Source: Escherichia phage ECCR664. From it: 64,000 nucleotides of DNA. The stretch lies in sequence record OL631257.1; one strand, 5' to 3'. Positions 1 to 64,000 of the stretch are shown here, piece after piece. The notes below the pieces were generated by a model. That model was not told where the DNA came from. It made no database searches and saw only the letters and a list, made by a program, of their open reading frames with translations. How positions within the stretch are numbered: position 1 is the first letter of the stretch; each line of letters starts with the position of its first letter. The position numbers and the translations under genes were made by a program.

Positions 1-455
1 TGTAGCAATTTGAATATGTAGCTTGACTGAACGTTGTTATTATAATCAAATATTTCTTGAAGCGCACTAACTTCAACTTTCTTACTGAAATAGTAGATGT
101 TACGTACGTCTTCAGCAAACGACTCTTTAGCTTGTTTGAGACGTCCAATATATTCCCTATAGAAAACTAATGCATCAGCGTCTGATATCTCACCAATCCA
201 TGCGTCTTGGTTAGCAACTAAGTTGCTTATGAATATCAAGGTGAGTTCCTTCAATTTATATTTCTCTGATAGTTTTTCAAAGAAATATTTATCTCGGCGT
301 TTTTGATACGCATTATCTGAAACACGCATGCACCAGTTATATTTGATTACGTCATACCGACCACCAAAGTGGTTTTTGCACATCAAGTATAGTTTATATA
401 CTGATTTACCGTTAATATAACGTTCTCCATCAGGAGGCATACGTATTTTAATCAT
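1..455 (-). CDS. 59: gp59 helicase-loading protein (N-terminal ~151 aa; C-terminus beyond window start)
   Basis: Reverse translation from ATG at 453-455 gives MIKIRMPPDGERYINGKSVYKLYLMCKNHFGG..., T4 gp59-like; start overlaps gene 33 stop (ATGA); synteny 59-33-dsbA-rnh. Confidence 0.8.
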   Translation of the reverse strand, partial: MIKIRMPPDGERYINGKSVYKLYLMCKNHFGGRYDVIKYNWCMRVSDNAYQKRRDKYFFEKLSEKYKLKELTLIFISNLVANQDAWIGEISDADALVFYREYIGRLKQAKESFAEDVRNIYYFSKKVEVSALQEIFDYNNNVQSSYIFKLL

Positions 456-790
456 AATAAGAAATCTAATGTATTAGTTTTTTCACCACGAGCAACTGAT
501 GGGCGAAGCATGTTTTCGTCAATTGCTTCGCTTGTAATTTTTTCAACAATTCCTGTAGGAATAAATTTAGCAAATTGTGTTTCTGGAATAGAATTTTCTT
601 CCAAGAAAGCAGTTGTTGCTTCTAAATAAGACATACCAAATTGTTCAACCATAGATTCGATAATGAATCCGTTTTCTTGACGGTCAAGCAATTTAGCGAT
701 ATCATCTTTATCATGTTTTACTGCTAATTCTTGTTCAGATAAACCGGCCTCATCAACCGGTTTAATATCACTTAGTGAAAACTGTGTCAT
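452..790 (-). CDS. 33: gp33 late transcription accessory protein
   Basis: 112-aa ORF, same length as T4 gp33, acidic C-terminal region; position between 59 and dsbA. Confidence 0.8.
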   Translation of the reverse strand: MTQFSLSDIKPVDEAGLSEQELAVKHDKDDIAKLLDRQENGFIIESMVEQFGMSYLEATTAFLEENSIPETQFAKFIPTGIVEKITSEAIDENMLRPSVARGEKTNTLDFLL

Positions 791-1037
791 AAAGCTCGAC
801 TACCTCTTCGTTTTCAGCTTCAAATTGGTCACGAGCGTCTTTATGATAAAGAGCCAACAAACGATTAAACATTTTTCCATCGACGCCAAGCTCTTCTTTA
901 GCACGAGTACGAATGTCTTTAATCAGTTCATTATAACCAGAAATTTTAAGTTTGTTATCGGAAGCTTCCTTGACTAGTTTAGCCAGTTCTTCACCATGCA
1001 CATCTTGATTAAATTCAACTGCTTCTTTCTTAGCCAT
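768..1037 (-). CDS. dsbA: DsbA double-stranded DNA-binding protein
   Basis: ORF 768-1055; start chosen at internal Met (MAKKEAVEF...) giving 89 aa as in T4 DsbA; synteny. Confidence 0.75.
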   Translation of the reverse strand: MAKKEAVEFNQDVHGEELAKLVKEASDNKLKISGYNELIKDIRTRAKEELGVDGKMFNRLLALYHKDARDQFEAENEEVVELYDTVFTK

Positions 1038-1044
1038 GTTTACC

Positions 1045-1962
1045 TCAGAATTCATTAATTACACTTGTTAATTTAGAAAGACCAGATTTTACAAAGTATG
1101 AATAAATCTTGCCTTTAGGTTGTGGTTTATATGAATTATAATACTCTATAATGGTTGAAGCAATATTATCAGGGATATAATCAAAATCAATGAGAACCAA
1201 ATTTTCTTGGTATCGTTTATATTCTTCTGCACTTAATAGTACTTCAGCTTGAGAACGGTCATTGGCAATTGCTTCAATAATAGTTGTTTTCATGCTCGGA
1301 GTTCGTTCACCATCAACTCTGGTAAACCAGAAGTCGCCACGAACTCGAACAGATGCAACGCCATCTTTACGGTCGCCTTTAAGAATTTTAGTCATGCAAT
1401 CAATTTCAGCAGAACCGTTCTTAATTTTAACCCATTTTTTCTGTGGTGGCGACCATTGTTTAACGTTAGGATATTTGTGTAATTGTGTAAAGTCACCATC
1501 TGATGCAACAATACATACCTTATGTCCAGCTAATGACAAATATTTAGTTAATACACCGATATGGTCATCCGCTTCATACTTGTCAATATCCATTACAACG
1601 TATGGCATGTATTTCTTAATCTCATCAACAACTTTATGGAGTGCAGTAAAATATCCTTCCCAATCCCACTTTGAAGCTTCACGATCGGTTTTACGATTTT
1701 TCTTGTAATAGTAAGCAAAATCACGTCGCCAATAACCTGAAGTAGCATTATCCATACACAATACAAATTTTGTATAGCCTTGCTTACGGAACATCACTAC
1801 GTTTTTACGAATTGAATTCAAGATTACATGGCGAACCATCGGAACAGTAATTTTATCGCCGTCTTCAAAGTTGTTTAATGCGGCTGCCAACGCAATGTTA
1901 CTAAAGTCAGCAAGTGCAATACCTTCTTTGTAATCTTCATCCAACATCATTTCTAAATCCAT
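1045..1962 (-). CDS. rnh: RNase H (5'-3' exonuclease, FEN-1 family)
   Basis: Intact 305-aa ORF, same length and recognisable sequence as T4 RNase H; located immediately upstream of gene 34 as in T4. Confidence 0.9.
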   Translation of the reverse strand: MDLEMMLDEDYKEGIALADFSNIALAAALNNFEDGDKITVPMVRHVILNSIRKNVVMFRKQGYTKFVLCMDNATSGYWRRDFAYYYKKNRKTDREASKWDWEGYFTALHKVVDEIKKYMPYVVMDIDKYEADDHIGVLTKYLSLAGHKVCIVASDGDFTQLHKYPNVKQWSPPQKKWVKIKNGSAEIDCMTKILKGDRKDGVASVRVRGDFWFTRVDGERTPSMKTTIIEAIANDRSQAEVLLSAEEYKRYQENLVLIDFDYIPDNIASTIIEYYNSYKPQPKGKIYSYFVKSGLSKLTSVINEF

Positions 1963-2028
1963 ATGAACCTCTTGTTCAGTTAGTCAACTTGTCTATAGTA
2001 ACACACTCATTTGAAAGCGTAAACTGGT

Positions 2029-2036
2029 ATAAATAA
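2029..2036 (+). promoter_or_regulatory. T4-type late promoter TATAAATA upstream of gene 34
   Basis: Exact TATAAATA at 2029-2036, about 30 nt upstream of the gene 34 ATG at 2066. Confidence 0.7.
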
Positions 2037-2065
2037 GTATTATTGAAACAATAAAGGAAAAACGA

Positions 2066-5000
2066 ATGGCCGACATCAAACGTAAGTTCAGAGCCGAAGA
2101 CGGTCTGGACGCCGGTGGCGACAAGATTGTTAACGTAGCATTAGCCGACCGTACAGTAGGTACTGATGGCGTAAACGTTGACTTCCTGGTACAAGAAAAC
2201 ACCGTTCAAGTATATGATTCTACGCGTGGATATAACAAAGGATTTGTTGTTCTTTATGACAACCGTTTATATCAAGCAATAAATGATATCGTGTCTCCTT
2301 CCGGGGCATTTAACCTTTACAATGGCGTGCAGTTCGTACCGATGCACAATGGATAACTGTCGCTTCTGGGACTTATCAACTTTCTTCAGGTGAATCGATT
2401 TCGGTTAACACTGGTGCCGGCAATGATATGGTTTTCACGTTGCCAAATGCGCCGGTTGATGGTGACACTGTTGTTTTGGCTGATATTGGTGGAAGAACCG
2501 GGGCAGTTAAAGTACAGATTAACGCGTCTGTGCAGAGTATTTTAAACTTTAGAGGCGAACAAGTTCGTACAGTTTTAATGACGCGTCCGCGTTCACAACT
2601 AGTGTTTGTGTTTAGTAATCGTTTGTGGCAGATGTATATCATTGATTACGGTAAAGAATCAATCACTGTTACACCTGCTACACCATATCAAGCGCAAGCA
2701 AACGATTTTATTGTTCTTCGTTTTACTAGTGCAGCACCAATCAACATTACACTTCCACGTAATGCTAACAATGGTGATATAATCAGCCTAGTTGATTTAG
2801 ATAAATTAAACCCACTGTATCATACGATTATTAAAACATTTGATGATACAACGTCTATTGGCGAAGTCGGGACTCATATCGTCGAAGGCAGAACTTCTTC
2901 TGACGCGTTTTTGTTTTGATGCTGCAAATAATTTATGGCGTATATGGGAAGGCGACCAGAAATCACGTCTTCGTATTATCCGTACAGATTCAAATATTCG
3001 CCCAAATGAAGAAGTTCTTATTTTTGGTACAAATAACGCTACAGCAGAAACTATTAACCTTACGCTTCCTACAGGAATTTTGACCGGTGACACTGTTAAA
3101 ATTTCAATGAACTACATGCGTAAAGGCCAAACAGTAAAAATTAAAGCTGCCGAAGGTGATACAATTGCTTCTTCTGTCGCATTACTTCAGTTCCCTAAAC
3201 GTTCTGAATATCCACCTGATGCTCAATGGGTCTCTGTTACTGAACTAGAATTCAATGGCACTACTTCATATGTTCCTGTATTAGAATTAGCGTATATCGA
3301 AGACACCGATTCTGACACTCATTATTGGGTTGTGCAACAGAATGTCCCTACGGTAGAACGTGTTGATGCTGGAACTGATGCTACACGAGCTCGTTTAGGT
3401 GTTATTGCTCTTGCTACTCAAGCGCAAGCAAATGTTGATTTAGAGAATACTCCAGCTAAAGAAGTGGCTATTACTCCTGAAACGTTGGCAAATCGTACAG
3501 CAACTGAAGCTCGACGTGGTATCGCTAAAATTGCTACAACAGCACAAGTTAACCAGAATTCCACAGCAGCATTTGTGGACGATACTATTGTTACGCCTAA
3601 AAATTAAATGAGCGTACAGCAACTGAAACTCGTCGTGGTCTTGCTGAAATTGCTACTCAGGTTGAAACCGATGCTGGTCTTGATGACACAACGATTATTA
3701 CACCTAAGAAATTACAGGCACGTCAGGGTTCTGAAACACTGTCTGGTATAGTTAAATATGTATCAACTACTTCTGCTACTCCTGCTGAAACTCGTGGGGC
3801 TGCAGGCACTAACGTTTATAATAAAACCGTAAATAATTTAACTATTTCTCCTAAAGCCCTTGACCAATATAAAGCAACTTATGCTCAACAAGGTGCAGTA
3901 ATTTTAGCTGTTGATAGTGAAGTAATTGCTGGTCAATCACAAGCAGGTTATTCTCACGCTGTAGTAACTCCTGAAACACTACATAAGAAAACTTCTACTG
4001 ATGGACGTATTGGTTTAATTGAAATTGCTACGCAAGCAGAAACTAATGCTGGGACTGATTATACACGTGCAGTAACGCCTAAGACGTTAAATGATAGGAA
4101 AGCTACGGAAGGATTATCCGGCATAGCCGAACTTGCTACGCAAGTTGAATTTGATACTGGAACTGATGATACTCGTATCTCGACTCCACTGAAAATTAAA
4201 ACTCATTTTGATTCTTCTGACCGTACCAGTGTTAATTCTGATTCCGGACTTATTGAAGAAGGAACCTTGTGGAACCATTATACTCTTGATATTTCTAAAG
4301 CAAATGAAACACAACGTGGTACACTTCGCGTAGCGACTCAGGCAGAATCTAATGCAGGAACTTTAGATGATGTTCTTATTACTCCTAAAAGCTTTTAGGG
4401 ACTAAGTCCACTGAAACGTCTGAAGGTGTAATTAAGGTTGCTACTCGGGCTGAAACTGTAACAGGAACTTCTGCTAATACTGCTGTATCGCCTAAGAATT
4501 TAAAATGGATTGTCCAGAATGAACCAACATGGGCTGCTACTACGGCAATTCGTGGATTCGTTAAAACTTCATCCGGTTCTATTACATTCGTTGGTAATGA
4601 TACAGTTGGTTCAACACAGAACTTAGAGCTATACGAGAAAAATAGCTATGCAGTATCACCGTATGAATTAAACCGTGTATTAACAAATTACTTGCCATTA
4701 AAAGCAAAAGCTGCTGACTCAAATTTATTAGATGGCCTAGATTCATCCCAGTTCATTCGTAGGGACATTGCACAGACGGTTAATGGTTCACTAACCTTAA
4801 CCCAACAAACGAATCTGAGTGCCCCTCTTGTATCATCTAGTACTGCTACGTTTGGTGGGTCAGTTTCGGCAAATAGTACATTAACTATTTCTAATACTGG
4901 AACGGCAACTCGTCTGATTTTTGAGAAAGGACCTCAAACTGGAACTAATCCAGTGCAGACGATGACTATCAGAGTTTGGGGAAATCAGTTTGGTGGCGGA

Positions 5001-5935
5001 TCAGATACAACACGTTCTACTGTATTTGAAGTTGGTGATGAAACGTCTAATCATTTTTATTCTCAACGTAATAAAGATGGGAATATAGCGTTTAGCATTA
5101 ATGGTACTGTGATGCCAATAAATGTTAACGCTTCGGGTTCATTGAATGCGAATGGCGTAGCAACATTTGGTAGTTCAGTTACTGCTAATGGCGAATTCAT
5201 CAGCAAGTCTGCAAATGCTTTCAGAGCAATAAACGGTGATTACGGATTCTTTATTCGTAATGATGCTGCTAATACCTATTTTATGCTCACTGCATCCGGT
5301 GATCAGACTGGCGGATTTAATGGATTACGTCCTTTGGCTATTAATAATGCATCTGGTCAAGTAACGATTGGTGAAAGCTTAATCATTGCCAAAGGTGCTA
5401 CTATAAATTCAGGTGGTTTAACTGTTAACTCGAGAATTCGTTCTCAGGGTTCTAAAACTGCTGATTTATACACTCGTGCTCCTACTGCTGATACAGTCGG
5501 GTTCTGGTCAGTTGACATTAACGATTCAGCCACTTATAACCAATTCCCGGGTTATTTTAAAATGGTTGAAAAAACTAATGAAGTGTCTGGACTTCCGTAC
5601 TTAGAACGTGGTGAAGAAGTTAAATCCCTGGTACTTTGACTCAGTTTGGTAATACGCTTGATTCTCTTTACCAAGATTGGATTACTTATCCAACGACACC
5701 GGAAGCGCGTACCACTCGCTGGACTCGCACATGGCAGAAAACTAAAAATTCTTGGTCAAGTTTTGTTCAGGTATTTGATGGTGGAAACCCTCCCCAACCT
5801 TCTGATATTGGTGCTTTACCTTCTGATAATGCAACAATTGGAAACTTGACGATAAGGGATTTCTTAAGGATTGGTAACGTCCGCATTATTCCAGACCCTG
5901 TGAATAAATCTGTTAAATTCGAGTGGATTGAATAA
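2066..5935 (+). CDS. 34: gp34 long tail fibre proximal subunit (interrupted by several frameshifts/stops)
   Basis: ORF fragments 2066-2356, 2428-2919, 2840-3607, 4692-5639, 5636-5935 all translate to gp34-like sequence; total span 3870 nt = 1289 codons as in T4; repeated motif TPKKL..RTATE..RRG..IAT visible after frame repair. Confidence 0.85.
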
Positions 5936-5943
5936 GAGGTATT

Positions 5944-7069
5944 ATGGAAAAATTTATGGCTAAGTTTGGACAAGGATACGTCCAAACGCCGTTTTTATCG
6001 GAAAGCAATTCAGTACGATTTAAATTAAGCATAGCGGGCTCTTGCCCGCTATCAACATCTCCTGCTTATATTAAGTTCCAGGATAATCCACTTGGGTCTC
6101 AGGTTTTTCCGTTGGATTAAACGTTCGTGTAATAAACCCTACAACAGGTACAGTAGTTGAATCTAAGACATATAATTTCTCTACTGAAAACGACACCACG
6201 TCAAGTGCATTTGTTACTTTCATGGACACATATGCTTCAAATTTTATATTTGCTCTTGTTACTAACGCTAAAACAAACTTTCCACCTGAAGTTCTTGCAT
6301 GGTTTAATAAAGCCGGAAGTTCTGTTATTCCATTAGCTCAACAAGTTTTAAATATAGTGGACATTTCTTATTCGGCATTTTATATTTCTGGTAAGAATGC
6401 TATAGCACTAGAACATATTAAGTATAGTAATAAGAAGACTTCAACCGACTATAGTACACCACTTGATGTTGTGTATGACACGATAGATGATATCGGTGCT
6501 ACGGGCTTCCCTAGTCGTACGTATGAATCGTCAGACACATTTTTATCTGCCGTTGGAGGTACTAATAATGAAATTAAAGGATGCCTACAACATCTCTTAT
6601 TACACCTCTCGCCGGGTATAAATTGAAGCCTGGAGATTTCCTTTATATGAAATTCCAACTAATGGCCGATGTCGATTTGTTAGCACAAGGGACGACACGA
6701 CTTTCTATTCGTTTCTTTAAATCTCCTTCTACTTCACCTATTTCATTTAAGGATACAAACTTTGATGGGGCTGCAGGTGAATGGAAGATATATGAAGACT
6801 ATATAGAAATTCCTGCTGGTGCTGACGGGTTCACGATTTATTGTTATCGTACAGCTCCAGTCGGGCAAGGTGGATTAAGAAACGTTATATTCACTGAAGT
6901 ATCATGTAATGGAAGCGTTTCAAAACCTGCCGAGTTTGGTGTAAATGGTATTCGTGTAAATTATGTTTCAGAATCTTTAAGTGCCCCAGACATAATGACA
7001 TTACCTACTCAATCTTCAACTGATACTGGTAAGGTGTTTGGGCAAGAATTTAAAGAAGCATCAGAATAA
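5944..7069 (+). CDS. 35: gp35 long tail fibre hinge protein (frameshifted)
   Basis: Starts MEKFMAKFGQGYVQTPFLSESNSVRFKLSIAGSCPLS; fragments 6222-6626 and 6581-7069 continue gp35-like sequence; ~374 codons. Confidence 0.8.
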
Positions 7070-7074
7070 ATTTA

Positions 7075-7098
7075 GGGAGACTTCGGTCTCCCATTTTT
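7075..7098 (+). terminator. Intrinsic terminator hairpin with UUCG tetraloop after gene 35
   Basis: gggagac-ttcg-gtctccc perfect 7-bp GC-rich stem followed by atttttg. Confidence 0.7.
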
Positions 7099-7099
7099 G

Positions 7100-7107
7100 T
7101 ATAAATA
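7100..7107 (+). promoter_or_regulatory. T4-type late promoter TATAAATA upstream of gene 36
   Basis: Exact TATAAATA at 7100-7107, followed by RBS aaggag and ATG at 7132. Confidence 0.7.
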
Positions 7108-7131
7108 TGGTATACATATAAGGAGACAACT

Positions 7132-7796
7132 ATGGCCGATTTAAAAGCTGGTAGTACAACTGGCGGTGCTGTCATATGGCATCAAGGTAATTTCCCTTTA
7201 ATGCCAGCAGGTGATGACGTCCTGTATAAAACGTTTAAACTCTATTCAGAATATAATAAGCCACAAGCTGCTGATAACGATTTCGTTTCTAAAGCTAATG
7301 GTGGTACGTATGCCGCTCGAGTAACATTTAATAATGGTGTGCAAGTACCTTATGCTATAAACAATACAAACCCATGTGGTGTTTATCCAGGTAACGGTGA
7401 TAATGCTACTTTTGCTGTAGCAAATATTGACATCGTTTCGTGGAATGGTATTGGTTTTAAATCATCGCAAGGTTCAGCAGGCCGAACTGTTGTAATTAAT
7501 GCACGTAATGGTGATATTAGCACAAAGGCGTTGTATCTGCTTCAGGACAAGTAAGAAGCGATATGACTGCTCCGGTTGCAGCAAATGATCTCACAAGAAA
7601 AGATTATGTTGATGGACGAATAAATATTGTTACGGATAACGCAAATTCCCGTGTATTGCGTAAAGGCGATACCATGACTGGTACTTTAACAGCACCAAAC
7701 TTTTTCTCACAGAATCCGGCGTCTGAGGCTAATCATGTTCCTCGTTTCGACCAGATTGTAATTAAAGATTCTGTTCAAGATTTCGGCTATTATTAA
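7132..7796 (+). CDS. 36: gp36 long tail fibre distal connector (one frameshift near 7550)
   Basis: [23 protein letters not shown]... and C-terminal ...[19 protein letters not shown]4 gp36-like; ~221 codons. Confidence 0.8.
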
Positions 7797-7804
7797 GAGG
7801 ACTT

Positions 7805-10800
7805 ATGGCTACATTAAAACAGATACAATTTAAAAGAAGCAAAGTAGCAGGAGTTAATCCTACTGCAGCACAATTAGCCGAAGGCGAATTAGCGATAAAC
7901 TTAAAAGATCGAACTCTTTTACTAAAGACGACCTCGGTAATATTATTAGCCTAGGCTTTGCTAAGGGCGGGGATATTAACGGTAATGTAACTCAAAATGG
8001 AGATTATTTACAGAACGGTACATATAATCTCAATGGAAATCAGTTTGTTTATGCAGGAAAATATATTGAATTTTTACCTAAAACTGCAGGCAATGGTGCT
8101 TGGGCAAATCAACATCTAAATAAAGCTCCTATCTTTACAGATTTGAGTTCAACTACTTCTGTTTCAGAATATCATCCACTGATTAAACAACGCTATAAAG
8201 ATGGAACTTTTTCTGTTGGTACGTTAGTAAACGAAGGAAGTTTTAAAATTCATTTTATGAATGAATCTGGTGATTCGAAATATTGGACGTTTCGCCGTGA
8301 CGGTGGATTTACTGTTGATGGTGGAGGTTTAGCAGTATCAGGAGGTAGTATAACTACATCTGGAAATATTGCAGCTCTCGGAAATATTACTTCGCCTCAG
8401 ATTAATACTAAAAATATTATTTTAGACACAAAAGCATTTGGACAATACGATTCGCAATCATTAGTTCAATATGTTTATCCTGGAACAGGCGAAGAAAATG
8501 GTGTAAACTATCTTCGTAAAGTTCGCGCTAAATCAGGCGGAACTATTTACCATGAAATCGCTTCAGCTCAAACTGGTAAGAATGATGAAATTTCTTGGTG
8601 GACCGGAAATACACTTACTACTAAATTAATGGGTCTTCGTAATGATGGCGCAATGGTATTACGTCGTTCACTTGCTATTGGCACAATTACTGCTGACGAA
8701 AATACTAACAACTATGGCTCTCCTACTCCAATGGGAGAAAGATATATTGCTTTGGGCGATGCTGCAACTGGTTTAAAATATATTAAGCAAGGCGTTTATG
8801 ATTTAGTAGGTAATTGGAATTCTGTTGCTTCTATTACTCCTGATAGTTTCCGTAGTACTCGTAAAGCATTATTTGGACGCTCAGAAGACCAAGGCGGAAC
8901 CTGGACAATGCCTGGAACCAACGCCGCGCTTTTATCGGTTCAAACCCAGGCTGATACAAACAATGCAGGTGATGGTCAAACCCACATTGGATATAATTCT
9001 GGCGGTAAATTTTCCCATTATTTCCGTGGTACAGGTCAGATGAATATCAATACCCAACAAGGTATGGAAATTAACCCGGGTATTTTGAAATTGGTAACCG
9101 GTGCAAATAATGTGATGTTTTATGCTGATGGCGGTATTACATCCACTAAGCAGCTTTCAATATATAATGGTGTATATTTAGCAGCTAATAATTCTACTGC
9201 CGGGCTAACATTCGCTCCAACTACTACAGTTGATGGCACTAAGCAAATTTTGTGGGAAGGTGGTACTCGTGCTGGGCAGAATAAAAGCTACGTAACTGTT
9301 AAAGCATGGGGTAATTCATTTAACGCATCCGGCGATCGTACTCGTGAAACAGTTTTTGAAGTAGCTGACGGGCAGGGATATTATTTTTATTCTCAGCGCA
9401 TAGCTCCAACCGGTTCAGAAACTGTGGGACCTGTTGTAACCCAGTTCAATGGACAAGTTAATGCTAGAGGAGCATTATCACCGATGGAAGTCTTAGAGTT
9501 AATGGATTAAGTGCATTATCCGGACAAGTTACTATGGATAACGGGCTTGTTTTATCCGGTGGTGGTTCTATTACCGGTCAAGTTAAAATCGGTAATACCG
9601 CAGATGCTTTCCGTATTTACAATGCTGAATATGGAGCTATTTTCCGTCGTTCTGAAGCGTCTTTGCATATTATACCTACACTTAAAGATGCAGGTGAAAG
9701 TGGTGGTATTTCTAACCTTCGCCCATTGAGTGTTTCTCTTAACAACGGTATGGTTCAAATGCGCCATTCTGTTACGTTAGGTGATGATGGTGCTGGCGGT
9801 AATATGGTGACCGTTGATAATGATAATAAACTTGTTGTTATAACTAGTCATAGTCGCATTTCTCCTAATTACCGTATGCAATTAGGACAATCGGCATATA
9901 TCGACGCTGAATGTACTGATACTGCACGACCTGCTGGAGCCGGTTCTTTTGCTTCACAAAATAATGAAAACGTTCGTGCTCCGTTCTATATGAATATTGA
10001 TAGAACAGATACAAGCACTTATGTTCCTATTGTGAAACAAAGATACGTTCAAAATAATAGTTGCTATTCTATTGGTACTTTAATTAATGGTGGTAACTTT
10101 AGAGTTCATTATCACGAAGGTGGTGACGGCGTTTCTACTGGTGCTGTTATAAAGGATCTTGGATGGGAATTTAATAAAAACGGTGATTTTTATTCTCCTG
10201 GTAAATTAGGCGCTGGTAATGTTCGTATTGGTACTGATGGTAATATCACTGGTGGTTCTGGTAATTTTGCTAACTTGAATACCACAATAAATAACCTTAA
10301 GACGGATATTGTCTCGAGTTACCCAATTGGTGCTCCGATTCCTTGGCCTACTGATACACCTCCTGAAGGCTATGCCATAATGGAAGGTCAAACATTTGAT
10401 GCTGGCTTGTATCCTAAGTTAGCTGCAGTGTATCCTTCCGGCACTCTGCCTGATATGCGTGGTCAAACTATCAAGGGTAAACCATCTGGGCGTGCTGTAT
10501 TAAGTACAGAAGCAGACGGTGTTAAGTCACATAGCCATAGTGCAAGTGCATCAAGCACGGATTTGGGTACTAAGACCACATCAAGCTTTGACTATGGTAC
10601 TAAGACGACAAGTAGTTTCGACTATGGTACTAAGACCAGTAATAATACTGGTGCTCATACGCATAGTTTGAGCGGTTCCACAAACACCGCCGGTGCGCAC
10701 AGCCACACAAGCGCTCTTTATGCGGGAAGTAACAACGCTCCTGGTATTGGTTCTATAAGAGGATCCGCCGGTGGTGGTAATACGCTTGGAACTTCTTCTT

Positions 10801-11021
10801 CTGGGGCACATTCGCACTCTATATCTGGTACTGCTGCAAGCGCAGGCGCTCACGCACATACTGTGGGTATTGGTGCTCATACGCATACTGTGGGTATTGG
10901 TGCTCATTCTCATACTGTTGCAATTGGTTCCCATGGACATACAATAACTGTAAATGCCACAGGAAATACAGAAAACACAGTTAAAAACGTTGCTTTTAAC
11001 TATATCGTTCGTTTAGCATAA
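7805..11021 (+). CDS. 37: gp37 long tail fibre distal subunit / receptor-binding tip (frameshifted)
   Basis: Starts [42 protein letters not shown]; C-terminal His-box array ([48 protein letters not shown]) and ending [11 protein letters not shown] as in T4-type gp37. Confidence 0.85.
10566..10640 (+). repeat. About 2.5 tandem copies of a 30-bp repeat inside gene 37 (encodes [10 protein letters not shown] repeats)
   Basis: ggtactaagaccacatcaagctttgactat / ggtactaagacgacaagtagtttcgactat / ggtactaagaccagt... read directly. Confidence 0.8.
10848..10928 (+). repeat. Three tandem 27-bp repeats inside gene 37 encoding His-box units (GAHxHTVxIG)
   Basis: gctcacgcacatactgtgggtattggt / gctcatacgcatactgtgggtattggt / gctcattctcatactgttgcaattggt. 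Confidence 0.8.
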
Positions 11022-11028
11022 GGAGAAG

Positions 11029-11046
11029 GGACTTCTGTCCCTTTTA
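11029..11046 (+). terminator. Hairpin gggac-ttct-gtccc followed by TTTT after gene 37
   Basis: 5-bp GC stem with 4-nt loop plus T-run directly after gene 37 stop at 11019-11021. Confidence 0.55.
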
Positions 11047-11050
11047 TAAT

Positions 11051-11586
11051 ATGAAACTCTATCACTATTATTTTGACACTAAAGAATTTTACAAAGAAGA
11101 AAATTATAAACCATTAAAAGGCGTAGGATTTCCGGCTCATTCAACACCAAAAACCTTTAGACCCTAAAGAAGGCTATGCTGTTATATTTGACGAACGCGA
11201 GCAAGAATGGGTATATGTTGAAGATCATCGTGGAAAAACAGTATGGACTTATGATAAGCAAAAATTGTTATTGACACTCCAGGTGCTCTTCAAAATGTTA
11301 CTACAGAAGAACCTGGTGAATTTGACATTTGGACCGACGACGGGTGGAAGGAAGATGAAGCATATAAACGCGTAGTTCAACGTGATAAGAAAATTCATGA
11401 ACTCTATAAATTATTCAGTGTTTTAAGTTCTCTTATTGACGCAGAGGTTGCTAATAGAGAAGAAAAACGAAAATTTAAAGAGCTCAAAAATTCTTTGCCC
11501 TTTTAGAAAAACACGAACATCTTGGCGGTGAATTCCTAAATTCCTGACCTTGAAAACAAATCTATTGTCAAAGCGATTATAAATAT
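11051..11586 (+). CDS. 38: gp38, T4-type tail fibre assembly chaperone (multiple frameshifts; no fragment >=60 aa)
   Basis: Translation starts MKLYHYYFDTKEFYKEENYKPLKGVGFPAHST, T4 gp38-like; later fragments ...EPGEFDIWTDDGWKEDEAYKRVVQRDKKIHELYK... in shifted frames. Confidence 0.6.
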
Positions 11587-11595
11587 CTTTAAGTA

Positions 11596-12262
11596 AGGAG
11601 GTATTATGGCAACACCAAAAGTATCATTTTCGTTTAGTGATATTCTATTTGGGTTGCTAGATCGTATTTTCAAAGATAACGCTACTGGAAAGGTTTTAAT
11701 GTCCCGAGTAGCGGTAATTATTCTTTGTTCCTAATGGCACTAATATGGTACAAAGGAAGTATTTTGCTGGATTATTATGTAAGAGCTAAGTATGATACTT
11801 ATACTGAAATAATCCAAAAGAACGAGCTTTACGTTTTGAATCTGCGGCTCTAGAACAACTGCAAATAGTTCATATCTCATCTGGTGCAGATTTTAGTGCT
11901 GTGTATTCTTTCAGACCTAAAAACTTAAATTATTTCGTCGACCTTATAGCTTATGAAGGCAAACTACCTAGCACAATTTCTGAAAAGTCCCTTGGCGGAT
12001 TCCCGGTGGATAAAACGGCCAATGAATATATAATTCATTTAAGTGGCCGTCATTTCTCATCTAAATCAGAATTTGCATTTTTGCCTACAAAATCTAAGAC
12101 TGCCGAACTTTCTTATATGTATAGTTGTCCATACTTTAATTTGGATAACATCTACGCTGGAACTGTGACGATGTATTGGTATAAGGGAGTAATATACTTG
12201 AGGAAGACCGCTTAGCGGCTATATGCAACCAAGCGGTCCGAATACTAGGAAGGGCTAAATAA
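11596..12262 (+). CDS. t: Holin t (frameshifted)
   Basis: RBS aaggagg then MATPKVSFSFSDILFGLLDRIFKDNATGKVLMSRVAVIIL; ORF 11901-12215 continues ...NLNYFVDLIAYEGKLPSTISEKSLGGFPVDKT...; T4 holin-like, ~218 codons. Confidence 0.65.
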
Positions 12263-12533
12263 TTAGTTGTTAGAATACATCGCTAAATGACGATAAATAT
12301 TTTCAAAACCTTCATTGAATTCACTAATCAGTGTTTTCTTTTCTTCGGCAGTTAAATTTGTAATTAGTTTTCTGAACGAATTCTGATTTAGCTGCCGACC
12401 ATCTTTTAATTCCAATCTCATTCAAGAATCCGATGAAACTTGCTCGGTCTTCAACAATATCTTCCCTAGAGAATTTAATCAAAATAGAAGCAATAGTAAT
12501 AATTTCACGTACGATTTCAATGTCTTTATTCAT
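12263..12533 (-). CDS. asiA: AsiA anti-sigma70 factor (one frameshift)
   Basis: MNKDIEIVREIITIASILIKFSREDIVEDRASFIGFLNEIG... matches T4 AsiA N-terminus; C-terminus ...EEKKTLISEFNEGFENIYRHLAMYSNN in a shifted frame; ~90 codons. Confidence 0.7.
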
Positions 12534-12535
12534 AA

Positions 12536-13030
12536 CGTTTTATTCATTCCACTTAGTTGATATGGATATAGTACCAATATCAGTGTTGATTGTAAACGGC
12601 TTTTTCTACGCTTTTAACGTAATTGGTATAGTCTTCTTGTTCGTACGAGTGTAAGGCCAAGAACGGAACTAATAGTTCATTATAGACTAAAGCCTCACGC
12701 TCACGTTCGGCCTCTACTACGTTCTGAAGATTATGACTCATATCGTTCCTTATAACTATCAATGTAGTCCTGTATGTCGAAGAATGACATTTCATATTCT
12801 AGGGCATTAAGAGCCCGTTCTTCAGTATAGTCAGAACCAAAGACGATAGTGATTTCACCAGGCTTCATGTGATTGAAATCAACACTAAAAGGAATACGAG
12901 AACATACTTCGTCTGCCATATCTGCAACAACACTACGATATACTTCTCGGTTAACCTGATAAAGCTCTGCAAGTTCTTCACAACGAATAACAAGTTCAGT
13001 GGCAGGATTTTCTTTGATTTTAGTAAGCAT
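12536..13030 (-). CDS. Hypothetical early protein(s) at the position of T4 arn (frameshift or two overlapping genes)
   Basis: ORFs 12731-13030 (99 aa) and 12580-12795 (71 aa) in different frames; no motif recognised; positional only. Confidence 0.3.
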
Positions 13031-13313
13031 AGTCTTTACCCTTATGTTTTTGTTTGCGTTTAGATTGAAGTTCTGATTTCTTCTTGTCCTTATGAACAGA
13101 AGCCTTATTGAAATCGTGTTTTGCTACAAGATTGTTCATAATGATTTATAACCTCATTTAAACATTTATCGGTAAAGAAAACTTTTAGCCACAGAACATT
13201 CGATAATGTGCTCTTTCAAATCTTTAGAGTTGGTATATCCCATCTCAGTAATAAAGTGGCGAATTAAAGCTTTATTCTTATCATTAACAGAATTAAAATA
13301 ATCTACTTTAGAA

Positions 13314-13595
13314 TCAATTATTCTCATCATCTAATTTCCTTAATTGATATTGCAACGAGCTAATAATTTCTTCGTTCATTTTAATATACATGTCACGCAA
13401 GAAAGATTTTAACCCGTCACGAATAATTGCTAACGTATCACCTTTACATAAATTAACCAAATAAGGATGGTCTAAAGCGTCCCAACCAGGCTGATTAGCA
13501 TACATACCATAGTTTTCTTCCATCATATGATTAAGACGTTTGATATCTTGGATACGTGATTCAATAGCATCTTTCTGGAGTTGTTTAATATTCAT
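13314..13595 (-). CDS. Hypothetical early protein (93 aa)
   Basis: Intact ORF, stop/start overlap with next gene at 13595. Confidence 0.4.
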   Translation of the reverse strand: MNIKQLQKDAIESRIQDIKRLNHMMEENYGMYANQPGWDALDHPYLVNLCKGDTLAIIRDGLKSFLRDMYIKMNEEIISSLQYQLRKLDDENN

Positions 13596-14056
13596 TAATA
13601 AAGGTCCTCTGAATAAAGTTCTTTCTCACTTCCGCCACGTTCAATACGTACCTGTCCAGCATATGTTGCAATAATCATTGCTTCTTCACGAGTCCAGTAA
13701 TTAGAGTATTGGTCGATAAAGCCTTGGTCGTCACCACAAACTTGTTGCGAGACTAATTGAGGACCAACTATATCAAGTACTTCAGCCATATCTTTAGAGT
13801 AATGACGAACTCCAGGAATAACCAGAGTTCCACCACTCTTCAATTTAAACCTATTAGCTGCACATACTATAACACGTTGAACTTTTTGGTCATTATTCCA
13901 ATAGCACGTTTGCCAACAGATTTCAGGAACTTCATTCATTATGTCATCAGCAGAATAATTATAACCGTAGGACTGGAATTTTTCTGCTAGACTTTCAGGA
14001 GTCTCACGAGACAAGGCCAAATCTAATAGCTCTAAACGTTCTTTAAATGATTTCAT
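13595..14056 (-). CDS. Hypothetical early protein (153 aa)
   Basis: Intact ORF in operon-like array; no motif recognised. Confidence 0.4.
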
Positions 14057-14397
14057 TTAAACCATTCCTTAATACGTTGCCAAATAGATTTTTGTGCTTG
14101 TTTATTTACACCAATCGAACGAATAACAGGTTGTGACTGCTGATATTCTTTATAATCTTCTTTATAGACTTCGTAAGCGGCATCAACAAATGAACTGATC
14201 GCTGCCATAAAGTTTTTACGTATACCGCCAGGAGCTACTCCATTAGGGAATTCAGAATTTTCGCGAATAATTAAATATAACCCAGCTTTAACTTTAACTA
14301 TAGTTCCAAGATAAGCCCCATGGTACCAAATATCCCATCCTTCCTGAGTAGGTTCTGCACATTTACGAAGTTCGTTAATAATATTCAGCTTATTCAT
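14053..14397 (-). CDS. Hypothetical early protein (114 aa), position of T4 motA.1
   Basis: Intact ORF directly downstream of motA; ATGA overlap with the upstream ORF. Confidence 0.4.
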
Positions 14398-14407
14398 TAT
14401 GTATTCC

Positions 14408-15039
14408 TCACAGTACGTTAGTTACAAGGGTAATGATTTCTTTGGACACATTAGGGAAGTCAATGTAAGTATATTTACCACCAATCTTAATCTTAACATC
14501 ATTTTCAAGAGAAGTAAACAGCTTTGATTCAGTTTCTGACATGTTGTATGCAAATATTCTAAGACAACCATCTCGACGAATTTCGATCTGACGAATACCT
14601 AGAACTCGTTTTGCAAATCGAACTTCCAAGTTACTACGGTTTTCACCGATTTCTTTAACTTCAACTTTATCTTTAATATTTTCAAAAACAAAGTTTGCTA
14701 ATTCATGCATTTCAGGAGTAACTCCACGTGCTTTTCTAGTGTTACGTTTCTGAAGAAGTTCTGGAGCATTTTCTTGGGCAAAGAGGTCTGCAGCTTTTGG
14801 ATAATATCCATTGCTTCGCCTGTTGCTATAAGTCCATCACCAGATTTTTCGACTAAACCTTTCTTAATCAATACACCAATGTTAGAGTTAACAACCGATG
14901 CATTGTATTCCGCTTCCAGAGCTTCACGGACATTGGCAGCAGTGGTGAAGTTGTTCTTAATGATATAAACCATTATTGCAGCAGTTTTTTCATTCAGAGC
15001 GTTTTCGGAAGCTTTGATGATGTAAGTAACTTTAGACAT
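14408..15039 (-). CDS. motA: MotA middle-transcription activator (one frameshift near 14700)
   Basis: N-terminal MSKVTYIIKASENALNEKTA...NSNIGVLIKKGLVEKSGDGLI matches T4 MotA; C-terminal fragment 14408-14710; ~211 codons. Confidence 0.8.
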
Positions 15040-15071
15040 TTTATTTCTCCAAATTAGTATTTGTTTTGATA

Positions 15072-15105
15072 GGTCTATAATATCATGTTTGAAGCAAAAG
15101 TAAAC
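15072..15105 (-). promoter_or_regulatory. T4-type early promoter upstream of motA
   Basis: Minus strand reads GTTTAC-17 nt-TATTAT then RBS GGAG and ATG at 15039. Confidence 0.6.
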
Positions 15106-15150
15106 TTTATTTTGGGCTCTTTTTCAAAAGCCCTGGTAAAATTTACAAAC

Positions 15151-15357
15151 TCATTTCTTTAATAAGGCCAATAAGTTTTGCCTTTTAGAACGAAGCTTTT
15201 CTAAATGATATCCGTTTGAACCGCGAACAACTAAAGAATTGATTTCAACTTCTAAGAAATTTAATTCTTCAACAAGTGCTTTACGGGGAGCATTCATACC
15301 AGGTTTAACTTTACCGAAACGAGTAGTTGTGTTTTGGGTTAATTTCATTTTAGACAT
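15151..15357 (-). CDS. Hypothetical small basic protein (68 aa)
   Basis: Start set at internal Met (MSKMKLTQNTTTRFGKVKPG...) because the longer ORF would run through the promoter at 15392-15426. Confidence 0.4.
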   Translation of the reverse strand: MSKMKLTQNTTTRFGKVKPGMNAPRKALVEELNFLEVEINSLVVRGSNGYHLEKLRSKRQNLLALLKK

Positions 15358-15391
15358 TTTATTTCTCCAATTTGGTTGTTTTGTTTTTGAT

Positions 15392-15426
15392 AGGTCTATA
15401 ATATCACGTTTGAAGCACGTGTAAAC
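15392..15426 (-). promoter_or_regulatory. T4-type early promoter (near-duplicate of the motA promoter)
   Basis: Minus strand GTTTAC...TATTATAGACCTATCAAAA...GGAGAAATAAAATG; about 60 bp nearly identical to 15040-15105. Confidence 0.6.
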
Positions 15427-15593
15427 TGTTTTGTGAGAAAAATGCACAAAAGGGAGCCGAAGCTCCCTAATCGCGATTGTCCAACCAATACAGCCAAATC
15501 ACTAGTGCAGCTATTGCACCGAGAAATCCTAAGGCTAGGGCACTCAAAGTGCCTCCAAGTCTTTAGTGTACTCTGTCACAACATCAGTAGACT

Positions 15594-16865
15594 TCAATAC
15601 TCATTTTCTTCTTTCTTAGCTTTAGCTTCTTCTGCTAGTTTACGTGCTTCATCGGAAGTGATATGGAAGATGTTAAGACCTACCAGTTTATCAACATGTT
15701 CTTTATACATTTCGATTTGTGCTAGCTCTTCAGTCAAAGCTTTACGAGTCTTGCCCTGAATCACAATTTCACCACTGATAACTTTTTTGATGAAGTGTGC
15801 CTTAGCAAAAGCCAGTTTAAATGCTTTTTCAGATTCAAGGATTTTGTTGTCAATACGTTTCTGAACGTAAGTCTTACGGACTTCAACAAAATCTTTGATT
15901 AAGTCCACTACGTTATCGTAGACCGCTAATTTACCTTTTTCATTAATCACTGTGATGTTTTGTGAACGACGTTCGATGAGACTAAAATCTTTCATGATTT
16001 TTTCATGACGTAGCTCTTCGTCATCTGGAAGCGAGTACTCTTTACGGAACTTCACCTTAAACCCAAAGCCGTGTTCACCACAATCATCTTCCCATGAGAT
16101 TAGACCTTTGTCTTCCAACGGGTCAAGAACCTTACTCACATACGTTTCACGGTCGAATTTATATGGTATTTCAGTTATCTGCATTTGAGTACGAGATGTG
16201 AACTTGTATGTTCCGTGAATCTCATAACGCCCATCAACTTCATGCACTTCACCACGGAATTCCGGGAATTCAACTTTTGGCTTAGTGACATTTTTACCTT
16301 GAAGAGCTTGTAATACAGCCTTTTGACCGATTTAAAACTATGAGGCAGAATATTTGTTGCGTAACCGGTTGCAATACCAGAGACACCGTTCAAAAGAACT
16401 GTCGGAATAATAGGAAGATAGAATTTTGGTGGAACGTGTTCTTTATCTTCATGAGCTGGAGCATATTCAGTATCTTTATAGACATTATAGAAATTTTTAC
16501 TTACACGAGCAAAAATATAACGAGATGCTGCAGCTTTTGGACTGTTCTAGAACCAAAGTTGCCTTGACCATCTAACAGTGGATAGTTGTTGTTCCATGTG
16601 TTAGCCATTAATGCACCTGCATCTTGTGCAGAAGATTCACCATGGTGATAACCTAAATCTGCAACACCACCCGCAATTGATGCAAGTTTATGAAATTTTT
16701 CTTTATTACCACGAGCCAAATCTAATGCACGATGAACCACAAAACGTTGAACCGGCTTAAATCCATCAATCATATTTGGGATTGCACGGTTTTCAACGGT
16801 GTACATCGCATATGCTAAGGCTTCGTTATCAATAATACTTTTAGATTACGAGAATTCAATTGCAT
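15594..16865 (-). CDS. 52: gp52 DNA topoisomerase II medium subunit (GyrA-like; several frameshifts)
   Basis: N-terminal MQLN.R.LK... then ...MYTVENRAIPNMIDGFKPVQRFVVHRALDL (ORF 16501-16806) and C-terminal 217-aa fragment 15594-16247. Confidence 0.8.
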
Positions 16866-16869
16866 ATTT

Positions 16870-17010
16870 TCACCATATTAATGAACGAATAACCATTATA
16901 ACATCTGAAATGAAAAGCACTACTTGAATTAGTCCAAACATCACACCGTAGTACAGAACCGTAAGCAACAACAAGAGCCCGAAGGCTCCTGCTAAGATTT
17001 TCTTAATCAT
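16870..17010 (-). CDS. Small hydrophobic protein (46 aa), position of T4 ac
   Basis: MIKKILAGAFGLLLLLTVLYYGVMFGLIQVVLFISDVIMVIRSLIW read from minus strand; below the 60-aa ORF-track cutoff. Confidence 0.35.
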   Translation of the reverse strand: MIKKILAGAFGLLLLLTVLYYGVMFGLIQVVLFISDVIMVIRSLIW

Positions 17011-17020
17011 TACTCGCCTT

Positions 17021-17155
17021 TTAACACGTTAAAAGAGCTAAGACCGCTAAGGTGCCTTGTGATACGGCCTGTTGAAATACCGTTGTTTCGCCTGTAACTA
17101 AAGTGTTAACGAATAAAAACGACCAACACAACAATGCAATAATCCATGATACCAT
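17021..17155 (-). CDS. Small hydrophobic protein (44 aa)
   Basis: MVSWIIALLCWSFLFVNTLVTGETTVFQQAVSQGTLAVLALLTC read from minus strand. Confidence 0.3.
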   Translation of the reverse strand: MVSWIIALLCWSFLFVNTLVTGETTVFQQAVSQGTLAVLALLTC

Positions 17156-17207
17156 TTTAATTACCTCAAAAATAAATTAAAGGCCTAACTTAATAGGCCT
17201 GTATAAA

Positions 17208-17654
17208 TTAGTAACTCTGCAGAATGAATTTGAAATTATCGGCCAGAAGACGGTTCGTTTCAGTGAGTGTTTGATATTCTGATGTATGGTTGCGAGTGAA
17301 TGCTAGAGCCAATTGTCCTTTACCATAACCAGTAGTCAGGGGTTTCATGTTCTTGGCTGAAACAAAGATTACGTCATATTCAATATTATTAGTGCCCATG
17401 GTACGAGCCAGTTGTGAACGGCCTTGACGAATGTGAGAAAGAATTGCATCCAACCCTTGTTTAGAACGTTGACGTCCTACAAAGAATCGTGCTGCTACTT
17501 GACGCCAGTCAGATGAACCTTTAACAAAGAAGTAAAAACCTTCACGAGAACGAAACTCTTTAGAAACTTCAGAACCATATTCGCCATTACGAACTACTGC
17601 AACAACTTCACCGCCAACTGCCAGAAGGTCTTTACGAGTTAAATATTTGGACAT
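17208..17654 (-). CDS. ndd: Ndd nucleoid disruption protein
   Basis: 148-aa ORF with ...[30 protein letters not shown]...[47 protein letters not shown]4 Ndd-like. Confidence 0.8.
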
Positions 17655-17738
17655 GCTAATTTCCTCAATTGATTAATGTTTTTGTAATCCATGAGAGCAT
17701 TATACTCTGCTCTCAAGAGTTTGTACAATTTTATTCGG

Positions 17739-17930
17739 CTATATCAGAACGTTCAAAAGCTCTTCAACAGTTAAACATTCAGTGTCATCTTCAATAAAGA
17801 ATCGAGTCCAACACGTTGGGGCGATACAGTTATGAGTTTGTCCGGCGATAGAAGCTACACGAATAAGCTGCTGACCATTATTCAGAACAAATTTTTCACC
17901 AATTTCAACATCTTTAAAAAGCTTAGCCAT
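17739..17930 (-). CDS. Hypothetical early protein (63 aa)
   Basis: Intact ORF preceded by early promoter. Confidence 0.4.
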   Translation of the reverse strand: MAKLFKDVEIGEKFVLNNGQQLIRVASIAGQTHNCIAPTCWTRFFIEDDTECLTVEELLNVLI

Positions 17931-17949
17931 TTTGTATTCCTCATGTTTT

Positions 17950-17990
17950 GATAGGACTACTATACCATAATCCTACTGTGATGTAAACAA
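17950..17990 (-). promoter_or_regulatory. T4-type early promoter
   Basis: Minus strand GTTTAC-18 nt-TATAGT then RBS GAGGAATACAAAATG. Confidence 0.55.
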
Positions 17991-18180
17991 TTAAATTACG
18001 TTAAAATATGTTAAAGCCAACCATGTTCCAGTGAACGAACATGCAATGTAAAAACCAGTATCACAAATTGTTCTTAGTACAATAAGAAGTGCATTTTTCA
18101 TAAGTACCTCAATGCAATTGAAAATATTATACAAATCATAGGGATACTAAGCAACCATATTCCGATCCACATTTTAGAAC

Positions 18181-18444
18181 TCATATCTCAACTTCCGCGA
18201 GTTCCATATATCCTTTGTTGATAACCTCTTTAAGGTCTTTAGAAAGAATAACACTAAAATGGTCGTTCATATGTCCATTAACCAGACGAGTTATTTCGGC
18301 TTCAGATGACATATAAGGCACGTCCGAGTCCCAATGAGATAGACCTAAATGAGTATAAATCATCCCTTCGTCATCTGCGGTGTTGTACATTGAAACAAAC
18401 TCACCTGTCACTTTATGTTTTGCGTAGAAAAATTTAAATTTCAT
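18181..18444 (-). CDS. Hypothetical early protein (87 aa)
   Basis: Intact ORF preceded by early promoter. Confidence 0.4.
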   Translation of the reverse strand: MKFKFFYAKHKVTGEFVSMYNTADDEGMIYTHLGLSHWDSDVPYMSSEAEITRLVNGHMNDHFSVILSKDLKEVINKGYMELAEVEI

Positions 18445-18460
18445 GATGTTATCCTCTTTT

Positions 18461-18502
18461 AGATAGGACTACTATATCATAGTCCTACTTAGTTGTAAAC
18501 AC
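18461..18502 (-). promoter_or_regulatory. T4-type early promoter
   Basis: Minus strand GTTTAC-18 nt-TATAGT then RBS and ATG at 18444. Confidence 0.55.
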
Positions 18503-18512
18503 TTTTGTGAAA

Positions 18513-19293
18513 TTAAAGATGAAGATACCATCCGTTGTAGTTGCTCTTGCGGACGATTTTCTTTAGGTCTTCATGGTCTCCCACGAACTTTATAGAATAA
18601 GAGAAGACGTCAGGTGAGGTTTCTTTGACATTCAATATAATAATACAGTCTGCAACTCGATGATTCAGGAAGGGCCCTATGTTGATTCCGTTGCCACCCG
18701 GATAATCACCGCTGTATCCTGTGGTAACAGAAATCCATTTAGAATCCATCTGATGTGTCTTGACTTCTACGCGTAGACCACAGTACTTAGGATGAGCTAA
18801 CACGTCCCATGCATACGTGTACGGGTCTTCTACATCTTCAATACCTTTATTAACATATCCGTCTAGCCAATTTGCTACTACATACTCTGCAAAGACTGCA
18901 ACCTTACAACGTCGAACTACGTCTTCTTTTATTTGACCTGGATCTTGTTTCAACGAGTACCGAGCAGTATCAGCGATCTTCACTTTCATTTCACTAGTCA
19001 AAAACTCATTCGACAGGATAAATGTCGGAAGATTCTTCAGTCTCAACAGTCCCAAGTTCGTCTTTACCATAGATACCTCTGATGTGTAGTTCGCCAAAAT
19101 AAATGCGGTCTCCTTCTTCAAGATATTCTGCATCTACCGGTGGGATTTCAATAACAACTTCGTCGCATTCTAACCAGCCGTAGTGTGCATCACCAGGATG
19201 TTTTACCAATTTAGCACAATAAACTGATTTACACTTATGATGACCACGAAGATTAGCAATTTTGGATTCTGATACGTCAAATGGATGAATCAT
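18513..19293 (-). CDS. Hypothetical protein at the position of T4 denB (frameshifted; ~260 aa if one gene)
   Basis: ORFs 19006-19344 and 18513-19133 overlap in different frames; start placed at internal Met 19293 because the upstream codons run through the rIIB terminator hairpin. Confidence 0.3.
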
Positions 19294-19302
19294 AATTACC
19301 CC

Positions 19303-19328
19303 TAAAGAAAAAGGGGACCGAAGTCCCC
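19303..19328 (-). terminator. Intrinsic terminator (UUCG tetraloop hairpin + U-run) after rIIB
   Basis: Minus strand GGGGAC-UUCG-GUCCCC followed by UUUUUCUUU, directly after rIIB stop at 19334. Confidence 0.7.
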
Positions 19329-19333
19329 AATTA

Positions 19334-20281
19334 TTATTCTGCAAATAATTCAGTAACGTCTGAAATTACTTCATAACGACATGTACGCATCTTAGCATCA
19401 CCATAGTCAACCGGGATGGATACAACATCACGTGGATGAACTTTAACTTTCACAACTTTATCTGAGCTTGAACCAAAGTGGCGAATATAAGATTTAGCAC
19501 AAACGTGGAGACCGCGAGAACAGGTTTGAGTATCATCGTCGTTAACTCGAGTACGAGGCATTGAAACAACTTTACCTGGTGAGTTATCAAATGTACCGCT
19601 ATAACAATCTAAATAGTCTTTACGAACTACTTTCCACGCATAGAAATACCCATCTTCAGTGATTTCAATATCATTTGCAACCAAGAAGTCGAATAAACGT
19701 TGTACAGCTTTTTCGCTCGGGTTTTCTAACAGGTTTTCAAGGAACGGCAGATAGAATTTAAAGTCTTCGCCTTTTTCCATGGAATCAATAATACGATTAA
19801 CCAGTCCTGAACGAATTTCTATACCTTGATAAAATAAACTACCACCTTCAATAGTAACATTACCATCAACAAACTTACTAATAGCTTTCTTGATGTTAAT
19901 AAGTTCGACAGCTTTACTAAGGTTTCCTGCGACCAGATTAGCTTTAATTTCTTCAAAATTTGCATGACTTGATGGGGTCGCATTGTATGCTACGCGTCCT
20001 TCAATAATTGAAATAAATTTAGATGACGCGTTCCATATGATTTCAGGACGATGTCCGCCGATAATAGGTTCATCATTTTCTGGAACTTCTTCGATTACAT
20101 AAGAGGCATCGTTTGATTCAGGGACAACGCCTTCTGCTTTAAAATTCTTAACAATCTTACGAAGAGTATCTGTTGAAATGTCGAAGTAATCGGCAATTTC
20201 TTTACGAGTCCATTTGCCTGATTCAACCAGGCCGTAAGCTTCTAACTGTTCTTCTTGGGACAAGCATTTGATATTGTACAT
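19334..20281 (-). CDS. rIIB: rIIB protein
   Basis: Intact 315-aa ORF; MYNIKCL... and C-terminal ...FLVANDIEITEDGYFYAWKVV...QTCSRGLHVC.KSYIRHFGSS, T4 rIIB-like. Confidence 0.9.
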   Translation of the reverse strand: MYNIKCLSQEEQLEAYGLVESGKWTRKEIADYFDISTDTLRKIVKNFKAEGVVPESNDASYVIEEVPENDEPIIGGHRPEIIWNASSKFISIIEGRVAYNATPSSHANFEEIKANLVAGNLSKAVELINIKKAISKFVDGNVTIEGGSLFYQGIEIRSGLVNRIIDSMEKGEDFKFYLPFLENLLENPSEKAVQRLFDFLVANDIEITEDGYFYAWKVVRKDYLDCYSGTFDNSPGKVVSMPRTRVNDDDTQTCSRGLHVCAKSYIRHFGSSSDKVVKVKVHPRDVVSIPVDYGDAKMRTCRYEVISDVTELFAE

Positions 20282-20290
20282 AATGTTTCC

Positions 20291-22504
20291 TTATTTGGCC
20301 GCTTCCACGGCCTTCATGAATTTAACGATTTGAGCGACCTGTTCTTTAGAAAGAGTACCACGTCGTCCCATGTATTCTGACACAATATGATAATTGGTTT
20401 CGAATTCAATAACCATTTTATCATCATTATCGTAAGCATTATCTTTAAGCTTATCGAAAATTTTAGCACACAATTCTAACTTCCTGTTCAGGTCTCTGTT
20501 TTCAGCACCTGCGAATCGATTCCATCCCCAACGATTATTTACTGTTGAGAGTTTTGCAAAGTCTTTACTGATTTCTTTGTTCTTAGAGCTAAAATATTTA
20601 CTAAGGAAATTAAGCTCTTCATTACGAGTAATATGATTCAAATAAGGCTGTGCTCTACGACTTGGTGATACATACTCATCATAATCCACTTTATCGATTA
20701 GCGTAATATAGTCATTAATTGATTTTTCGAACAAGCATTCTACTTCACCAAGTTTACGAACTTTCTTAGCAATCTGCGGACGAACTACAGTGAACTCTTT
20801 AATACCTGACAAATCAGCAATACGGGTCAAGAAATTGGAGTCATAGTTCAACCAACCTTTATCTGCGTCAAGACATTCAGCATTAGAACGATTACGAACT
20901 ATAGCATAACCTTGGATTTCATCTGCTTCACTCGCTGGAATAAAGAGATCTTCTGATACCCAAACATCGTTTTCATTCTTAAAGAATCGATGAGCACTTG
21001 GCGATTTAGGACGAGGCTCATTAGTTCGTTTCCTGACTTCAATCCATGGCTTAACGATTTGTAAAAGCTCTGAAGTCTTGTACATGTTAATGTTGTCGCC
21101 ATCAAAGATAACTTTAAGGCGTTCCAGAAGTTTCATTGCATCTTCGTCTGTAGGGTCAACGAATAGTACGCTTTTACCAAAACCGCGTGGAACTTTACCA
21201 GTTAATTTAACCTCGTCTTTAGACATTTCAATTGAATTAAGAGCTCGCATTAATGGAACGCGTCCCTTAACGTCGTCAATAACAATTTCAACATTTTTAA
21301 TGTTAATGCCAATCAGACTGTTAATTGAAATGGTTGCCGTTGAGCTACCGCTTTCACGAATACGACGAAGACGAGGGGATTCAACGATATCGTATACGAC
21401 ACCAAGATTACACCACTCAGGCCCCATTTTAAAACGTTTATACAACTCAGAATAAGTTAGTTGTTCTTTAGAGTATTTCAGTGATTCAATATTAGACCCG
21501 GCCTTTTCCATGTATTTACGAGCGGTATAGCCAAGAGAATCAATTTCACGGAACACATGACGTGGGTATTTACAATCAATCCATTTCTTAGAATCTTCAG
21601 CGAACAATTTAGCATCGATTTCTGCAACGCGTTTATGGATATTTGCTACTGTACGTTTATCAAATGACAATGCTTCACGAGACGGAGCTACATCTAGTTC
21701 ACCCATAGGGAATTTAATATAAGCTGTAGTGCATCGTGTCATCATCCATGTTTGTTCTTTAATAACACTTCCGATTGGATATACAATACCACCGTAAACA
21801 GCCATGATATTACCGCGTTCACCCCATGGAGCTTCCTTGGCCAAATATACATCGTCAAATTCTGGGAAGTATTTAATATCTTTAACACCACGAACTTCTG
21901 CAATATCACCTAGAGGACGCATAACATAGGCAATTTCGGATGCGAACTTTTCAAAATCTTCTGGGTTAACGGGTACAACTACTTCTACACCTGTACGGTC
22001 GTCAGGACCCATCTTATCTACAAAAGTCGGCTTAATTTGTGGACCTGTGTCATCTTGGTAGATTACGTAACCACGAACTTCACCGTTGTGATAAGACGTA
22101 AGGTTAAACGTATCGGTATATGCTAGCGGAGCTTTAGAACCGAGTCCGAATCCACCAATGAAATCGTTACTAGATGTTTTAGTTGAAGCAAAATATGAGT
22201 TATAGATTCCTGGCTCTTCGTCATTACCTCTAATGGTGAAATCGCTCATACCAGGACCAAAGTCTCGAACTACAAAGCGTGGGTCTAAACGACCTGGAGC
22301 CTGAACAATAAACTTATCAGTGCAACCGTTAAGAATTTGTCCATCAATACAGTTTGTGATTAATTCACGTACACAAGCCAATTCTTTGTTTGTATAAAGG
22401 TCATTAGACAAAATCTTATAAACTTTGCTATTGCCTTGAATAGTGAATGCTGTGCTCTTACCGCCTGAACCAATAATCGTTTCTTTAGCCGTTTCAATAA
22501 TCAT
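20291..22504 (-). CDS. rIIA: rIIA protein
   Basis: Intact ORF; start taken at MIIETAKE (737 aa); N-terminal HATPase-like region; adjacent to rIIB as in T4. Confidence 0.85.
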   Translation of the reverse strand: MIIETAKETIIGSGGKSTAFTIQGNSKVYKILSNDLYTNKELACVRELITNCIDGQILNGCTDKFIVQAPGRLDPRFVVRDFGPGMSDFTIRGNDEEPGIYNSYFASTKTSSNDFIGGFGLGSKAPLAYTDTFNLTSYHNGEVRGYVIYQDDTGPQIKPTFVDKMGPDDRTGVEVVVPVNPEDFEKFASEIAYVMRPLGDIAEVRGVKDIKYFPEFDDVYLAKEAPWGERGNIMAVYGGIVYPIGSVIKEQTWMMTRCTTAYIKFPMGELDVAPSREALSFDKRTVANIHKRVAEIDAKLFAEDSKKWIDCKYPRHVFREIDSLGYTARKYMEKAGSNIESLKYSKEQLTYSELYKRFKMGPEWCNLGVVYDIVESPRLRRIRESGSSTATISINSLIGINIKNVEIVIDDVKGRVPLMRALNSIEMSKDEVKLTGKVPRGFGKSVLFVDPTDEDAMKLLERLKVIFDGDNINMYKTSELLQIVKPWIEVRKRTNEPRPKSPSAHRFFKNENDVWVSEDLFIPASEADEIQGYAIVRNRSNAECLDADKGWLNYDSNFLTRIADLSGIKEFTVVRPQIAKKVRKLGEVECLFEKSINDYITLIDKVDYDEYVSPSRRAQPYLNHITRNEELNFLSKYFSSKNKEISKDFAKLSTVNNRWGWNRFAGAENRDLNRKLELCAKIFDKLKDNAYDNDDKMVIEFETNYHIVSEYMGRRGTLSKEQVAQIVKFMKAVEAAK

Positions 22505-22806
22505 ATTTTCTCTCATCACAAGTTACGTTTAAAAATTTCTGCTACTTCAAGAAGTTCTTCTTTAGTAGCTGTATCGGTTTGTATTTTATATCGAATTTCT
22601 TTAAAGCGTTCTTTAAAGGACTCTGCTGATTCGATATCAAAAATCTTTGGATAAGCCGGAATTCCCGGAGCACTGCTTTATCAAAAGTTCCAAGTCCACG
22701 TTATACGTTCTCATAATATTCTCTTCAGTAGATTCCTAGGGCACTATTACTAAAGACCATATAATCTATCATCTTATGTGTAATAGTGCCTCAGGCGATT
22801 CAGGAT

Positions 22807-23907
22807 TTACGCTGTGAAGATTTTATCCCACATCGCAACAACTGCATCTCGGTTATACTTCTTCCATACTGCTTCAGCACGTTTAACTCGAGCTTCGTAT
22901 GTGTCAGTGAATTCTAATACAGCTTTTGTGTAAAGCGCAACTACTTCTTTCTTAGGAGTAGAAGAATCAATTTCTACACGCACAGTATCTGGGTCGTATT
23001 CGAATGTCGCATGCGGATAATCCTTAAAAACTAACTGGATTACAGGGACACCTTTAGAAATGGCTTCAATAGAACTATTCTCTACCGTACCCGTGTCAGG
23101 ACACGTATTGATAAGTGCTTTAGCTGTTTTAAGACGTTCCATGATTTCACTGTGTGGAGCATCAATAATAACAGGATATTTAGCTGGTGGTGCCCATTTG
23201 CTTGGACAATAACCAATACCATTTTCGCCTAGTGCTTTAATTGCTTCAAGAGCAACATCAGTGCGACGCATCTTAGTGTCATAACGTTGAGCACTAATAA
23301 TCAAATCAGTTGCCGGAAGAACTTCAGGTTTTTCATTCAAACAAATAACCGGGTAGTCATCAGGTTCAAATAATGGATTTTCACGCCAGTAGTCATAATC
23401 AATTTTGTCAGTAAGAGCTGAAGTCATATGACAATATTTACGTTCAAATTCACGGAATGCTTTAGTAGGAGCATAGCTCTTCCCACCGTTCTTGTGAATC
23501 TGGATAGTCTGATCCCAAATTTGAACAATACCACGAGACACCGGTTCAAACGGCGTAGCCATAAAATTCTTATGAACTTTAGAGAGTCCAGCATCTTTAA
23601 TTGCTTGGACGGTTAGTTTAGTCGGTTCCATAGTAACAACAAAATCGTATTCATGGATGCCGGCTAGTTCAACGATCTTACGAGCCATAGTATAACTCAT
23701 ACCTAGACTGAATTTAGTCAGATGACCAACAGGATGGTGTGTAACCTTCCAATCACCAAATGTGTCATTATCAAAACCAATATAATCAATATCAGCACCG
23801 ATGGACACAAGATATTTCAACACATTTAAATGTACTGCTTCAAGACCACCTTGTACACGTTCTGGGTTAAACGGGACTGCGCGAGATGGGATAAACATAA
23901 CTTTCAT
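22807..23907 (-). CDS. GT-B fold glycosyltransferase (candidate DNA hmC sugar transferase)
   Basis: Intact 366-aa ORF; C-terminal region GTVENSSIEAISKGVPVI fits the GT4/GT-B donor-binding motif E-x7-E ...G.PV(V/I); sits immediately after rIIA where T4 has rIIA.1/gene 60. Confidence 0.55.
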   Translation of the reverse strand: MKVMFIPSRAVPFNPERVQGGLEAVHLNVLKYLVSIGADIDYIGFDNDTFGDWKVTHHPVGHLTKFSLGMSYTMARKIVELAGIHEYDFVVTMEPTKLTVQAIKDAGLSKVHKNFMATPFEPVSRGIVQIWDQTIQIHKNGGKSYAPTKAFREFERKYCHMTSALTDKIDYDYWRENPLFEPDDYPVICLNEKPEVLPATDLIISAQRYDTKMRRTDVALEAIKALGENGIGYCPSKWAPPAKYPVIIDAPHSEIMERLKTAKALINTCPDTGTVENSSIEAISKGVPVIQLVFKDYPHATFEYDPDTVRVEIDSSTPKKEVVALYTKAVLEFTDTYEARVKRAEAVWKKYNRDAVVAMWDKIFTA

Positions 23908-23911
23908 AATT

Positions 23912-23940
23912 AAGCCTTATTAAAATTAAAATGAAGCTCC
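23912..23940 (-). terminator. Intrinsic terminator (UUCG tetraloop) after gene 39
   Basis: Minus strand AGCUCC-UUCG-GGAGCU followed by U-rich tract, just after gene 39 stop. Confidence 0.6.
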
Positions 23941-23949
23941 CGAAGGAGC

Positions 23950-25764
23950 TTAGGACATCCATTCTTTACGAAGTTCTGAATCATCACCCAACAACATTTC
24001 AAAGAGTTCTTTCCAATTTTCAGGAAGTTTAACTACGTCGTACACAGGGTTTTGAATCATTTCACGATATTCTGACTTTTCAAGGAGCCCAATCCCTTGA
24101 TGTATCGAATACTATGCTTAGGCAGTGTATCTTTAGCTTCTTCATACTCAGCTACAGTATAAAACCATTTTTGTGTTTTGCCAATTTGTGCAATAATTAC
24201 AGGCGTTTTAACAAAACGAATACGTCCTTGTTCAAACAATTCAGGCCAATTACTAAAGAAAGCAAGCAAAGCCGGATAGATACTTCCAAGACCGTCATGA
24301 TCGGCATCGGTCATAATTGCAATATTACGATAGTTCGTATTCTCTGCCTTTTCACCAAGAATAAGACCCGTGATAGCACAGATATCAAAGAGCTCTTTGT
24401 TCTTCATCATATCAGCATATGACATACCCCAGCTATTCATCACCTTACCACGTAATGGGAATCCACCATGTAGTTCACGGTCACGAACATCAATGAGATA
24501 ACCAATTGCCGAATCACCTTCTGTTAAGAACAATGTCGTATCTGCATCTTTACCACATTGGTTAGCTTTAATATGCTTATGAACCTTAGCTTTAGTTGCC
24601 TTTTTAGCTGCTTTAGTTTCTGCAGCCTTTTCTGCCGCCAATTTACGAGCTAATGCTGCTTCAACAATAGGCATAATCAAGGCTTCGTTTTTAAGAAGTG
24701 CCTGAGCAATTTTCTTAGCATCTAATTGGATATGATTACGAATATCACCATACGTTGACGTTAAACGTTCTTTAGTCTGAGAATCAAAACGCATATTGCT
24801 CATGTCTCTAATAAACATCAACATTGTGAGACATTCTTTAACACGAGCTTTAGTGACTTCAATACCCTTATATTTCTTTTTAATACCTGGCAAAAGATGT
24901 TCGCAGATATCATCCATTACGCATTCAACATGATGACCACCGTTTTTAGTATGGATGTTATTCACATAAGTTAAATGACGGAAGCCATCTGGTGATGTTG
25001 TGAATGCTATAGAGACTTTATCATTTTCTTGAATGATGTTATCTTCACCAAATTGTTTAGCAAATCGTTTAAAATTACCATCAACCTTTTACCGTTAAAT
25101 GTGAACTTGATATCAGGATAAACGACTGCCAATGTTTGAAGTCGGTCTAAAGTAATATCTAAATAAATTTGAGATAAATTATGCTCTTCAAATGAAGTGA
25201 AATCAGGAGTGAAGATTACTTTAGTGCCTTTACCTTTAGATTTCTTAGAAGACCATGATTTGTTTTCCATTCCGTTTGAACAGTTAACAGTGATTTCATT
25301 TTCACCATCTGACGTAATGCCTGTAAACAACGTAGAGAAGATATTAGTTAAACTACTCCCGACGCCGTTCATACCACCAGTCTTGCGTTCAGAGTCGTCA
25401 CCAAAGTTACCACCAGCCTTTGGAATAGTCCAGGCTGCTACAGGCCCAGGAATTTGTTCGCCTGTTTGGTCGGTAACTAAACCTTGAGGAATACCACGTC
25501 CGTTATCTTCCACAGAAACTTGATTATTTTTAATTTGCACATCAATTTTATTTGCAAACTTAAATGATGTACGAATAGCTTCATCAACCGAGTTGTCAAT
25601 AATCTCATCGATTAATTTAACCAGACCAGGAACATATTCAACTTGTTGATATTTACCAAACAAAAACGCTCATGTGCTTCTTTGGCCGAAGAACCAATAT
25701 ACATACCACTACGTTTCTTAATATGTTCTACATCCGACAATACCTTAATTTCATTTTTAATCAT
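23950..25764 (-). CDS. 39: gp39 DNA topoisomerase II large subunit (GyrB-like), unsplit form including the segment encoded by gene 60 in T4 (frameshifted)
   Basis: MIKNEIKVLSDVEHIKKRSGMYIGSS... ATPase domain (25007-25663), TOPRIM region ...IAIMTDADHDGLGSIYPALLAFFSNWPELFEQGRIRFVKTPVIIAQ (24057-24965), C-terminal ...YREMIQNPVYDVVKLPENWKELFEMLLGDDSELRKEWMS after frame repair; ~605 codons. Confidence 0.85.
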
Positions 25765-25827
25765 GTTGTCTCCTCGTTATGAAGGTATTCTATCATCCGA
25801 AATCTAAAGCAAAAGGGCCGGAGCCCT

Positions 25828-26272
25828 TATTTAAATTTAATTTTCTGAAGTGTATCAATTGCAGCTAAACGCCCTTGTTCACTTTTAACCGTAATGACCA
25901 CATCGCCTGATACGATCACCGAACCATCAACAAATTCTATAGAGCCTTTTTGAAATCGACAGCTGTATCTGGTTCCGGAACTTCTTCAAAGAATTTAAAT
26001 TCTGCACCATAAATCAGAATATCACCTTGCATACTATGAATAGTTCGGCCATAATCGCCTACGGCTTCTACAGCAATCACTGAAACACCATAACCAATCA
26101 TCTCTTCCACAATAAAATCTTTAGACAATAAAGTAGTATGCAGATTAGTATTAAGACGTTTACCAGTCGTATTAAGAATTCTCAAGAAATTATCTTCCTG
26201 TCCTTTGATAATACGATATTTCTTACCAACTTCAAAACCTTTAAAACCTTTAAAAGACGTATTAAAAGCCAT
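25828..26272 (-). CDS. Hypothetical early protein (~148 aa, one frameshift)
   Basis: ORF 25937-26272 continues in another frame to a stop near 25828; hairpin aagggc-cgga-gccctt immediately downstream. Confidence 0.35.
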
Positions 26273-26453
26273 AATTAACCCTTCTTAAGTAAGTCGTAAA
26301 ACCACCGTTCACATGTTTAGGAGCAGAAACCCGACGAGTAGACAGACGATGACATTCAGGGCAAACATCGTTTTCTCGTTCAGAAATCCTTTTAATTTTT
26401 TCATATTCATGACCACAATCTTCAGATTGACATTTATAGTCGTATAACGGCAT
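26262..26453 (-). CDS. FmdB-like zinc-ribbon protein (63 aa)
   Basis: [42 protein letters not shown]: two CxxC pairs with the conserved N-terminal YxYxC pattern. Confidence 0.55.
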   Translation of the reverse strand: MPLYDYKCQSEDCGHEYEKIKRISERENDVCPECHRLSTRRVSAPKHVNGGFTTYLRRVNYGF

Positions 26454-26866
26454 TATTGTTCCTTAAAGTGAGCTTTCAACATTTGATACAAAGACCATGC
26501 CTGGTCGTTATTTTTGATAGTAATCGTCATCGCAGGAAATTCAGACAATTCGCCAAGTTCATCAGAATCTTGCTCTTCGGACGCTTGATACGGATTTCCA
26601 ACTTCGTCAAAGAACTCTGCTTCATTCGTGGAGAGCCAGATAAAGTTTTCATCAAGAATATCACCGCCTGTTGCGTATCCAACCATGCCAGTAGATGTCA
26701 CAATTTTAGTAGGACGTCCAAGATGGTCAACATCTAATACTTTAAATGGTTCCATGCCAAGACGTCGTGCATAAATCCCATTATCAGTGTGGTCTTTAAT
26801 AAACTCTTCTTGGGCACGTTTATCTTTAAATTGGTACCATGAGTTAACGCGGAATTTATTAGCCAT
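26453..26866 (-). CDS. Hypothetical early protein (~137 aa)
   Basis: ORF 26453-26884, start taken at [12 protein letters not shown]; acidic central region. Confidence 0.4.
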
Positions 26867-27091
26867 TAGTAAGTTTCCTTCCAATAAGTTGTACCGTTTT
26901 CAGTGATTTCACGGAAGATACCATAGATAGGCATTTCATCGCCGAGTTTTTCGTAAACGTAAACCACTTCGGTGTAGCATAAAAATTCGGTCCAGTTTTT
27001 CTGTACAACAACTAAATCAGGATTAAACAGAACATCTTCAAATTCATCGATATTTGAATCAGTAGTTACGTTTTTAATGATTTGACGTTTC
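26866..27091 (-). CDS. Hypothetical early protein (~75 aa)
   Basis: Start at [12 protein letters not shown] preceded by RBS GAGGAGAA and promoter-like element at 27103-27140. Confidence 0.4.
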
Positions 27092-27150
27092 ATAATATTC
27101 TCCTCTTGTTTTGATAGGTCTATAGTATCATAGACCATAGTTGTTGTACA

Positions 27151-27675
27151 TCATTTTAGCAAAATAAAATCAACTTGTTCTGCCAATGAACGTCTAAACA
27201 TTAATTGACAACTTCCGAGGATGAAATCAGGTGCTTCATAAACAGCGATGTAGTATCCTTTAGCTTTCAAGAGTTCAACATCCACCTGGTCATCAAACCA
27301 TGCATAAACCGCGTCAACACTTTCAAATCCAAAATAGAACCCTTGAGCCCAATCTTCGTTCAATTCAAATGTGTGCTCAATTCTATAGTATCTTAAGATA
27401 TTTTGTTCAAGGAGTTTATCTTCATTTACTGTAGGACGATTAGGGACATTATAGTTGTCGCCGTGATGGTAGAAGTTACCTGAGAGTATTCCATGCTTAT
27501 CAAGGAACTCCCATGTTTCTTCAGAGTTGTCGGTGCCCGACCAACCGTACGGCGAACGAGGTTCTTTATTCCAGGAGGTTTCCCAAATTCTGACGGCTTT
27601 ACCGTCTTCGATAGCAACTCCTGGTAAAGATTCACGTTGAGTGCAAAAACTACGTTCTACGCGGTAAACTAACAT
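27151..27675 (-). CDS. Hypothetical early protein (174 aa)
   Basis: Intact ORF preceded by early promoter 27688-27733 (GTTTAC ... TACTAT). Confidence 0.4.
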   Translation of the reverse strand: MLVYRVERSFCTQRESLPGVAIEDGKAVRIWETSWNKEPRSPYGWSGTDNSEETWEFLDKHGILSGNFYHHGDNYNVPNRPTVNEDKLLEQNILRYYRIEHTFELNEDWAQGFYFGFESVDAVYAWFDDQVDVELLKAKGYYIAVYEAPDFILGSCQLMFRRSLAEQVDFILLK

Positions 27676-27676
27676 A

Positions 27677-28153
27677 TTATTCTCCTCTAGTCGATAGATT
27701 TATAGTATCAAAACTAGAGGAGAAGTAAACAACTTTATGCAAAAGATGCTGGACAATATTTTTGATTTGGAACTCAGGAACTACCATGAACTGTCCAGCG
27801 AAAACGATGTTATAAAGCTTAACACCATCTTCTACCCATTGGTCGCTAATAAATCCGGCGATTTGCTTAGTTTTCCATGGCGTTCCATCAGTTGCAGAAG
27901 CAATAGTAAATTCATGGTCTTTTACAACTAAAACAGACCTGCACAGTTTCCATTTGAACGCTTTTTCTTCTGGTTCAATGAATTGGCTTTTAACGTAACC
28001 AATGTTGCCATCGGCGTCACGAACTTTAACTTCGTTACGTCCAAAAACCGGATCACTTACATAAAGAACTTCAACCAACTTCCCAGCAACTTTAGAGCGA
28101 GAAGCATCTGATACGTGTACATAATCACCAATAGAGAGATTTGCAATATTCAT
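27677..28153 (-). CDS. Paralog family member A (158 aa), unknown function
   Basis: Shares C-terminal motif GFISDQWVEDGVKLYNIVFAGQFMVV with the next two ORFs. Confidence 0.5.
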   Translation of the reverse strand: MNIANLSIGDYVHVSDASRSKVAGKLVEVLYVSDPVFGRNEVKVRDADGNIGYVKSQFIEPEEKAFKWKLCRSVLVVKDHEFTIASATDGTPWKTKQIAGFISDQWVEDGVKLYNIVFAGQFMVVPEFQIKNIVQHLLHKVVYFSSSFDTINLSTRGE

Positions 28154-28162
28154 AATAATTCC

Positions 28163-28660
28163 TTAAGCTTTAAGAGGAGATACATAGCGAGTGATTTCAG
28201 ATTCTTTAACAACTCGGAAGTCACCTAAGAATACGATATTGTATAACTTTTCACCATCTTCAACCCATTGGTCACTAATGAAGCCGCACATAGTATCAGT
28301 TTTGCTTGGATAACCGTATTCGTCGATGTAATCAAATTCTTTATCGGTTATAAATTCAACGCCTTTGCAAAGGGTCCATTTGAACTGTGTAGTAGGCTCA
28401 ACGATATCGTTTGAAGCAAAGTGTGCAGGTGCAACTTCTTCGCTTGAAGCAAATTGGACTCGTATATGTTTTTCCAGGAATTTAGGACTTACGTAAGCAT
28501 ACTGGGCATCTTGTCCGCCAAAACTCGGAATGATTCGAACTTTAACTTCTTTAACACGTCCCATGCCGTTAGTACGAAGCCCTGCTACTTCAACCAGACG
28601 ACCTGCAGCTTTAGAACGAGAAGCAGGAGATACACGAAGGATTTCACCAATAGTAATCAT
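28163..28660 (-). CDS. Paralog family member B (~165 aa), unknown function
   Basis: Motif CGFISDQWVEDGEKLYNIVFLGDFRVV; start set at MITIGEILRV downstream of promoter 28688-28722. Confidence 0.5.
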   Translation of the reverse strand: MITIGEILRVSPASRSKAAGRLVEVAGLRTNGMGRVKEVKVRIIPSFGGQDAQYAYVSPKFLEKHIRVQFASSEEVAPAHFASNDIVEPTTQFKWTLCKGVEFITDKEFDYIDEYGYPSKTDTMCGFISDQWVEDGEKLYNIVFLGDFRVVKESEITRYVSPLKA

Positions 28661-28687
28661 AATTTCTCTCTCTTTGTTTAAATTGAA

Positions 28688-28722
28688 TTCACTATACTCC
28701 ATCCATCCTTGGATGTACAACA
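28688..28722 (-). promoter_or_regulatory. Early promoter with palindromic spacer (CATCCAAGGATGGATGG)
   Basis: Minus strand TTGTAC-spacer-TATAGT; spacer contains a ccaagg-centred palindrome. Confidence 0.5.
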
Positions 28723-29217
28723 TTAATTAAGGATATTAACCACAGCACTACGTGGAACTACACTAAAATCACCTGCATGAACAACGTTCAGAAGTTCAAC
28801 GCCGTCTTCAATCCATTGGTCAGTTACCCATCCACTCACTGGTCCTGCGAACGGACGTCGAATTGAAACAGCTTTACACAACAAATCAGTAGGCTCAATA
28901 GGCTTAATCAGAGTACCGTACATACAAGCGATATCCATATCAAAGTGGAGACCATCTTTAACAGGTGCTTCTTCAATCAACAGTTCAAAGTCTGTGCTTG
29001 GAAGGGCGGTAGTAGAAATTGTACCGTATGAATTTTTAATTTCTAAGAATAACCAAGGGCCTTCAGCTTGTTTGATGAAGTTAACAATAGTGAAACTATT
29101 ACCTTGAGTGGCGCCTAAAATTTCACAAAACTTTTCATAAGCTCGCACTGAAGCACCATACCAGTTGATTTGTTTTTCATCTTTCAGGATGTAAGTAGCC
29201 GTAGTATTGATATTCAT
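28723..29217 (-). CDS. Paralog family member C (164 aa), unknown function
   Basis: Motif SGWVTDQWIEDGVELLNVVHAGDFSVV aligned with members A and B. Confidence 0.5.
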   Translation of the reverse strand: MNINTTATYILKDEKQINWYGASVRAYEKFCEILGATQGNSFTIVNFIKQAEGPWLFLEIKNSYGTISTTALPSTDFELLIEEAPVKDGLHFDMDIACMYGTLIKPIEPTDLLCKAVSIRRPFAGPVSGWVTDQWIEDGVELLNVVHAGDFSVVPRSAVVNILN

Positions 29218-29245
29218 AATGTTTTTCCTGTTTAGTTAAGATAAA

Positions 29246-29278
29246 AGATTATACTACAACCATCCTTGGTTGTAAACT
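29246..29278 (-). promoter_or_regulatory. Early promoter with palindromic spacer (ACAACCAAGGATGGTTGT)
   Basis: Minus strand GTTTAC-ACAACCAAGGATGGTTGT-AG-TATAAT. Confidence 0.55.
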
Positions 29279-29282
29279 GGTT

Positions 29283-29959
29283 TTATCGCTGTTTTACACT
29301 TAACGGGTCAGGATTCTCAGGGACATCTTCAAGGCCAAGCGCATAACGCTGAGCATATTTTAACATCAAAATATCTTTAGCACAATCGTGAATACTATCA
29401 TGGGCAACGAATCCTTTTAGTGTACCCATAGGTAATGGACACATACTTAATCCTCGTGTCAACGAGTAAGCTTCGATTGCCGTACGAATATCGCGTTGAG
29501 CCCAGAATTTAACCGGTTCTAATTTATCAGTATCAATCTCTGGTTCAAGAACACCTTCATCACGATAGAGGTCACGAATCAAATCGACCAATATTGGGAA
29601 GTCAAAGCTCATACCACGGCACCACATCTGTGATTTCCATTGGTCAACTTTATTAGCTCGGCAATAATCTAAAAGATTTTAATGCCTTCAAGCGTAGTGA
29701 CATCGTCTTCAGACGGAGCCAGGTTTTTACGCGCTTCAGCCGATTGTTCTTTCCACCATTTCATAGTGGATTTAGCGAAAACTCGCTTCCCTTTCTGAGA
29801 AGCTAAATTAAATTTAATTCGCTTACCTCGTTGAACAAGTTCTTCAAATGATTCAACAACTTCAGGGTCGGAATTATATGCAATAACCGCAAGGTCAATA
29901 ACAGCCGCTTTTGATGTATTGCCGAATGTTTCAAAATCTATAATAACATCAGTGCTCAT
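29283..29959 (-). CDS. dexA: DexA exonuclease A (one frameshift near 29640)
   Basis: N-terminal ...IIDFETFGNTSKAAVIDLAVIAYNSDPEVVESFEELV and C-terminal WCRGMSFDFPILVDLIRD...GFVAHDSIHDCAKDILMLKYA, T4 DexA-like. Confidence 0.8.
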
Positions 29960-29968
29960 AATTTTCTC

Positions 29969-31281
29969 TCAAATAAAATGGACGTCAAACCGACCACGAG
30001 TTGTGCCAACATATAGTAATTGTTTGGCTAATTCTGAATCGGCATAATGGATACACGGTGTATAAACAAAGGCCGTGTCAACAGACATACCCTGAGCCTT
30101 ATGGAAGGTTGATACCGGTAGTGCCTTCACCTTAGTGAACATACGTTTAGCATCCCAGAATTCACTCCATGGAGCTTTACCACCTTTATTCCAGAATTTG
30201 TATGTTTCTGCAGTCTTAGCCAAAAACAAATTGAATTTATAAAGCTCTTCTTCAGAAGAAATAACCTTTATATCTTCGCGGACGTATTCTTCATCATCGC
30301 CATATGTTTCTACTGTAAGATTCCAGTATCGTATCATATATTCGCCTGAAACACCACGTGCTTTAACAAATGTAGACGTTTCTACGGCATCTCGAATACG
30401 AACGAATTGCCCGTTATTGAAAAGCATTTCAGTCATATTTTTGCCATCTAGCTTGTATGTCTTAGTAAACGGCTCTTGTAGAACAATGACTTCATCTTTA
30501 ATAAACGGCTTTTCTGTTTCGAGAAGTTTTCGGCGAATAATTGAATTCAACTTGTCCACAGACTTATTTGTGAATGCCATCATTCGATTTTCGAAAAGGT
30601 CTTCAGGAGTTTTAACGACATTAAAATAGTTCATCATATACGATTTAAGGTCTGTATATCCATGAACACCATGCCCGTCAACTACTTTATCATAAATCCA
30701 TTTGCCATTACGAATATCGGTCGCAACATCAATAATTGGTGCATTGCTACGTTTAACTTCTGTAAGGTTGCATTGCACGAAGTCTTTGTGAGTGAAGAAA
30801 GGACTTAGATACGCAGTTGATTCGCCTGGGTCGACCGGACGAATCTGGCATCTGTCGCCGATTCCAATTACTGTGCACCATTTAGGGATACTAGCTAACA
30901 TTATTTTAAACAGAGAACGGTCGCACATTGATGCTTCATCAAATAACAGTACACGACACAAGGCTAAGTCGGGAACCTTTTTCTGTTCAAACAATACGTT
31001 TTCTTCGTATGTAGTTGGGTTGATTTTAAGAATGCTATGAATAGTCGATGCTTCTTGACCTGCAAGTTTGCTTAGAACCTTTTAGCAGCATGTGTAGGGG
31101 CTGCTAAAATAATACCTGATTCTCCAGAAGAAATAAGGGCTTCAACGATGAATCTAGTAAGGGTTGTTTTACCTGTACCGGCAGGCCCATTAATAGTTAC
31201 GTGATGTTTCTTTTCTTTAATAGCTTTCATAACAACGTTGAAGGCGTTTTTCTGGCCTTCGGTCAAATCATCAAATGTCAT
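29969..31281 (-). CDS. dda: Dda DNA helicase (SF1; one frameshift near 31030)
   Basis: Walker A TINGPAGTGKTTLT in fragment 31072-31281; 341-aa C-terminal fragment with ...LLFDEASMCD... and ...VSTFHKAQGMSVDTAFVY...LYVGTTRGR. Confidence 0.85.
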
Positions 31282-31590
31282 CGTAAAGTCCCTGCAATTG
31301 GAATACTAACAATACGGCCTGTGTCCAGGATTCGTTGATATAATCTTTGCGTCTCCGCATCTAGTTTAACGTGTTTCATTTCAAGCTTATTAAACCAGAA
31401 CTTACGCGGAGTTTCGACCATTCTTAGAACTCCCATTTTTAAATCTGTTTTATACTGTGTTTTCAAAGTATCGAAAACTTTATCTGCAATATCCTTTCTA
31501 AAAATACTGCAGGACGATGTTCATCAAGTGGAACTGGAACAGTAAATCCTTCCATATCTCGATAAACTATTGCATATACATAAACCATAA
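31278..31590 (-). CDS. Hypothetical protein (dda.1 position; one frameshift)
   Basis: MVYVYAIVYRDMEGFTVPVPLDEHRPAVF... continues after a frame break into ORF 31278-31466. Confidence 0.4.
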
Positions 31591-32335
31591 TTAACCTTTA
31601 ATCAGTTGGAATAATGATGCGCTAAGTGGTAAGCCACGTTTCAATTTTAATTTACCAATGAAACCAATCTTTTCAAAACGTTGCAGACCTTGAATAACTT
31701 TATCATATGTATCGAAAAGCGATTCAGCGTCAGTTAATTTAGTTTTAGTTTTCCAGTCAGAGCCTTTAAGAAGAACGTTGAGTTTAGTAAGTTCATGTCC
31801 TTCCGCTTGATGTGAACCATTAATGCGTGCTTTCAAAGCAACAATTCTAAGTTTAGATTCGTTGGATAAAGGTTGATTTTTCATCATGTTCGCCATATGC
31901 TTAACACGATTTTCACGTTTTGCTCGGATTTTTAAAATAGTACCATAAACCTTTTGATTTGGGCCCATTTCTTCTCATCAAGATTAAGTTTCTCTACTTT
32001 ACGGGCAGAAGGATTAGCGATACGCCTTGCAATGGCATCACGTTTCTCAATAAGTTCTTCTAATGTTAAATCAGAACGAGCAGTGTTATATTTTTCTTAA
32101 CTGGGATAACATTACCTTTAATGTAGCCGATATCGTTATTAAAACGTTCTAAGGATAATTTCTCACCTTCAACAGCGTTATTGAAAGATTCACCTGAGTA
32201 AGCGCAGACCTTTTGATCAAGAATGTTTTTAAGGTAATTAAAGTCTAAGTTAAAATCCTTAGAGCGTCTCTTCGCAGAAGCTCTGGTGTGGTCAAGACGA
32301 CGATTGATTTTGTTAATTTTATTATTTGATAACAT
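31591..32335 (-). CDS. Hypothetical protein (~248 aa with two frame breaks); positional equivalent of T4 srd
   Basis: ORFs 32066-32335 and 31591-31968 are linked by a frame-shifted segment; assignment is positional only. Confidence 0.3.
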
Positions 32336-32562
32336 AATATTTTCCTCTGTCTTACGGACGTTAGGTCATTTAGCTGATAAGCTTATAATATCATGCCCTC
32401 AGATAGTGTACACTCTTTTTCATAAAATGCTTTAATTTTTATGTGTTATAATGGTTCTGAGTTCCATCCGGTTATTCCAATCCAGTCAGTAACCGACAAT
32501 AGACAGATTCCAGATTGTATAACGTCCATCTTGAATAATAGAATCTACACGCAGTGTAGTCC

Positions 32563-33093
32563 CTATAGGGAGCATAAATTCACATTCGTCAGATATAAGT
32601 CTAGCATTAGACCGTCTTGTCGCTTCAGGAAAGCTCCATTGAACTCACAAGATGGCGCAGCCAGAATCATATTAAGCATATGTTCACGGAAGTTGAAAGC
32701 GAATGGTGCATCTTTGACGCAGAACATATTAAATGTTCCGTAAAAATTATACGAAGCAAAGTTACGTGCTACACCGAACACTGGGCTGAAGCTCATTACT
32801 CTATCAAATTTAATAATACTACCAACATCTTTATCATCGAGTGTGGCCATAGTTTTCTTAGAGATTCCACGATACATTGTCTCAGGAACAGAAGACGTCC
32901 AATTTCTACGAACGATTGAACTTAACTCCTGTTGAATACAGTCTGGCTTGTTTTCCATACACTGCCACAGTACACTTTGTTCAATGTCGCTGAATTGACT
33001 ATCAATTTCGTACTGCAATACATCTTGATATTCGGGGTTTTGAGCACGGCGAACCATTTCCTCAATTTCACATTCATTATACGGCATAAACAT
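32563..33093 (-). CDS. modA: Putative ADP-ribosyltransferase ModA-like
   Basis: 176-aa ORF with YRG and SxS-type segments paralogous to the next ORF; T4 order srd-modA-modB. Confidence 0.45.
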   Translation of the reverse strand: MFMPYNECEIEEMVRRAQNPEYQDVLQYEIDSQFSDIEQSVLWQCMENKPDCIQQELSSIVRRNWTSSVPETMYRGISKKTMATLDDKDVGSIIKFDRVMSFSPVFGVARNFASYNFYGTFNMFCVKDAPFAFNFREHMLNMILAAPSCEFNGAFLKRQDGLMLDLYLTNVNLCSL

Positions 33094-33150
33094 TTAGGTT
33101 TCTCCTGTGGTTGATAAAGGTATAGTATCATCGTCGGTAGAGTTTGTACA

Positions 33151-33732
33151 CTAAAAATTCAACATTTTTAAATGAATGATTTTGTATAATCGAGATAAAG
33201 GGTCATATTCTAAGTCTTCAATTTCCACAATCTCAAATCTAGAGATACCCGAGACCATGTACTCTTGTTCAGATTCAATCATATCTAAGACGTCAACACG
33301 TGTTTCTTCCATAACGTGCTTAGGGGTCTTTCCAGCGAGTACAATGTTAACCATGTTTTGGTAGTAATCAAAAATGAATGGAGCATTCCTGAGACTAAGA
33401 ATAGTGTACGTCTGATATTCCCATCTCCCAGAGAATTGACGAGCTGTACTGAAATCAGTTGTGAACGATGTTACTCGTCCAGGAGACCAATGGCATCCAA
33501 CAGAAAGAAGGGAAAGACGTTCTACTTCTTCTGGAGTTACACCACGGTAGAGTTCTACTGGTACTGTAGAAGTCATATGCTTACGAACAAGATGGTCTAA
33601 TTCATAGTGGAAATCCGGGTCTTCCTTAGAATCGGTGCAAGCCCAGAGAATGTTTTGTTCTTGGCGGGTGAATTTGCTATCAATCAGATTTGTTAGGTAT
33701 TCGCGTTCTTGAAGTTCAGATTGACATGTCAT
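33151..33732 (-). CDS. modB: Putative ADP-ribosyltransferase ModB-like
   Basis: 193-aa ORF; ELYRGV (Arg), FSTAR (Ser-Thr), EQEYMVSG (Glu) resemble the R-S-E ART triad; paralog of 32563-33093. Confidence 0.45.
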   Translation of the reverse strand: MTCQSELQEREYLTNLIDSKFTRQEQNILWACTDSKEDPDFHYELDHLVRKHMTSTVPVELYRGVTPEEVERLSLLSVGCHWSPGRVTSFTTDFSTARQFSGRWEYQTYTILSLRNAPFIFDYYQNMVNIVLAGKTPKHVMEETRVDVLDMIESEQEYMVSGISRFEIVEIEDLEYDPLSRLYKIIHLKMLNF

Positions 33733-33947
33733 GATAGACCTCCATTTAAAGATAAGCCTATCATAACACGAGAGGAGGGAATGTAAACTACTTTTTAAGC
33801 TTTCCTACTAAAGGTCCATCAGGACCAGGTTGTTCTAACATGAATAACGATGCTTTAAAAAGCAATGTCAACCCTTTCACCATTCGATACCATATCTCAA
33901 AGTCTTTTCCTTGATTTCTAGTAAGAATTTCTCTTTAAATTTCTCTT

Positions 33948-34136
33948 TCATTTCCAAGGACTCCATGGTGGTGGGTCGTCATAATAAGAGGCAAGGTCTT
34001 TCAGGGCTTCGACAGGTAAACTAAAGCCGTGTCGTTGTATAATACTATCTAGTTCATCAACAAGTTCACTACGATGCACTTTAGGAGCCTCAACTTCAGG
34101 CTCGTCAAACATACTCATAAGGTCCATATTATTCAC
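33948..34136 (-). CDS. Hypothetical small acidic protein (62 aa)
   Basis: Intact ORF. Confidence 0.35.
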   Translation of the reverse strand: MNNMDLMSMFDEPEVEAPKVHRSELVDELDSIIQRHGFSLPVEALKDLASYYDDPPPWSPWK

Positions 34137-34231
34137 CGAGATAAAAACTAGCCGGTTCAGAAAATGTTTCTAGTGCTACACCTTTTGTCTTAAAAATTTC
34201 CAAATAGCTCGTTGCAAATGGATTAAATCTG

Positions 34232-34591
34232 CTAATGATGTAATAAAGTATTTTTGGCAAAATACTTATGGTCCCGCTTTTCAAACAGGTCTAAACGCTT
34301 TTCAGGATTCACATAAACGGCATTTTCCGTAGATTCGTACCCTAAATCCTTTATGCCTTCTTCAAGACTAAACGGAGAATTTTTAGAACGAGTAATAGCT
34401 CCAACTCGCTCTACACGAATTTTGTAACCTTTAGGAATCTGCAATTTGCAGAATTCTTCTACGATATATTGCGGATTATTTAGACTTTTGTTAATGAGAA
34501 TAGCTATTTCTAGTGGAGTCTTATCTTCTACTGGTATATGTTTAAACGACTTGGCTTCAAGCAAATACATTTTAAATAACATAGCATCCAT
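34232..34591 (-). CDS. Hypothetical protein (119 aa)
   Basis: Intact ORF; ATG overlaps upstream ORF stop. Confidence 0.4.
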   Translation of the reverse strand: MDAMLFKMYLLEAKSFKHIPVEDKTPLEIAILINKSLNNPQYIVEEFCKLQIPKGYKIRVERVGAITRSKNSPFSLEEGIKDLGYESTENAVYVNPEKRLDLFEKRDHKYFAKNTLLHH

Positions 34592-34797
34592 TATAATTTC
34601 CTCAATGGTTCACCCATATAAAGTTTTACAATACGTTCGCCTTCAAGTTCGACGAGCTTTTCTTCATGTTTCTGGAATTCTTTAGCCATATTCTCTTCAA
34701 GAACATCCAGCCAATCTTCTGGACCGACACCATCGTCCCAGCTTTTAAACCATTTAACTATCTTGTTCATTCGCAGCTCCCTGAGCTTGAACCACAA
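34591..34797 (-). CDS. Hypothetical protein (68 aa or shorter from MNKIVKWF)
   Basis: Intact ORF. Confidence 0.35.
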   Translation of the reverse strand: MWFKLRELRMNKIVKWFKSWDDGVGPEDWLDVLEENMAKEFQKHEEKLVELEGERIVKLYMGEPLRKL

Positions 34798-34979
34798 TCA
34801 GAATAACTTGACCCGGAATCACCAGGCCAAGACGATACGTATGAATGATTATAACTTGAAGAGCTTGAAGCATTAACCTGTTTTGTTTTTGGACGAACAA
34901 CTTCTTCCATCATTCCATCACCAATGTATTCCCAACTTTTTCGTGTGTATCAGGAATAGGCATCATACCTTCGCCTGGT

Positions 34980-35207
34980 TTAACAGCAAATAACTTCTTC
35001 AGTATCGTAAGCATTAATTGTTCCTCGAACAAAACGAACGCCACCGTCATCCCAGCGGATTTCGGCATTAAATTTGACGTCTTCACCATCCATCATGAAT
35101 GAGTGTACGACTACATCATCATAATATCCAAGACCGTATTTCAACGAAACTTCTTGAGCAATCAAAGCACCTAATGTGTTATTAGGTTTAATCCAACGAT
35201 TTAACAT
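34980..35207 (-). CDS. Hypothetical protein (75 aa)
   Basis: Intact ORF. Confidence 0.35.
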   Translation of the reverse strand: MLNRWIKPNNTLGALIAQEVSLKYGLGYYDDVVVHSFMMDGEDVKFNAEIRWDDGGVRFVRGTINAYDTEEVICC

Positions 35208-35270
35208 ATTGTTCTCCTCTTGAGTAAGTAAGAATATCTTAACACAGTTTTTAGTGGATGTAAACTATAG

Positions 35271-35298
35271 AAACGAAAAAGGAATCCCGAAGGATTCC
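35271..35298 (-). terminator. Intrinsic terminator (UUCG tetraloop) after soc
   Basis: Minus strand GGAAUCC-UUCG-GGAUUCC followed by UUUUUCGUUU. Confidence 0.7.
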
Positions 35299-35307
35299 TT
35301 AAATTAT

Positions 35308-35544
35308 TTAACCACTTACTGGTGTAGGGGTAAACATTGCAGCGTTCTTAGTACGCCAATCTGCTGCGTCAGTCACCACAGTAGTGTAAGCAGCTTTTTC
35401 AGACGGGAAAGTCTGATAATGAGAATCTGCAATCCGATGTTCGTTTGAATAAATCTCAAACGGTACAGAAACTTCCATACCTTTAACTTCTTTGCCTTCA
35501 CCAGCAGGATGCGTAAAGGTTTTGATGTTTACATAACCACCCAT
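35308..35544 (-). CDS. soc: Soc small outer capsid protein
   Basis: ...GYVNIKTF...HYQTFPSEKAAYTTV... matches T4 Soc; late promoter TATAAATA (minus) at 35576-35583. Confidence 0.8.
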   Translation of the reverse strand: MGGYVNIKTFTHPAGEGKEVKGMEVSVPFEIYSNEHRIADSHYQTFPSEKAAYTTVVTDAADWRTKNAAMFTPTPVSG

Positions 35545-35575
35545 AATTAACTCCTTTGTTGTTTAATTACAGGTG

Positions 35576-35583
35576 TATTTATA
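35576..35583 (-). promoter_or_regulatory. T4-type late promoter TATAAATA (minus strand) upstream of soc
   Basis: Plus-strand tatttata = minus-strand TATAAATA, about 30 nt upstream of soc ATG. Confidence 0.6.
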
Positions 35584-35589
35584 ACTTAA

Positions 35590-36108
35590 TTAGTAACCAT
35601 TATCCTGACGTTCAAAGTTGTGTTGATTTTTCAAGTAGTAAAGTTTAAAGATTTCTTCTGCTGTAAGACCAAGACCTTGGAACATGTTCAGAACGAAATG
35701 CAGAATATCAATCATTTCAAACTTAATTTCAAGCTGGTCTTCAGGAGACAGTTCATCGATACGACGATTTCGATATTCAGCATGTTGTGCTTTCCATGGC
35801 TTCCATACACTGCTGGCGGCTTTTTCACCATTGCTCATACCACCAAGTGAAGTCAGCAGTTCACGGAATTCATCATCAATATAATCTTTCTGATTACGCA
35901 GCCAATCAACAACATCACCAGCAGTAGCCAATTCATCAGGATGTTTGTTATGTTCAGGCTTGTCATTTGCCAGACGAACCTGTAAAGATTTCTGCATATC
36001 AAGCATTACCTGAAGTGGGTCTTTATCTTCGTGAATCAGAGCATTAAAATAAGCTTCTTCTGCTTTATCAACACCAGAAATAAGTTGTGAACATTCGTTA
36101 AAGTGTGC
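35590..36108 (-). CDS. 56: gp56 dCTPase/dUTPase (MazG-like)
   Basis: Start at MAHFNECSQL...; ...WLRNQKDYIDDEFRELL...EIKFEMIDILHFVLNMFQGLGLTAEEIFKLYYLKNQ, T4 gp56-like. Confidence 0.8.
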   Translation of the reverse strand, partial: AHFNECSQLISGVDKAEEAYFNALIHEDKDPLQVMLDMQKSLQVRLANDKPEHNKHPDELATAGDVVDWLRNQKDYIDDEFRELLTSLGGMSNGEKAASSVWKPWKAQHAEYRNRRIDELSPEDQLEIKFEMIDILHFVLNMFQGLGLTAEEIFKLYYLKNQHNFERQDNGY

Positions 36109-36199
36109 CATTATTTTTCCTTTCAATTCAGTATAAGAGAGTTAATTCTAACATTAATTTTATAAAGCGTAATAAATAATAGGTAACTAAGGAGATATT

Positions 36200-36396
36200 A
36201 TGTTTAAACTTACATCGTTAATCAACGCTATTAAAGGCAATAAAAGAAAACTGCTATCGCCGCAATAGTTGTAGGTGGCATTATTTCATGGAACTTCGGG
36301 ATTGCACCATTGTTAGTTGCCCATGGTATTATAGTTCCTTCTGTTCCATTGGATACTGTAGTTGATTTGGCCTTTGCTATTATAGGACTTGTTTAA
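36200..36396 (+). CDS. Possible small membrane protein on the plus strand (one frameshift in an A-run)
   Basis: RBS taaggagatatt then ATG; MFKLTSLINAIKGNK... then after frame repair ...TAIAAIVVGGIISWNFGIAPLLVAHGIIVPSVPLDTVVDLAFAIIGLV. Confidence 0.3.
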
Positions 36397-37415
36397 ATCT
36401 TCGAATAACGAGATAATCTCATTTTAGCATGCAACCCACTTGAAATATTCTGTTTCATATATTCTAAAATTTCTTGTGGTGTTGCATTTTCTTTCATTAC
36501 CATATCATTCACATCCTTTGATCTCCATGGAGCTCGGTCCCAGAACATAACACGTTCGCCTGCATCAACTAATCGCTTCATGCGAGCTATAGTATCCGGA
36601 TGCCTAGGTTCATTATCCATTACCCATACCCGACGTTCTTTAAATGGTACCACATCTAAATCTATTGAGCCGCCTGTGATAGCGATTGCATTGGGTATGA
36701 ATAAACTATCAATAGGGCCTTCCATTACCCAGACGTCTCCTTCCTTAACACGTTCAACACCATAAATTTTTGTTGCAGACTCAAAAGCTTTAATAGTGAT
36801 ATATTTTTGAGGAGCATCTTTGCGAAGTGCACGTCCTTGGAATGACTCGGCCTTCCCGTCTTTATTAAAAATAGGAATCACTAAACGCGGTTCGGGAATC
36901 TCTTTCTTATACGTACCAGGTTGAATCTTGTTGACCAATTTGGGCCATTCTAATGTGAACCATAATCTATTCCACGATTCTTTAGGAATACACCGAGACT
37001 TAACATATTTCACAATAGGATGCTCTTCAGGCAGCTTGTCCAGACGAGAACAAGACGGCAAAGAATTTATAGTCTTTTTCTCCGGTTCTGGTTTATGTTC
37101 AGGAACCTTTTCAATCTTTGGTTCCATTCTAGCTTTTTCTTTACGAACTTCCATTAGATACTCGCGATAAAGCTCTTCATCATACTCTTTTAAGTATCCG
37201 GAAATTGTATTGTGGTATTGACAGTTATAGCAATGTACATTACCAGGAGTACCGCCATAATACCATCCGCGAGCTTTCATTGCATCTGTCTGAGAGTCGC
37301 CACAAACTGGACAACGAAACGTTAATTTAAATGTGCTTGAATTATTGATTTGTCTAAAACGAGGTAGGTGAGAAAACGCACGATAAGCAAATTCATTATC
37401 TATCCATTCAGCCAT
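36393..37415 (-). CDS. 61: gp61 DNA primase
   Basis: Intact 340-aa ORF; zinc-binding CPVCGDS...CYNC and TOPRIM-like VMEGPIDSLF; T4 gp61-like throughout. Confidence 0.9.
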   Translation of the reverse strand: MAEWIDNEFAYRAFSHLPRFRQINNSSTFKLTFRCPVCGDSQTDAMKARGWYYGGTPGNVHCYNCQYHNTISGYLKEYDEELYREYLMEVRKEKARMEPKIEKVPEHKPEPEKKTINSLPSCSRLDKLPEEHPIVKYVKSRCIPKESWNRLWFTLEWPKLVNKIQPGTYKKEIPEPRLVIPIFNKDGKAESFQGRALRKDAPQKYITIKAFESATKIYGVERVKEGDVWVMEGPIDSLFIPNAIAITGGSIDLDVVPFKERRVWVMDNEPRHPDTIARMKRLVDAGERVMFWDRAPWRSKDVNDMVMKENATPQEILEYMKQNISSGLHAKMRLSRYSKI

Positions 37416-37454
37416 AGTATTCTCCAGAGGCCTTAAATTAATAAGGCCATCATA

Positions 37455-37949
37455 TCACAACTTATTGATATTTACTTTAATTCGCTTTCTTTTCTTGGAA
37501 GGAATTTGTTCTGGACCTTTATTTACGACTGCACCTGTAGTTGTTCCTGATGCAATAGCTTGAGGGCTGCCACCTGAATCACCAGCAACCATATCCTCAA
37601 ATAAAGGGAGTTCTTTAAATATTTCTTTCTGTTGTTCTTCAGTAATGTTATAGCGTGAAGCTACAGCGCTCCAAGCAGACATCATTGAGGCCATTCCATT
37701 AAGACCCGGAACAGTGCTCATCATTCGCTTCATTGAACGAACTGAAGCATGAAAAGGTGTATAAGCCGCTTTCTCTTCAGGAGTGGAAGGACGTTTAAGA
37801 ACACTTCCACGTTCGTCGATTATTTTGGCTTCGTACGCTTTCCATTCTGTAAAAGGTTTTTGCATTAGTCGAATAAACTTATATGCGTAAACAGAATCTA
37901 TTGCAGTGTTAATAATACCCATAGGTACCTCCTGAGTATATTTAATCAA
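37455..37949 (-). CDS. Hypothetical protein (164 aa; 61.1 position)
   Basis: Intact ORF. Confidence 0.4.
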   Translation of the reverse strand: MIKYTQEVPMGIINTAIDSVYAYKFIRLMQKPFTEWKAYEAKIIDERGSVLKRPSTPEEKAAYTPFHASVRSMKRMMSTVPGLNGMASMMSAWSAVASRYNITEEQQKEIFKELPLFEDMVAGDSGGSPQAIASGTTTGAVVNKGPEQIPSKKRKRIKVNINKL

Positions 37950-38139
37950 TCACAAAGATCGCTTTATCACCGTTCGCATCTGTGACTTCATATGTAGTGT
38001 CTTCATAGTGTGGAATATTCCAAATTACACCATCATTAGCTTTTACGCTAATATGGCATTGGTGTTTTGAAACAACTTCATAATCTTCAAAACTTGTAAA
38101 AACACTAATTTTAGAACCAGTGCAAATTGCAGTAGTCAT
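37942..38139 (-). CDS. Hypothetical protein (65 aa)
   Basis: Intact ORF. Confidence 0.35.
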   Translation of the reverse strand: MTTAICTGSKISVFTSFEDYEVVSKHQCHISVKANDGVIWNIPHYEDTTYEVTDANGDKAIFVID

Positions 38140-38247
38140 TTTAACCTCGATTCATAAATGCATTAAATATTTGGTCATCAACAGAAATTTCTAATTCGAC
38201 TTCAATTGCTTCAGCCTTTTCTTCAGGTGGTAATTCGTATCCACACA

Positions 38248-38799
38248 CTACAATTTTTCATCGATATCAAAATATACAGAAGCAATACGATTAATGTTAC
38301 TTTCAGTTAAGTCTAAATCAACATCAACATCTTTTTGACCTACACTTAAAGGATAACTAATACGGGTTATTTTATTATCTTTAACAAAGAGTCCACCAAC
38401 ATACTCTGTACTACGTTTGAAGTTTACACGTTTCCGAATTGAAAGATATGATACATCTTTACCGTGAGCTCGGCTCATAGGACATAATGAATAACTAGAA
38501 TAAGAGATATCAAATCCTACGCCTTCAACATGTGCCAGAGTATCATGAGTAAACCAATTATAGTCGTATGCCAAATCCATTATATTGTAATATGTGAAAG
38601 GCACAGGATTAACATCATATGTTGTACCTTTAAAATCTGCCCAGGCAACGATTTCGTTATCTTTAACAATTACAAAAATTACACCAATATGGTATCCATT
38701 ATTATTTTCATTCGGCGTTATATTATAACATTGTGCATTAGGAAATTTACCATATTTAAACGGCGCGTTTTTGTGCATATAATAAATCATATTATTCAC
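38248..38799 (-). CDS. Hypothetical protein (183 aa; 61.2 position)
   Basis: Intact ORF. Confidence 0.4.
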   Translation of the reverse strand: MNNMIYYMHKNAPFKYGKFPNAQCYNITPNENNNGYHIGVIFVIVKDNEIVAWADFKGTTYDVNPVPFTYYNIMDLAYDYNWFTHDTLAHVEGVGFDISYSSYSLCPMSRAHGKDVSYLSIRKRVNFKRSTEYVGGLFVKDNKITRISYPLSVGQKDVDVDLDLTESNINRIASVYFDIDEKL

Positions 38800-39085
38800 C
38801 TGTGATTTCGGTTACGATATCTTTGTTATCGAAATTAGGGTCACAATACAAAACATAGTTGTACTGCATGATACCGCCAGACTTAAGTTGTTCAACAACT
38901 TTATTAACCATATTAGGACGGTCTCGTTTAGTAATGTTCATGATATCAGCGAAGATTTGATGTTCAACATCTTCTTGATTTGCAGTCATTGACCACTCAC
39001 AGAGGTCTTTATCATAACCTGCCGTAACTGGAGCTGGTGCACACGATACTGCAAGTAAGATTGCTGCCAATGATAACTTTTTCAT
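38792..39085 (-). CDS. sp: Spackle (periplasmic superinfection-exclusion protein)
   Basis: 97-aa ORF with signal peptide MKKLSLAAILLAVSCAPAPVTA and ...GYDKDLCEWSMTANQEDVEHQIFADIMNI...SGGIMQYNYVLYCD, T4 Sp-like. Confidence 0.75.
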   Translation of the reverse strand: MKKLSLAAILLAVSCAPAPVTAGYDKDLCEWSMTANQEDVEHQIFADIMNITKRDRPNMVNKVVEQLKSGGIMQYNYVLYCDPNFDNKDIVTEITGE

Positions 39086-39111
39086 TTTAACTCCTTAGTT
39101 GATTTGATAGG

Positions 39112-39146
39112 ACTACTATACTATAGTCCATCTATAATGTAAACAA
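39112..39146 (-). promoter_or_regulatory. T4-type early promoter upstream of sp
   Basis: Minus strand GTTTAC-18 nt-TATAGT then RBS AGGAG and ATG at 39085. Confidence 0.55.
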
Positions 39147-39148
39147 GT

Positions 39149-39396
39149 TTATTCTTTTTCGCGAATAATAATTACTTGTTGAGGCTGCTGAGCAGATTTC
39201 TTTTCGGCAACGATAGACCAAATTAAAGTTCCAATCCAACCAATCATCGTCCAGTTAAAGAGTAAAGATACAAAGAAGATTGCTGTTGTGCTTTTGTGCC
39301 ACGAATAAGTGCGATTACCCAAGGCAACATGTAAATGATGATTGAACCAATACCTGCGATTAAAACTGCTACTGAACTAGCTACGAATAATTCCAT
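39149..39396 (-). CDS. Small inner-membrane protein (~80 aa, one frameshift)
   Basis: MELFVASSVAVLIAGIGSIIIYMLPWVIALIRGTKAQQQ... and after frame repair ...LLFNWTMIGWIGTLIWSIVAEKKSAQQPQQ. Confidence 0.35.
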
Positions 39397-39457
39397 GTTA
39401 ATTTCCTCTTGATTTGTTATGTTTATAATATCTTGTTTTAACTTTGGCGTAAACCAA

Positions 39458-39826
39458 TTAATTAAATTTGTTTAAACGTTCAACACACTGGACGTAGTTA
39501 TTCGCGATTTGTTTCTGGGTAGGCTCTTTACCAGTTGTTTCAACATAGCGAATGAATGCGATTTCAGTAGCCTGTAAGCAATGTTCTTTAACGCGTTGTT
39601 CTTTTGACAATGCTACAGTATCAGAGTCACGATAACGTTGAGCATGGGCATCAGCTTGAATCATTCGATTACCTACAGTAACCGGGTCTTCTACTTCAAC
39701 TTTAGGTTGGTTGTACTGTTTAACATTCGGGTTATAAATCAATTGACCAACATTATTAGGGATAAAGCCGTGAGCACCACATCCAGTTAATCCGAATACC
39801 ATTGCTAGAGCGATTAATTTTTTCAT
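39458..39826 (-). CDS. Predicted lipoprotein (122 aa)
   Basis: Signal peptide MKKLIALAMVFGLTGC with lipobox L-T-G-C. Confidence 0.5.
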   Translation of the reverse strand: MKKLIALAMVFGLTGCGAHGFIPNNVGQLIYNPNVKQYNQPKVEVEDPVTVGNRMIQADAHAQRYRDSDTVALSKEQRVKEHCLQATEIAFIRYVETTGKEPTQKQIANNYVQCVERLNKFN

Positions 39827-39886
39827 TTCAATTTCCTCTGTAGTTGATAAAAAGATAGTAACACAGTATGTGGTGCTTGTAAACAG

Positions 39887-40099
39887 CTATTTTAAACTTT
39901 TGCGAAATTTGCGTTTTTCTTGACGAATCTGACGTTTAGTCGGACGTACAGCAAATTTAACGAAGTCCACTTTGCCGTGAGGAAACTTTTCAGATGCTTC
40001 ACAGTCCATCATTAGTTCCCATCCTTCCAGAATAAGAGCTTTCCATTGTGTAGTTGATGCAAATTCGTATGTTGATGGTTTAAACACAGTTGAGTACAT
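39887..40099 (-). CDS. Hypothetical basic protein (~70 aa)
   Basis: ORF 39887-40138, start set at MYSTVFKPSTYEF. Confidence 0.3.
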   Translation of the reverse strand: MYSTVFKPSTYEFASTTQWKALILEGWELMMDCEASEKFPHGKVDFVKFAVRPTKRQIRQEKRKFRKSLK

Positions 40100-40100
40100 A

Positions 40101-40292
40101 TTATCCTCTGAAATCAGCTTCAAAAACTTTCTCGTCATTAATAAATGCTTTAACTAATGCATTGTTCACTTCAGCAAGTTGTACCGCAACCCACTCGATT
40201 TCTTCACGATCACCTGATAACATGATATCTTTAGTGAACATCTCGCCGCTTTTAAACCAGCCAATAAAAGTAACTTTAGTTAATTTGCCCAT
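40101..40292 (-). CDS. Hypothetical small protein (~63 aa); dmd is expected in this interval but cannot be assigned
   Basis: ORF 40101-40313, start set at MGKLTKVTFIGWFK. Confidence 0.3.
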   Translation of the reverse strand: MGKLTKVTFIGWFKSGEMFTKDIMLSGDREEIEWVAVQLAEVNNALVKAFINDEKVFEADFRG

Positions 40293-40596
40293 ATTTCCTC
40301 GCAAAATGCCCATTCAGCGTGATAAACTGTAGCACCTTTAGTATCATTCATTTGAACTACGTCTACCGGAGAAATTACTCGATAGAGACGTGGTTCACCT
40401 CCATAAGAGCGTGCTGCTCGTCCTGCATAAATCTTTGCTAAACCGATATCTTCAGTAAAGAATACACGATTCAAGTTTTTCTTACGTCCAATTTCAGACA
40501 GAACTCCTGTTTCTTCAGGAGGACAAAGCATATTTTCGATGTTAGCTGAACTACTTGAACCATGATAAAAATCTTAAATTCTGCTTTACAATCGAT
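40280..40596 (-). CDS. Hypothetical protein (~105 aa, one frameshift) with YHG(S) motif
   Basis: MKTIDCKAEFKIF..YHGSSSSANIE then ORF 40280-40531; preceded by early promoter at about 40620-40660. Confidence 0.3.
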
Positions 40597-40660
40597 GGTT
40601 TTCATTTTGTTCTCCAGTAGTTGATAGGTCTATAATAACACAACTACTGGAGAAGTAAAC

Positions 40661-41068
40661 TTAAAAATGTAATTTAGATATATCTGCGTTGATTTCGTTT
40701 TGGTTTGCGTCGTATGCAATTAAACGAACCGCTTTAGATGGGTCATTCAATGCATAGAAATGATGGAACATTGCTCGAACGATATCGCCATTTACAAGTT
40801 CTACCTGGATAGGAGAACCTTTTTCGAGTTGGAAATGTTCATAAGCTTTGATGGTTCGCAGATAATCAAGTTTTTGATTTCCGGCTCCAACAATTTGTAC
40901 GATACGTTTGCCCATGTTTTCCATACGAGATACAATAGTTTTAGGAGCAAGAATAACGTAGGTTGCCAGCGGAGAAACTACTTCAACAGTTGTGTTTTCG
41001 GTGATTGCAGTAAAATTGCTTGAGACATATTCATAATGTTTTCCTCTTGGTTGGTGTAAGTACATCAT
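40661..41068 (-). CDS. Hypothetical protein (135 aa)
   Basis: Intact ORF directly downstream of gene 41. Confidence 0.4.
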   Translation of the reverse strand: MMYLHQPRGKHYEYVSSNFTAITENTTVEVVSPLATYVILAPKTIVSRMENMGKRIVQIVGAGNQKLDYLRTIKAYEHFQLEKGSPIQVELVNGDIVRAMFHHFYALNDPSKAVRLIAYDANQNEINADISKLHF

Positions 41069-41090
41069 ATCATGCCTAGAGGAAGATGTA

Positions 41091-41106
41091 AACCCCGAAA
41101 GGAGAC
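41091..41106 (-). terminator. UUCG-tetraloop hairpin downstream of gene 41
   Basis: ggagac-cgaa-gtctcc; minus strand reads GGAGAC-UUCG-GUCUCC with a weak U tract. Confidence 0.45.
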
Positions 41107-41121
41107 CGAAGTCTCCTTTTA

Positions 41122-42562
41122 TTAAAATTTTAACTCATTGGCTAAGCTATCTAGGTCAGCACGTGTTGCTTTGGCTTTACCTACGCGTTCCGTACGATTC
41201 ACCTCTGCCTGACGCATCTGAGCACCTGCGTTTTCATTTACTGTGTTAGGTGTGTTCATGCCTTCTTGCTCAATCTCAACCCATTTCTGATTGCCTTTAC
41301 GTACACCCATCAAGAACTTGTTCCACTTATTCTTATCACCATATCGTGATTTGATTTGTTTGATAAGTTGTTGTTCAGCTTGTGCAAGTTCTTCAGTTTC
41401 AATTACAGCCAACATGAAATCTGCCGTTGCTGGTAAACCTGCTGATTCTGCAATATCGCTCATGTTCATGTCTGAAGCATCCCATGCTGCACGTCCTACT
41501 TGAGCTGCAGTCCATAGAACTGTTTCAGATTCTACTGCTAATGCACGAAGTTCTTCTGCGATAGCTTTAACTAATGTGTAACTATTTTCAGTGTAAACTC
41601 TGATACGACAAGACCCACAAATACCTAAGTAATCGACTATAATTACAGACGGCACAAAGTTCTTCTTGAGTTTCAATTCATTAAGCAATGCACGGAATGT
41701 ATTAGCATTAGCTCCGCCAGTAGGATACTGTTTGACTACTAAACGTCCTAATGTGGATTTTGAACGCCATTTTTCCATCTTGGCTTTATATTCAGCATAA
41801 GATACGTTACCATCATCGATATCATCAAGTGATACGTCAAGCATGTTTGCATCTATACGCTTAGCACAAACTTCTTCAGCCATTTCCATGGAAATATAAA
41901 GAACATTATGTCCTGTTTGAAGATAATCTGCAGCAAGTGAACAAAGGCCTAAAGATTTACCAACGTTAACACCTGCCATTAAAACATTCAGTGTACCGGT
42001 TTCAGCACCACCTTTGGTGATTTTATTCAGAATGTTTAATTTGAACGGGACCTTACGTGCTTTATTTAGATAAGAAAGCCAGCGTGCTTCATAGTCTTCC
42101 ATCCAGTCATGACCAACATAACTATCAAACGAAATTGAAAGTGCTTGACGCATAATATCAGGAATAGCTCCTACGTCAGGCATTTTCTTGTTACGTTGTT
42201 CTGGAGGTAGTTCAGCATTAGACTGAATCTCAATGATTTTGGATGTAGCATTATACATCGCTTTTGCTGGACATATTTCTCAGTTTCTTTAACCAACCAT
42301 TCGTGGTCTTCAGGAGTGTCAGCCAATTTTTCAATTAGGTCTGAAGTTCCTTTATATTCGGCTTCAGTTAAAGAACTGTTATCTAAAGCCACCTTTAATG
42401 CATTGATAGATGGCATTGCATTATATTCGTTAACGTGGCTCTTTATAATTTTAAAGACATTTTTGCCGGTCCACGCTCAAAATACTCAGAATCCATATAA
42501 GGCCAGACCTTAGAAAAATAAGCCTGGTCGTATACGAGATGAGACAAAATAATTTCTACCAC
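41122..42562 (-). CDS. 41: gp41 replicative DNA helicase (DnaB-like; frameshifted near N-terminus)
   Basis: N-terminal VVEIILSHLVYDQAYFSKVWPYMDSEYFE.GPAK; 378-aa fragment with Walker A GVNVGKS and ...IIVDYLGICGSCRIRVY...; ends ...DSLANELKF as in T4. Confidence 0.85.
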
Positions 42563-42911
42563 GATAACTCCTTAAAAGAATTTAAATTTTTCTTGGTTCG
42601 TTCATTAAAAGCTTGTTGTACCTGCATTGTAACACATTTTTCAACATGTGGTGCAAGTTCTGCTTTTCTGTCCTGGTCAAGAACTGCAAAGTCCATTACG
42701 ATTTTACCATCAACCCAGTCTAGTTTTGTAATATAGACTATATGATGGGAACCGTCTTCAAGTGTAATCAGAATCTCTTGAATGACATTTTCCATTGCTG
42801 AACGGATAATTTTAAGAGATTCATTAAACACTCGTTCTTTGCGAATGTCTTCCCTTCCGAAGAAGGGGATTCATCAACGATTTCTAGATTTAAATCATCG
42901 AGATTATTCAT
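42556..42911 (-). CDS. 40: gp40 head vertex assembly chaperone (one frameshift)
   Basis: Starts MNNLDDLNLEIVDESPSSEGKTFAKNE then continues as ORF 42556-42831; position between uvsX and 41. Confidence 0.55.
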
Positions 42912-44074
42912 CGAAATCTTCCATTTCGTCAAGGTCGTTTTCAATATCTGCTGCAGACGGAGCATCAGAAGCTTTAACCGGAACTTTAGTTGTTGCTTTG
43001 CAATTAATAAGGTCGTTAACAGCGTCATCAACTTCTTTAATAGAAGAGATAGCACCTAGTTTATATTTAGTTTCAATTGCATCTCGGAAAGGTTTGTGTT
43101 TAAACAACGGCCCCCAGAATTCTACGCAATCAGTAGCTTTAGCACGCCATGATTTCTCTTCACGAATCATTTCACCTGTTTCTTCGTCAAGGAATTCACG
43201 AGCATACCAACCAGCTTTAGGTTTAACCACAAAACCAATTTCAGTTGCCATTTCTAACAAGCCACTGAATGGGTCAATACCGCCATCAAAATTAACCGTG
43301 ATTGGGAAAGTAGATTTCTCTTTAACTGTACGAGATTTTTCTGCTTTCAACGTGAAGTCATAACCGGTCAATTCTGTACCTTCTTTAACCTGACGTTTAG
43401 AGATAAAAATACTGTGTTAGCAGAATAAAGAATACCTGTACCACCGCCCATAATCTCTTTAGGATATAGTCCGCCGATTTCCATTGCTGTATGGTTGATT
43501 GCAACACATGGAATATCTTTAATAGTCAGATACGGGGTTACAATACGGAAAAGAGATTTAAGTGCCTTAGCACGAGACATATCACCTACGACTTTCTCGT
43601 TCAATGCATCTTCGGTTTCTTTCTTAGATGCAGTGTTACCGATTGAATCGATAAAGATAATAACTTTATCACCGCGTTCAATCGCGTCAAGCTGATTAGT
43701 CATATCAACTTTAAGTTGTTCGACGGACTGAATTGGTGTATGAACTACACGGTCTAAATCAACACCCATTGAACGGAAGTAAGATTCTGAAGCACCGAAT
43801 TCTGAGTCATAGAACAAACAGATTGCATCTTTATATTTCTTCATATACGCTGCAACCATAGTTAGTCCAAACAATGTTTTAAAATGTTTAGAAGGTGCAG
43901 CAAAATAGTCAAGCCTGATTGCAATCCTGCATTCAGAGCACCACCTAGTGCAATATTCAACATCGGAATACGAGTAGGGACTTCATCACGATTATTAAAC
44001 AGCTTAGACTTAGTCAAGTCTGCAGTCATTTTAGAAGTAGAAGCTTTAATCAGACGAGATTTTAAATCAGACAT
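42904..44074 (-). CDS. uvsX: UvsX recombinase (RecA-like; two frameshifts)
   Basis: Three consecutive fragments (43862-44074, 43368-43874, 42904-43371) giving ~390 codons; acidic C-terminus DLDEMEDFDE. Confidence 0.85.
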
Positions 44075-44173
44075 TGTATTTTTCCATAGGCATCATTATA
44101 TTTTACTCATGTTTAAAAGATAAGATGATTATATACTAAGAGTTATACAGCATTTAAAACTTTAAACAGGCTC

Positions 44174-44722
44174 TTAACGAGCCCATTTGATAATTTCTGT
44201 AATCAAATTATTACGTTCGCTTGCATTAAATCCTATAACTTTGTTAGCACCATCATGATTAAGTAATTGATACGTTTGGATTTTGTTATGAATTGCAAAC
44301 TCTTCAAAATGTGAAATGACTGTATTAAAACCGAATGAAGACAAAGTAATAAGATCGTCTTCAAAACTTTCAGTCATTTCGTTACGTGTTAAAATAATTG
44401 TGAACACATCATGGTTTTGGCAAAGACGAATATAATCCTGTTCATAAACGTCAAGAACCGAGTCCGCATCTTGTCGAATACGTCCATAAACCCAGTTACT
44501 AATATATCCACGGTCTAACAGATAAATCTTAGTAGGGTCTAAATAATTCAACATCGTTTCGAAACAGCCAACTTCATTTCGAGACTTAACATCGAAACGT
44601 CCATCAACTGTTCGTTTAGGGAAATCAATCTTTACATATCTTTCACTAATTTCCATTATGTCATTAATGAAAGTTGTTTTACCAGCATTATCCGGTCCGT
44701 CTACTAAAATAATTTTAGCCAT
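44174..44722 (-). CDS. P-loop nucleotide kinase (thymidylate-kinase-like)
   Basis: Walker A VDGPDNAGKTT at N-terminus and LLDRGYISNWVYG (DR motif); occupies the site of beta-gt in T4. Confidence 0.55.
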   Translation of the reverse strand: MAKIILVDGPDNAGKTTFINDIMEISERYVKIDFPKRTVDGRFDVKSRNEVGCFETMLNYLDPTKIYLLDRGYISNWVYGRIRQDADSVLDVYEQDYIRLCQNHDVFTIILTRNEMTESFEDDLITLSSFGFNTVISHFEEFAIHNKIQTYQLLNHDGANKVIGFNASERNNLITEIIKWAR

Positions 44723-44723
44723 T

Positions 44724-45623
44724 TTATTCCTCGATTACGACATCTTCGTATTTAGGTATATTATACGGTGAAGAAATTAAAGCATTAAAGTAGATGAACT
44801 CACCAAGACCTGGATGGAATACTTCTTCAGGATTTTCGAAATATTGAATCTTCGGACGTCCTTTAAGAATTTGATAGTACTCAGTTTTAGTTGGATTAAA
44901 AATTCGAATCAGCGCTTCTTCGGGATACTTATTTCTGTCGAAACTATTATTTGGATCAGTTATATAAAGCGGTTGACCTAATTGAATTGCGCATTCAACC
45001 ACTTGTTCAAAACGATAGCATGGGTCACTAATTCGAAATGGATGAAAAATACCATCTAGATGAATAGGAGCCAAATCACCTACAAGACGCTGCATGACGG
45101 AAGGACGTATAACTTTCTGCGTTACGATAATCTTATTACCATCTGCACCTGCGTTAACCAGCACTTCTTTTTGACGTTCATTCAACACAGTAGTTTGAAG
45201 TGAACGATTAACCGACAACATATCGGTTTTTAAGAATTCGTCAATATAAAAACGTGGTTTATTAGGGTCTGCAGTGATATTGAAATTGAATTCCACATCA
45301 AAAGCGCCGTCATATCCGGTGATATCTGTGATTAGAAAATCACAATCATAATAAGCAATTAATGAATCAACCACAAATTCATTTTCAGACCAGAAATATT
45401 TACGAGTGTTATACGCGTTATCTTTATACCATAATGGAACAAACTTAAATTCTGGGAAAAGACGTTCACATTCTTTAATATCGGATGCATTACGTGGATA
45501 TGTAATCACATCACCTGGATTAGCACGGTGCAAATGAAGTTGGAAGTTGCCATCCTTAAGGATAGCATACTGTCCAGTTTCATAAGACCGCATACTCAAG
45601 ATTGGTACGCGGAAAATAGCCAT
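44724..45623 (-). CDS. Hypothetical protein (299 aa) in the gene-42 operon
   Basis: Intact ORF, tightly packed between the kinase and gene 42 (1-nt spacers/overlaps); no motif recognised. Confidence 0.4.
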   Translation of the reverse strand: MAIFRVPILSMRSYETGQYAILKDGNFQLHLHRANPGDVITYPRNASDIKECERLFPEFKFVPLWYKDNAYNTRKYFWSENEFVVDSLIAYYDCDFLITDITGYDGAFDVEFNFNITADPNKPRFYIDEFLKTDMLSVNRSLQTTVLNERQKEVLVNAGADGNKIIVTQKVIRPSVMQRLVGDLAPIHLDGIFHPFRISDPCYRFEQVVECAIQLGQPLYITDPNNSFDRNKYPEEALIRIFNPTKTEYYQILKGRPKIQYFENPEEVFHPGLGEFIYFNALISSPYNIPKYEDVVIEE

Positions 45624-46339
45624 TAGTCAAGGAATCCTTTAACATAATCAAAATCACGTTCAAACACATGGGCACTTACCATGGTATGAGTATAATCACC
45701 AACTTCTACACCACATTCGTTAGCGATATAATGAAGTAATTTTCCTTGGAGATAAAAATCCAACTGCATAACAACAGCACAGTTCTGAGAACGCATATGA
45801 CAGTGGGTATAAAGCTTACCATCACGAATATAATAAGTCACTGAGTCAGTACATGGATATTCAAGTGTTTCGTCCGAATCAAGCAAAGCCTGATCAGAAC
45901 TTTCTAGAATTTGGAACACAACTCTTCGAGAGTTAGGTTTCTCTTTAAGTTCTTTTAGAAGAGCTGGTAATTGGGCCACAATGCGAGGACCGTAGAAAGT
46001 GTTGAAGTTCGCCGGCAAAACATCTGATTTTGGTTTAGAAATAAATTTAGCGACATTAGGATATGCCTTAAACGCTTCTTCTGCGTTGGTACCACCAGAA
46101 ATCATAAACTTCCAGAAGTCTTCGGCATATTCATAAGAGATGCGGTTAATACGTGGGTCGGTCATTTTGAATGATGATGGAGTGTCAACAACTACTGTCA
46201 TGGACCCGATTTCATTACAACGTCCAATACGAGAATCAGTTACGAATTCGGGGTTTTCTAAAATTTCACGATTGACTGCTTTAAATGCGGCTTGAAAATC
46301 TGCGGCTTTGATATATTTCATTGTGTTATGTTTTCCCAT
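45623..46339 (-). CDS. 42: gp42 dCMP hydroxymethylase (thymidylate-synthase family)
   Basis: ...YPCTDSVTYYIRDGKLYTHCHMRSQNCAVVMQLDFYLQ... aligns with the T4 gp42 active-site region (CT..V.Y.IRD......MRS.D). Confidence 0.7.
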   Translation of the reverse strand: MGKHNTMKYIKAADFQAAFKAVNREILENPEFVTDSRIGRCNEIGSMTVVVDTPSSFKMTDPRINRISYEYAEDFWKFMISGGTNAEEAFKAYPNVAKFISKPKSDVLPANFNTFYGPRIVAQLPALLKELKEKPNSRRVVFQILESSDQALLDSDETLEYPCTDSVTYYIRDGKLYTHCHMRSQNCAVVMQLDFYLQGKLLHYIANECGVEVGDYTHTMVSAHVFERDFDYVKGFLD

Positions 46340-46621
46340 GTTTACCTCAATACAATTTATTATATACTCAATTCGTAAAGCTTATTTGAATTTCTTGGCA
46401 ATGTTGATATAACGTAAAGCTTCAGAATCTATACTTCCAAGAACACTATGAAGGAATGCATCAGTGTAGTATTCCAATTGAACAGGTTCTTTAATCACTT
46501 TAGCCGCTTTGGTTTCAAACAGGCCCATAAGGGCCTTTTAAGAATTTGTTCGTTAGTGTTCAGTTTTATAGTCAAAATCTCTTCATTAAGTTTATAATTA
46601 AAAGTTTTTCTAGAAATCATT

Positions 46622-47774
46622 CCGGGTACCTCAAAGCGTCATCAGAGTTAGTTATATCAATAATAGATATAGAGTTTTCTGATAACCCATTTTTAGATAA
46701 CTGACGTTTATAATATCTTTCACAATATGTACACGTCGTCCCGCAGATTTCATTAGCACAATCGAAATCTGGATGTCTGAACCACCTTTTTCTAAAAAGC
46801 CATCTAACAAAGAGGTTTCAATATTTACTGTATGTGAAAACTCAGTCTCATTTTCAAGAGTGAAAATAGTCTCTAAAGGCTTCCACAGTTCTAACAAATT
46901 ACCTTCAAACTTTTCAGAAGCGTATGCTTCAAGAACTTTCAAAATGTAGTCGGTGCTACCTGTACGTCCTGAAACTTTGAATTGAGTGATACCAATATCA
47001 TTATAAAGTTTCAAATCTTGAGGACGAACAAAACGAGTTCTCAACCAGTTAAATGGGTCTGTATCACGAGCTTTAATACAGTGCTGCATAGGATATCCGT
47101 TTAAGGATTTAGCATCATCAGCTGTAACATCAGTACTATGGAAAATATAGCAAGAGTCACGATAGCTACAATGTGTTGTATACCCTTTACCAGCATTAGA
47201 ACAGAACTCATTTACAAGAACTTCAAATATTATATTGTTCTTATTGCAAAACTCTGCTGCACGCTTCAGGAAAGAAACTGAACGGTTCTTATGAATTCCG
47301 CAGCAGACTTTTTTGATGTTATATTGGTCGTGCAAGTATTTGATTTGAGTTACAGCATCAACATGTAGAATTGTTGAAACTTCAATCTCAATGTCTTTAT
47401 TGACTTCACGAACAATTTCCATAACAACAGGGTTAGCGATAGTAATACGCCATACGCCTATTGACCAAAGATACTGAACATAATCCTGAATAGCTTTCTT
47501 CTTCCACTCAACTAGTTCTCTTTTGAACCAGGATTTATCGTGTTGAGTGTATAGTTAAAGCAAATACCTAATTCGTTACAACGTTTAACGTAGTCTTCTA
47601 ACATCTTTTGTCAACGTCAGGAAGCCTAAAATCAGGTCTGGCTGCTACAAAAGCCATTTCTCTTGTAGAACCATATACTTCGTTTATCAAGCTATTAGGA
47701 TAGGTTTTATTGAGCTCTACGATTTTATCAAGAAGAGCTAAATCAAAATTCGTTCCGATTTTAAAAGTATTCAT
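46622..47774 (-). CDS. Hypothetical protein (~380 aa, at least two frame breaks); Cys-rich C-terminal segment
   Basis: N-terminal MNTFKIGTNFDLALLDKIVELNK...; 256-aa fragment 46652-47422; an alternative frame near the 3' end encodes ...FDCANEICGTTCTYCERYYK (CxxxCxxC). Confidence 0.35.
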
Positions 47775-47828
47775 TTTTGCATCTCGCGTTAATTGATGCG
47801 ATGGTTTTTGCAGGTCTTACTTAAATTA

Positions 47829-48230
47829 TTATAGATTCGGTTTATACGATTTAAATGTTTCGAATTCGCCTTTATTCATAAGAGCTTTGAATTCGTCAGG
47901 ACGCATAGCTTTGTCGTCGATAATCCAATCATATACTGGTTTATGTGTTAGCAAATTATGGTACTTCAAACCAATGTTTTCCAAGTTCTGAATCAGACTT
48001 GGGAGAATGTCAATTGCTATACGACCAGGACCTACCGACTTCATACCACGAGCCGTGTAAAGCGTTATGGTATGCCCTGCATCATACAGGGCATTAATGG
48101 CGGACACCATTTCGACGTCTGGTTTGAAGTTCACGTAATCACGATTGTTATTCCACTCTGTTATACAATCATCGACATCAAAACAAAGATTAAGCATGTT
48201 TTCTACACGGTGCATTAGATTCGTTCCCAT
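47829..48230 (-). CDS. HAD-superfamily phosphatase
   Basis: Motif I LCFDVDDCIT, motif II ...TLYTARG, motif IV WIIDDK; true start probably the internal Met MLNLCFDVDD. Confidence 0.55.
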   Translation of the reverse strand: MGTNLMHRVENMLNLCFDVDDCITEWNNNRDYVNFKPDVEMVSAINALYDAGHTITLYTARGMKSVGPGRIAIDILPSLIQNLENIGLKYHNLLTHKPVYDWIIDDKAMRPDEFKALMNKGEFETFKSYKPNL

Positions 48231-48285
48231 TGATGAGTGATATCGCCACCGATTGGACGATAGGAAACACCAGTTTCTTTATCAG

Positions 48286-49104
48286 TTAGTACCCATTTAC
48301 CAGGATTTTTGTAATCAGAGTAGCCGTTACAGGTTCTGCTACGTCATAACTAATAGAGCCGTCCTGAAGTACACGGCCCATGTTACGTAATTGCTTAGTC
48401 AGAAGTTCCATGCCTTTATAATATGCGGCTACCGCTTTAAGTGGATTATTCTTGAAATAACCACCTAATGCAATCCAGATAATTGCTACTGCCAAATGAT
48501 GATACTCGTTAAACGAACTCATCTTTCCATATTTGTAAACTAGTGGATTGATGTTAATAGTCACATTACAAGTTGTTTCATCAATAATAAACTGGCCCCA
48601 GGTCGGATTAGCGTTGAATTCATCATAACCTGAAACAGCATAAAGCACTTTAGCTTCATCATACAATTTTGGCCCGTAAATCTTGGTTTCACCAAAATAT
48701 CCACGAGGGTCGATAAACTTGACTTCGCCGTTATCAGTAATCATGGTATTACTGAAGTTCGGGTCACCGTGAATAACAGAGTACTGTCCCTGAGAACGGT
48801 TATGATAACGAATAAGGTGTTCTAAAGCTTGTTTCAACATTGGCTTCAGACGTCCAATCTTAGTGTAGTTCACACGTGTGATTTTACCAAATGAATCAAT
48901 CAATGGTTGAATGCTTTCACAACGATCAATAACTTTCGTATAGAATTCTTTAGTGAAATCACGACGAACAGTTTCAGGACTTACAAAATAAGCGTCTGTG
49001 CTGAATTTCAGTGCATCTAAAATTGCATCAACAATTTGTGGACGAGCAAGACTTGATTTGGATTTAATATATTCAAATGCTGGCTTACCTTTAATACGTT
49101 CCAT
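48286..49104 (-). CDS. Kinase of the aminoglycoside-phosphotransferase / choline-kinase fold (putative sugar kinase)
   Basis: Brenner-type catalytic motif VIHGDPNFSNTMI followed by KFIDPRGYFGE. Confidence 0.55.
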   Translation of the reverse strand: MERIKGKPAFEYIKSKSSLARPQIVDAILDALKFSTDAYFVSPETVRRDFTKEFYTKVIDRCESIQPLIDSFGKITRVNYTKIGRLKPMLKQALEHLIRYHNRSQGQYSVIHGDPNFSNTMITDNGEVKFIDPRGYFGETKIYGPKLYDEAKVLYAVSGYDEFNANPTWGQFIIDETTCNVTININPLVYKYGKMSSFNEYHHLAVAIIWIALGGYFKNNPLKAVAAYYKGMELLTKQLRNMGRVLQDGSISYDVAEPVTATLITKILVNGY

Positions 49105-49130
49105 AATAAAGTGGCCGCCAGGATGATAAC

Positions 49131-49900
49131 TTACAATCCGTGGAACTGAATCTGATTTAACTTTCTTATACCAATTGACTTCATCTTTTGAAGTGCAACG
49201 CCCTGTTCTGTTAAAGCAATCTTTGTTACCGTTTCTTCGCCAATTTCAACTGCATTAAAACTACGATTAAGTTCACGAACTTCATGAGCTTTTTCAAGTT
49301 TAGGCATATCACCAAGGTCGATGATATTCATAAGCTCTGATTTATTGAATGCGCCGCTGTAAAGGAATTCTACAAAATCACGTCCTTTGCAGTATTCGTG
49401 AATTTCCTCATCAGTAGAACCCATGTAGAATTCCCAGTCTTTGAACTGATAAATTCCTACAACATTACCGCCTGTTGAACCTACGTTAGTGATATTTTCA
49501 CCATCGAAATTATATCGACATTCATCACCTTTAACATAGATTGCGTTAACATTCCAAGACCATGAACCAAAATCAGGAATAATATCACACCAGTTAACAA
49601 CTACGTTATGGCCGTCTAAATCTTTATGTAATTTAGCAAGAGCATAAGCAGAACCATACGCTTCATCAACTGTACGAATAGTCACATTGAACCCTTCTTG
49701 CTCACAATAAGCTCGAACGGTTTCAGCAAATTTTGAATGAACTACTACAATAATTTCATCTGCGCCAAGGTCAGAATAAATTGTGTACAAATTGCTCAGA
49801 ATAGTGTCTTGTTTATAGTTCACAAGAACTTTTGGAATATGGTGAGTAATTGGATATAAACGAGTTGCCAATCCAGCACCAAGAATAACAGCTTTTTCAT
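49131..49900 (-). CDS. Sugar-phosphate nucleotidyltransferase (frameshifted near N-terminus)
   Basis: After frame repair N-terminus reads MKKAVILGAGLATRLYPIT, the G-x-G-T-R-L-x-P-x-T nucleotidyltransferase signature; 246-aa fragment 49131-49871. Confidence 0.6.
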
Positions 49901-49941
49901 GTTGAAGTCCTCATTGGTAAGTAGGTGTATTGTACACTATT

Positions 49942-50085
49942 CTAGTTAAAGCATTCATACTTTGCCTGTAGACCAATCATAATCCATCCAATTACAAGTG
50001 TTGGAATCATTACTGGAGCCGTTAAGCTCCAGTAGATAGTCATGACAAGCATCAATAGTAAAAGTCCTATTGTTATTGCTTTCAT
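49942..50085 (-). CDS. Small membrane protein (47 aa), position of T4 imm
   Basis: MKAITIGLLLLMLVMTIYWSLTAPVMIPTLVIGWIMIGLQAKYECFN; ATGA overlap with the SIS gene stop. Confidence 0.35.
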   Translation of the reverse strand: MKAITIGLLLLMLVMTIYWSLTAPVMIPTLVIGWIMIGLQAKYECFN

Positions 50086-50716
50086 TGTTCGCCTCGTAAC
50101 ATGGCACCTAGTGCACCGCCAGGGTGGAACTTAAGGAAGTCATTAGAGGTAAATCCACGTTCAGACGAAAGGTTGATAGCGAACGTATCGATAAGCGCTA
50201 ACAACAATGTAGTGGACATTGTCGGAGCTAAAGAGTTCTCGTCGACTTCCACCGCGATACCGGTACAGAACGTATAATCAAAAGAGCTTCGTATTCTTGC
50301 GGAATGTCAGGGTTACAATGTAACAGAATCTGTTTAACCTGAGGACGAATCATACGAAGATGTTTAGCAACACCTATCATTTCTTCAGTCTTACCAGAAC
50401 GACTAATATGAATCAACACATCATTAGGCGCAATGAATCCTGCATCACCGTGAGAATAATGCCCGGTGTTCAAGTACATACTCGGGATACCGAGTGAAGC
50501 AAATGTCTCAGAAGCTTTAGTTGCGATATTAGCGTTCTTACCAACACCTGTAATAATTACACGACTTTCATAATTACTCAGTCCAGGGCGTCGAAGAGTT
50601 TCTAGAATAGCATTATAACGAGCAGGGTTTTGACTAATTACTTTAGCCATGGTGGCAAGAGATGAAGCTTGTTTTACGATTGCGTCAATAGCGATAGTGA
50701 TTGGTGTAGTTTTCAT
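50082..50716 (-). CDS. SIS-domain sugar-phosphate isomerase (KdsD/GutQ-like; one frameshift)
   Basis: ...ITGVGKNANIATKASETFASLGIPSMYLN...VLIHISRSGKTEEM and, after frame repair, C-terminal ...FHPGGALGAML. Confidence 0.6.
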
Positions 50717-50756
50717 ATTTCTCTCATTTAATTAGTTGGCCGTCCTTGGCATTATA

Positions 50757-53466
50757 TCAAAAATCGAACATATCGAACAGAGATGCTTTCTTCTCGTAAT
50801 CGAGTTTCGCTGCTGATGTGAATCCTTCAAGTGGTTTAATAAATGTCTTCTCAAGGAGAACCGTGTAGTCCATCCAATGAAGTACGTCGTCTTTAATTAA
50901 ATCTGTGATTTCAGTACCAGAAGGCCATGCGATACATTTATCACCGAATGGGTTTCCTTCACGTAAAGGCAGAACATATACTTTTTCACCTTCTACAACT
51001 TGTGGTGCATCAATATTACCTTTAATAGCCCGGTTATACGTCAGAATTCCACGAATATGGAACGGGCATTTGGGACCAGGGAATCCACCAACGTCATATT
51101 TAGCAATGTTATTCGCAGAAGATACCGACGCAATGCTAATATAATTCAATTGACGGAATTCTTTTTCAAACTCTTTAAAATATTCTTGTAATGATTCTTC
51201 ACCTTCTTGAAGCATACGACGAATACATTCTTTAAGAGCTTTCTGTACCGCTTTAGGAGTTGAAGATTTCTGTGTTTCGAGACCCATGATTTTGAGTTTA
51301 GGCTCAGCGTAACGAGTACCTTCCATATCCCACACGTTTAATGCATAACGTTTCTTACCAGTCCAGAATCCGCCAATACCTTTAGAACCGAGCGGAGGAC
51401 CAGCGATAGCTTCTCGGTCCATGAACATCAAATGTTGCTTATTATTCATGTATTCGCACATTTCACGGAAACCTCTATCAATAGCTGGTTCCATACGTTC
51501 ACGTGCAAACTTATCTAAGAAGTCTACCCAATGGTTGGTATCACGGAATTTAGATTCACCAACCTTATCAATAATTTTATCAGCAGATACGTAAATAGAG
51601 TCTGTATCACCATAAAGAACGAAAGCTTCACCTTCTGTACCACAAACTTCATTCAGATATTCATTAACTTTACGTTCAATCCACTGTAAAGCCATTTGAC
51701 CAAATGTTGTGATTGCAGTAGCATTACGCAAATCGTAATAACGGAACCAAACGTTGCCAAGTGCACCATAAAGTGAGTTGATAAGCAATTTACGGTTAAT
51801 TTGTGCAGTCATACCTGCAACTTCAGTACGTTGAGCTCTAAACAACATTTCATTAAGAGATTTAGCAGACAACTTTTTAATCTTTTCTTTAATCTCATCA
51901 GTGAAGTCGAAACGATAATCAACATCTAATGGTTCGTCAACAGAAAGATTAGGATTATGCAATGCCTCTTTAATTATTTCACCATTACGTTGAGCTGCAA
52001 GCATGTAACCTTTATGTTCTTTACGTTGATTAAAGACCTTAGTGATTTCAGTTGGAACTACACCGTCACGGTCTTTATAATACATCATGCCGTTAGGAGA
52101 GCAACTGTACACATCAGAAGGACGTTCAGCAACAGCGTTAATATAATCATGCAGTGGAGCTACTTTAAACGTTCCTGCTATTGTTTCTGGGCTAATATTC
52201 ACTTGGCGAATAATACTTGGATACAGAGATGTAAGGTCGAAACTCATTACATATTTGTATCGATTTGGAATAGGTTCCTTAACAAAAGCGCCAGGATAAG
52301 GTTGAACCGGGTGAGAACGACCTTGTGGAATCACCTTGTTTTGTTCTTTAAGGCTATTAAAAATAATAGCATCCCATGTTTTAATTGGGCTAAACACAGA
52401 TTGAATCTGTATCTTAGCATAATAACCCATGTCCAAACTCAAGTTGATGAACTGACGCTTAGCATCAATTTGCAATACACGATACACGTCGATAATGTTA
52501 TAAGAAATATATCGTTGGTGATTGCTTTCACGAAGCTTAGAAATAGGACCGTCATATTTCAGTTTACCGACATTCAATTCAAATTCTGAAATGTAATCCA
52601 GAGAATACGACGGTTGATTGGTAAAGAGAATTTTTGTAAAGGTCAATGTAATCAAGAACAGAGATACCGAACAATGTAATGATTTCACGAGAACCATACA
52701 TGTTTTCGATAACTTTAACACGAGTTTTACGATGTGGTGATAAACGTTTCGCAGTAGATTCGCCAAAAATATTTTTGATTCGGTTATACACATATGGAAT
52801 ATCAAATGACTCAACGTTCCATCCAGTCAAAATGACAGGAGTTTTCTGTTGCCAGAAGTTGAGATATTCCATCAACAATTCTTTTTCGTTATCGAACGGC
52901 ATATAAATGATTTTATCAATAATTTCGGATGGAACTTCATCACCACCTTGTTCTTGAAGCTTAGCTGCAATTTCGATAGACCATTCTTCTACATTACCAT
53001 ATGGAGAATTCAATAGATCAAATACGTAGAACCTGTCGTCAATTGAGTCATAATGGGTGATAGCATCAATCGGATGTTTTGCTTGTGACGGCTCAGGAAA
53101 CCCATCCGGAGATGTTACTTCGATGTCGAAGTTAGCCACACGAATTTTTGTATGGACGTATTTGATTTCATAGTTATAAGTGTCAGACAAATACGCTAAT
53201 TTGAAATCGTCCATGCCAAGTGCTTCAAGTCCGATATCTTCCATGCGTTTAATCCATTGGGAGGCATCACGCATATTAGCGAACAACTTACGAGTACATG
53301 GCTTACCGTAGATATCGAAATATTTCGTAGCCTGACTTTCCGGACAATGAGCAAACAGTGATGGTTTATATTCTACTTCACGAGTACGTTCACGGCCATT
53401 AGAATCGATGTAACGTTCAAAAATTGAATCACCAATCTGTTCAACCGTTAAGTAAAATTCTTTCAT
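50757..53466 (-). CDS. 43: gp43 DNA polymerase (family B; one frameshift near 52600)
   Basis: N-terminal exonuclease fragment 52579-53466 (MKEFYLTVEQIGDSIFERYIDSNG...FDIEV...) and polymerase fragment 50757-52814 (...SLYPSII..., ...YGDTDS..., ends ...KKASLFDMFDF); ~903 codons. Confidence 0.9.
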
Positions 53467-53524
53467 TTAATTTCCTTTAGACGAGTTATTGTCTTTTGTT
53501 TGTTGATGAACTTATTATACTCCA

Positions 53525-53544
53525 AATGGGACCGAAGTCCCATT
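53525..53544 (-). terminator. UUCG-tetraloop hairpin between regA and gene 43
   Basis: aatgggac-cgaa-gtcccatt (8-bp stem); weak U tract, so it may be an RNA structure rather than a strong terminator. Confidence 0.4.
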
Positions 53545-53547
53545 GCT

Positions 53548-53916
53548 TTAATTACCAATTGTATATTTTGCTTTCAAAGTCCAGTCATCTTTCTGTTTAA
53601 AAGAGATAACACGGAAGTTATTAGTCAAGCCAAACAGATCTTCACGAGCAGAGTCTTCAATAACAATTAATCCCCAGTCTTCAAGCAACTGAGCGATCGA
53701 ATCACGTCGCTGATAGTCTTCACCATCGATATCAACTTGTCGTCCGTCCATACGCAGCATTTCTTTAAAGTGGACGATGTAGTATTTACCTTGCTTTTGG
53801 AGGATATGACAGGACTGATAAAGAACTTTATCCTTGTTATTAGCGATGCCCATACGGGTCAAAGTCTCTTTGACTTTCAGAAAATCTTCAGGGTTCTTCA
53901 ATTTAATTTCAATCAT
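53548..53916 (-). CDS. regA: RegA translational repressor
   Basis: Start at MIEIKLKNPEDFLKVKETLTRMGIANNKDKVLYQSCHILQK; 122 aa as in T4. Confidence 0.85.
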   Translation of the reverse strand: MIEIKLKNPEDFLKVKETLTRMGIANNKDKVLYQSCHILQKQGKYYIVHFKEMLRMDGRQVDIDGEDYQRRDSIAQLLEDWGLIVIEDSAREDLFGLTNNFRVISFKQKDDWTLKAKYTIGN

Positions 53917-54480
53917 TTTTACCATTCCAATGCTAATTTTTAAATTGTTTTTGTTCTTTTACGTTTTTAGTAACTTCTTTGAGAAACTCATCAGTGACCA
54001 TGGCCTTCAGTTCTTTAAGGACTATTGGCAACTTGTTATTTTTTCAAGGAGCCGCTTATACTCGGTAGCATCATTCATGTTGATTGTGTAATGTTTCATC
54101 AACAGTTTGATAACTAGTAACTCTGAAGTGTCTTCGACTAGTTTAGCCCATTTAGAGAATCGACGACCACGCGGAATTGCCGCCATCATATAGTTGAAGT
54201 GCGCTTCATCACTTAATTCAGAACCGACTAAGTTCATCATGTAAACGGCTGGCATACATTCTGGGAACTGGGATAGTGAGTTCTCAACCATAAATTTTGA
54301 GTAGTCGACCTGAGCAATTGACATAGATTTCTTTTCATTAATAGCATTAATGATTTTAAAGAATTCATTCTCAGGTTTTTCTTTAAACATATCAGCACAT
54401 TTTTGAATCGCATCAGCGTCATTAGACTTCCATGCAATTTGGTGCTCGTTAAGCTGGACGTCATCATCGAATAAGTTCAT
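53917..54480 (-). CDS. 62: gp62 clamp-loader small subunit (one frameshift near 54030; 3' end approximate)
   Basis: [35 protein letters not shown]...[30 protein letters not shown]..., T4 gp62-like. Confidence 0.75.
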
Positions 54481-54481
54481 A

Positions 54482-55444
54482 TTATTTCCAAGTCAGTTCG
54501 CAGGTCAGTTGAAGAAGCATATACATAACATGTAATTCAATATTACTTGCTAGTCCATGAAACTTATTATTTTCGCCTGCAATTTCGTAAAGCGAAATAA
54601 TACTTTTACCAGGTGCAACTTGGTCATAACATTCTGAAACTAATTTATCGATGAACCACGAATAATCTGCAGCATATTTTGGAGCTAATGCACGAAGCTG
54701 TTTGATATCTTTGTTCTTCATTGCTTCGATAACATCAGAGACTGTTCCACGGTCATTAGTTACGATAGACAGAATACCTGCATCAAGAACACCTTTAGAC
54801 GAGTACTGGTCTAATTGGCCAATTGTACGACGAAAGTCTGGGAAGTTCTTTTTAACCAGAGCTGCAACAACTTTCATATCAGCGATTTCGATATTTTCGT
54901 TCTTACAGATTTCAACCATACGATGAATCATTTTCTTCATCATCGAGATTTTATCTTCTTCAGTCGGACGACCGAATTCGATAACTCGACAACGGCTACG
55001 TAATGGTTCAATAATTCCGTCAATGTTGTTAGCAGTGATAATAATAGAGCAGTTACTAGAGAATTCTTCCATAAACGTACGAAGGTGACGTTGTGATTCG
55101 GCGAGGCCACTACGGTCAAATTCATCAATAACAATAACTTTAGGCTTGCCTTCCATTGAGACTGAACGAGCGAATGCAGTTAACGGACCACGCACAAAAT
55201 CAATCTTACAATCAGAACCGTTGACGAACATCATTTCGGCATTGATATCATTACATAATGCTTTTGCTACGGTTGTTTTACCTGTACCAGGAGAAGGAGA
55301 GTGCAAAATAATATGAGGAAGTTTTCCTTTAGATACTAAAGACTTGAATGTTTCGTGGTCATACGCAGGCAGAATACATTCGTCAATGGAAGAAGGACGA
55401 TATTTTTGTTCTAGAATGTGTTCTTTGGAATTGATAGTAATCAT
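54482..55444 (-). CDS. 44: gp44 clamp-loader large subunit (AAA+ ATPase)
   Basis: Intact 320-aa ORF; Walker [15 protein letters not shown] box, SRC motif [10 protein letters not shown]. Confidence 0.9.
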
Positions 55445-55519
55445 GTAATTTTCCTCATTATCATTAAACTGGAGGATTTCTCCTCCATAATCGTACTACA
55501 TTAAACGTAAAGCTTTGAC

Positions 55520-56206
55520 TTAGAAGTCGTGAGTAGAATCGGCTTCCATTGCAATAACATAACTTACTTGAGAGCTTTCAAACTTGGCTGCAACTTTATC
55601 ACCAGCTCCCCACAACATTACTTTATAGTTACCTGGCTGGATTTTCATATTAGCCATATTGATTACAAAGTTAAAGTTATTAGAACCATCATAATCGGTA
55701 AGAGTCAAAGAATACTTAGGACGAGTCAAGCCAGAATCTTCAACTTTATTGTAACCATTGATAACAATTTTACCATCTTTATTTGTAATAGCAATTGTAT
55801 CAATCTGGAGACCACGTGAAACTCGAAGCAATTGTTGAAGGTCTTCAGCTTTAATTTCAGTAATCACAGAAGCCACTGGGAATTGAATTGGCTTATTAGG
55901 AAAAACAATGGTGCTCTTGTCGGCGGCAGGCCAATAAACCGTGGAACGTGTATCTGCAATTTTAATATTGCCATCAGTGTGCATTGAAATTTCAGCATCA
56001 TCAGACACTAGACTCAAAATGCTTAAGAAGCTATTCAAATCATAAAGTGCTACGTCAAAATCAATTTCATCAGAGATATTTGCTTCCGCATAAGTGGTGC
56101 CATTAACTGCACGAGTCATAATAAATTTACCTTGACTCAGCAGAATACCGGAGTTAATAGAGGCAAAGTTTTTCAGAATAGCGATAGTATCTTTAGACAG
56201 TTTCAT
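55520..56206 (-). CDS. 45: gp45 sliding clamp
   Basis: Start at MKLSKDTIAILKNFASINSGILL...; 228 aa; T4 gp45-like throughout. Confidence 0.9.
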   Translation of the reverse strand: MKLSKDTIAILKNFASINSGILLSQGKFIMTRAVNGTTYAEANISDEIDFDVALYDLNSFLSILSLVSDDAEISMHTDGNIKIADTRSTVYWPAADKSTIVFPNKPIQFPVASVITEIKAEDLQQLLRVSRGLQIDTIAITNKDGKIVINGYNKVEDSGLTRPKYSLTLTDYDGSNNFNFVINMANMKIQPGNYKVMLWGAGDKVAAKFESSQVSYVIAMEADSTHDF

Positions 56207-56248
56207 TTTATTTCCTTTCAAGACAATTCAAAGTTTATAACAAATTTA

Positions 56249-56670
56249 TTATGCAGCAACCATCTGCTTTTTAATAGCTTCAGGCAGTGATTCAATATAT
56301 TCTGGAATTTTAGAAGCAACAATTTCGCCAGCTGCAATTAATTGTTCGTCGGCATCAACACAGTATAAATCTTCCAGACGCTCAGAACCATCTTTATCAA
56401 GAACGATTTTTCCACCTGCTTCAATAGAATCTTTATAGTGCTTACGCATCAGATGAATCCACATATCAGATACATCGTTATCAATAAAACCATAAATCAT
56501 AAAACGAGTTTCTTGTGGCAAAGATTGAAGCTTTTAGCACTTGCGTCATCACAATGCAGGACCCATGCTTTACGAACACGATTATGGTTATGCGGGTTAG
56601 CGTCAGTACGGATAGAAGTAACTTTCAGATCAGCAGCAGTGAAACCTTTAGCAGTAGTAAACATATTATT
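56249..56670 (-). CDS. rpbA: RpbA-like RNA polymerase-binding protein (positional; one frameshift)
   Basis: MFTTAKGFTAADLKVTSIRTDANPHNHNRVRKAWVLHCDDASAKS... then ORF 56249-56521; lies between 46 and 45 as rpbA does in T4. Confidence 0.45.
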
Positions 56671-56683
56671 TCTCTCTTATTCG

Positions 56684-56864
56684 TAGAAGTCAGTAACTGT
56701 CCATGCGGAATTGCGATTAGACATTATTTTATTATACTCATCTTTAAAAGCAGATTTGAGCATTTGTTCAGTAACAATATGTTCTTCACCTGAAAACGTA
56801 TTGGTCAAAACATATTTTTAATTTCAGGGACAACAAGAAGATGTTGTCCGGTTGAATACTCCAT
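56684..56864 (-). CDS. Hypothetical small protein (~60 aa, one frameshift; 45.2 position)
   Basis: RBS GGAG then MEYSTGQHLLVVPEIKNMF...; second frame ...EEHIVTEQMLKSAFKDEYNKIMSNRNSAWTVTDFYE. Confidence 0.3.
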
Positions 56865-56914
56865 GTTGTTCTCCATTTAATTTGATGTGGTCATTATAAC
56901 CACATCGTGTTAAA

Positions 56915-58603
56915 GCGTTTATGAAACAGTCATCACAGTAAATCGTCCAACTTTACTCATCTGAAGATGTTGTCCATAACGTTGAGGGTCATGGTCTCGA
57001 TGAGAGATAATAAACACATTAGTATTTTGTAAACTTCCAAGAATGGTATCTATAGCCTTAACAGCCTCAGAATCGACAGCCCCATCAAAACCTCATCAAG
57101 AATCAACGTGTTGATTTTAACACCAGAAACTTTTTCAGCAATATCTCGCCATGTAAACAACAATGCGATATCGATACGTGCCTTTTCACCTTGACTAAAT
57201 GAAGCATAACTAAAATCTTCACGACCACGTGATTTTATAGATTCATTGAATTCTTCGTCAATAGAAAACACATAATCAGCTTCCATGATTTTAAGGTAAT
57301 GGTTAATCTGCTTGTTGAACAGAGGCACATATTTTTAATGATAGCACCTTTAATACCAGAATCTTTTAACATATCTGTTATAATACCACGATGGTATTTT
57401 TCAAGAACGATATCCGATTTTGTTTTAATGATTTTATCAAGTTCTTTTGAAGCAAAGCTATCTCATCGGCATGGTCGATAAATTCCGCCGAGGCTTGTTC
57501 TATTGCAGCTTTAACTTTCTTAGCTTTATCAATAGTGGCAATCATTGCTTGTTTCTTGGTACGAATATCAGATGCAAGGTCCTGTTTAGTCTTAACATTA
57601 GCTCTATATTCGTCCACTAGGACACTCAGATTATCTCTGTGACAGGTAAGTTGCTCGAATGAGTGATTACATTCATGAAGCTTATCGGTAATCTTAGAGA
57701 CAATAGGATCACCCTGGTGCAACTGTGATGCACAAGTAGGACATGTGCCACCGTCATGATACATCTTAATAACTTTGTTATATGAGTCAATTTTAGATTT
57801 AATCAAGAATGCTTCTTGACCGATCTTGTTGAATGCCTCAGTAGGGTCTTCGTCAAGAACGATATTAAGTAGACGCTCGTTAGCTTCTTCAATTTCTGCT
57901 TTTAATGAACGAGCTTCTTTGGCTAGGTCGTCATACATATTCTGTAGACGCGCTACATTATCGCCAGATAATTTCTTTTGACGTTCGATATTCTCGTTAT
58001 AAATCTTAATTTGTTGGATAATACCATCTTTCTTGGCATCGAGAACTTGTCCCTGGGAATTAAGTTCTCGAACTTGAGACTTATTGATTTTATCCATTTC
58101 AGCGAGTGTTCCAACTTCTAATAAGTCTTCAACAAGCTTTCTGCGAGCAGGGGTGCTAAGAGCCATGAAAGGGGTATACCCTGCCGTCCCAAGCACAACG
58201 ATCTGTTTAAAAGACGCGTATGACATTCCGATGCTACGTTCAAATTCTTCTTGGAAGTCACGACTGCTGGCAGATTCATCAAGACGAACACCGTCAACGG
58301 AGATTTCGAAAATATTGGGCTTTTGGCCACGTTTAATGAAGTATTTTTATCATCGAATTCCATCCAAAGCTCAACTAAGAGCTCTTTCTTGTTCGTGCTA
58401 TTAATGATTTGTCCTTTCTTAACATCACGAAATGGTTTACCGAAAAGTCCGAAAGTAATGGCTTCTAACATCGTAGATTTACCACCGCCATTTTTACCAG
58501 TGATTAATGTCTTTTGGACTTTATCTAATTGGATATCGATAGGATTCCCACCTACCGACATGATATTTTGATAACGAACACGATTTAATTTAAATGATTT
58601 CAT
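56915..58603 (-). CDS. 46: gp46 recombination endonuclease subunit (Rad50/SbcC-like; frameshifted)
   Basis: N-terminal MKSFKLNRVRYQNIMSVGGNPIDIQLDKVQKTLITGKNGGGKSTMLEAITFGLFGKPFRDVKKGQ (Walker A); coiled-coil and CPTC zinc hook in 57378-58226; C-terminal ...ILDEV... and ...VFIISHRDHD. Confidence 0.85.
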
Positions 58604-58848
58604 ATGTATTCTCTTCGAATGAAGTCCTCTACATATTTTAACATGTCATCTCTATCAGCAAAATACTCATCTAGTTCTGCATACATAACAACACCCGGTG
58701 CGTACTCACAGGTAACATACATTGTTCCAAAGAAACGAGGAGTTGATTCCTCGTAATTCTCAGTCCATTCAACGATACCAATATAACCGTCACCAATACT
58801 AAATTCATGACGATGGATTTCATAATCAGTCTTCGTCATTATACGCAT
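58600..58848 (-). CDS. Hypothetical acidic protein (82 aa; 46.1 position)
   Basis: Intact ORF between 47 and 46 with stop/start overlaps. Confidence 0.4.
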   Translation of the reverse strand: MRIMTKTDYEIHRHEFSIGDGYIGIVEWTENYEESTPRFFGTMYVTCEYAPGVVMYAELDEYFADRDDMLKYVEDFIRREYI

Positions 58849-59083
58849 CCTCGATACATGCTTCAGTCATTTTAAGAATAGAGCCAGGAGTATCGTTGTC
58901 CATTATATTAAAGCTAAATTCAATAGCCCAGTCGGTACAGACATGAACAGCTTTAACTTCGTTGCCTTCAACGCGTAATGGCTCAATCCAATACTTGATA
59001 GTGTTCTCGAATCCATCATCATCTTTAACATCTATTTCAACTTCAAGACCGAGCCCAGCATTGTTAAATTCATCTAAAGTCAT
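58826..59083 (-). CDS. Hypothetical acidic protein (85 aa; 46.2 position)
   Basis: Intact ORF; overlaps gene 47 stop. Confidence 0.4.
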   Translation of the reverse strand: MTLDEFNNAGLGLEVEIDVKDDDGFENTIKYWIEPLRVEGNEVKAVHVCTDWAIEFSFNIMDNDTPGSILKMTEACIEDAYNDED

Positions 59084-60099
59084 TGTGTTGCCTCAATATA
59101 AAGTTCGTTGGAATATTTGACCAGCGCTTCTCTGTCTTCGTCTGAGATATCTGGAATCGCGTCAATATATTCTTTAATGATATCTTGAAGTGATTTAATC
59201 TCGATTTCCTGGTCGTCATCAGATTCAACACTGTTATCAACTTTAGAAACCATACGAAGAGAGTGAACTACTTTTTCAAGTTCAGATTCAAACTTAGTCA
59301 ACTCTGAATCAATTTCTGATACTATAACACGTACGGCTAGATTAGTATAATCAGAATAATTGATTTTGCCTTTAAATGGATAAGTGATTCGTCGATGCCA
59401 TGTTGTTTCATTAGGAATAAATTCCATACGTTCAACATCAGTGTCAAATACCCAGAATCCGCGAGGGTCGTTCTCATCGCCTGCAGTAAGGGTCCACGGT
59501 GTCCCAATATATTTGACGTTAGCAGCTTCAGAGATTGTGTGGAAGTGGCCGGACCAGACTTGTTTATAGGTCTTTAAGAAATCAGGTTCAAGCCCGTGAG
59601 ACTTCATTCCTTTATAGAAATAGAAGCCATTTAATTCCCAGTGCCCAACACAATACGATGCAGAAGAAGTCTTGATATGCTCTAAGATTTCACCTGTATT
59701 TTCTTCACACATCCATGGAACGATATCAATCAGACATCCGTCAAAATCTACAGTAGTTGGATGTTCGTAAATAGTAAAGTTTTCAAATTGAGTTAACAAT
59801 TCAGAAACAGTGTTAGGTGTTATTGTATTCTTAAACGCCATGTCATGGTTTCCTATCGTGACATGAACGTGAATGCCTGCTTTAGAAATCATATCAACGA
59901 TTTCACGATTGAATTCCATCGTACGATGTGTAATTGCTTTACGGACGTCAAACCAATCACCGTATTGAATCCAAGTTTTAATCCCGTGTTTCTTAGAGTA
60001 TTCAATTGCTTGACGAATACCATCACGTTGAATATCTTGAACCCATGGGTCGTCTTGTTTGACTCCGATATGGAAGTCTCCTAAGTGCAAAATTTTCAT
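59080..60099 (-). CDS. 47: gp47 recombination endonuclease subunit (Mre11/SbcD-like phosphoesterase)
   Basis: Intact 339-aa ORF; MKILHLGDFHIG (motif I), ...GNHD..., ...GHWEL..., ...GHFH...; same length as T4 gp47. Confidence 0.9.
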   Translation of the reverse strand: MKILHLGDFHIGVKQDDPWVQDIQRDGIRQAIEYSKKHGIKTWIQYGDWFDVRKAITHRTMEFNREIVDMISKAGIHVHVTIGNHDMAFKNTITPNTVSELLTQFENFTIYEHPTTVDFDGCLIDIVPWMCEENTGEILEHIKTSSASYCVGHWELNGFYFYKGMKSHGLEPDFLKTYKQVWSGHFHTISEAANVKYIGTPWTLTAGDENDPRGFWVFDTDVERMEFIPNETTWHRRITYPFKGKINYSDYTNLAVRVIVSEIDSELTKFESELEKVVHSLRMVSKVDNSVESDDDQEIEIKSLQDIIKEYIDAIPDISDEDREALVKYSNELYIEATQ

Positions 60100-60140
60100 A
60101 TTATTTCCTCATTAGTTAATTCATTCTATCATCCGTTTAT

Positions 60141-60167
60141 AAAGCAAAAAGGAACTCCGAAGAGTTC
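60141..60167 (-). terminator. Intrinsic terminator (UUCG tetraloop) upstream of gene 47
   Basis: Minus strand GGAACUC-UUCG-GAGUUCC followed by UUUUUGCUUU. Confidence 0.65.
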
Positions 60168-60380
60168 CTATCCACATAGTACACCGTACAGAGGCTCATT
60201 TGAACTTTTAAATCGAATGGGCTTGTACGTAATAGTTCCTTCGGCTTTAGCTTTATCATAAGACTCTTTAAAACGTCTCATTCTTTCTGCTTTGCCTTTA
60301 CGGATTTTATCGAAATTTTCAGAAGTCGGGATGTTCGTCATGCATAAGCACCTCTCAGAAAATGCCTAAATCGATTTCTC

Positions 60381-60602
60381 TCATCGTTTCCACCATTTCT
60401 TAACTTGAAATGAATCAACCCACACGAGTTGTTTTGGGTCTGCCTTTACAATAGGCGGACAAATTTCTGTAATAGAACCGTCGTGATATTCCTTTTCAGA
60501 AATTTTAACACAAAGAGGACCTCCCAATTTAAGGGTGAACCCTGCGTTCAGATTCAGACGTTTAAACTTTGTTTGAACTAGCGCCATTAATAATGTCCTC
60601 AA
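60381..60602 (-). CDS. Hypothetical protein (73 aa)
   Basis: Intact ORF in the interval where T4 carries alpha-gt. Confidence 0.35.
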   Translation of the reverse strand: MRTLLMALVQTKFKRLNLNAGFTLKLGGPLCVKISEKEYHDGSITEICPPIVKADPKQLVWVDSFQVKKWWKR

Positions 60603-60679
60603 TAGCCTGACGAGTAGTAACCCACTGGATTTTAATTAACTTGTCATTATATGGTTGTCGTAGAATATCCCGAGATTTC

Positions 60680-60883
60680 TTAATAGCATATTCGTAAGCT
60701 TCGAAGTTGTTTTGAATTGCTGCTTCTTGAGCATGAGCATAAAGTCGATTTAGTTCGAAACGATTCTTTTAAGAATCTTTTCAGATTTTTACGTGCTTCA
60801 GCTTCATTTTTCTTTTGTATTTCTTGTAGCATTTTAGCTACTGCATCTTCTGCTTCTTTATTTTCAATAATCTCGGTAGTCAT
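60680..60883 (-). CDS. Hypothetical protein (67 aa)
   Basis: Intact ORF. Confidence 0.3.
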   Translation of the reverse strand: MTTEIIENKEAEDAVAKMLQEIQKKNEAEARKNLKRFLKESFRTKSTLCSCSRSSNSKQLRSLRICY

Positions 60884-60884
60884 A

Positions 60885-61100
60885 TTATCTCATTAAATTA
60901 AAATAAAAACGTCCGTCCTCTTCAATACAGAACTCGTACTCAACTGGAGTCCCATTTATTGAAAATGACACGTCATGTGGGTTCAAAGGGTCGATGTCAA
61001 AATTAATTTTAAATTCTCGACCCAACAGTTTTACCAAATAAGGGATTGCTTCGTCAAAAGGTTCTTCTAAGTAGTTAGAGATGTCAATTGTCATCCTCAT
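60885..61100 (-). CDS. Hypothetical protein (~70 aa; overlaps the frame-shifted 3' end of gene 55)
   Basis: ORF 60885-61235 begins with gp55-derived sequence then continues as an unrelated peptide; boundary uncertain. Confidence 0.25.
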
Positions 61101-61639
61101 ATAAAAATCCAAACTAGGTGAATCGCTAACAACTTCCTTCTTTTCAGCCCCAGGAGCTTTATAAGCGGATTCTTCATAATGCGTCATTTTATCGTAGATG
61201 TCTTGAATAAACGTTTCATCTACCAACGCTACCATATCATCGTCATGACTGTCGTAGACGTTATGAACGAAGTAACTATATTTCTTTGCAACTTCCTTAC
61301 GTTCTTTTTGATACGTTGGACAAAAGCATTAAAACAAGCTCGAGTTATGTATGCATGTGGGTTATTGTACTTAGTTTCGTCGAAATTATGAAGTCCCTTA
61401 ATAGAGGCTTCAATCCCATCTGCAATCATCTCCTGCTTCCAAGACTGGGTATATCCTGAAAAGTTGAAACGTTTGGACAGGCCTTCGGCGATAAGCATAA
61501 TTGCTAAACCGATGGTATCATTCTGACGAATAATTTTGTTTGGGTCTTTATTATTTAAGAGCTCCTTTTTCCACTCGATTATAGCAGCGAGAAGCTCTTT
61601 ATTATTCACATAGTTATTTTTAGGTTTTTGTTCAGTCAT
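61082..61639 (-). CDS. 55: gp55 late-promoter sigma factor (one frameshift; 3' end approximate)
   Basis: [91 protein letters not shown]..., T4 gp55-like; C-terminal part ...[22 protein letters not shown]... in a second frame. Confidence 0.8.
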
Positions 61640-61975
61640 AAGTACCTCTTAGCTCAATTCATAGGTCTATTATATCATAATATTTAGAGACCTATCTTAA
61701 AGCACGAGATACTATCGGAGCAAACAATACGCCTGGAATACTTTTTCCATTAAACGTTTGAACTCATGGATATCGATATAAAGCTCAGTAAGACCGGCAT
61801 TATAAAGAAAATCTAAAAGTTCTCATGTGTTTCGTTATAGTCGCCTTCGTTTAATTGAGATACATGAGTTTCCCAAAACCGACACCTTTAACGAATGGAA
61901 AATACGTAACTTTCATAAAGTTGTCGACGTAAAATTCGCCCAGCTTTTCTTCAGTTATACTGATTCGAGTTAATT

Positions 61976-62203
61976 TCATTCTAGTTCCTTTGCCGCTTCA
62001 AGAGCAGCATCCAGCGAATCAAATTGGTCAACGAAATCAATATTCAACGCATCGTCATCCGTAGCATATAACCACCATTGTTTGAATTCGTATTCTAGAA
62101 TAAATCCAAGCCCTTCAATCTGAGAAAGACCTAGACTATTTGTACCAACTTCGTAACCAGCTAGACGCAGGTCATTAATCAAAGCTTCTGTTAATACGCT
62201 CAT
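61976..62203 (-). CDS. Hypothetical acidic protein (75 aa)
   Basis: Intact ORF. Confidence 0.35.
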   Translation of the reverse strand: MSVLTEALINDLRLAGYEVGTNSLGLSQIEGLGFILEYEFKQWWLYATDDDALNIDFVDQFDSLDAALEAAKELE

Positions 62204-62222
62204 TTTACCGCCTTAACAATTT

Positions 62223-62531
62223 TCAGGTCAACGAATTTTTCTTACGTTGATTTTTCATACGACGGATAGTCTTTTCAGAGATTTCATGTTTCTGATAAGC
62301 TTTAGATTCAACACCAAATGCAGCAACGTCAAATTCAGAAAGAATATATTGTACTAGAATTTCACGAATAGAATTACGTCCAATTTTCTGGTCGTGTTTT
62401 TGCATGATTTCATAAAGATGGAATTCCCAGGCGTCAAGAACTTGAGGAGTAACAATATTGCCAGATTCCAGAAGAGCAACAACTTTATCGAAAGCGAAAG
62501 AATTAACTACGTTTTTGATTTTAGTAGACAT
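62223..62531 (-). CDS. Hypothetical protein (~102 aa)
   Basis: ORF 62223-62579; start set at MSTKIKNV with RBS GAGGAAAATAAT, because the longer ORF would run through the promoter element at 62571-62596. Confidence 0.35.
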   Translation of the reverse strand: MSTKIKNVVNSFAFDKVVALLESGNIVTPQVLDAWEFHLYEIMQKHDQKIGRNSIREILVQYILSEFDVAAFGVESKAYQKHEISEKTIRRMKNQRKKNSLT

Positions 62532-63182
62532 ATTATTTTCCTCGGTTATTTTATTATCCAACGAGAGAATTATACTCATCTCTCAAGAGTTTGTATATTA
62601 TTTTTAAGCATGAAAAGTAAGTAATTTGTATCACGTGGAGTAATATCAACACCCATATCAAAGATGCCTTTATAGATTGGGTATTTGTTTTCGGTTGTAT
62701 CGAAGCTGAAACTATTTCCATCACAACTAACAGTAATAGCATCTGTTAAAATGTCATACTCAATCCTAACGGTTGAATCGCCAATTTTAACGTCGAGGTG
62801 TTTTTGAATTTGATAAAATCTAATTCTTGGGCCATGATATTTTCCTCATTTTAAGACGATAGGAAGATAATAACATGTCTTCCTATCGTTGTACATTATT
62901 AACCGAACTTTTAGCGCCTTTCCAGCCTTCGTACATAGCTGCACAAGTCAGTAGTACAGCGTGCTGGCATTCTTTGTATTTGTAAATCCAGAACCAGCGT
63001 AAAAGTCTTCGTCCTCAACGCCGTTGAGTTTCATGTTGGCAAAGAATTTGGCACGTTCTTCACGAAGTTGCCATGACACAATATTTTCAGGATTCATTTT
63101 GTGTTCCACGCCCCATTTTCATCGATGAACTTAATCCAGTCATTTACGGACCATTTAGTTGTATCGCCCTTTGGATTAACAT

Positions 63183-63554
63183 TTAAAGTATATAATCCCT
63201 GCTTAAAAGCATTCGTTTAATATTCATAATTTCCTCAACTGTAACGATAACATTCGTTAGCTTTACGTTTGGCTTCAGTATGAGAAGTATTATAATCATA
63301 CTCTTCTTTACTGTAAACATCTTTTTCAACTTACGAACTTCTTTGCGGAGTTGTCGATTCATTTCGTTCTTGACTTCAGAATCAACACCTTTCATACGTT
63401 TCCATTTATCTGAGCGGAAGATGTTTTCAACCATGTCTTTGTGGCTAACACCATCAGGAGCTTTACGCTTACCAAAATAGTCGTAATCGCGAACTTTCAA
63501 ATCTTTACGACGATATGTTTTACCCATAAGTACCTCAGAGGTTGATTGATACAA
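63183..63554 (-). CDS. Hypothetical basic protein (123 aa)
   Basis: Intact ORF. Confidence 0.3.
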   Translation of the reverse strand: MYQSTSEVLMGKTYRRKDLKVRDYDYFGKRKAPDGVSHKDMVENIFRSDKWKRMKGVDSEVKNEMNRQLRKEVRKLKKMFTVKKSMIIILLILKPNVKLTNVIVTVEEIMNIKRMLLSRDYIL

Positions 63555-63783
63555 TGCGTTTGATAAAATTCACTTCACTTACTGAAAGGTCTTTAAGACC
63601 GATTGATTCTAAACGCTGAGTAAGCGTCAACATCGGGATATAGTCCCAATGAGTTTTATTTGCTTGATAAGTACGAACGCCATTAGCAATTTCAACATGC
63701 AAATCTGAAATGGTAACGAATACCAGACGCTCATCATTAACTTTAAGGGTTAGAACAACTTTCTTTGAATCTAAACTAATCAT
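63535..63783 (-). CDS. Hypothetical protein (82 aa)
   Basis: Intact ORF with overlapping stop/start. Confidence 0.35.
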   Translation of the reverse strand: MISLDSKKVVLTLKVNDERLVFVTISDLHVEIANGVRTYQANKTHWDYIPMLTLTQRLESIGLKDLSVSEVNFIKRIVSINL

Positions 63784-63962
63784 AGTTTAATTTCCTTCGC
63801 GATTGAACAGAAGATACCACGGTCACAAAGCATTTCACCAATTTCTGGATATTTGATTGAACGATACCAAACATCTAGGCTTGAAACTCTGGTTATCCGT
63901 ACTGCATTACCGTTGACAGAATAGTACTGGTCGATATTAATTTCTTTATCTTCAATTGTCAT
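63780..63962 (-). CDS. Hypothetical protein (60 aa)
   Basis: Intact ORF, ATGA overlap with the downstream gene. Confidence 0.3.
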   Translation of the reverse strand: MTIEDKEINIDQYYSVNGNAVRITRVSSLDVWYRSIKYPEIGEMLCDRGIFCSIAKEIKL

Positions 63963-64000
63963 TTTATTTTCCTCTATAGCAGTTTGTTTAATCTTAACAC

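Follow-up and report, generated by a model that had tools for sequence, protein, structure and literature searches.

Gene content of the locus

By the window we mean the whole stretch of 64,000 nucleotides that was analysed. According to its ORF list, all three ORFs discussed here are carried on the minus strand (Table 1). The window shares 97-98% DNA identity with RB69-group phages (Mosigvirus), and the RB69 annotation (NC_004928) has sp (RB69p035), imm (RB69p036) and imm.1 (RB69p037) with matching order and strand. Pfam and PHROG matches were obtained for Imm.1, Imm and Sp, and searches of NCBIfam and PADLOC gave no match for any of the three. It is near certain that these genes already carry an annotation, as sp, imm and imm.1 in an RB69-like T-even phage, which would make the cluster a known anti-superinfection set. 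The initial annotation had located the cluster downstream of gene 41. All three ORFs were recovered where they had been placed, but they do not follow gene 41 immediately, being separated from it by four ORFs (the RB69ORF041c and RB69ORF040c homologues, dmd and 61.4).

The window has 16 copies of the T4 early-type promoter motif where 1.3 would be expected, and 15 of the 16 sites are on the minus strand. The promoter-like site upstream of sp matches 10 of the 12 sigma-70 positions. Based on these scans, imm.1, imm and sp are each predicted to lie behind an early-type promoter of their own. The locus is best explained as a set of three early genes for envelope proteins (imm.1, imm and sp) in a T-even phage of the RB69-like (Mosigvirus) type, and we give this reading a probability of roughly 0.85.

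Table 1. Features of the imm.1-imm-sp locus, with positions in the window.
Feature	Position	Strand	Description and basis
sp (gene 61.3), Spackle	38792..39085	-	97 aa; Pfam T4_Spackle, phrog_1586 and PDB matches
Promoter-like site 5' of sp	39115..39143	-	TTTACA-17-TATAGT (full -35 = GTTTACA); sigma-70 scan, consensus match only
imm	39149..39396	-	Superinfection immunity inner-membrane protein, 82 aa when intact; Pfam Imm_superinfect, phrog_1039, RB69 annotation
imm ORF pieces	39244-39396 and 39149-39322	-	Frame broken by 1-nt deletion
Deletion site in imm	39288..39296 (~39292)		1-nt homopolymer deletion; alignment to RB69
Early-type promoter motif 5' of imm	39425..39454	-	GTTTAC-N18-TATTAT; T4 motif scan
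imm.1	39458..39826	-	Predicted lipoprotein, 122 aa; DUF5481, phrog_1754, RB69 imm.1 at matching position
Early-type promoter motif 5' of imm.1	39855..39884	-	GTTTAC-N18-TACTAT; T4 motif scan

Spackle and Imm

A Spackle protein with a signal peptide had been proposed for this locus, and our searches bear this out. Sp matches Pfam T4_Spackle (PF25676) over its full length, covering 1-96 of 96 profile positions (9e-43, 145.2 bits, cut-off 27), as well as phrog_1586, "spackle periplasmic" (1.9e-42), and the PDB chain 6x6o (6.7e-40), while the 75-aa chain of 7cn6 aligns to residues 23-97. The N-terminus is hydrophobic at residues 4-21, which fits a signal peptide of ~22 aa that leaves a remainder of 75 aa. 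Cys29 and Cys81 are present in the window protein and in those of RB69 and the T4-type phage RB14, and the identity to RB14 Sp is 66% overall and 72% in the mature part. T4 Sp is exported with removal of a signal peptide of about 22 aa, and the mature protein, a 75-aa disulfide-bonded helical protein of the periplasm, binds the tail-tip lysozyme (gp5) of incoming phages and inhibits it (PMC7677548). By orthology, the Sp of the window would be expected to inhibit gp5 lysozyme as well.

The small polytopic membrane protein described in the initial annotation is Imm. It is indeed small with two hydrophobic segments, but in the window it is not encoded by one intact ORF. A 1-nt deletion close to 39292 interrupts the frame; the plus strand has a run of four T there and RB69 has five. 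When one base is put back, the product is identical to RB69 Imm at all but 1 residue and matches Pfam Imm_superinfect (PF14373) at 1.1e-16 (60.8 bits, cut-off 27.9). Without repair, the two pieces match the N- and C-terminal parts of Imm_superinfect and of phrog_1039, "immunity to superinfection", with Imm_superinfect scores of 36.8 bits for the C-terminal piece and 16.5 for the N-terminal one. Kyte-Doolittle windows within residues 3-31 of the repaired Imm score 2.3-2.5, and a second apolar stretch, seen by eye in the sequence and unscored, lies at about residues 38-63.

Read as given, the window has a frameshift that splits imm, and imm might be a genuine pseudogene in a phage that relies on Sp, and perhaps Imm.1, alone. 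We consider this most improbable. Compared with RB69 over 17 kb, the one-base changes consist of 36 deletions and only 6 insertions, and 22 of the deletions are in homopolymers of at least 4 bases. Such homopolymer deletions occur at about two per kb in the window and break gene 40 and 61.2, as well as the essential gene 41, which is broken twice. Imm also has 154 Mosigvirus-level records matching at 95% identity or more, and the nine among the matches listed are all full-length and in one piece. Because the same kind of deletion breaks the essential gene 41, we read the split of imm as almost certainly a sequencing or assembly error and not a pseudogene.

In T4, superinfection exclusion is associated with Imm, a small membrane protein, and Imm and Sp stop translocation of the superinfecting genome without affecting secondary adsorption (PMC6832632). 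The suggestion of a superinfection-exclusion module at this locus is thus well founded, as Imm and Sp, both classical T-even exclusion proteins, are encoded side by side, each with a predicted early-type promoter.

Imm.1 is a predicted lipoprotein

The third protein, Imm.1, begins with MKKLIALAMVFGLTGC and differs from RB69 Imm.1 by one residue. It matches Pfam DUF5481 (38.3 bits, cut-off 27) and phrog_1754 (2.4e-29). The lipobox was called by a PROSITE-style pattern, i.e., a positively charged n-region and a hydrophobic h-region with [LVI][ASTVI][GAS]C within the first ~35 residues, combined with conservation across the family. Imm.1 has the n-region MKK, the h-region LIALAMVFG and the lipobox LTG/C16 with Gly at +2. 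A lipobox is found in 32 of 35 family representatives, with Asp at +2 in none of them, and the form L-[TSAV]-G-C is kept at the same position in these 32 even though they come from very divergent subfamilies. One exception is an N-terminally truncated fragment. This agrees with the initial prediction of a lipoprotein with an LTGC lipobox.

It is also conceivable that Imm.1 is not lipidated but is a soluble periplasmic or signal-peptide-anchored protein in which LTGC is incidental. Two family members (P0002 and P0004) have an SPase-I-type signal with AHA-type cleavage sites and no lipobox Cys, which means that lipid anchoring is not obligatory in the family. The simple lipobox pattern also matches Sp, which is treated in the literature as an SPase-I substrate (PMC7677548), and a pattern match alone is therefore weak evidence. 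Retention of L-[TSAV]-G-C in nearly all representatives argues against an incidental motif, and we regard a non-lipidated Imm.1 as improbable.

Cys83 and Cys114 in the C-terminal domain of Imm.1 are invariant or near-invariant across the family, and a second Cys pair is gained or lost as a pair. When P0006 is set aside, whose signal peptide contains an additional Cys, the number of cysteines after the lipid Cys is even in all but one of the lipobox-bearing members. The AF2 models of Imm.1 consist of a disordered tether of ~30 residues followed by a three-helix C-terminal domain, at low to moderate confidence (pLDDT 62-64). Comparison of the predicted structure with known folds returned no informative neighbours, and a PDB sequence search with Imm.1 gave no match.

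Relatives of Imm.1 were difficult to collect. In a word-indexed search, no more than 3-4 proteins were obtained before a diverse alignment served as query. A narrow Imm.1 profile, run with HMMER against the full set of 1.84 billion representatives, gave 8 matches, all from the same phage family. NCBIfam yielded only two weak, sub-threshold matches for the Imm.1 relatives from other genera. A profile-profile comparison of the hhalign type between DUF5481-type and other-genus lipoproteins, with signal peptides removed, aligned a 16-residue N-terminal motif only (73% probability). The unity of the family thus rests on the full-length phrog_1754 matches and not on hhalign.

Two other assignments of Imm.1 were rejected. 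A role as o-spanin or in lysis does not fit with the early-type promoter motif on the gene, and T4 has separate spanin genes. The label "iduronate sulfatase", given to Imm.1 in some GenBank records, is not compatible with a protein of 122 aa with no sulfatase domain.

Imm.1 in T4-type phages

The initial annotation regarded the lipoprotein as lying outside the T4 gene set, which turned out to be incorrect. The gene is imm.1, its RB69 annotation notes similarity to a T4 protein, and it is found in T4-type phages with the same GLTGC. By tblastn, Imm.1 matched 502 further records with ~34% identity over 97% of its length (E ~1e-12), and the matches listed are T4-type (Tequatrovirus) phages, namely RB14, T2 and a T4 derivative. 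RB14 Imm.1 begins with MKIAILVIALGLTGC and matches DUF5481 at 5.4e-72.

The position of the genes differs between the two groups. In RB14 the order is 43, imm.1 (ORF45), imm (ORF44), 42.1 and 42, and the sp locus reads 61.2, sp, 61.4, dmd and 41, with the imm genes absent there. In RB69 the interval between 43 and 42 holds sugar-modification genes and an ORF whose annotation notes similarity to the T4 42-imm intercistronic region. The imm.1-imm pair is located between sp and 61.4 in Mosigvirus and between genes 43 and 42 in T4-type phages; its position beside sp in Mosigvirus brings all three genes into one block. The identities between RB69 and RB14 are 33% for Imm.1, 64% for Imm, 66% for Sp and 85% for gp41.

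Linkage to imm and possible role of Imm.1

Match counts for Imm.1 and Imm are identical, with 154 in Mosigvirus and 502 in the next identity band, in which the matches listed are of the Tequatrovirus type. Across about six genera, a phrog_1754 family gene lies next to imm in 10 of the 11 contexts that we covered; in the remaining one, no imm adjoins the lipoprotein gene. The two genes are adjacent, or at most two genes apart, and occur in both orders in Moonvirus, Gaprivervirus, Dhakavirus, a Klebsiella T4-like phage and metagenomic contigs. Little or no space may separate the gene from imm (7 nt in RB14, and an overlap of 4 nt in context L015), which suggests co-expression.

Based on this linkage, we tentatively propose Imm.1 as a partner of Imm. 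More specifically, it is possible, if doubtful, that Imm.1 is an outer-membrane-tethered periplasmic partner that positions or aids Imm where the incoming tail tube meets the inner membrane. Imm.1 would be made early and lipidated at Cys16, and its flexible tether of ~30 residues would hold a small three-helix domain, stabilised by a disulfide, in the periplasm. Working with Imm at that site, it would target the tail tip or the DNA conduit of phages that adsorb secondarily, or alternatively help resist the envelope damage they cause. If this is true, the choice of related phages that are excluded would depend in part on the fast divergence of Imm.1, which is 33% identical between RB69 and T4 types where Imm and Sp reach 64-66%.

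A different explanation, with a real chance of being right though at below even odds, is that Imm.1 is an exported envelope protein unrelated to Imm or exclusion, e.g., an anti-defence protein or a host-envelope modulator, and that the linkage reflects co-inheritance in a small early transcription unit. Nearby early genes do have other functions, such as AdfA (anti-DarT) and the Dmd antitoxin, and the single context in which imm is not adjacent points in the same direction. Imm-family proteins also occur in many non-Tevenvirinae phages, and Imm.1 was not detected there. Plasmid-borne imm alone reportedly confers immunity, a finding credited to Lu and Henning in 1989 and 1994, and in classical genetics imm and sp alone account for exclusion. 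However, Imm.1 and Imm have stayed together in the other 10 contexts despite inversion of their order and relocation of the pair, and the close junctions suggest that the two are co-expressed. In the literature searched, we found no experiment tying Imm.1 to exclusion; imm.1 was mentioned in passing only (PMC5885020), and DUF5481 was not mentioned.

Collectively, our results correct the view that the lipoprotein does not belong to T4 and identify the split imm as, almost certainly, a sequencing artefact, but otherwise mostly re-identify annotated genes. The module is a known one, and a partner role of Imm.1 may reasonably be suggested. We know of no explanation of the mechanism by which Imm blocks DNA entry, and a conserved lipoprotein co-inherited with imm in about six T-even genera is a candidate partner for explaining it.

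Comparison with known systems

The initial annotation had suggested, as one option, receptor masking by a lipoprotein foreign to T4. Such a protein would be comparable to the T5 Llp and Cor lipoproteins and would block adsorption of related phages. Imm.1 does resemble these in being small and early and in its predicted placement on the periplasmic side of the outer membrane. Like Llp, it probably has an intramolecular disulfide (PMC9586334), and its rapid divergence between phage genera would also fit. Still, we consider a masking role very unlikely. Imm.1 is a T4 gene product, DUF5481 is the only Pfam family it matches, and neither Pfam nor fold comparison detected similarity to Llp/Cor lipoproteins in sequence or fold. 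Unlike llp and cor, imm.1 lies beside imm, sp and 61.4 and not beside a receptor-binding-protein gene, and T-even exclusion acts after adsorption, leaving secondary adsorption unblocked (PMC6832632).

Compared with T4 Spackle (gp61.3; PDB 6x6o, 6xc0 and 7cn6), the Sp of the window is an orthologue that keeps both cysteines of the mature protein, and nothing notable differs. RB69 has the same three genes at a DNA identity of ~97%, and the window differs from it by the 1-nt homopolymer deletion in imm, one among many and read as a sequencing error. The T4-type imm.1-imm operon of RB14 has homologous Imm and Imm.1 proteins, the same order of imm.1 followed by imm, and the same GLTGC lipobox. However, the gap between imm.1 and imm is 7 nt in RB14, whereas the window has 61-nt spacers with separate promoter motifs. 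The N-terminal G-x-V-V-x4-V-G-K motif and the first Cys pair are both missing from RB69-type Imm.1.

For the role proposed here, Ltp of the Streptococcus thermophilus phage TP-J34 offers a working analogy. Ltp is a prophage-encoded, helical, membrane-tethered lipoprotein of a Gram-positive host that blocks DNA injection, proposedly by stopping genome entry after adsorption, and homology to Imm.1 is not expected. By this analogy, Imm.1 may likewise be a tethered helical lipoprotein that would stop genome entry after adsorption.

Results

The reading frames within 38792-39826 of the window belong to three genes, all on the minus strand. RB69-group phages (Mosigvirus, Tevenvirinae) are 97-98% identical across a 2.4-kb stretch around these genes, with 154 records spanning at least 80% of it. 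In the RB69 reference, the matching genes are annotated as imm.1 (RB69p037), imm (RB69p036) and sp (RB69p035), with 61.4 and dmd to one side of the set and 61.2 to the other. The 97-aa protein is Spackle, as proposed in the initial annotation (Pfam T4_Spackle, 9e-43; phrog_1586; PDB 6x6o and 7cn6). The small membrane protein described there is encoded between the flanking genes and is Imm, but not as a single ORF: of two short ORFs, one matches the N-terminal and the other the C-terminal half of Pfam Imm_superinfect and phrog_1039 ("immunity to superinfection"). The lipoprotein, Imm.1, matches DUF5481 (38.3 bits, cut-off 27) and phrog_1754. All three are annotated members of known families in the arrangement of the RB69 reference genome, and the finding is therefore already known.

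Features of the imm.1-imm-sp region (window coordinates)
Feature	Position	Strand	Description
Early-type promoter motif	39855-39884		Upstream of imm.1
imm.1	39458-39826	-	122 aa, starts MKKLIALAMVFGLTGC
Early-type promoter motif	39425-39454		Upstream of imm
imm	39244-39396 and 39149-39322	-	Two overlapping short ORFs
Variant promoter motif	39115-39143		Close variant of the early-type motif, precedes sp
sp	38792-39085	-	Spackle, 97 aa
61.2	38141-38799	-	Adjoins sp; AdfA, anti-DarT factor (Pfam PF23813, 1.1e-101)
dmd	40101-40313

AdfA and dmd place the three genes within an early anti-defence/host-interaction gene block. In GenBank, imm.1 is labelled "iduronate sulfatase" in NC_041919 (HP3) and NC_055741 (IME339), and this label is also found among the features beneath the imm.1 match in HX01 (NC_018855). 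The label is a spurious one that has been propagated; the protein has 122-126 aa and no sulfatase domain.

Exclusion functions need early expression. The window contains 16 copies of the T4 early-type promoter motif (GTTTAC-N16-19-TAnnAT) where 1.3 are expected, 15 of them on the minus strand, and a GAGG-type ribosome-binding site can be read at each of imm.1, imm and sp. Further minus-strand motifs are found at, for example, 1995, 12568, 15077, 27702, 40632 and 41064. Motif density marks the window as a putative, densely promoted early region.

Alignment to RB69 shows that imm lacks one base at ~39292, in a run of five T. With the base restored, Imm is 82 aa long, has a single residue change from its RB69 counterpart and reaches 60.8 bits with the Pfam model. 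In a 17-kb alignment with RB69, one-base deletions in the window (36) outnumber one-base insertions (6), and homopolymers of four or more bases hold 22 of the 36 deletions. The essential gene 41 is broken by one-base deletions at 42262 and 42460, and gene 40 and 61.2/AdfA (frameshift at 38254) are likewise interrupted. Imm is found at ≥95% identity in all 154 Mosigvirus-level records, and is full-length and in one piece in 9/9 among the matches listed. Given the deletion bias, the broken gene 41 and the uninterrupted Imm of relatives, the imm frameshift is best explained by an error of sequencing or assembly, of the kind typical for unpolished long reads, and not by a pseudogene. Across 35700-52100, one-base indels relative to RB69 run at about two per kb and are mainly deletions in A/T homopolymers (e.g., 36242, 38254, 39292, 40567, 41012, 42262, 42460 and 42587-42852); they hit gene 41 twice, as well as 40, 61.2/AdfA, imm and a number of small ORFs. 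ORF calls throughout this region should be treated as error-prone.

The N-terminus of Imm.1 consists of MKK, a hydrophobic core and LTG followed by C16, with Gly at +2. The previously noted LTGC lipobox is thus present, and it is kept at the same position in 32 of 35 cluster representatives of the family, none with Asp at +2. The exceptions are one N-terminally truncated fragment and two representatives (P0002 and P0004) with an AHA-type SPase-I site. By the E. coli +2 rule for lipoprotein sorting, Gly at +2 and the lack of Asp in the family predict an outer-membrane destination, in the inner leaflet. Cys83 and Cys114 show no or almost no variation, and two further Cys residues occur either together or not at all, depending on the subfamily, a pattern which fits disulfides formed in the periplasm. 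Two agreeing AlphaFold2 runs give ~47 disordered residues (signal peptide and tether) followed by three helices (48-67, 75-98 and 104-120), with pLDDT ~85-90 in the C-terminal hairpin and only 62-64 overall. Right after the lipid Cys, the family alignment (A6) contains a motif, C-x3-5-G-[DEP]-[VI]-V-x4-[VI]-G-[KQ], common to T4-type, Moonvirus, Dhakavirus, Gaprivervirus and Klebsiella-phage proteins. This motif is deleted in the RB69-type Imm.1 of the window and missing from the two non-lipidated variants.

A tblastn search with the 122-aa Imm.1 gave 154 records at ≥95% identity and 502 more at ~34% identity across 97% of its length (E ~1e-12). The matches listed in the latter band are from T4-type phages, among them RB14, T2 and a T4 derivative. 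In RB14, an annotated imm.1 directly precedes imm, from which it is separated by 7 nt (gene order 43, imm.1, imm, 42.1, 42), and its product starts MKIAILVIALGLTGC, with the same lipobox as in the window. The initial annotation thus wrongly places the lipoprotein outside the T4 gene set.

The RB14 stretch 61.2, sp, 61.4, dmd, 41 contains no imm genes, while in RB69 and the window imm and imm.1 separate sp from 61.4. The 43-42 interval of RB69 instead holds sugar-modification genes, along with a small ORF whose annotation points to similarity with the T4 42-imm intercistronic region. Judged by gene order, the imm.1-imm pair was thus moved or displaced as a unit. The Mosigvirus location sets both classical exclusion genes, imm and sp, side by side. 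In some lineages (loci L014, 1-2845, and L017, 2001-4498), SIS (arabinose-5-phosphate isomerase-like) and nucleotidyl-transferase genes come after the phrog_1754 lipoprotein gene; they are sugar-modification genes of the type seen in the RB69 interval (L007, 7424-8199). This arrangement hints that acquisition of a DNA-modification cluster displaced the pair.

Discussion

The main argument for a functional connection between Imm.1 and Imm is their linkage. Match counts of the two proteins are equal in both of the best-sampled bands of identity (154 and 502 records). The lipoprotein gene is directly upstream of imm in Merlin (Moonvirus) and the T4-like Klebsiella phage Roth76, directly downstream in AnYang (Dhakavirus), two genes downstream in SP18 and P896 (Gaprivervirus), and adjacent in four metagenomic contigs. 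One contig (L014) has it after gene 43 without an adjacent imm. Linkage is thus seen in 10 of the 11 contexts examined, whichever gene comes first, and at two loci. Each of these cultured-phage lipoproteins matches phrog_1754 full-length (E 2e-15 to 4e-52). Pfam DUF5481 picks up T4-type, RB69-type and closely related metagenomic forms only, with no match for the lipoproteins of the other genera, and hhalign of the mature sequences aligns a short N-terminal motif alone.

T4 Imm and Sp stop translocation of the secondary phage genome while leaving adsorption unblocked, and each has a part in resistance to lysis from without (PMC6832632). T4 Spackle is exported and processed to a 75-aa, disulfide-containing form, and it inhibits the gp5 tail lysozyme (PMC7677548). 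Residues 1-22 of Sp are treated as a cleaved periplasmic signal (PMC7677548). Sp residues 12-15 also satisfy a simple lipobox pattern (AVSC in the window and RB69, LSSC in RB14, L013 3987-4280), and the conserved Cys15 may be either incidental or an alternative processing site.

We propose that Imm.1 could be an outer-membrane-tethered periplasmic helical domain acting together with Imm, a tentative reading to which we give a probability of roughly 0.3-0.35. Within the block, Imm.1 has diverged most between RB69 and RB14 (33% identity, compared to 64% for Imm, 66% for Sp and 85% for gp41), which fits a component interacting with variable partners. The main rival, which we consider about equally likely, is that the envelope function of Imm.1 is an unrelated one and that the gene is simply co-inherited with imm. 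The literature searched mentions Imm.1 only in passing, as a gene differing between the T4 and RB69 groups (PMC5885020). What is left is one modest, testable hypothesis on Imm.1. Receptor masking, also suggested in the initial annotation, would make Imm.1 a counterpart of T5 Llp (PMC9586334), but this is unlikely, as Imm.1 has no similarity to Llp, its gene lies in a different neighbourhood, and T-even exclusion comes after adsorption.

Follow-up and report, generated by a model that had tools for sequence, protein, structure and literature searches.

A gene cassette very probably supplying UDP-arabinofuranose for RB69-type arabinosyl-5-hydroxycytosine DNA in Escherichia phage ECCR664, and a candidate oxygen-independent hydroxylase among its genes

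The modification found in the DNA of phage RB69 is Araf-5-hydroxy-dC (PMC13326640). Araf-O-5-cytosine has been demonstrated in the virion DNA of RB69 (PMC13326640) and of phage NP (PMC13390438), and the ether link to 5-hydroxycytosine is shown by NMR/MS and 18O2 data (PMC13326640). The pathway had been proposed in 2018 with ara-hmC as the reported product (Thomas 2018, PMC6024577), an assignment later termed erroneous (PMC13390438), while the biochemistry and the structures date from 2025-2026. The RB69 ThyA ortholog makes 5-hydroxy-dCMP from O2 and flavin (Lee et al. 2026, PMC13326640), and D169N has been described as the predictive signature of such 5-hydroxy-dCMP synthases (PMC13326640).

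As for the sugar, the route given for phage HY126 runs from Ru5P through Araf5P, Araf-1,5-bisphosphate and Araf1P to UDP-Araf (He et al. 2026, as relayed in PMC13326640). According to this relayed account, a kinase domain forms the bisphosphate, a HAD phosphatase strips the 5-phosphate, and AfhE and AfhF alone yield UDP-Araf from Ara5P. The HAD enzyme resembles the heptose-1,7-bisphosphate phosphatase GmhB (PMC13326640), and UDP is established as the nucleotide carrier for HY126 and for the DLP3 transferases. The literature is not fully uniform, since Table 1 in PMC13326640 keeps an older order with free arabinose in a number of its rows. Finally, the gp3-type glycosyltransferase is given as the second arabinosyltransferase, and the role of the gp46:47 type as the first is a proposal of the same paper (PMC13326640).

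Here we describe a comparable cassette in a window of 64,000 nucleotides from Escherichia phage ECCR664 (OL631257.1), the whole stretch that was analyzed. The window is of the RB69-like Mosigvirus type: its DNA is 97-98% identical to known Mosigvirus genomes, and in 152 database records the match spans 80% or more of the region. The cassette genes all lie on the minus strand, between gp43 and a thymidylate-synthase homolog (Table 1).

Several of these frames are interrupted. Relative to Shigella phage SHSML-52-1, taken as the reference for frame repair (97.4% identity across 11.6 kb), 17 indels were found, nine of them within 46536-50280, and almost all are 1-nt deletions within runs of at least four identical bases. 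Because the breaks are homopolymer deletions of this kind, and gp43 (at 52623 and 52631) and uvsX (at 42855, 43410 and 43906) are split likewise, the broken cassette frames are sequencing artefacts, as an earlier note on this DNA had assumed. The ORFs are located and co-oriented as that note described, each of the motifs it quoted (HPGGALG, FDVDDC, IHGDPNFSN and GAGLATRLYPIT) can be read in the proteins after frame repair, and it named the four enzyme families correctly; its unknown of about 380 aa is a U32-family protein. Points to be amended are that the kinase and the nucleotidyltransferase, counted as two enzymes, form a single bifunctional polypeptide, and that the T4 42-43 interval, said to hold imm alone, holds imm and imm.1. 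The homologs of both are relocated here compared with T4, outside the cassette.

Table 1. Genes of the cassette, its flanks and functionally related loci in the window
Feature	Coordinates	Strand	Remarks
gp43 DNA polymerase, upstream flank	50757..53466	-	split by two homopolymer deletions
Arabinose-5-phosphate isomerase (API), single SIS domain, 211 aa; RB69 gp55 ortholog	50082..50716	-	frame restored after 1-nt deletion at 50280
47-aa hydrophobic transmembrane ORF	49942..50085	-	start overlaps API stop codon
Predicted bifunctional Araf5P 1-kinase / UDP-Araf pyrophosphorylase, AfhE-type, 562 aa; RB69 gp52:53 ortholog	48215..49900	-	repaired at deletions 48306, 49186, 49893
HAD phosphatase, AfhF-type, 128/133 aa; RB69 gp51 ortholog	47829..48230	-	
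U32-family putative Fe-S protein, 386 aa; RB69 gp50 ortholog	46617..47774	-	repaired at deletions 46787, 47521, 47606
79-aa ORF, RB69 ORF049c type	46382..46620	-	1-nt deletion at 46536
Thymidylate-synthase homolog, predicted flavin/O2-dependent 5-hydroxy-dCMP synthase	45623..46339	-	near-identity to PDB entries; signature residues
First DNA arabinosyltransferase candidate, 299 aa; RB69 gp46:47 ortholog	44724..45623	-	
Thymidylate-kinase-like nucleotide kinase; RB69 gp45 ortholog	44174..44722	-	
imm and imm.1 homologs	39152..39820	-	tblastn: imm 1.5e-22, imm.1 2.7e-15
Predicted second arabinosyltransferase, 366 aa; RB69 gp3 / ORF003c ortholog	22807..23907	-	

The API, 99.5% identical to its SHSML-52-1 ortholog, contains a SIS domain (Pfam, 4e-10) and matches the PDB sequences 3etn (7e-25), 5uqi and 2xhz (E. 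coli arabinose-5-P isomerase). The AfhE-type gene is an uninterrupted 1689-nt ORF in relatives, and the gp52/gp53 split in RB69 has itself been shown to be a sequencing error (Thomas 2018, PMC6024577). Its product combines an N-terminal NTP_transferase domain (residues 3-99; Pfam, 9e-10) with a C-terminal APH/choline-kinase-like domain, where weak APH and fructosamine-kinase matches cover residues 237-410 and a weak EcKL match also appears among the Pfam results. The HAD protein carries the DVDD motif and matches PDB 9iqw (9e-87, near-identical) and 1xpj (1e-10). In 10 of 15 Straboviridae loci the equivalent position is taken by a homolog of the 47-aa ORF; in phage LC53 this ORF is annotated as "Transmembrane segment(s)". 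Among the glycosyltransferases, the 299-aa protein is 98% identical to those of relatives, and the 366-aa protein, which the earlier note had rightly singled out, is near-identical to PDB 9iqz/9ir0 (7e-250); the former and the kinase, which both lie just downstream of "gene 42" and are part of the same module, had been overlooked.

Altogether, the genes of the RB69 gp45-gp55 and HY126 Afh clusters are found here in the same order, with 96-100% protein identity and shared signature residues, and the PDB structures are near-identical for the ThyA homolog, the HAD phosphatase and the second glycosyltransferase. All components were found, i.e., the D169N ThyA homolog, the SIS isomerase, a one-polypeptide AfhE, AfhF and two arabinosyltransferases; only strain-level differences and the frameshifts due to sequencing error separate the window from these clusters. 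We conclude, from sequence comparison, that the cassette is very probably the sugar-donor branch of an RB69-type arabinosyl-5-hydroxycytosine DNA hypermodification system, and hence that it corresponds to an already described route to UDP-D-arabinofuranose (Thomas 2018; Lee 2026; He 2026). The idea that the phage makes its own activated donor, an NDP-pentose for hypermodifying cytosine in DNA, thus holds; and since a near-identical system has been characterized, the pathway can now be decided from sequence, contrary to what had been supposed.

The acceptor base can be read in the same way. The product of the window's "gene 42" shares only 25% identity with T4 gp42 and about 97% with PDB 9iqc/9ir2/9iqu, and it reads RSQN...QLD and YPC, that is, D169N and N177D in E. 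coli ThyA numbering with the catalytic Cys kept; at the same alignment position T4 gp42 reads RSND and E. coli ThyA RSCD...FN. A T4-type dCMP hydroxymethylase was considered and rejected, as the Asp at the ThyA-169 equivalent is replaced by Asn. Because this gene carries the signature of 5-hydroxy-dCMP synthases, the base here should be 5-hydroxycytosine rather than hmC.

The sequence of events would then be as follows. Host ribulose-5-P would presumably be converted by the SIS isomerase into D-arabinose-5-P, which the 562-aa enzyme, through its C-terminal kinase domain, would phosphorylate at C1 to arabinofuranose-1,5-bisphosphate; the HAD phosphatase would take off the 5-phosphate, and the N-terminal nucleotidyltransferase domain would join Araf-1-P and UTP into UDP-D-Araf. 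In parallel, the adjacent thymidylate-synthase homolog would hydroxylate dCMP at C5 with O2 and flavin, kinases would raise the product to the 5-hydroxy triphosphate, and the polymerase would incorporate it. One arabinose and then a second would be added to the 5-OH by the two glycosyltransferases, in an order that we infer. The steps from the bisphosphate to UDP-Araf, as well as the hydroxylation, are experimental for orthologs in the literature and would apply here by near-identity. None of these reactions calls for the U32 protein.

What, then, could this protein be doing in the cassette? The cited literature was found to offer no explanation of its role within the pathway; He et al. 2026 and Mahler et al. 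2025 may treat the gene. The protein has a Peptidase_U32 domain (Pfam, 7e-11, 42.2 bits; cut-off 22.4), and its structural model (pLDDT 90.9) adopts a TIM-barrel fold with PDB 5d88 as best fold match. Across 121 homologs ten Cys are invariant or nearly so: conservation amounts to 98-100% at C158, C177, C192, C203, C209 and C233, while C340, C345, C349 and C352 never vary. In profile comparison, the rRNA hydroxylase RlhA comes nearest among the E. coli paralogs (hhalign probability 76%), with C203 and C209 aligned to its CX6C; pairwise BLAST of the phage U32 against RlhA, TrhP and UbiU/UbiV gave no significant match, and its Cys spacing differs from CX6CX15CX3/4C.

As to genomic context, the gene after U32 encodes a chorismate mutase in 13 of the 15 Straboviridae loci and in 10 of the 32 non-Straboviridae viral ones; four of these ten have it fused to DAHP synthase. 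Chorismate mutase is absent from the window and from Mosigvirus generally, where the 79-aa ORF fills the slot that it occupies in other genera; this ORF is not recognizable as a chorismate mutase (no CM_2 match; hhalign 0.1% against the phage chorismate-mutase alignment). Phages of Yersinia, Pectobacterium and Serratia have a homolog of the 79-aa ORF as an additional small gene. Moreover, in the 32 non-Straboviridae loci, which come from uncultured viruses and include jumbo-size contigs, gp46:47-type glycosyltransferase homologs adjoin U32 in 22 and gp45-type kinase homologs occur in 25, and no 5-hydroxy-dCMP-synthase homolog was found in any of them.

Our preferred reading, to which we give somewhat less than even chances, is that the 386-aa protein hydroxylates C5 of dCMP, or of cytosine within DNA, in an O2-independent and prephenate-dependent manner, partnered in most related genera with the chorismate mutase next to it. 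It could back up the O2/flavin ThyA-type synthase of RB69-like phages, keeping hypermodification going when the gut is anoxic. For many uncultured viruses it could be the sole hydroxylase, acting with glycosyltransferase, kinase and sugar-activation genes where a 5-hydroxy-dCMP-synthase homolog is missing nearby.

The protein might instead belong to sugar metabolism, e.g., as a reductase or epimerase tailoring the pentose or a precursor, and indeed it sits inside the sugar cassette, has an AfhE homolog nearby in 16 of the 32 non-Straboviridae loci, and has been labeled "sugar or heterocycle reductase" (PMC13326640) and, in the BASEL collection, "putative enzyme involved in UDP-arabinose biosynthesis". 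We nevertheless consider this unlikely, given that the full arabinosylation set exists without U32 in Acinetobacter phages (AM101 locus), E. coli Dhakavirus JS10 and DLP3 (the latter from PMC13326640), that AfhE and AfhF suffice in the relayed account, and that only unaltered D-Araf was found on RB69 DNA (PMC13326640). Conversely, seven loci (L042, L046, L047, L053, L056, L067, L024) carry U32, glycosyltransferase and kinase without AfhE or API, other loci place U32 beside dCMP deaminase or dUTPase, and the cited literature does not mention a sugar as substrate for any U32 enzyme.

Still less probable is that the protein, in agreement with its annotations ("peptidase"; collagenase-like peptidase in RefSeq) or with its profile proximity to RlhA, acts as a collagenase-like peptidase or as a TrhP/RlhA-like modifier of host or phage RNA, unrelated to DNA modification. 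Among the phage records, U32 was found only in T4-like phages and Shewanella phage Thanatos-2, it lies inside the modification cluster in all 15 T4-like IMG/VR loci examined, its conservation across genera exceeds that of gp43, the same glycosyltransferase and kinase recur alongside it in unrelated viral lineages, and the characterized U32 members in the cited literature are tied to hydroxylation, not proteolysis. The weakest alternative concerns the pathway itself: the earlier note's route, from ketose-5-P and aldose-5-P through free arabinose (HAD) and arabinose-1-P (kinase) to NDP-arabinose transferred onto hmC, uses the same four enzyme families and could appeal to the 2018 ara-hmC report and to the Table 1 rows with free arabinose (PMC6024577; PMC13326640), and its non-glucose sugar indeed stands as arabinose, but it is very improbable, as the hmC base and the hydroxymethylase assignment are largely refuted by D169N and the 25% identity, in line with the NMR/MS and 18O2 evidence (PMC13326640) and with the verdict that the ara-hmC assignment was erroneous (PMC13390438), and its free sugar by the bisphosphate order relayed for HY126 and the GmhB likeness of the HAD enzyme (PMC13326640).

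For the known part, the finding is a rediscovery, and the value of the original observation lies in a correct call plus two corrections, the 5-hydroxycytosine base and the sugar-bisphosphate route. As to U32, the published hydroxylase requires molecular oxygen, while the hosts are gut enterobacteria. If our reading is true, the neighboring U32/chorismate-mutase module would explain modification without oxygen, provide a substrate class for a large uncharacterized U32 subfamily in viral contigs, and extend prephenate-dependent hydroxylation beyond quinones and RNA to DNA precursors; for the first time, a U32 enzyme would have a part in DNA modification, and a viral pathway a step that depends on prephenate.

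Compared with the glucosyl-hmC system of T4, the slot between gp43 and uvsX is common to both, and both use a ThyA-superfamily enzyme for the modified dCMP and phage glycosyltransferases for the sugars. However, T4 adds a folate-derived hydroxymethyl and draws UDP-glucose from the host, whereas the system in the window would put a hydroxyl straight on C5 by flavin/O2 chemistry and synthesize its own donor; as the earlier note had stated, homologs of the T4 alpha- and beta-glucosyltransferases are absent from the 64-kb window (tblastn, E > 1).

The donor branch, in turn, mirrors the logic of the ADP-L-glycero-beta-D-manno-heptose route, which employs the isomerase GmhA, the bifunctional HldE (kinase and nucleotidyltransferase fused) and the bisphosphate phosphatase GmhB. 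In both, a SIS isomerase, a bisphosphate-forming kinase, a HAD enzyme removing the distal phosphate and a nucleotidyltransferase succeed each other, with the kinase and transferase fused; the cassette differs in its pentose, in UDP instead of ADP, in an APH/choline-kinase fold where the heptose kinase has a ribokinase fold, and in its GlmU/MurU-like transferase.

Lastly, the E. coli U32 proteins comprise RlhA (ho5C2501, 23S rRNA), TrhP (ho5U34, tRNA) and UbiU/UbiV (anaerobic ubiquinone hydroxylation). The phage protein has in common with them the U32 domain, the FK(I/V)xGR motif and conserved Cys, as well as, in its relatives, a possible link to prephenate supply via chorismate mutase and DAHP synthase. 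It is very distant in sequence, shows a C-x10-C-x5-C-x23-C spacing in place of CX6CX15CX3/4C, bears an extra invariant C-terminal CX4CX3CX2C, and would presumably act on a deoxynucleotide or DNA. E. coli pairs O2-dependent with O2-independent hydroxylation (TrhO/TrhP; UbiI,H,F/UbiU,V), and the O2/flavin hydroxylase and U32 protein that lie side by side in this phage may constitute a similar pair, possibly leading to the same product.

The ORF listing contains a run of minus-strand ORFs, several of them visibly broken, which is bounded by the split DNA polymerase on one side and by a thymidylate-synthase-like gene of 238 aa on the other. The sugar-activation gene block that the earlier note had placed here is borne out by this listing, by the Pfam domains and by the recovery of every motif quoted. 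The enzyme families named also stand, except that the kinase and the nucleotidyltransferase, taken as two genes, are a single 562-aa protein; the unknown of about 380 aa is indeed present and can now be assigned to the U32 family (Pfam Peptidase_U32). In a megablast search with 46300-50900, 194 phage records were matched, 152 of them covering at least 80% of the query, the best matches, 96-98% identical, being Mosigvirus (RB69-like) phages. The main alignment of 42800-54500 with Shigella phage SHSML-52-1 contains 17 indels spanning 42855-54039 (e.g., at 46787, 47521, 49186 and 52623), nearly all of them 1-nt deletions in runs of at least four identical bases, a pattern typical of homopolymer under-calling. 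Since the same type of deletion splits the essential genes uvsX and gp43 besides those of the cassette, the frameshifts are best seen as sequencing artefacts rather than pseudogenisation, and ORF-level readings of the window therefore require frame repair.

Genes of the cassette and its flanks, with lengths after frame repair
Feature	Position	Strand	Length	Pfam
gp43	50757-53466		903 aa	
SIS isomerase	50082-50716	-	211 aa	SIS
Hydrophobic ORF	49942-50085	-	47 aa	
Nucleotidyltransferase + kinase	48215-49900	-	562 aa	NTP_transferase, weak APH-type kinase matches
HAD	47829-48230	-	128/133 aa	
U32	46617-47774	-	386 aa	Peptidase_U32
Small ORF	46382-46620	-	79 aa	
ThyA homolog	45623-46339		238 aa	Thymidylat_synt
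Glycosyltransferase	44724-45623		299 aa	
Kinase	44174-44722		182 aa	
uvsX	42904-44074		390 aa	

The T4 interval between genes 42 and 43, previously said to hold imm alone, carries imm and imm.1. In the window, homologs of both lie at 39152-39820 (minus strand), about 6.5 kb from the gene 42 homolog; that of imm is matched in two pieces (67% and 59% identity to T4 imm), which indicates that it is also frameshifted. The strongly hydrophobic 47-aa ORF overlaps the stop codon of API, the SIS arabinose-5-P isomerase, and has conserved counterparts at this position in 10 of 15 Straboviridae loci (47-100% identity), an odd placement for a membrane peptide within a cytoplasmic sugar-nucleotide operon. 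A promoter and terminator scan of the window gave fewer sites than shuffled controls, so that a sigma-70-like match just upstream of the U32 start (47855-47828, minus strand; TTTAAA, 16-nt spacer, TATAAT) is no evidence of a separate promoter. Public labels of the module are misleading (loci L001 = NC_031090, L004 and L012): the HAD phosphatase is called “phosphoheptose isomerase” or “polynucleotide kinase”, U32 “peptidase”, the first glycosyltransferase “RNA polymerase binding protein”, and the 5-hydroxy-dCMP synthase “deoxycytidylate 5-hydroxymethyltransferase”.

The cassette is the known RB69 arabinose pathway, and the literature settles most of its identity. ORF055c and ORF53_52c had been named earlier as candidates for UDP-arabinose synthesis, and the ORF53/52 split of RB69 was attributed to a sequencing error (Thomas et al., 2018, PMC6024577). 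By MS/MS and NMR, RB69 DNA was found to carry alpha-D-Araf and beta-D-Araf-(1->3)-alpha-D-Araf, ether-linked to 5-hydroxy-2'-deoxycytidine (Lee et al., 2026, PMC13326640). The ThyA homolog, gp48, binds flavin and yields 5-hydroxy-dCMP with incorporation of 18O from O2, and D169N has been put forward as a predictive signature of such synthases (PMC13326640). The original ara-hmC assignment has been termed erroneous (PMC13390438). In the relayed account of the work on phage HY126, the bifunctional AfhE converts Araf5P into the 1,5-bisphosphate, from which the HAD phosphatase AfhF removes the 5-phosphate before AfhE makes UDP-Araf (He et al., 2026, via PMC13326640); on this account, the step order formerly proposed, through the free sugar, is wrong.

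The window proteins fit this pathway. The ThyA homolog shares about 97% identity with PDB 9iqc/9ir2/9iqu, the HAD protein is near-identical to 9iqw, a 366-aa glycosyltransferase (22807-23907) matches 9iqz/9ir0, and the SIS isomerase matches solved arabinose-5-P isomerases. The same PDB sequence search gave no match for the 299-aa glycosyltransferase or for U32, and for AfhE distant nucleotidyltransferases only (best 1jyk, 1.9e-5), with no close structure. In the alignment, the window ThyA homolog and its orthologs have RSQN...QLD where T4 gp42 has RSND and E. coli ThyA has RSCD...FN, and T4 gp42 shares no more than 25% identity with the window protein. The proposal of a phage-made pentose donor for DNA hypermodification is thus upheld by the PDB near-identities, the ThyA signature and the published chemistry (PMC13326640), and the noted absence of alpha-gt and beta-gt holds, no homolog of either being found within the 64-kb window. 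The acceptor base, in turn, is 5-hydroxycytosine instead of the hmC that had been assumed, as the RSQN...QLD signature, the low identity to gp42 and both reports indicate (PMC13326640, PMC13390438). A heptose pathway, to which the RefSeq name “phosphoheptose isomerase” of the HAD gene would point, is rejected, since this gene encodes a HAD phosphatase and the match of the SIS protein is to arabinose-5-P isomerases.

Only one element is new, a testable hypothesis on the orphan U32 gene of the cassette, whose RB69 ortholog gp50 appears in the searched literature only as a table entry, “sugar or heterocycle reductase” (PMC13326640). Among U32 proteins, UbiU/UbiV, RlhA (5-hydroxycytidine in 23S rRNA) and TrhP (5-hydroxyuridine in tRNA) have been tied to O2-independent hydroxylation, and prephenate, which chorismate mutase produces, has been demonstrated to donate the oxygen for UbiU/V and is proposed to do so throughout the family (PMC10990095). 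The 4Fe-4S clusters of known U32 proteins are held by conserved Cys; the phage proteins have ten Cys conserved at 98-100% among 121 homologs, including a C-terminal CX4CX3CX2C, and two of them align to the CX6C of RlhA. An FK(I/V)xGR motif is common to phage and E. coli U32 proteins, and a model built on a homolog 87% identical to the repaired window protein (pLDDT 90.9) finds its best PDB fold match in 5d88, a U32 protein. The relation to the E. coli paralogs is seen by profile methods only, RlhA being the closest (76% probability; TrhP 7.6%, UbiU 5%), and pairwise BLAST against UbiU, UbiV, RlhA and TrhP gave nothing significant.

Conservation within the module is highest for U32, with 152 phage records at least 99% identical and all remaining matches at least 80%, while AfhE has 150 records at 95-99% and falls to 42-72% in other genera; across genera, U32 conservation equals or exceeds that of gp43 and UvsX. 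Of the 373 phage records with an AfhE homolog, 57 are from Acinetobacter, a strict aerobe; U32 is found in 221 records, with Acinetobacter outside the ten most frequent names. U32 is absent from the AM101 locus, from the E. coli Dhakavirus JS10 and from the published DLP3 cluster (PMC13326640), and is thus dispensable for arabinosylation; as JS10 shows, the lack of U32 does not strictly follow an aerobic host.

In nine phages, which represent eight named non-Mosigvirus genera and Thanatos-2, U32 and the ThyA homolog are separated by a Pfam-significant chorismate mutase with conserved catalytic residues. The U32-mutase pair of Thanatos-2 occupies another place in the cluster, suggesting that the two genes move as a unit. 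Mosigvirus, including the window, has no chorismate mutase, its place being taken by an unrelated ORF of 79 aa; elsewhere in the window neither chorismate mutase nor DAHP synthase was found, weak matches at 31594-32096 being spurious. That the 79-aa ORF is a degenerate chorismate mutase was rejected by Pfam, NCBIfam, BLAST and hhalign; judged from sequence comparison it is a separate small-ORF family, and Yersinia and Pectobacterium phages carry both this type and a true chorismate mutase. This ORF (RB69 ORF049c type) changes far more quickly than the genes around it: in Mosigvirus most copies are 86-100% identical, where U32 reaches at least 99%.

Beyond these phages, 47 IMG/VR loci with a U32 homolog (15 Straboviridae, 32 other, or 24 after merging near-duplicates) were scanned with family HMMs, counting genes within 10 kb. 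The ThyA homolog adjoins U32 in all 15 Straboviridae loci; a ThyA-superfamily gene occurs in one of the 32 others (L041) and encodes a canonical D169/N177 enzyme rather than a 5-hydroxy-dCMP synthase. The same 32 loci hold the gp45-type nucleotide kinase (25), the gp46:47-type glycosyltransferase (22), AfhE (16), a KdsC-like HAD (15), a chorismate mutase domain (10) and API (9). In this context U32 fills the place that a ThyA-type hydroxylase has in cultured phages. L060, a distant T4-like gp43-to-uvsX interval, contains HAD, kinase, glycosyltransferase, API, AfhE and U32, with no ThyA homolog. Chorismate mutase directly follows U32 in jumbo-size contigs; adjacent to U32 or one gene away, it is fused to DAHP synthase in four loci (L051, L052, L054 and L055), and DAHP synthase stands alone in L021 and L039. 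Such viruses appear to push host carbon via the shikimate pathway towards prephenate.

In other cases U32 lies right beside a gene for dCMP deaminase or dUTPase/dCTP deaminase. L024 (5465-13179) combines, in this order, kinase, gp46:47-type glycosyltransferase, U32, a TET-associated-type glycosyltransferase, dUTPase/DCD and UDP-galactopyranose mutase, again with no ThyA homolog, and possibly directs a different glycosyl-5-hydroxypyrimidine modification. L007 and L022/L023 (contigs of 60 to 466 kb with DNA polymerase III alpha) conserve the order dCMP deaminase, U32, 248-aa protein and SSB, with no glycosyltransferase nearby, which hints at a hydroxylated pyrimidine without sugar. The L008/L009 contig has two divergent U32 paralogs (U32 at 8001-9098 in L008) in a nucleoside-salvage context, with a radical-SAM/SPASM protein, NT5C, deoxynucleoside kinase, NMN transporter and a nucleoside deoxyribosyltransferase-like gene.

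The most parsimonious reading, to which we would give about an even chance, is that U32 provides a putative alternative, O2-independent and prephenate-dependent route to the 5-hydroxyl handle. Against it count the atypical Cys spacing, the E. coli phages that have no U32, and the ThyA homologs that could sit beyond the 10 kb scanned around U32. Mosigvirus, lacking the mutase, would moreover depend on PheA and TyrA of the host; E. coli has these two chorismate mutases, and when both are lost its anaerobic ubiquinone synthesis is blocked (PMC10990095). The linkage of U32 to AfhE and API would also fit a role in sugar metabolism. The literature search returned no paper tying phage U32 proteins to prephenate or hydroxylation.

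Altogether, the observation of the cassette was correct, and what it describes is an already known system whose chemistry had to be amended. Its logic is like that of ADP-heptose synthesis, with a SIS isomerase, a bifunctional kinase/transferase and a HAD bisphosphate phosphatase. If U32 is the O2-independent hydroxylase, its pairing with the ThyA homolog would parallel the host pairs TrhO/TrhP and UbiIHF/UbiUV.

Follow-up and report, generated by a model that had tools for sequence, protein, structure and literature searches.

The 64,000-nucleotide stretch of Escherichia phage ECCR664 analysed here (OL631257.1; hereafter the window) carries a gene of the U32 family, the homologue of RB69 gp50, whose reading frame is disrupted in the deposited letters and which is intact in nature. 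Considering its family, its conserved cysteines and the company it keeps in very different phages, we regard gp50 as probably, on balance, a prephenate-dependent, O2-independent hydroxylase for cytosine C5.

The gene runs on the minus strand from an ATG at 47774 to a TGA at 46617-46619. A previous sequence-only reading had placed an ORF of about 380 amino acids at this site; such a gene does exist, though on the minus strand and with its end at 46617 instead of 46622. In the ORF listing the unrepaired gene is represented by fragments of 58 aa (47598-47774) and 256 aa (46652-47422), and a three-frame translation reveals pieces which continue each other in shifted frames, the last of them holding the cysteine-rich segment FDCANEICGTTCTYCERYYK, which had been located correctly (46707-46766) in a frame other than that of the longest ORF. 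Three one-base deletions, all in A-runs of the coding strand (T-runs of the plus strand), break its reading frame into four segments, and alignment to phage ATK47 shows that each frame change corresponds to one missing A in a run of five or six:

46617..47774, minus strand: U32-family gene, homologue of RB69 ORF050c/gp50; 386 aa after repair of three homopolymer deletions
47606..47609, minus strand: frameshift site 1; A4 here versus A5 in relatives
47521..47524, minus strand: frameshift site 2; A4 here versus A5 in relatives
46787..46791, minus strand: frameshift site 3; A5 here versus A6 in relatives; shifts the Cys-rich C-terminus into another frame

Insertion of a single A at each of the three sites yields a 386-aa ORF from 47774 to 46617, which is 100% identical to the ATK47 protein (YP_010088436) from the fourth residue onwards and contains the Cys segment in frame as residues 338-357 (window 46707-46766). 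This frame-corrected reconstruction from relatives, as advocated by the sequence-only reading, settles in the affirmative whether the segment belongs to the protein, and the intact relatives, in which an untranslated Cys frame had been named as the decisive counter-evidence, do translate it. About 20 further one-base deletions in A/T-runs are found in the 13.6 kb aligned to ATK47, including uvsX and the vicinity of the DNA polymerase gene. Since the same homopolymer deletions recur across the window, the frameshifts in the U32 gene are sequencing or assembly errors and not a trait of the gene. Programmed frameshifting at the A-runs and an interpretation of these runs as contingency loci were likewise rejected, as the same deletions strike essential genes across the window. 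The presence of three frameshifts within one gene could also be taken to indicate a true pseudogene in this phage isolate, which we consider very improbable: all three changes are one-base losses in A5/A6 runs, the identical type of error affects essential genes across the window, the protein is, indels aside, 100% identical to its intact relatives, and the gene is intact in 221 phage records.

No motif had been assignable to the unrepaired ORF; the repaired protein matches Pfam Peptidase_U32 (PF01136; E 7.8e-11; 42.1 bits, the gathering score being 22.4) and also PHROG 5757, so that peptidase U32, one of the families previously listed for testing, proves to be the right one by Pfam match, profile alignment and fold. 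The AF2 model of the protein is confident (pLDDT 92.8), and fold searches assign it the TIM-barrel-like fold of U32. A sequence search of the PDB returned nothing useful, and the archaeal U32 'peptidase' MK0906 (PDB 5d88; 12% identity, 247 aa), which has no C-terminal Cys domain, was found by fold searches only. Homology to ThyA or gp48 was not observed, both fold and Pfam family being different. Comparison of the phage family profile with a small profile of RlhA, TrhP and UbiU by hhalign gave a probability of 96.5% (E 7.8e-10, 282 columns). In this alignment, Cys206 and Cys212 fall on the two cysteines of the U32 motif, where the phage family shares a 'C-Y' with RlhA and TrhP, and Cys236 on the third canonical Fe-S ligand; the essential Glu of the motif is matched by a conserved residue, Glu188 or Glu193, and the K-I-E-G-R strand, which is kept, by K-x-x-G-R. 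In RlhA, E161, C169 and C176 are essential, as are E162, C170 and C177 in TrhP (PMC6599085); the ligands in UbiU are C169, C176, C193 and C232 (PMC6747719). The two cysteine-bearing regions of the phage protein are (ATK47 numbering):

47078..47224, minus strand: U32 motif region EVLVNEFC...THCSYRDSCY...YPMQHC, with Glu188/Glu193, Cys195, Cys206, Cys212 and Cys236
46707..46766, minus strand: C-terminal four-Cys segment FDCANEICGTTCTYCERYYK, with Cys343, Cys348, Cys352 and Cys355

The family's four cluster-binding cysteines follow the pattern CX6CX15CX3/4C or a variant of it. The aligned ligands are spaced Cys206-x5-Cys212-x23-Cys236, and the fourth canonical Cys (the CX3/4C partner) is absent from the phage protein in the profile alignment, as it is in UbiU, an absence that counts against our proposal for gp50. 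Cys195 is a candidate substitute for this missing ligand, and Cys195, Cys206, Cys212 and Cys236 together would then coordinate a [4Fe-4S] cluster. Ten cysteines are invariant or nearly so among 121 close relatives, with Glu188/Glu193, Cys206, Cys212 and all four C-terminal cysteines being invariant. In a deeper set of 128 full-length representatives, reaching down to 23% identity, Cys195, Cys206 and Cys236 are conserved at 99-100% (Cys206 100%, Cys195 99%) and the four C-terminal cysteines at 94-95%; the values are 59% for Cys212 and 75-90% for Glu188.

The C-terminal segment may constitute a second metal or Fe-S site. It had previously been described as an iron-sulfur or radical-SAM-like cluster of the form CxxxCxxC, of which the first half is plausible in view of the Cys conservation. 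The spacing, however, is not fixed but varies among relatives (C-x3/4-C-x2/3-C-x2-C) and therefore speaks for a four-Cys metal site rather than for the N-terminal CX3CX2C of radical SAM proteins. To a radical SAM enzyme, whose CxxxCxxC would bind a SAM-cleaving [4Fe-4S] cluster, we attach practically no credence: the last three cysteines here are indeed spaced CGTTCTYC, with an aromatic residue before the final Cys, but Radical_SAM was not matched in the Pfam search even at E<=1, the motif lies C-terminal to a complete U32 TIM barrel, relatives separate the second Cys from the third by 2 or 3 residues and always possess a fourth Cys, and the fold agrees with U32 instead. Of the redox or radical step which had been suggested for the cassette, a redox step is plausible in view of the Cys conservation.

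In most database records the family goes under the name of a protease, many GenBank annotations reading 'peptidase' or 'putative protease of the collagenase family'. A collagenase/PrtC-like protease is nevertheless a very doubtful reading, to be given hardly any weight, since the characterised members of the family are Fe-S proteins in hydroxylation, the residues conserved are cysteines of Fe-S-like motifs, and the genomic context is one of nucleotide and sugar metabolism, with DNA polymerase and UvsX as early-gene neighbours. A profile search of 1.84 billion cluster representatives retrieved 494 proteins at E<=1e-30 and 1,722 at E<=1e-3. As just 1,722 relatives at the latter threshold exist in the whole library, the phage U32 proteins can be regarded, as far as sequence goes, as a separate subfamily. 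In NCBIfam, the RlhA and TrhP equivalog models gave no match, and the sole result was a sub-threshold one to UbiU (18.4 bits against a cut-off of 440). A search for informative domain fusions among the long family members found only DUF2621 tails and one intein.

Megablast retrieved 185 phage records, the best being Mosigvirus (RB69-like) coliphages with about 98% identity; the window belongs to an RB69-like Mosigvirus. Apart from gp50, the minus strand carries the following genes:

48286..49871, minus strand: sugar kinase (48286-49104) and nucleotidyltransferase (49131-49871), RB69 gp52:53 (AfhE-like)
47829..48230, minus strand: HAD phosphatase, RB69 gp51 (AfhF-like; PMC13326640)
46382..46620, minus strand: gp49 homologue, 79-aa ORF, with its own frameshift at the T-run 46536-46539
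45623..46339, minus strand: thymidylate-synthase homologue, counterpart of RB69 gp48 (by homology; function from PMC13326640)
44724..45623, minus strand: glycosyltransferase, homologue of RB69 gp46:47 (predicted arabinosyltransferase 1; PMC13326640)
44174..44722, minus strand: thymidylate-kinase-like nucleotide kinase, RB69 gp45 (PMC13326640, Table 1)

Reading along this strand, the order is nucleotidyltransferase and kinase, HAD phosphatase, U32, gp49, thymidylate-synthase homologue, glycosyltransferase, Tmk-like kinase and UvsX, which is that of the RB69 gp53-gp45 block, the arabinosyl-5-hydroxycytosine cluster of the RB69/HY126/LC53 type. The gp52:53 counterpart is one fused gene in relatives and two ORFs in the window; the ATG of gp49 overlaps the stop codon of the U32 gene (ATGA). 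A hidden chorismate mutase in gp49 was considered and rejected, there being no Pfam match and an hhalign probability of 0.2% to a chorismate-mutase profile. The DNA of RB69 carries arabinosylated 5-hydroxycytosine, and gp48 is a flavin-bound, O2-dependent 5-hydroxy-dCMP synthase, whose oxygen source was shown by 18O2 labelling (PMC13326640, 2026). Functions were given to the sugar genes of RB69 by analogy with the HY126 phage proteins AfhE and AfhF, and the reported route, which leads from A5P through Ara-1,5-P2 and Ara-1-P to UDP-Araf, requires no redox step (PMC13326640). In the same paper, gp50 appears only as a table entry (RB69p050, 'Sugar or heterocycle reductase'), and the discussion mentions two tRNA pyrimidine hydroxylation pathways as unrelated to the new synthase, gp50 being linked to neither.

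Among the 221 phage records with a U32 gene, the next gene is annotated as chorismate mutase in two, and Pfam CM_2 confirms both annotations (38.5 and 44.6 bits, the cut-off being 27). With a local profile, a CM_2 chorismate mutase was counted in 15 of 18 Straboviridae loci, where it immediately follows U32 or gp49 and precedes the thymidylate-synthase homologue; only the two Mosigvirus loci and Klebsiella phage Marfa depart from this. Mosigvirus, the genus of the window, has lost the chorismate mutase and kept gp49, a loss that counts against our proposal for gp50. Conversely, every phage record with a chorismate mutase of this type (54 of 54) is a U32 cluster of this kind. Among unrelated metagenomic phages with a U32 of only 45-55% identity, the place beside U32 is taken once more by a chorismate mutase, by a Bacillus-type DAHP synthase (scoring 216 bits with the DAHP model and 63 with that of KDO8P synthase) or by a fusion of both. 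The local 'DAHPS' HMM was seeded with fusion proteins and also matches proteins consisting of chorismate mutase only, so that true DAHP synthases were counted only where confirmed by Pfam/NCBIfam or fitting in length (loci L003, L026, L035-L037, L044 and L105). The product of chorismate mutase is prephenate. Prephenate in turn is the oxygen donor for UbiU/V (PMC10990095) and is required by RlhA and TrhP (PMC6599085). For gp50 the tie to prephenate is a contextual one, through these neighbours of U32 in several phage lineages.

The loci outside the Straboviridae were grouped into 33 clusters at 90% U32 identity and their neighbours scored within 10 kb. A homologue of the gp46:47 glycosyltransferase is present in 21 of these clusters, a Tmk-like kinase in 19, an arabinose kinase/nucleotidyltransferase in 12 and an arabinose-5-phosphate isomerase in 9, whereas a pattern scan of +/-10 kb detected the thymidylate-synthase homologue in only one. 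Commonly the order is MazG-like NTP pyrophosphatase, kinase, glycosyltransferase, U32 and DnaE polymerase, and glycosyltransferase-kinase fusions occur as well. This layout corresponds to a T4-type base-replacement pathway, with U32 in the slot normally held by the thymidylate-synthase homologue. In the synthase-less phages, a family of 283-aa ORFs upstream of U32 was tested as a divergent thymidylate synthase and rejected; it resembles an ssDNA-binding Zn-finger protein whose tail is acidic. In loci retrieved with the synthase as query, glycosyltransferase and kinase stand beside the synthase too, with or without U32. Acinetobacter phage Maestro and Dhakavirus Bp7 possess the arabinose genes, the synthase and the glycosyltransferase and lack U32, and because they have all the other genes, U32 is unnecessary for arabinose activation or transfer and an optional member of the cluster.

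These neighbourhoods bear directly on the question whether gp50 belongs to the sugar branch, as a 'sugar or heterocycle reductase' or an enzyme of UDP-arabinose biosynthesis acting on the pentose donor and not on the base. Its position between the HAD phosphatase and the base-modifying enzyme would allow for this, as would the name given to RB69p050 (PMC13326640, Table 1), the BASEL record of phage AlbertHofmann ('putative enzyme involved in UDP-arabinose biosynthesis') and the arabinose kinase/nucleotidyltransferase in 12 of the 33 distant clusters. However, DNA-arabinosylating phages such as Maestro, Bp7 and 57 Acinetobacter phages have every sugar gene and no U32, at least seven U32 clusters contain glycosyltransferase, kinase and MazG while the arabinose activation genes are absent, the reported route from A5P to UDP-Araf is free of redox steps, and the association with chorismate mutase and DAHP synthase would find no explanation. 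A role in the sugar branch therefore appears unlikely to us, albeit worth keeping in mind.

The hosts of the 221 records with U32, all of which are at least 80% identical to the query, are without exception Enterobacterales or Shewanella, i.e. facultative anaerobes. The synthase is found in 373 phage records, including 57 Acinetobacter and 20 Rhizobium phages with 30-70% identity, and a protein search of the phage collection found no U32 of matching divergence in these Acinetobacter and Rhizobium synthase phages. In species-representative genomes, distant U32 genes were located on contigs that had been binned with gut anaerobes such as Romboutsia, Oscillospiraceae, Erysipelotrichales and Phocaeicola, and also with Gastranaerophilaceae and Tannerella, several of these contigs having the same chorismate mutase and glycosyltransferase neighbours. 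This distribution is loosely compatible with an anaerobic role, comprising few lineages and bins which are not hosts; Dhakaviruses infect E. coli without a U32 gene, and the correlation with the host is therefore incomplete.

In the mechanism we propose for gp50, modelled on RlhA, TrhP and UbiU/UbiV, the oxygen of the hydroxyl group would come from prephenate, and the electrons would be carried off by one or two Fe-S clusters of the protein. The family, the fold, the conserved residues, the neighbourhoods and the distribution of U32 are results of the analysis; its substrate, its use of prephenate, its metal content and its part in anaerobic hosts are inferred. The substrate would most likely be dCMP and less likely DNA, since dedicated nucleotide kinases and NTP pyrophosphatases travel with U32. 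In an anoxic host, where the flavin enzyme gp48, taking its oxygen from O2, would be idle, gp50 could thus supply the 5-hydroxy-dCMP for arabinosyl-5-hydroxycytosine DNA, its product entering the same glycosylation pathway as that of gp48. Such a pairing of gp50 and gp48 would be akin to TrhO/TrhP, UbiIHF/UbiUV and NrdAB/NrdDG. RB69 gp48 and the HY126 5hodCMP synthase share with gp50 the proposed product, 5-hydroxy-dCMP, and the neighbouring glycosyltransferase and Tmk-like kinase, but the fold and cofactor of gp48 (flavin, O2) are unrelated to those of U32, which would make U32 a proposed analogue and not a homologue.

Among the known systems, RlhA (YdcP), responsible for 5-hydroxycytidine at C2501 of E. 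coli 23S rRNA, resembles the phage protein in its U32 domain with the essential Glu and two Cys; it is prephenate-dependent and iron-linked and acts on C5 of cytosine, the same atom as proposed for gp50. In contrast to the 386-aa phage protein with its DNA-precursor context, RlhA has 653 aa, extra domains and a ribosomal RNA target; the phage protein has a loop before the first Cys longer by five residues, the extra Cys195 and the C-terminal four-Cys site. TrhP (YegQ), which together with TrhO forms ho5U34 in tRNA, offers the parallel of a prephenate-dependent U32 route backing up an O2-dependent one to the same product. Its substrate, however, is a tRNA uridine, its Peptidase_U32_C domain is absent from the phage protein, and its O2-dependent partner TrhO is a rhodanese, whereas that of gp50 would be a flavin-binding thymidylate-synthase homologue. 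The U32 proteins UbiU and UbiV, acting in O2-independent ubiquinone biosynthesis, bind a [4Fe-4S] cluster through four Cys and use prephenate as donor, and in UbiU as in the phage protein the third ligand is followed by x-x-A-R without a CX3C partner; unlike the phage protein, UbiU/V is a heterodimer which, aided by the accessory factor UbiT, acts on the aromatic ring of a lipid.

The pyrimidine hydroxylations known from U32 proteins, at C2501 of rRNA and U34 of tRNA, take place on RNA polymers and not on nucleotides, and this counts against our proposal for gp50. One could equally imagine a phage RNA hydroxylase of the RlhA/TrhP type, acting on host or phage tRNA or rRNA (ho5C or ho5U) and tuning translation, whose location in the cluster would be incidental, especially as T4-like phages carry tRNA genes and the profile comparison ranks RlhA first among single E. 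coli proteins. We nonetheless hold this to be improbable, given that the NCBIfam equivalog models of RlhA and TrhP are unmatched, that the large C-terminal regions of the 653-aa RlhA and the 453-aa TrhP are missing, and that a DNA glycosyltransferase, a nucleotide kinase and an NTP pyrophosphatase adjoin U32 across very distant phages. Also counting against the hydroxylase proposal for gp50, no member of the U32 family has so far been established by in-vitro work as the actual hydroxylase (PMC10990095).

Databases already contain the gene and the name of its family, and the cluster has been published. In the literature searched, to which He et al. (Nat Chem Biol 2026) and Mahler et al. (Cell Host Microbe 2025) did not belong, we found neither a link of phage U32 or chorismate mutase to 5-hydroxycytosine nor a functional assignment of U32 or its association with chorismate mutase and DAHP synthase in phages. 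We propose that a U32 hydroxylase-type enzyme was recruited to viral DNA-precursor synthesis, a four-Cys C-terminal site having been added. In its wider form, which we put forward more tentatively and somewhat short of an even expectation, phage U32 proteins would represent a large class of O2-independent hydroxylases for pyrimidine deoxynucleotides with prephenate as donor, often topped up by phage chorismate mutase or DAHP synthase; RB69-like phages would have in them a backup to the synthase, and phages of strict anaerobes the only source of 5-hydroxypyrimidines, which are then glycosylated.

Should the proposal be wrong, the gene would still encode a conserved Fe-S-type protein in a well-studied phage. 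The O2-dependent synthase raises the question from where gut phages obtain their only form of cytosine in an anoxic host; a prephenate-dependent U32 hydroxylase, if true, would answer both this and the role of gp50, and would provide a reason for the chorismate mutase and DAHP synthase genes of phages. It would also give the U32 family its first enzyme acting on a small soluble (nucleotide) substrate and, in-vitro reconstitution of U32 hydroxylases being yet to be achieved, would open the chemistry of the family to in-vitro study. Furthermore, O2-dependent host range or fitness would then differ by genus, as between Mosigvirus and Dhakavirus, which would matter for phage therapy in the gut.

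The frame errors that run through this part of the record have a recognisable signature: in the alignment to the related phage ATK47, single bases are lost from A/T runs of five to six throughout window positions 40400-54000 (for example, at 53936, 52630, 50279, 49892, 48305, 43901, 42586, 42261, 41011 and 40566), and many ORFs, including uvsX, are split by these deletions. The pattern suggests that homopolymers were under-called in this record. At the junction of the nucleotidyltransferase and kinase ORFs (window 49129-49221), numerous small indels are also clustered in the comparison with ATK47; the two ORFs form one fused gene in relatives, and a sequencing error has been reported at this fused gene in the RB69 record.

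A small conserved ORF, gp49, follows the U32 gene, and its ATG shares bases with the stop codon of U32:

Window 46382-46620, minus strand: gp49, conserved ORF of 79 aa

No Pfam match was obtained for gp49, and its identification as a chorismate mutase was ruled out. Both gp49 and a chorismate mutase are present in Yersinia phage TG1, Pectobacterium phage PM2 and others, and the 114-aa chorismate mutase of Winklervirus carries an N-terminal extension that the N-terminus of gp49 resembles.

The surroundings of U32 relatives at the collected loci (L numbers) are varied, as the following positions illustrate.

Genes and gene blocks at the collected U32 loci
L032:2594-4411, L040:5240-7060, L046:5360-7012: glycosyltransferase-kinase fusions
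L035:8411-9433, L037:7302-8357, L044:11076-12194, L105:6928-7956, L003:11145-11891: Bacillus-type DAHP synthase genes
L002:9447-10004, L003:4203-4733, L003:6358-6942: jumbo-phage contig features
L008:5352-5990: Seg-like homing endonuclease gene, Erwinia phage Virsaitis27
L114:3044-7137: example of the GP88-family block

The gp46:47-like glycosyltransferase and the Tmk-like kinase can be fused as single proteins of 550-606 aa. Bacillus-type DAHP synthases, either standalone or fused to chorismate mutase, are encoded on phage or phage-like contigs; such genes are viral auxiliary genes of the shikimate pathway. Insertions were found as well: the homing endonuclease gene of Virsaitis27 lies between the HAD phosphatase and U32 genes, and P0187, a 699-aa member of the U32 subfamily lacking the C-terminal four-Cys site, has an intein of about 370 aa inserted in it.

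In jumbo-phage contigs, U32 is located amid genes for dCMP deaminase, dUTPase/DCD and MazG-like proteins and several UDG-family genes, with a split or intein-bearing DnaE polymerase also nearby; at these loci either cytosine or uracil may be the hydroxylated base.

A different gene block accompanies the U32 relatives (44-49% identity) of L107, L109, L112, L113 and L114, found on MAG or isolate contigs of Phocaeicola faecalis, BRC1, Tannerella and a Woesearchaeota bin. Its conserved order is a GP88-family protein, a guanylate-kinase/SAM-methyltransferase fusion, an uncharacterised protein of 265-280 aa and U32, followed in L107 by an NT5C deoxynucleotidase and a PnuC-like transporter. This arrangement hints at nucleotide hydroxylation, then O-methylation.

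Follow-up and report, generated by a model that had tools for sequence, protein, structure and literature searches.

No alpha-glucosyltransferase gene between genes 47 and 55 of Escherichia phage ECCR664: a genus-typical Mosigvirus interval and a predicted arabinosyl-5-hydroxycytosine modification

In the DNA of phage RB69, cytosine is replaced by 5-hydroxycytosine that bears one or two arabinoses (Lee et al. 2026, NAR, PMC13326640). The RB69 protein gp48 converts dCMP to 5-hydroxy-dCMP with flavin and O2, an activity that has been shown, and a signature of Cys, Glu and Asp residues was described for this enzyme by Lee et al. (PMC13326640). Homologues of gp51, gp52:53 and gp55 make UDP-arabinofuranose, and gp46:47 and gp3 were proposed as the first and second arabinosyltransferases; glycosyltransferases of DLP3, a related phage, had no arabinosylation activity on 5hoC-substituted DNA when purified and assayed singly (PMC13326640). 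The modification had first been described as arabinosyl-hmC in a study that pointed to ORF003c (Thomas et al. 2018, Viruses, PMC6024577). Both reports state that RB69 has no glucosyltransferase homologues (PMC6024577, PMC13326640), and homologues of b-gt and ba-gt were reported for phage Moon (PMC6024577).

We analysed a stretch of 64,000 nucleotides of Escherichia phage ECCR664 (OL631257.1), referred to below as the window. RB69 aligned to it with 94-96.5% nucleotide identity over positions 15349-63999 and with 92-100% identity in the proteins compared. A megablast search with the 3.3 kb around the 47-55 interval returned more than 100 Mosigvirus genomes with 98% identity, including ATK47, LF82-41, mar005P1, moha and JK42. 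The order 47, terminator, a-gt.2, a-gt.3, a-gt.4, a-gt.5, 55 is annotated likewise in RB69, ATK47 and mar005P1. Judged by these comparisons, the window is part of the genome of a Mosigvirus, an RB69-like T-even phage, and its 47-55 layout is normal for the genus. Taken together with the modification genes described below, the phage is very probably a Mosigvirus in which the interval without a-gt goes along with arabinosyl-5-hydroxycytosine instead of glucosylation.

Between the start of gene 47 (60099) and the end of gene 55 (approx. 61084) lies about 1 kb with exactly four open reading frames, all on the minus strand, as is every gene from 55.5 to 64 kb. The features of this region are:

59080..60099, minus strand: gene 47, SbcD-like recombination nuclease subunit, 339 aa, forming the lower boundary of the interval (tblastn)
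60123..60146, minus strand: putative MotA-type middle promoter for gene 47 (TGCTTTA, N11, -10 box TAGAAT), followed by SD sequence GAGGA and ATG
60146..60169, minus strand: predicted intrinsic terminator after a-gt.2, with 8-bp stem, UUCG tetraloop and T-run (terminator scan)
60168-60341, minus strand: a-gt.2 homologue, 57 aa, DUF5486 (Pfam E = 1e-26), 76% identical to T4 a-gt.2 and 94.7% to RB69p067
60381-60587, minus strand: a-gt.3 homologue, 68 aa, phrog_1648, 69% identical to T4 a-gt.3 and 98.5% to RB69p068
60562-60883, minus strand: a-gt.4 homologue, true length 107 aa, DUF2654, 71% identical to T4, found as two tblastn segments in different frames
60885-61100, minus strand: a-gt.5 homologue, 69-71 aa, DUF5491, 48% identical to T4 and 100% to RB69p070
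approx. 61084..61639, minus strand: gene 55, late sigma factor, true length 185 aa, found as two tblastn segments

The gene 47 product was 76% identical to T4 gp47 across all 339 aa (tblastn) and 99.7% identical to RB69 gp47. A preliminary description of this DNA had placed the a-gt gene of T4, at roughly 1.2 kb, between genes 47 and 55 and had noted its absence here. Both statements hold: T4 a-gt occupies 1203 bp at that place, and the a-gt gene is absent from the interval studied here. No homologue of T4 or T2 a-gt was detected by tblastn anywhere in the 64-kb window (best E = 1.7). The slot between genes 47 and a-gt.2 is a spacer of just 68 nt (60100-60167) with the terminator, the middle-promoter match and the SD sequence and ATG of gene 47. 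The RB69 spacer is 69 nt long, and the two sequences are distinguished by a single substitution and a single homopolymer base. The other genes of the T4 insert are missing too: tblastn found no homologue of T4 47.1 or mobB in the window or in RB69. The b-gt gene, likewise described as missing, is indeed not to be found; T4 b-gt and T2 ba-gt gave no homologue in the window (tblastn, best E = 3.0 and 0.19) and none in the RB69 genome. The place next to uvsX where these genes normally lie is taken by an unrelated 299-aa putative transferase.

The "three or four small unknown ORFs" of 60-75 aa in the same description turned out to be four, with sizes of 57, 68, 107 and 69-71 aa, and they are named and conserved. 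All four also occur in T4, in identical order, so they are no replacement for a-gt. Searches of a-gt.2 to a-gt.5 against Pfam, PHROG and PDB sequences returned DUF and unknown-function families alone, with no solved relative, and one incidental mention of them was found in the literature. One PHROG label names a-gt.2 a "head maturation protease", a known mis-annotation that has spread through the Moon and T2 records. Glucosylating phages and carriers of arabinosylation genes have a-gt.2 to a-gt.5 in common, so these proteins are unlikely to serve one particular kind of DNA sugar, and their function is probably unrelated to it.

The terminator that had been noted in the interval was recovered by both the terminator scan and RNA folding. 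On the minus strand, from 60169 to 60146, the sequence reads AGGAACTC-UUCG-GAGUUCCU followed by a T-run; with the stem written as AGGAACUC-UUCG-GAGUUCCU, the hairpin is followed by a U-run. With a free energy of -15.4 kcal/mol (z = -4.1), the calculated fold was more stable than those of all 200 shuffled sequences. A deletion in a homopolymer at 60146 left the T-run one T short. With its GC-containing stem-loop and U-run, the hairpin has the make-up of a Rho-independent terminator and is predicted to act as one; a terminator is annotated at the same place in ATK47.

T4 middle promoters have as their consensus a MotA box, (a/t)(a/t)(a/t)TGCTT(t/c)A, located approx. 12 nt upstream of a TAnnnT -10 box. 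The sequence TTTTGCTTTA-N11-TAGAAT at 60123-60149 on the minus strand fits this pattern, and gene 47 is predicted to be served by a MotA-dependent middle promoter of the T4 type. Throughout the window, TGCTTYA-N10-13-TANNNT occurred 15 times, compared with 2.35 matches expected by chance. A scan of the interval for sigma-70 promoters yielded seven candidates at an expectation of 7.2, which is chance level, and we therefore claim no early promoter for the interval.

In the uncorrected sequence several genes of the region appeared broken. In the open reading frame list, gene 55 was truncated to 136 aa, a-gt.4 was reduced to a 67-aa stub, and an ORF of 116 aa began with the C-terminus of gp55; genes 46 and uvsX were fragmented as well. 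Such odd fragments might suggest that a larger gene, such as a transferase turned pseudogene, has decayed into the small ORFs. We give this reading practically no credence. Each fragment maps to a full-length conserved ORF of T4 and RB69, and none has similarity to a-gt. Comparison with relatives located single-base homopolymer deletions at 60767, 60786, 61103 and 61305. The first two break a-gt.4, those at 61305 and 61103 shift the frame of gene 55, and the one at 61103 also fuses a-gt.5 with the C-terminal part of gene 55 in the raw window. Restoration of these four A/T-run bases recovered all ORFs intact, with 95-100% identity to RB69. The repaired gp55 comprised 185 aa with 99.5% identity to RB69 gp55, and a-gt.4 comprised 107 aa with 100% identity to RB69p069; the a-gt.5 product was identical to RB69p070. 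After repair, the order of the interval was that of RB69 and its proteins were 94.7-100% identical.

The losses extend over the whole window. Compared with the Mosigvirus genomes LF82-41 and ATK47, it contained an indel about every 500 nt, approx. 130 in total, most by far being losses of 1 nt in A/T runs. A/T runs of six were depleted 4- to 8-fold, with 1.7 per 10 kb here and 7-14 per 10 kb in relatives. Among the modification genes, the homologues of p050, p052:53 and p055 carried apparent frameshifts. Because all of these are 1-nt losses in A/T runs, and because the essential genes 46, 55 and uvsX are hit too, we read the frameshifts in the window as probable sequencing artefacts, including those in the modification genes. 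The assembly needs homopolymer polishing before gene-level claims are made.

In T4, the region between uvsX and gene 43 contains segA, b-gt, 42, imm and imm.1. The corresponding region of the window, from uvsX (42904-44074) to gene 43 (from 50757), holds the gp45-gp55 block of RB69 instead. Together with two genes located elsewhere in the window, the components are:

22807..23907, minus strand: ORF003c homologue, of the second (beta) arabinosyltransferase type, 366 aa, 97.5% identical to RB69p003, between rIIA.1 and gene 39
35593..36111, minus strand: gene 56, dCTPase, predicted to supply dCMP and exclude dCTP, 97.7% identical to RB69p028
44174..44722, minus strand: thymidylate-kinase-like nucleotide kinase of the RB69p045 type, 98.4% identical to RB69p045 (phrog_761, thymidylate kinase)
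44724..45623, minus strand: putative first DNA arabinosyltransferase of the RB69 gp46:47 type, 299 aa, intact, 98-99% identical to RB69p046 and p047
45623..46339, minus strand: thymidylate-synthase homologue of the 5-hydroxy-dCMP synthase (RB69 gp48) type, 98.3% identical to RB69p048, in the place of T4 gene 42
46620-47777, minus strand: U32-like protein, 93-100% identical to RB69 in significant segments
47832-48215, minus strand: HAD phosphatase, 98.4% identical to RB69
48218-49898, minus strand: predicted bifunctional arabinose-phosphate kinase / UDP-arabinose pyrophosphorylase, a fused nucleotidyltransferase/kinase, 92-100% identical to RB69
50085-50716, minus strand: predicted arabinose-5-phosphate isomerase with SIS domain, 96-98% identical to RB69

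Several genes of the gp50-gp55 block (46620..50716, minus strand) were split by apparent frameshifts when searched by tblastn with RB69p050-p055, at identities of 92-100%. All RB69 modification genes that fall within the span of the window were present with 92-100% protein identity. The positive evidence for a different, predicted DNA modification is this set of gp45-gp55-type genes between uvsX and gene 43 together with the ORF003c homologue.

The thymidylate-synthase homologue matched the crystal structures 9iqc/9ir2/9iqu with E = 3e-160 and was only 25% identical to T4 gp42 (tblastn). It carries the catalytic cysteine at position 163, Glu160 at the position of ThyA L143 and Asp194 at that of ThyA N177, as aligned with MAFFT in a set of five sequences including T4 gp42, RB69 td and E. 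coli ThyA. In a plain pairwise alignment to ThyA, the N177 position was shifted by two residues, so that the assignment of Asp194 relies on the conserved MRS anchor of the MAFFT alignment. The signature residues of the synthase, two candidate arabinosyltransferases and the genes for UDP-arabinose synthesis are all found by sequence.

The ORF003c homologue matched PDB entries 9iqz/9ir0, deposited as GT4-like glycosyltransferase, with E = 7e-250. The 299-aa transferase of the gp46:47 type had no Pfam or PDB sequence match; its role as first arabinosyltransferase is a proposed one. It forms a single intact ORF in the window, whereas the RB69 record splits the gene through a sequencing error in RB69. 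We also observed a positional parallel upstream of uvsX: gene 42 is followed by b-gt in T4 and by ba-gt in T2, and in the window the 5-hydroxy-dCMP synthase homologue is followed by the putative first arabinosyltransferase.

On the model of RB69, the product of gene 56 would convert dCTP to dCMP, which the flavin-dependent thymidylate-synthase homologue (45623-46339) would hydroxylate to 5-hydroxy-dCMP. Kinases would then raise 5-hydroxy-dCMP to the triphosphate for incorporation by the polymerase. In parallel, the isomerase, the kinase/pyrophosphorylase and the HAD phosphatase (47832-50716) would lead from ribulose-5-phosphate to UDP-arabinofuranose, and the two glycosyltransferases (44724-45623 and 22807-23907) may place one or two arabinoses onto the 5-hydroxyl group. 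For RB69 and HY126, these steps have been either demonstrated or proposed; we infer them for the present phage from protein identities of 92-100%. No substantive difference from the pathway of RB69, DLP3 and HY126 was detected; the dNMP kinase (gene 1) is located outside the window. The phage would have no need for glucosyltransferases because a different cytosine would be made.

The window covers 64 kb of approx. 168 kb, and T4-like genomes are mosaic, as illustrated by the tail-fibre region with 74-79% identity to relatives. Glucosyltransferase genes might thus have been relocated to the remainder of the genome, leaving the DNA with glucosyl-hmC as in T4. This is highly improbable in the light of the complete RB69 genome, which served as a proxy in the tblastn check for a-gt and b-gt suggested in the preliminary description. 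No significant match was obtained there: the best hit of T4 or T2 a-gt had E = 0.042 and covered 69 aa inside gene e.5, and b-gt and ba-gt gave nothing better than E = 0.84. The absence was therefore not refuted, in agreement with the literature (PMC6024577, PMC13326640), and we infer from the RB69 genome that the part outside the window probably lacks a glucosyltransferase as well. Furthermore, a T4-type gene 42 is absent, and the only thymidylate-synthase-like enzyme in its slot is of the 5-hydroxy-dCMP synthase type. Without a T4-type gene 42, the phage would not produce hmC, on which a-gt and b-gt act.

The synteny comparison with T4, T2 and RB69 that had also been suggested placed a-gt at the junction of 47 and a-gt.2 in T4 and T2, and RB69 has the same order as the window, without a-gt. 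In RB69 (RB69p066-p071), gene order, spacing, terminator and promoter were as in the window, with a few substitutions and the artefactual single-base deletions of the window as differences. In the Tequatroviruses T4 and T2, genes 47 and 55 and the four a-gt.x genes are arranged and oriented as in the window, with products 48-85% identical, and the same terminator/MotA-promoter cassette follows a-gt.2. Between 47 and a-gt.2, T4 harbors 47.1, a-gt (1203 bp) and the homing endonuclease gene mobB, and T2 harbors 47.1 and a-gt, whereas the window has the 68 nt described above. Both T4 and T2 produce glucosyl-hmC, in contrast to the arabinosyl-5-hydroxycytosine predicted for the present phage. A junction search of 50,697 phage records found the uninterrupted 47/a-gt.2 junction in 143 records; in approx. 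513 records of the Tequatrovirus type the junction matched in two separate pieces, with a-gt annotated at the break. Gene 47 also adjoins a-gt.2 to a-gt.5 and 55, without a-gt, in Citrobacter phage Moon (Moonvirus) and Escherichia phage dhabil (Dhakavirus).

These distributions bear on the suggestion that the missing a-gt supports an alternative DNA modification. Moon and dhabil share the empty slot, and Moon was reported to have b-gt and ba-gt, so the absence of a-gt by itself is not evidence for another modification. The conclusion is nevertheless borne out by the RB69-type genes at 92-100% identity; the part of the argument that does not stand is the use of the empty 47/a-gt.2 slot as diagnostic. 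It looks as if the a-gt insertion is specific to Tequatrovirus and the empty slot is the general condition of the Tevenvirinae. Since the Moonvirus and Dhakavirus junctions are uninterrupted, parsimony favours a single-lineage insertion, by which Tequatrovirus would have acquired a-gt as an additional module where a-gt.2 meets 47.

The sequences that flank a-gt were compared as well. In T2, a-gt.2 is followed by TAG-GAGC-TTCG-GCTCC, TGCTTTA and TAAAAT, then by the SD sequence and ATG of a-gt. A second look-alike, AGGGC-TTCG-GCCCT, AGCTTTA and TATAAT, follows a-gt and leads into 47.1 and 47. T4 has the same two a-gt-flanking cassettes of hairpin, (T/A)GCTTTA and -10 box, with mobB added, and the window has one cassette, at the junction.

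The arrangement allows the opposite history, in which a-gt was ancestral and was deleted in Mosigvirus, leaving the cassette at 60123-60169 as the scar of a recombination between the flanking look-alikes. Consistent with such a loss, the a-gt gene of T2 and T4 is bracketed on both sides, parts of the single cassette in the window resemble both T2 cassettes, and deletion between repeated promoter/stem-loop cassettes is documented for T4-type phages (PMC2839356, PMC4122927). We nevertheless regard this course of events as unlikely: the junctions of Moonvirus and Dhakavirus are also uninterrupted, tblastn with T4 and T2 queries detected no coding remnant of a-gt in the window, and the apparent likeness of the cassettes is confined to short sequences.

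Insertion into one lineage, the preferred account, may involve the same cassettes. They are reminiscent of the PeSLs (Arbiol et al. 2010; Comeau et al. 2014), which consist of a stem-loop terminator and a promoter; elements of this make-up likewise bracket a-gt in T2 and T4 and mark the exact boundary between presence and absence. The definition of PeSLs is based on early (sigma-70) promoters and on hyperplastic regions, whereas the promoter found here looks MotA-dependent (middle), and the 47/a-gt.2 locus is not mentioned in the 2014 PeSL paper (Comeau et al.). The comparison suggests, but does not show, that a-gt may have entered or left via recombination between such cassettes. A tentative extension, which we consider possible but doubtful, is that a-gt is a mobile module between two terminator/MotA cassettes, with 60123-60169 as the unoccupied or recombined site, and that T-even phages gain or lose this DNA-modification gene by PeSL-like recombination between middle-promoter cassettes, a class that is not in the PeSL papers.

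The case as such is already known: this is an ordinary Mosigvirus with a known modification system, explained by the published work on RB69 and its relatives. From the RB69 genome onwards, GenBank annotation has shown RB69-like phages without a-gt and b-gt. A first explanation, arabinosylation, came in 2018, followed in 2026 by the arabinosyl-5-hydroxycytosine pathway together with crystal structures. For annotation, the value of the present analysis is that the phage can be labelled as a predicted arabinosyl-5hoC Mosigvirus. A phage with this modification is expected to resist most restriction enzymes and to evade defences aimed at glucosyl-hmC.

The window carries the complete RB69-type gene set for arabinosyl-5-hydroxycytosine, which is located in three places:

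44174-50716: main cluster, including the putative first DNA arabinosyltransferase (gp46:47 type, 44724-45623)
22807-23907: ORF003c homologue
35593-36111: gene 56

The putative transferase forms a single intact ORF of 299 aa, whereas in the RB69 reference record gp46:47 is split in two by a sequencing error.

Comparison with all close relatives revealed systematic one-base losses in A/T homopolymers across the whole window (for example at 43408, 43906, 57337, 57449, 58348, 60767, 60786, 61103 and 61305). Indels of all kinds occur about once per 500 nt, and A/T 6-mers are 4- to 8-fold rarer than in the relatives. The A/T-run deletions, which cause false frameshifts in the essential genes 46, 55 and uvsX as well as in the arabinosylation genes, are a sequencing or assembly artefact. 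In contrast, the window has extra stretches of 9-18 nt compared with the Mosigvirus genome LF82-41, multi-base insertions that look like genuine strain differences; part of them are multiples of three within early-gene regions:

14239-14256: insertion
26238-26261: insertion
28401-28462: insertion
34873-34884: insertion

The distal long-tail-fibre region (~5600-10700; genes 36/37 and neighbours) is a predicted host-range mosaic segment with 74-79% identity to RB69 and LF82-41, and the remainder of the window displayed 94-97%.

In T2 and T4, the alpha-glucosyltransferase gene a-gt is flanked on either side by a look-alike cassette, two in all, consisting of a UUCG-loop hairpin, a GCTTTA motif resembling the MotA box and a -10 box. 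Only one cassette exists at the corresponding junction of the window:

T2, 15215-15390 and 16594-16659: cassettes
T4, 2586-2624 and 4681-4731: cassettes
window, 60123-60169: single cassette

The junction looks like a PeSL-type (promoter/stem-loop) module boundary with a middle promoter.

Propagated mislabels were found in the public annotation of T2 (AP018813) and Citrobacter phage Moon. The T2 a-gt (15391-16593) is wrongly named "N-acetylmuramoyl-L-alanine amidase", and the small ORF a-gt.2 (T2, 16660-16833; Moon, 1950-2138) is misnamed "prohead core protein protease" or "head maturation protease", a label passed on to one PHROG.

The interval between 47 and a-gt.2 also lacks a-gt in Moonvirus (Moon, 1788-2138), where a 33-aa ORF occupies the position of T4 47.1, and in Dhakavirus (Escherichia phage dhabil, 1801-2031). 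Because both genera are devoid of a-gt at this site, its insertion appears to be specific to Tequatrovirus.
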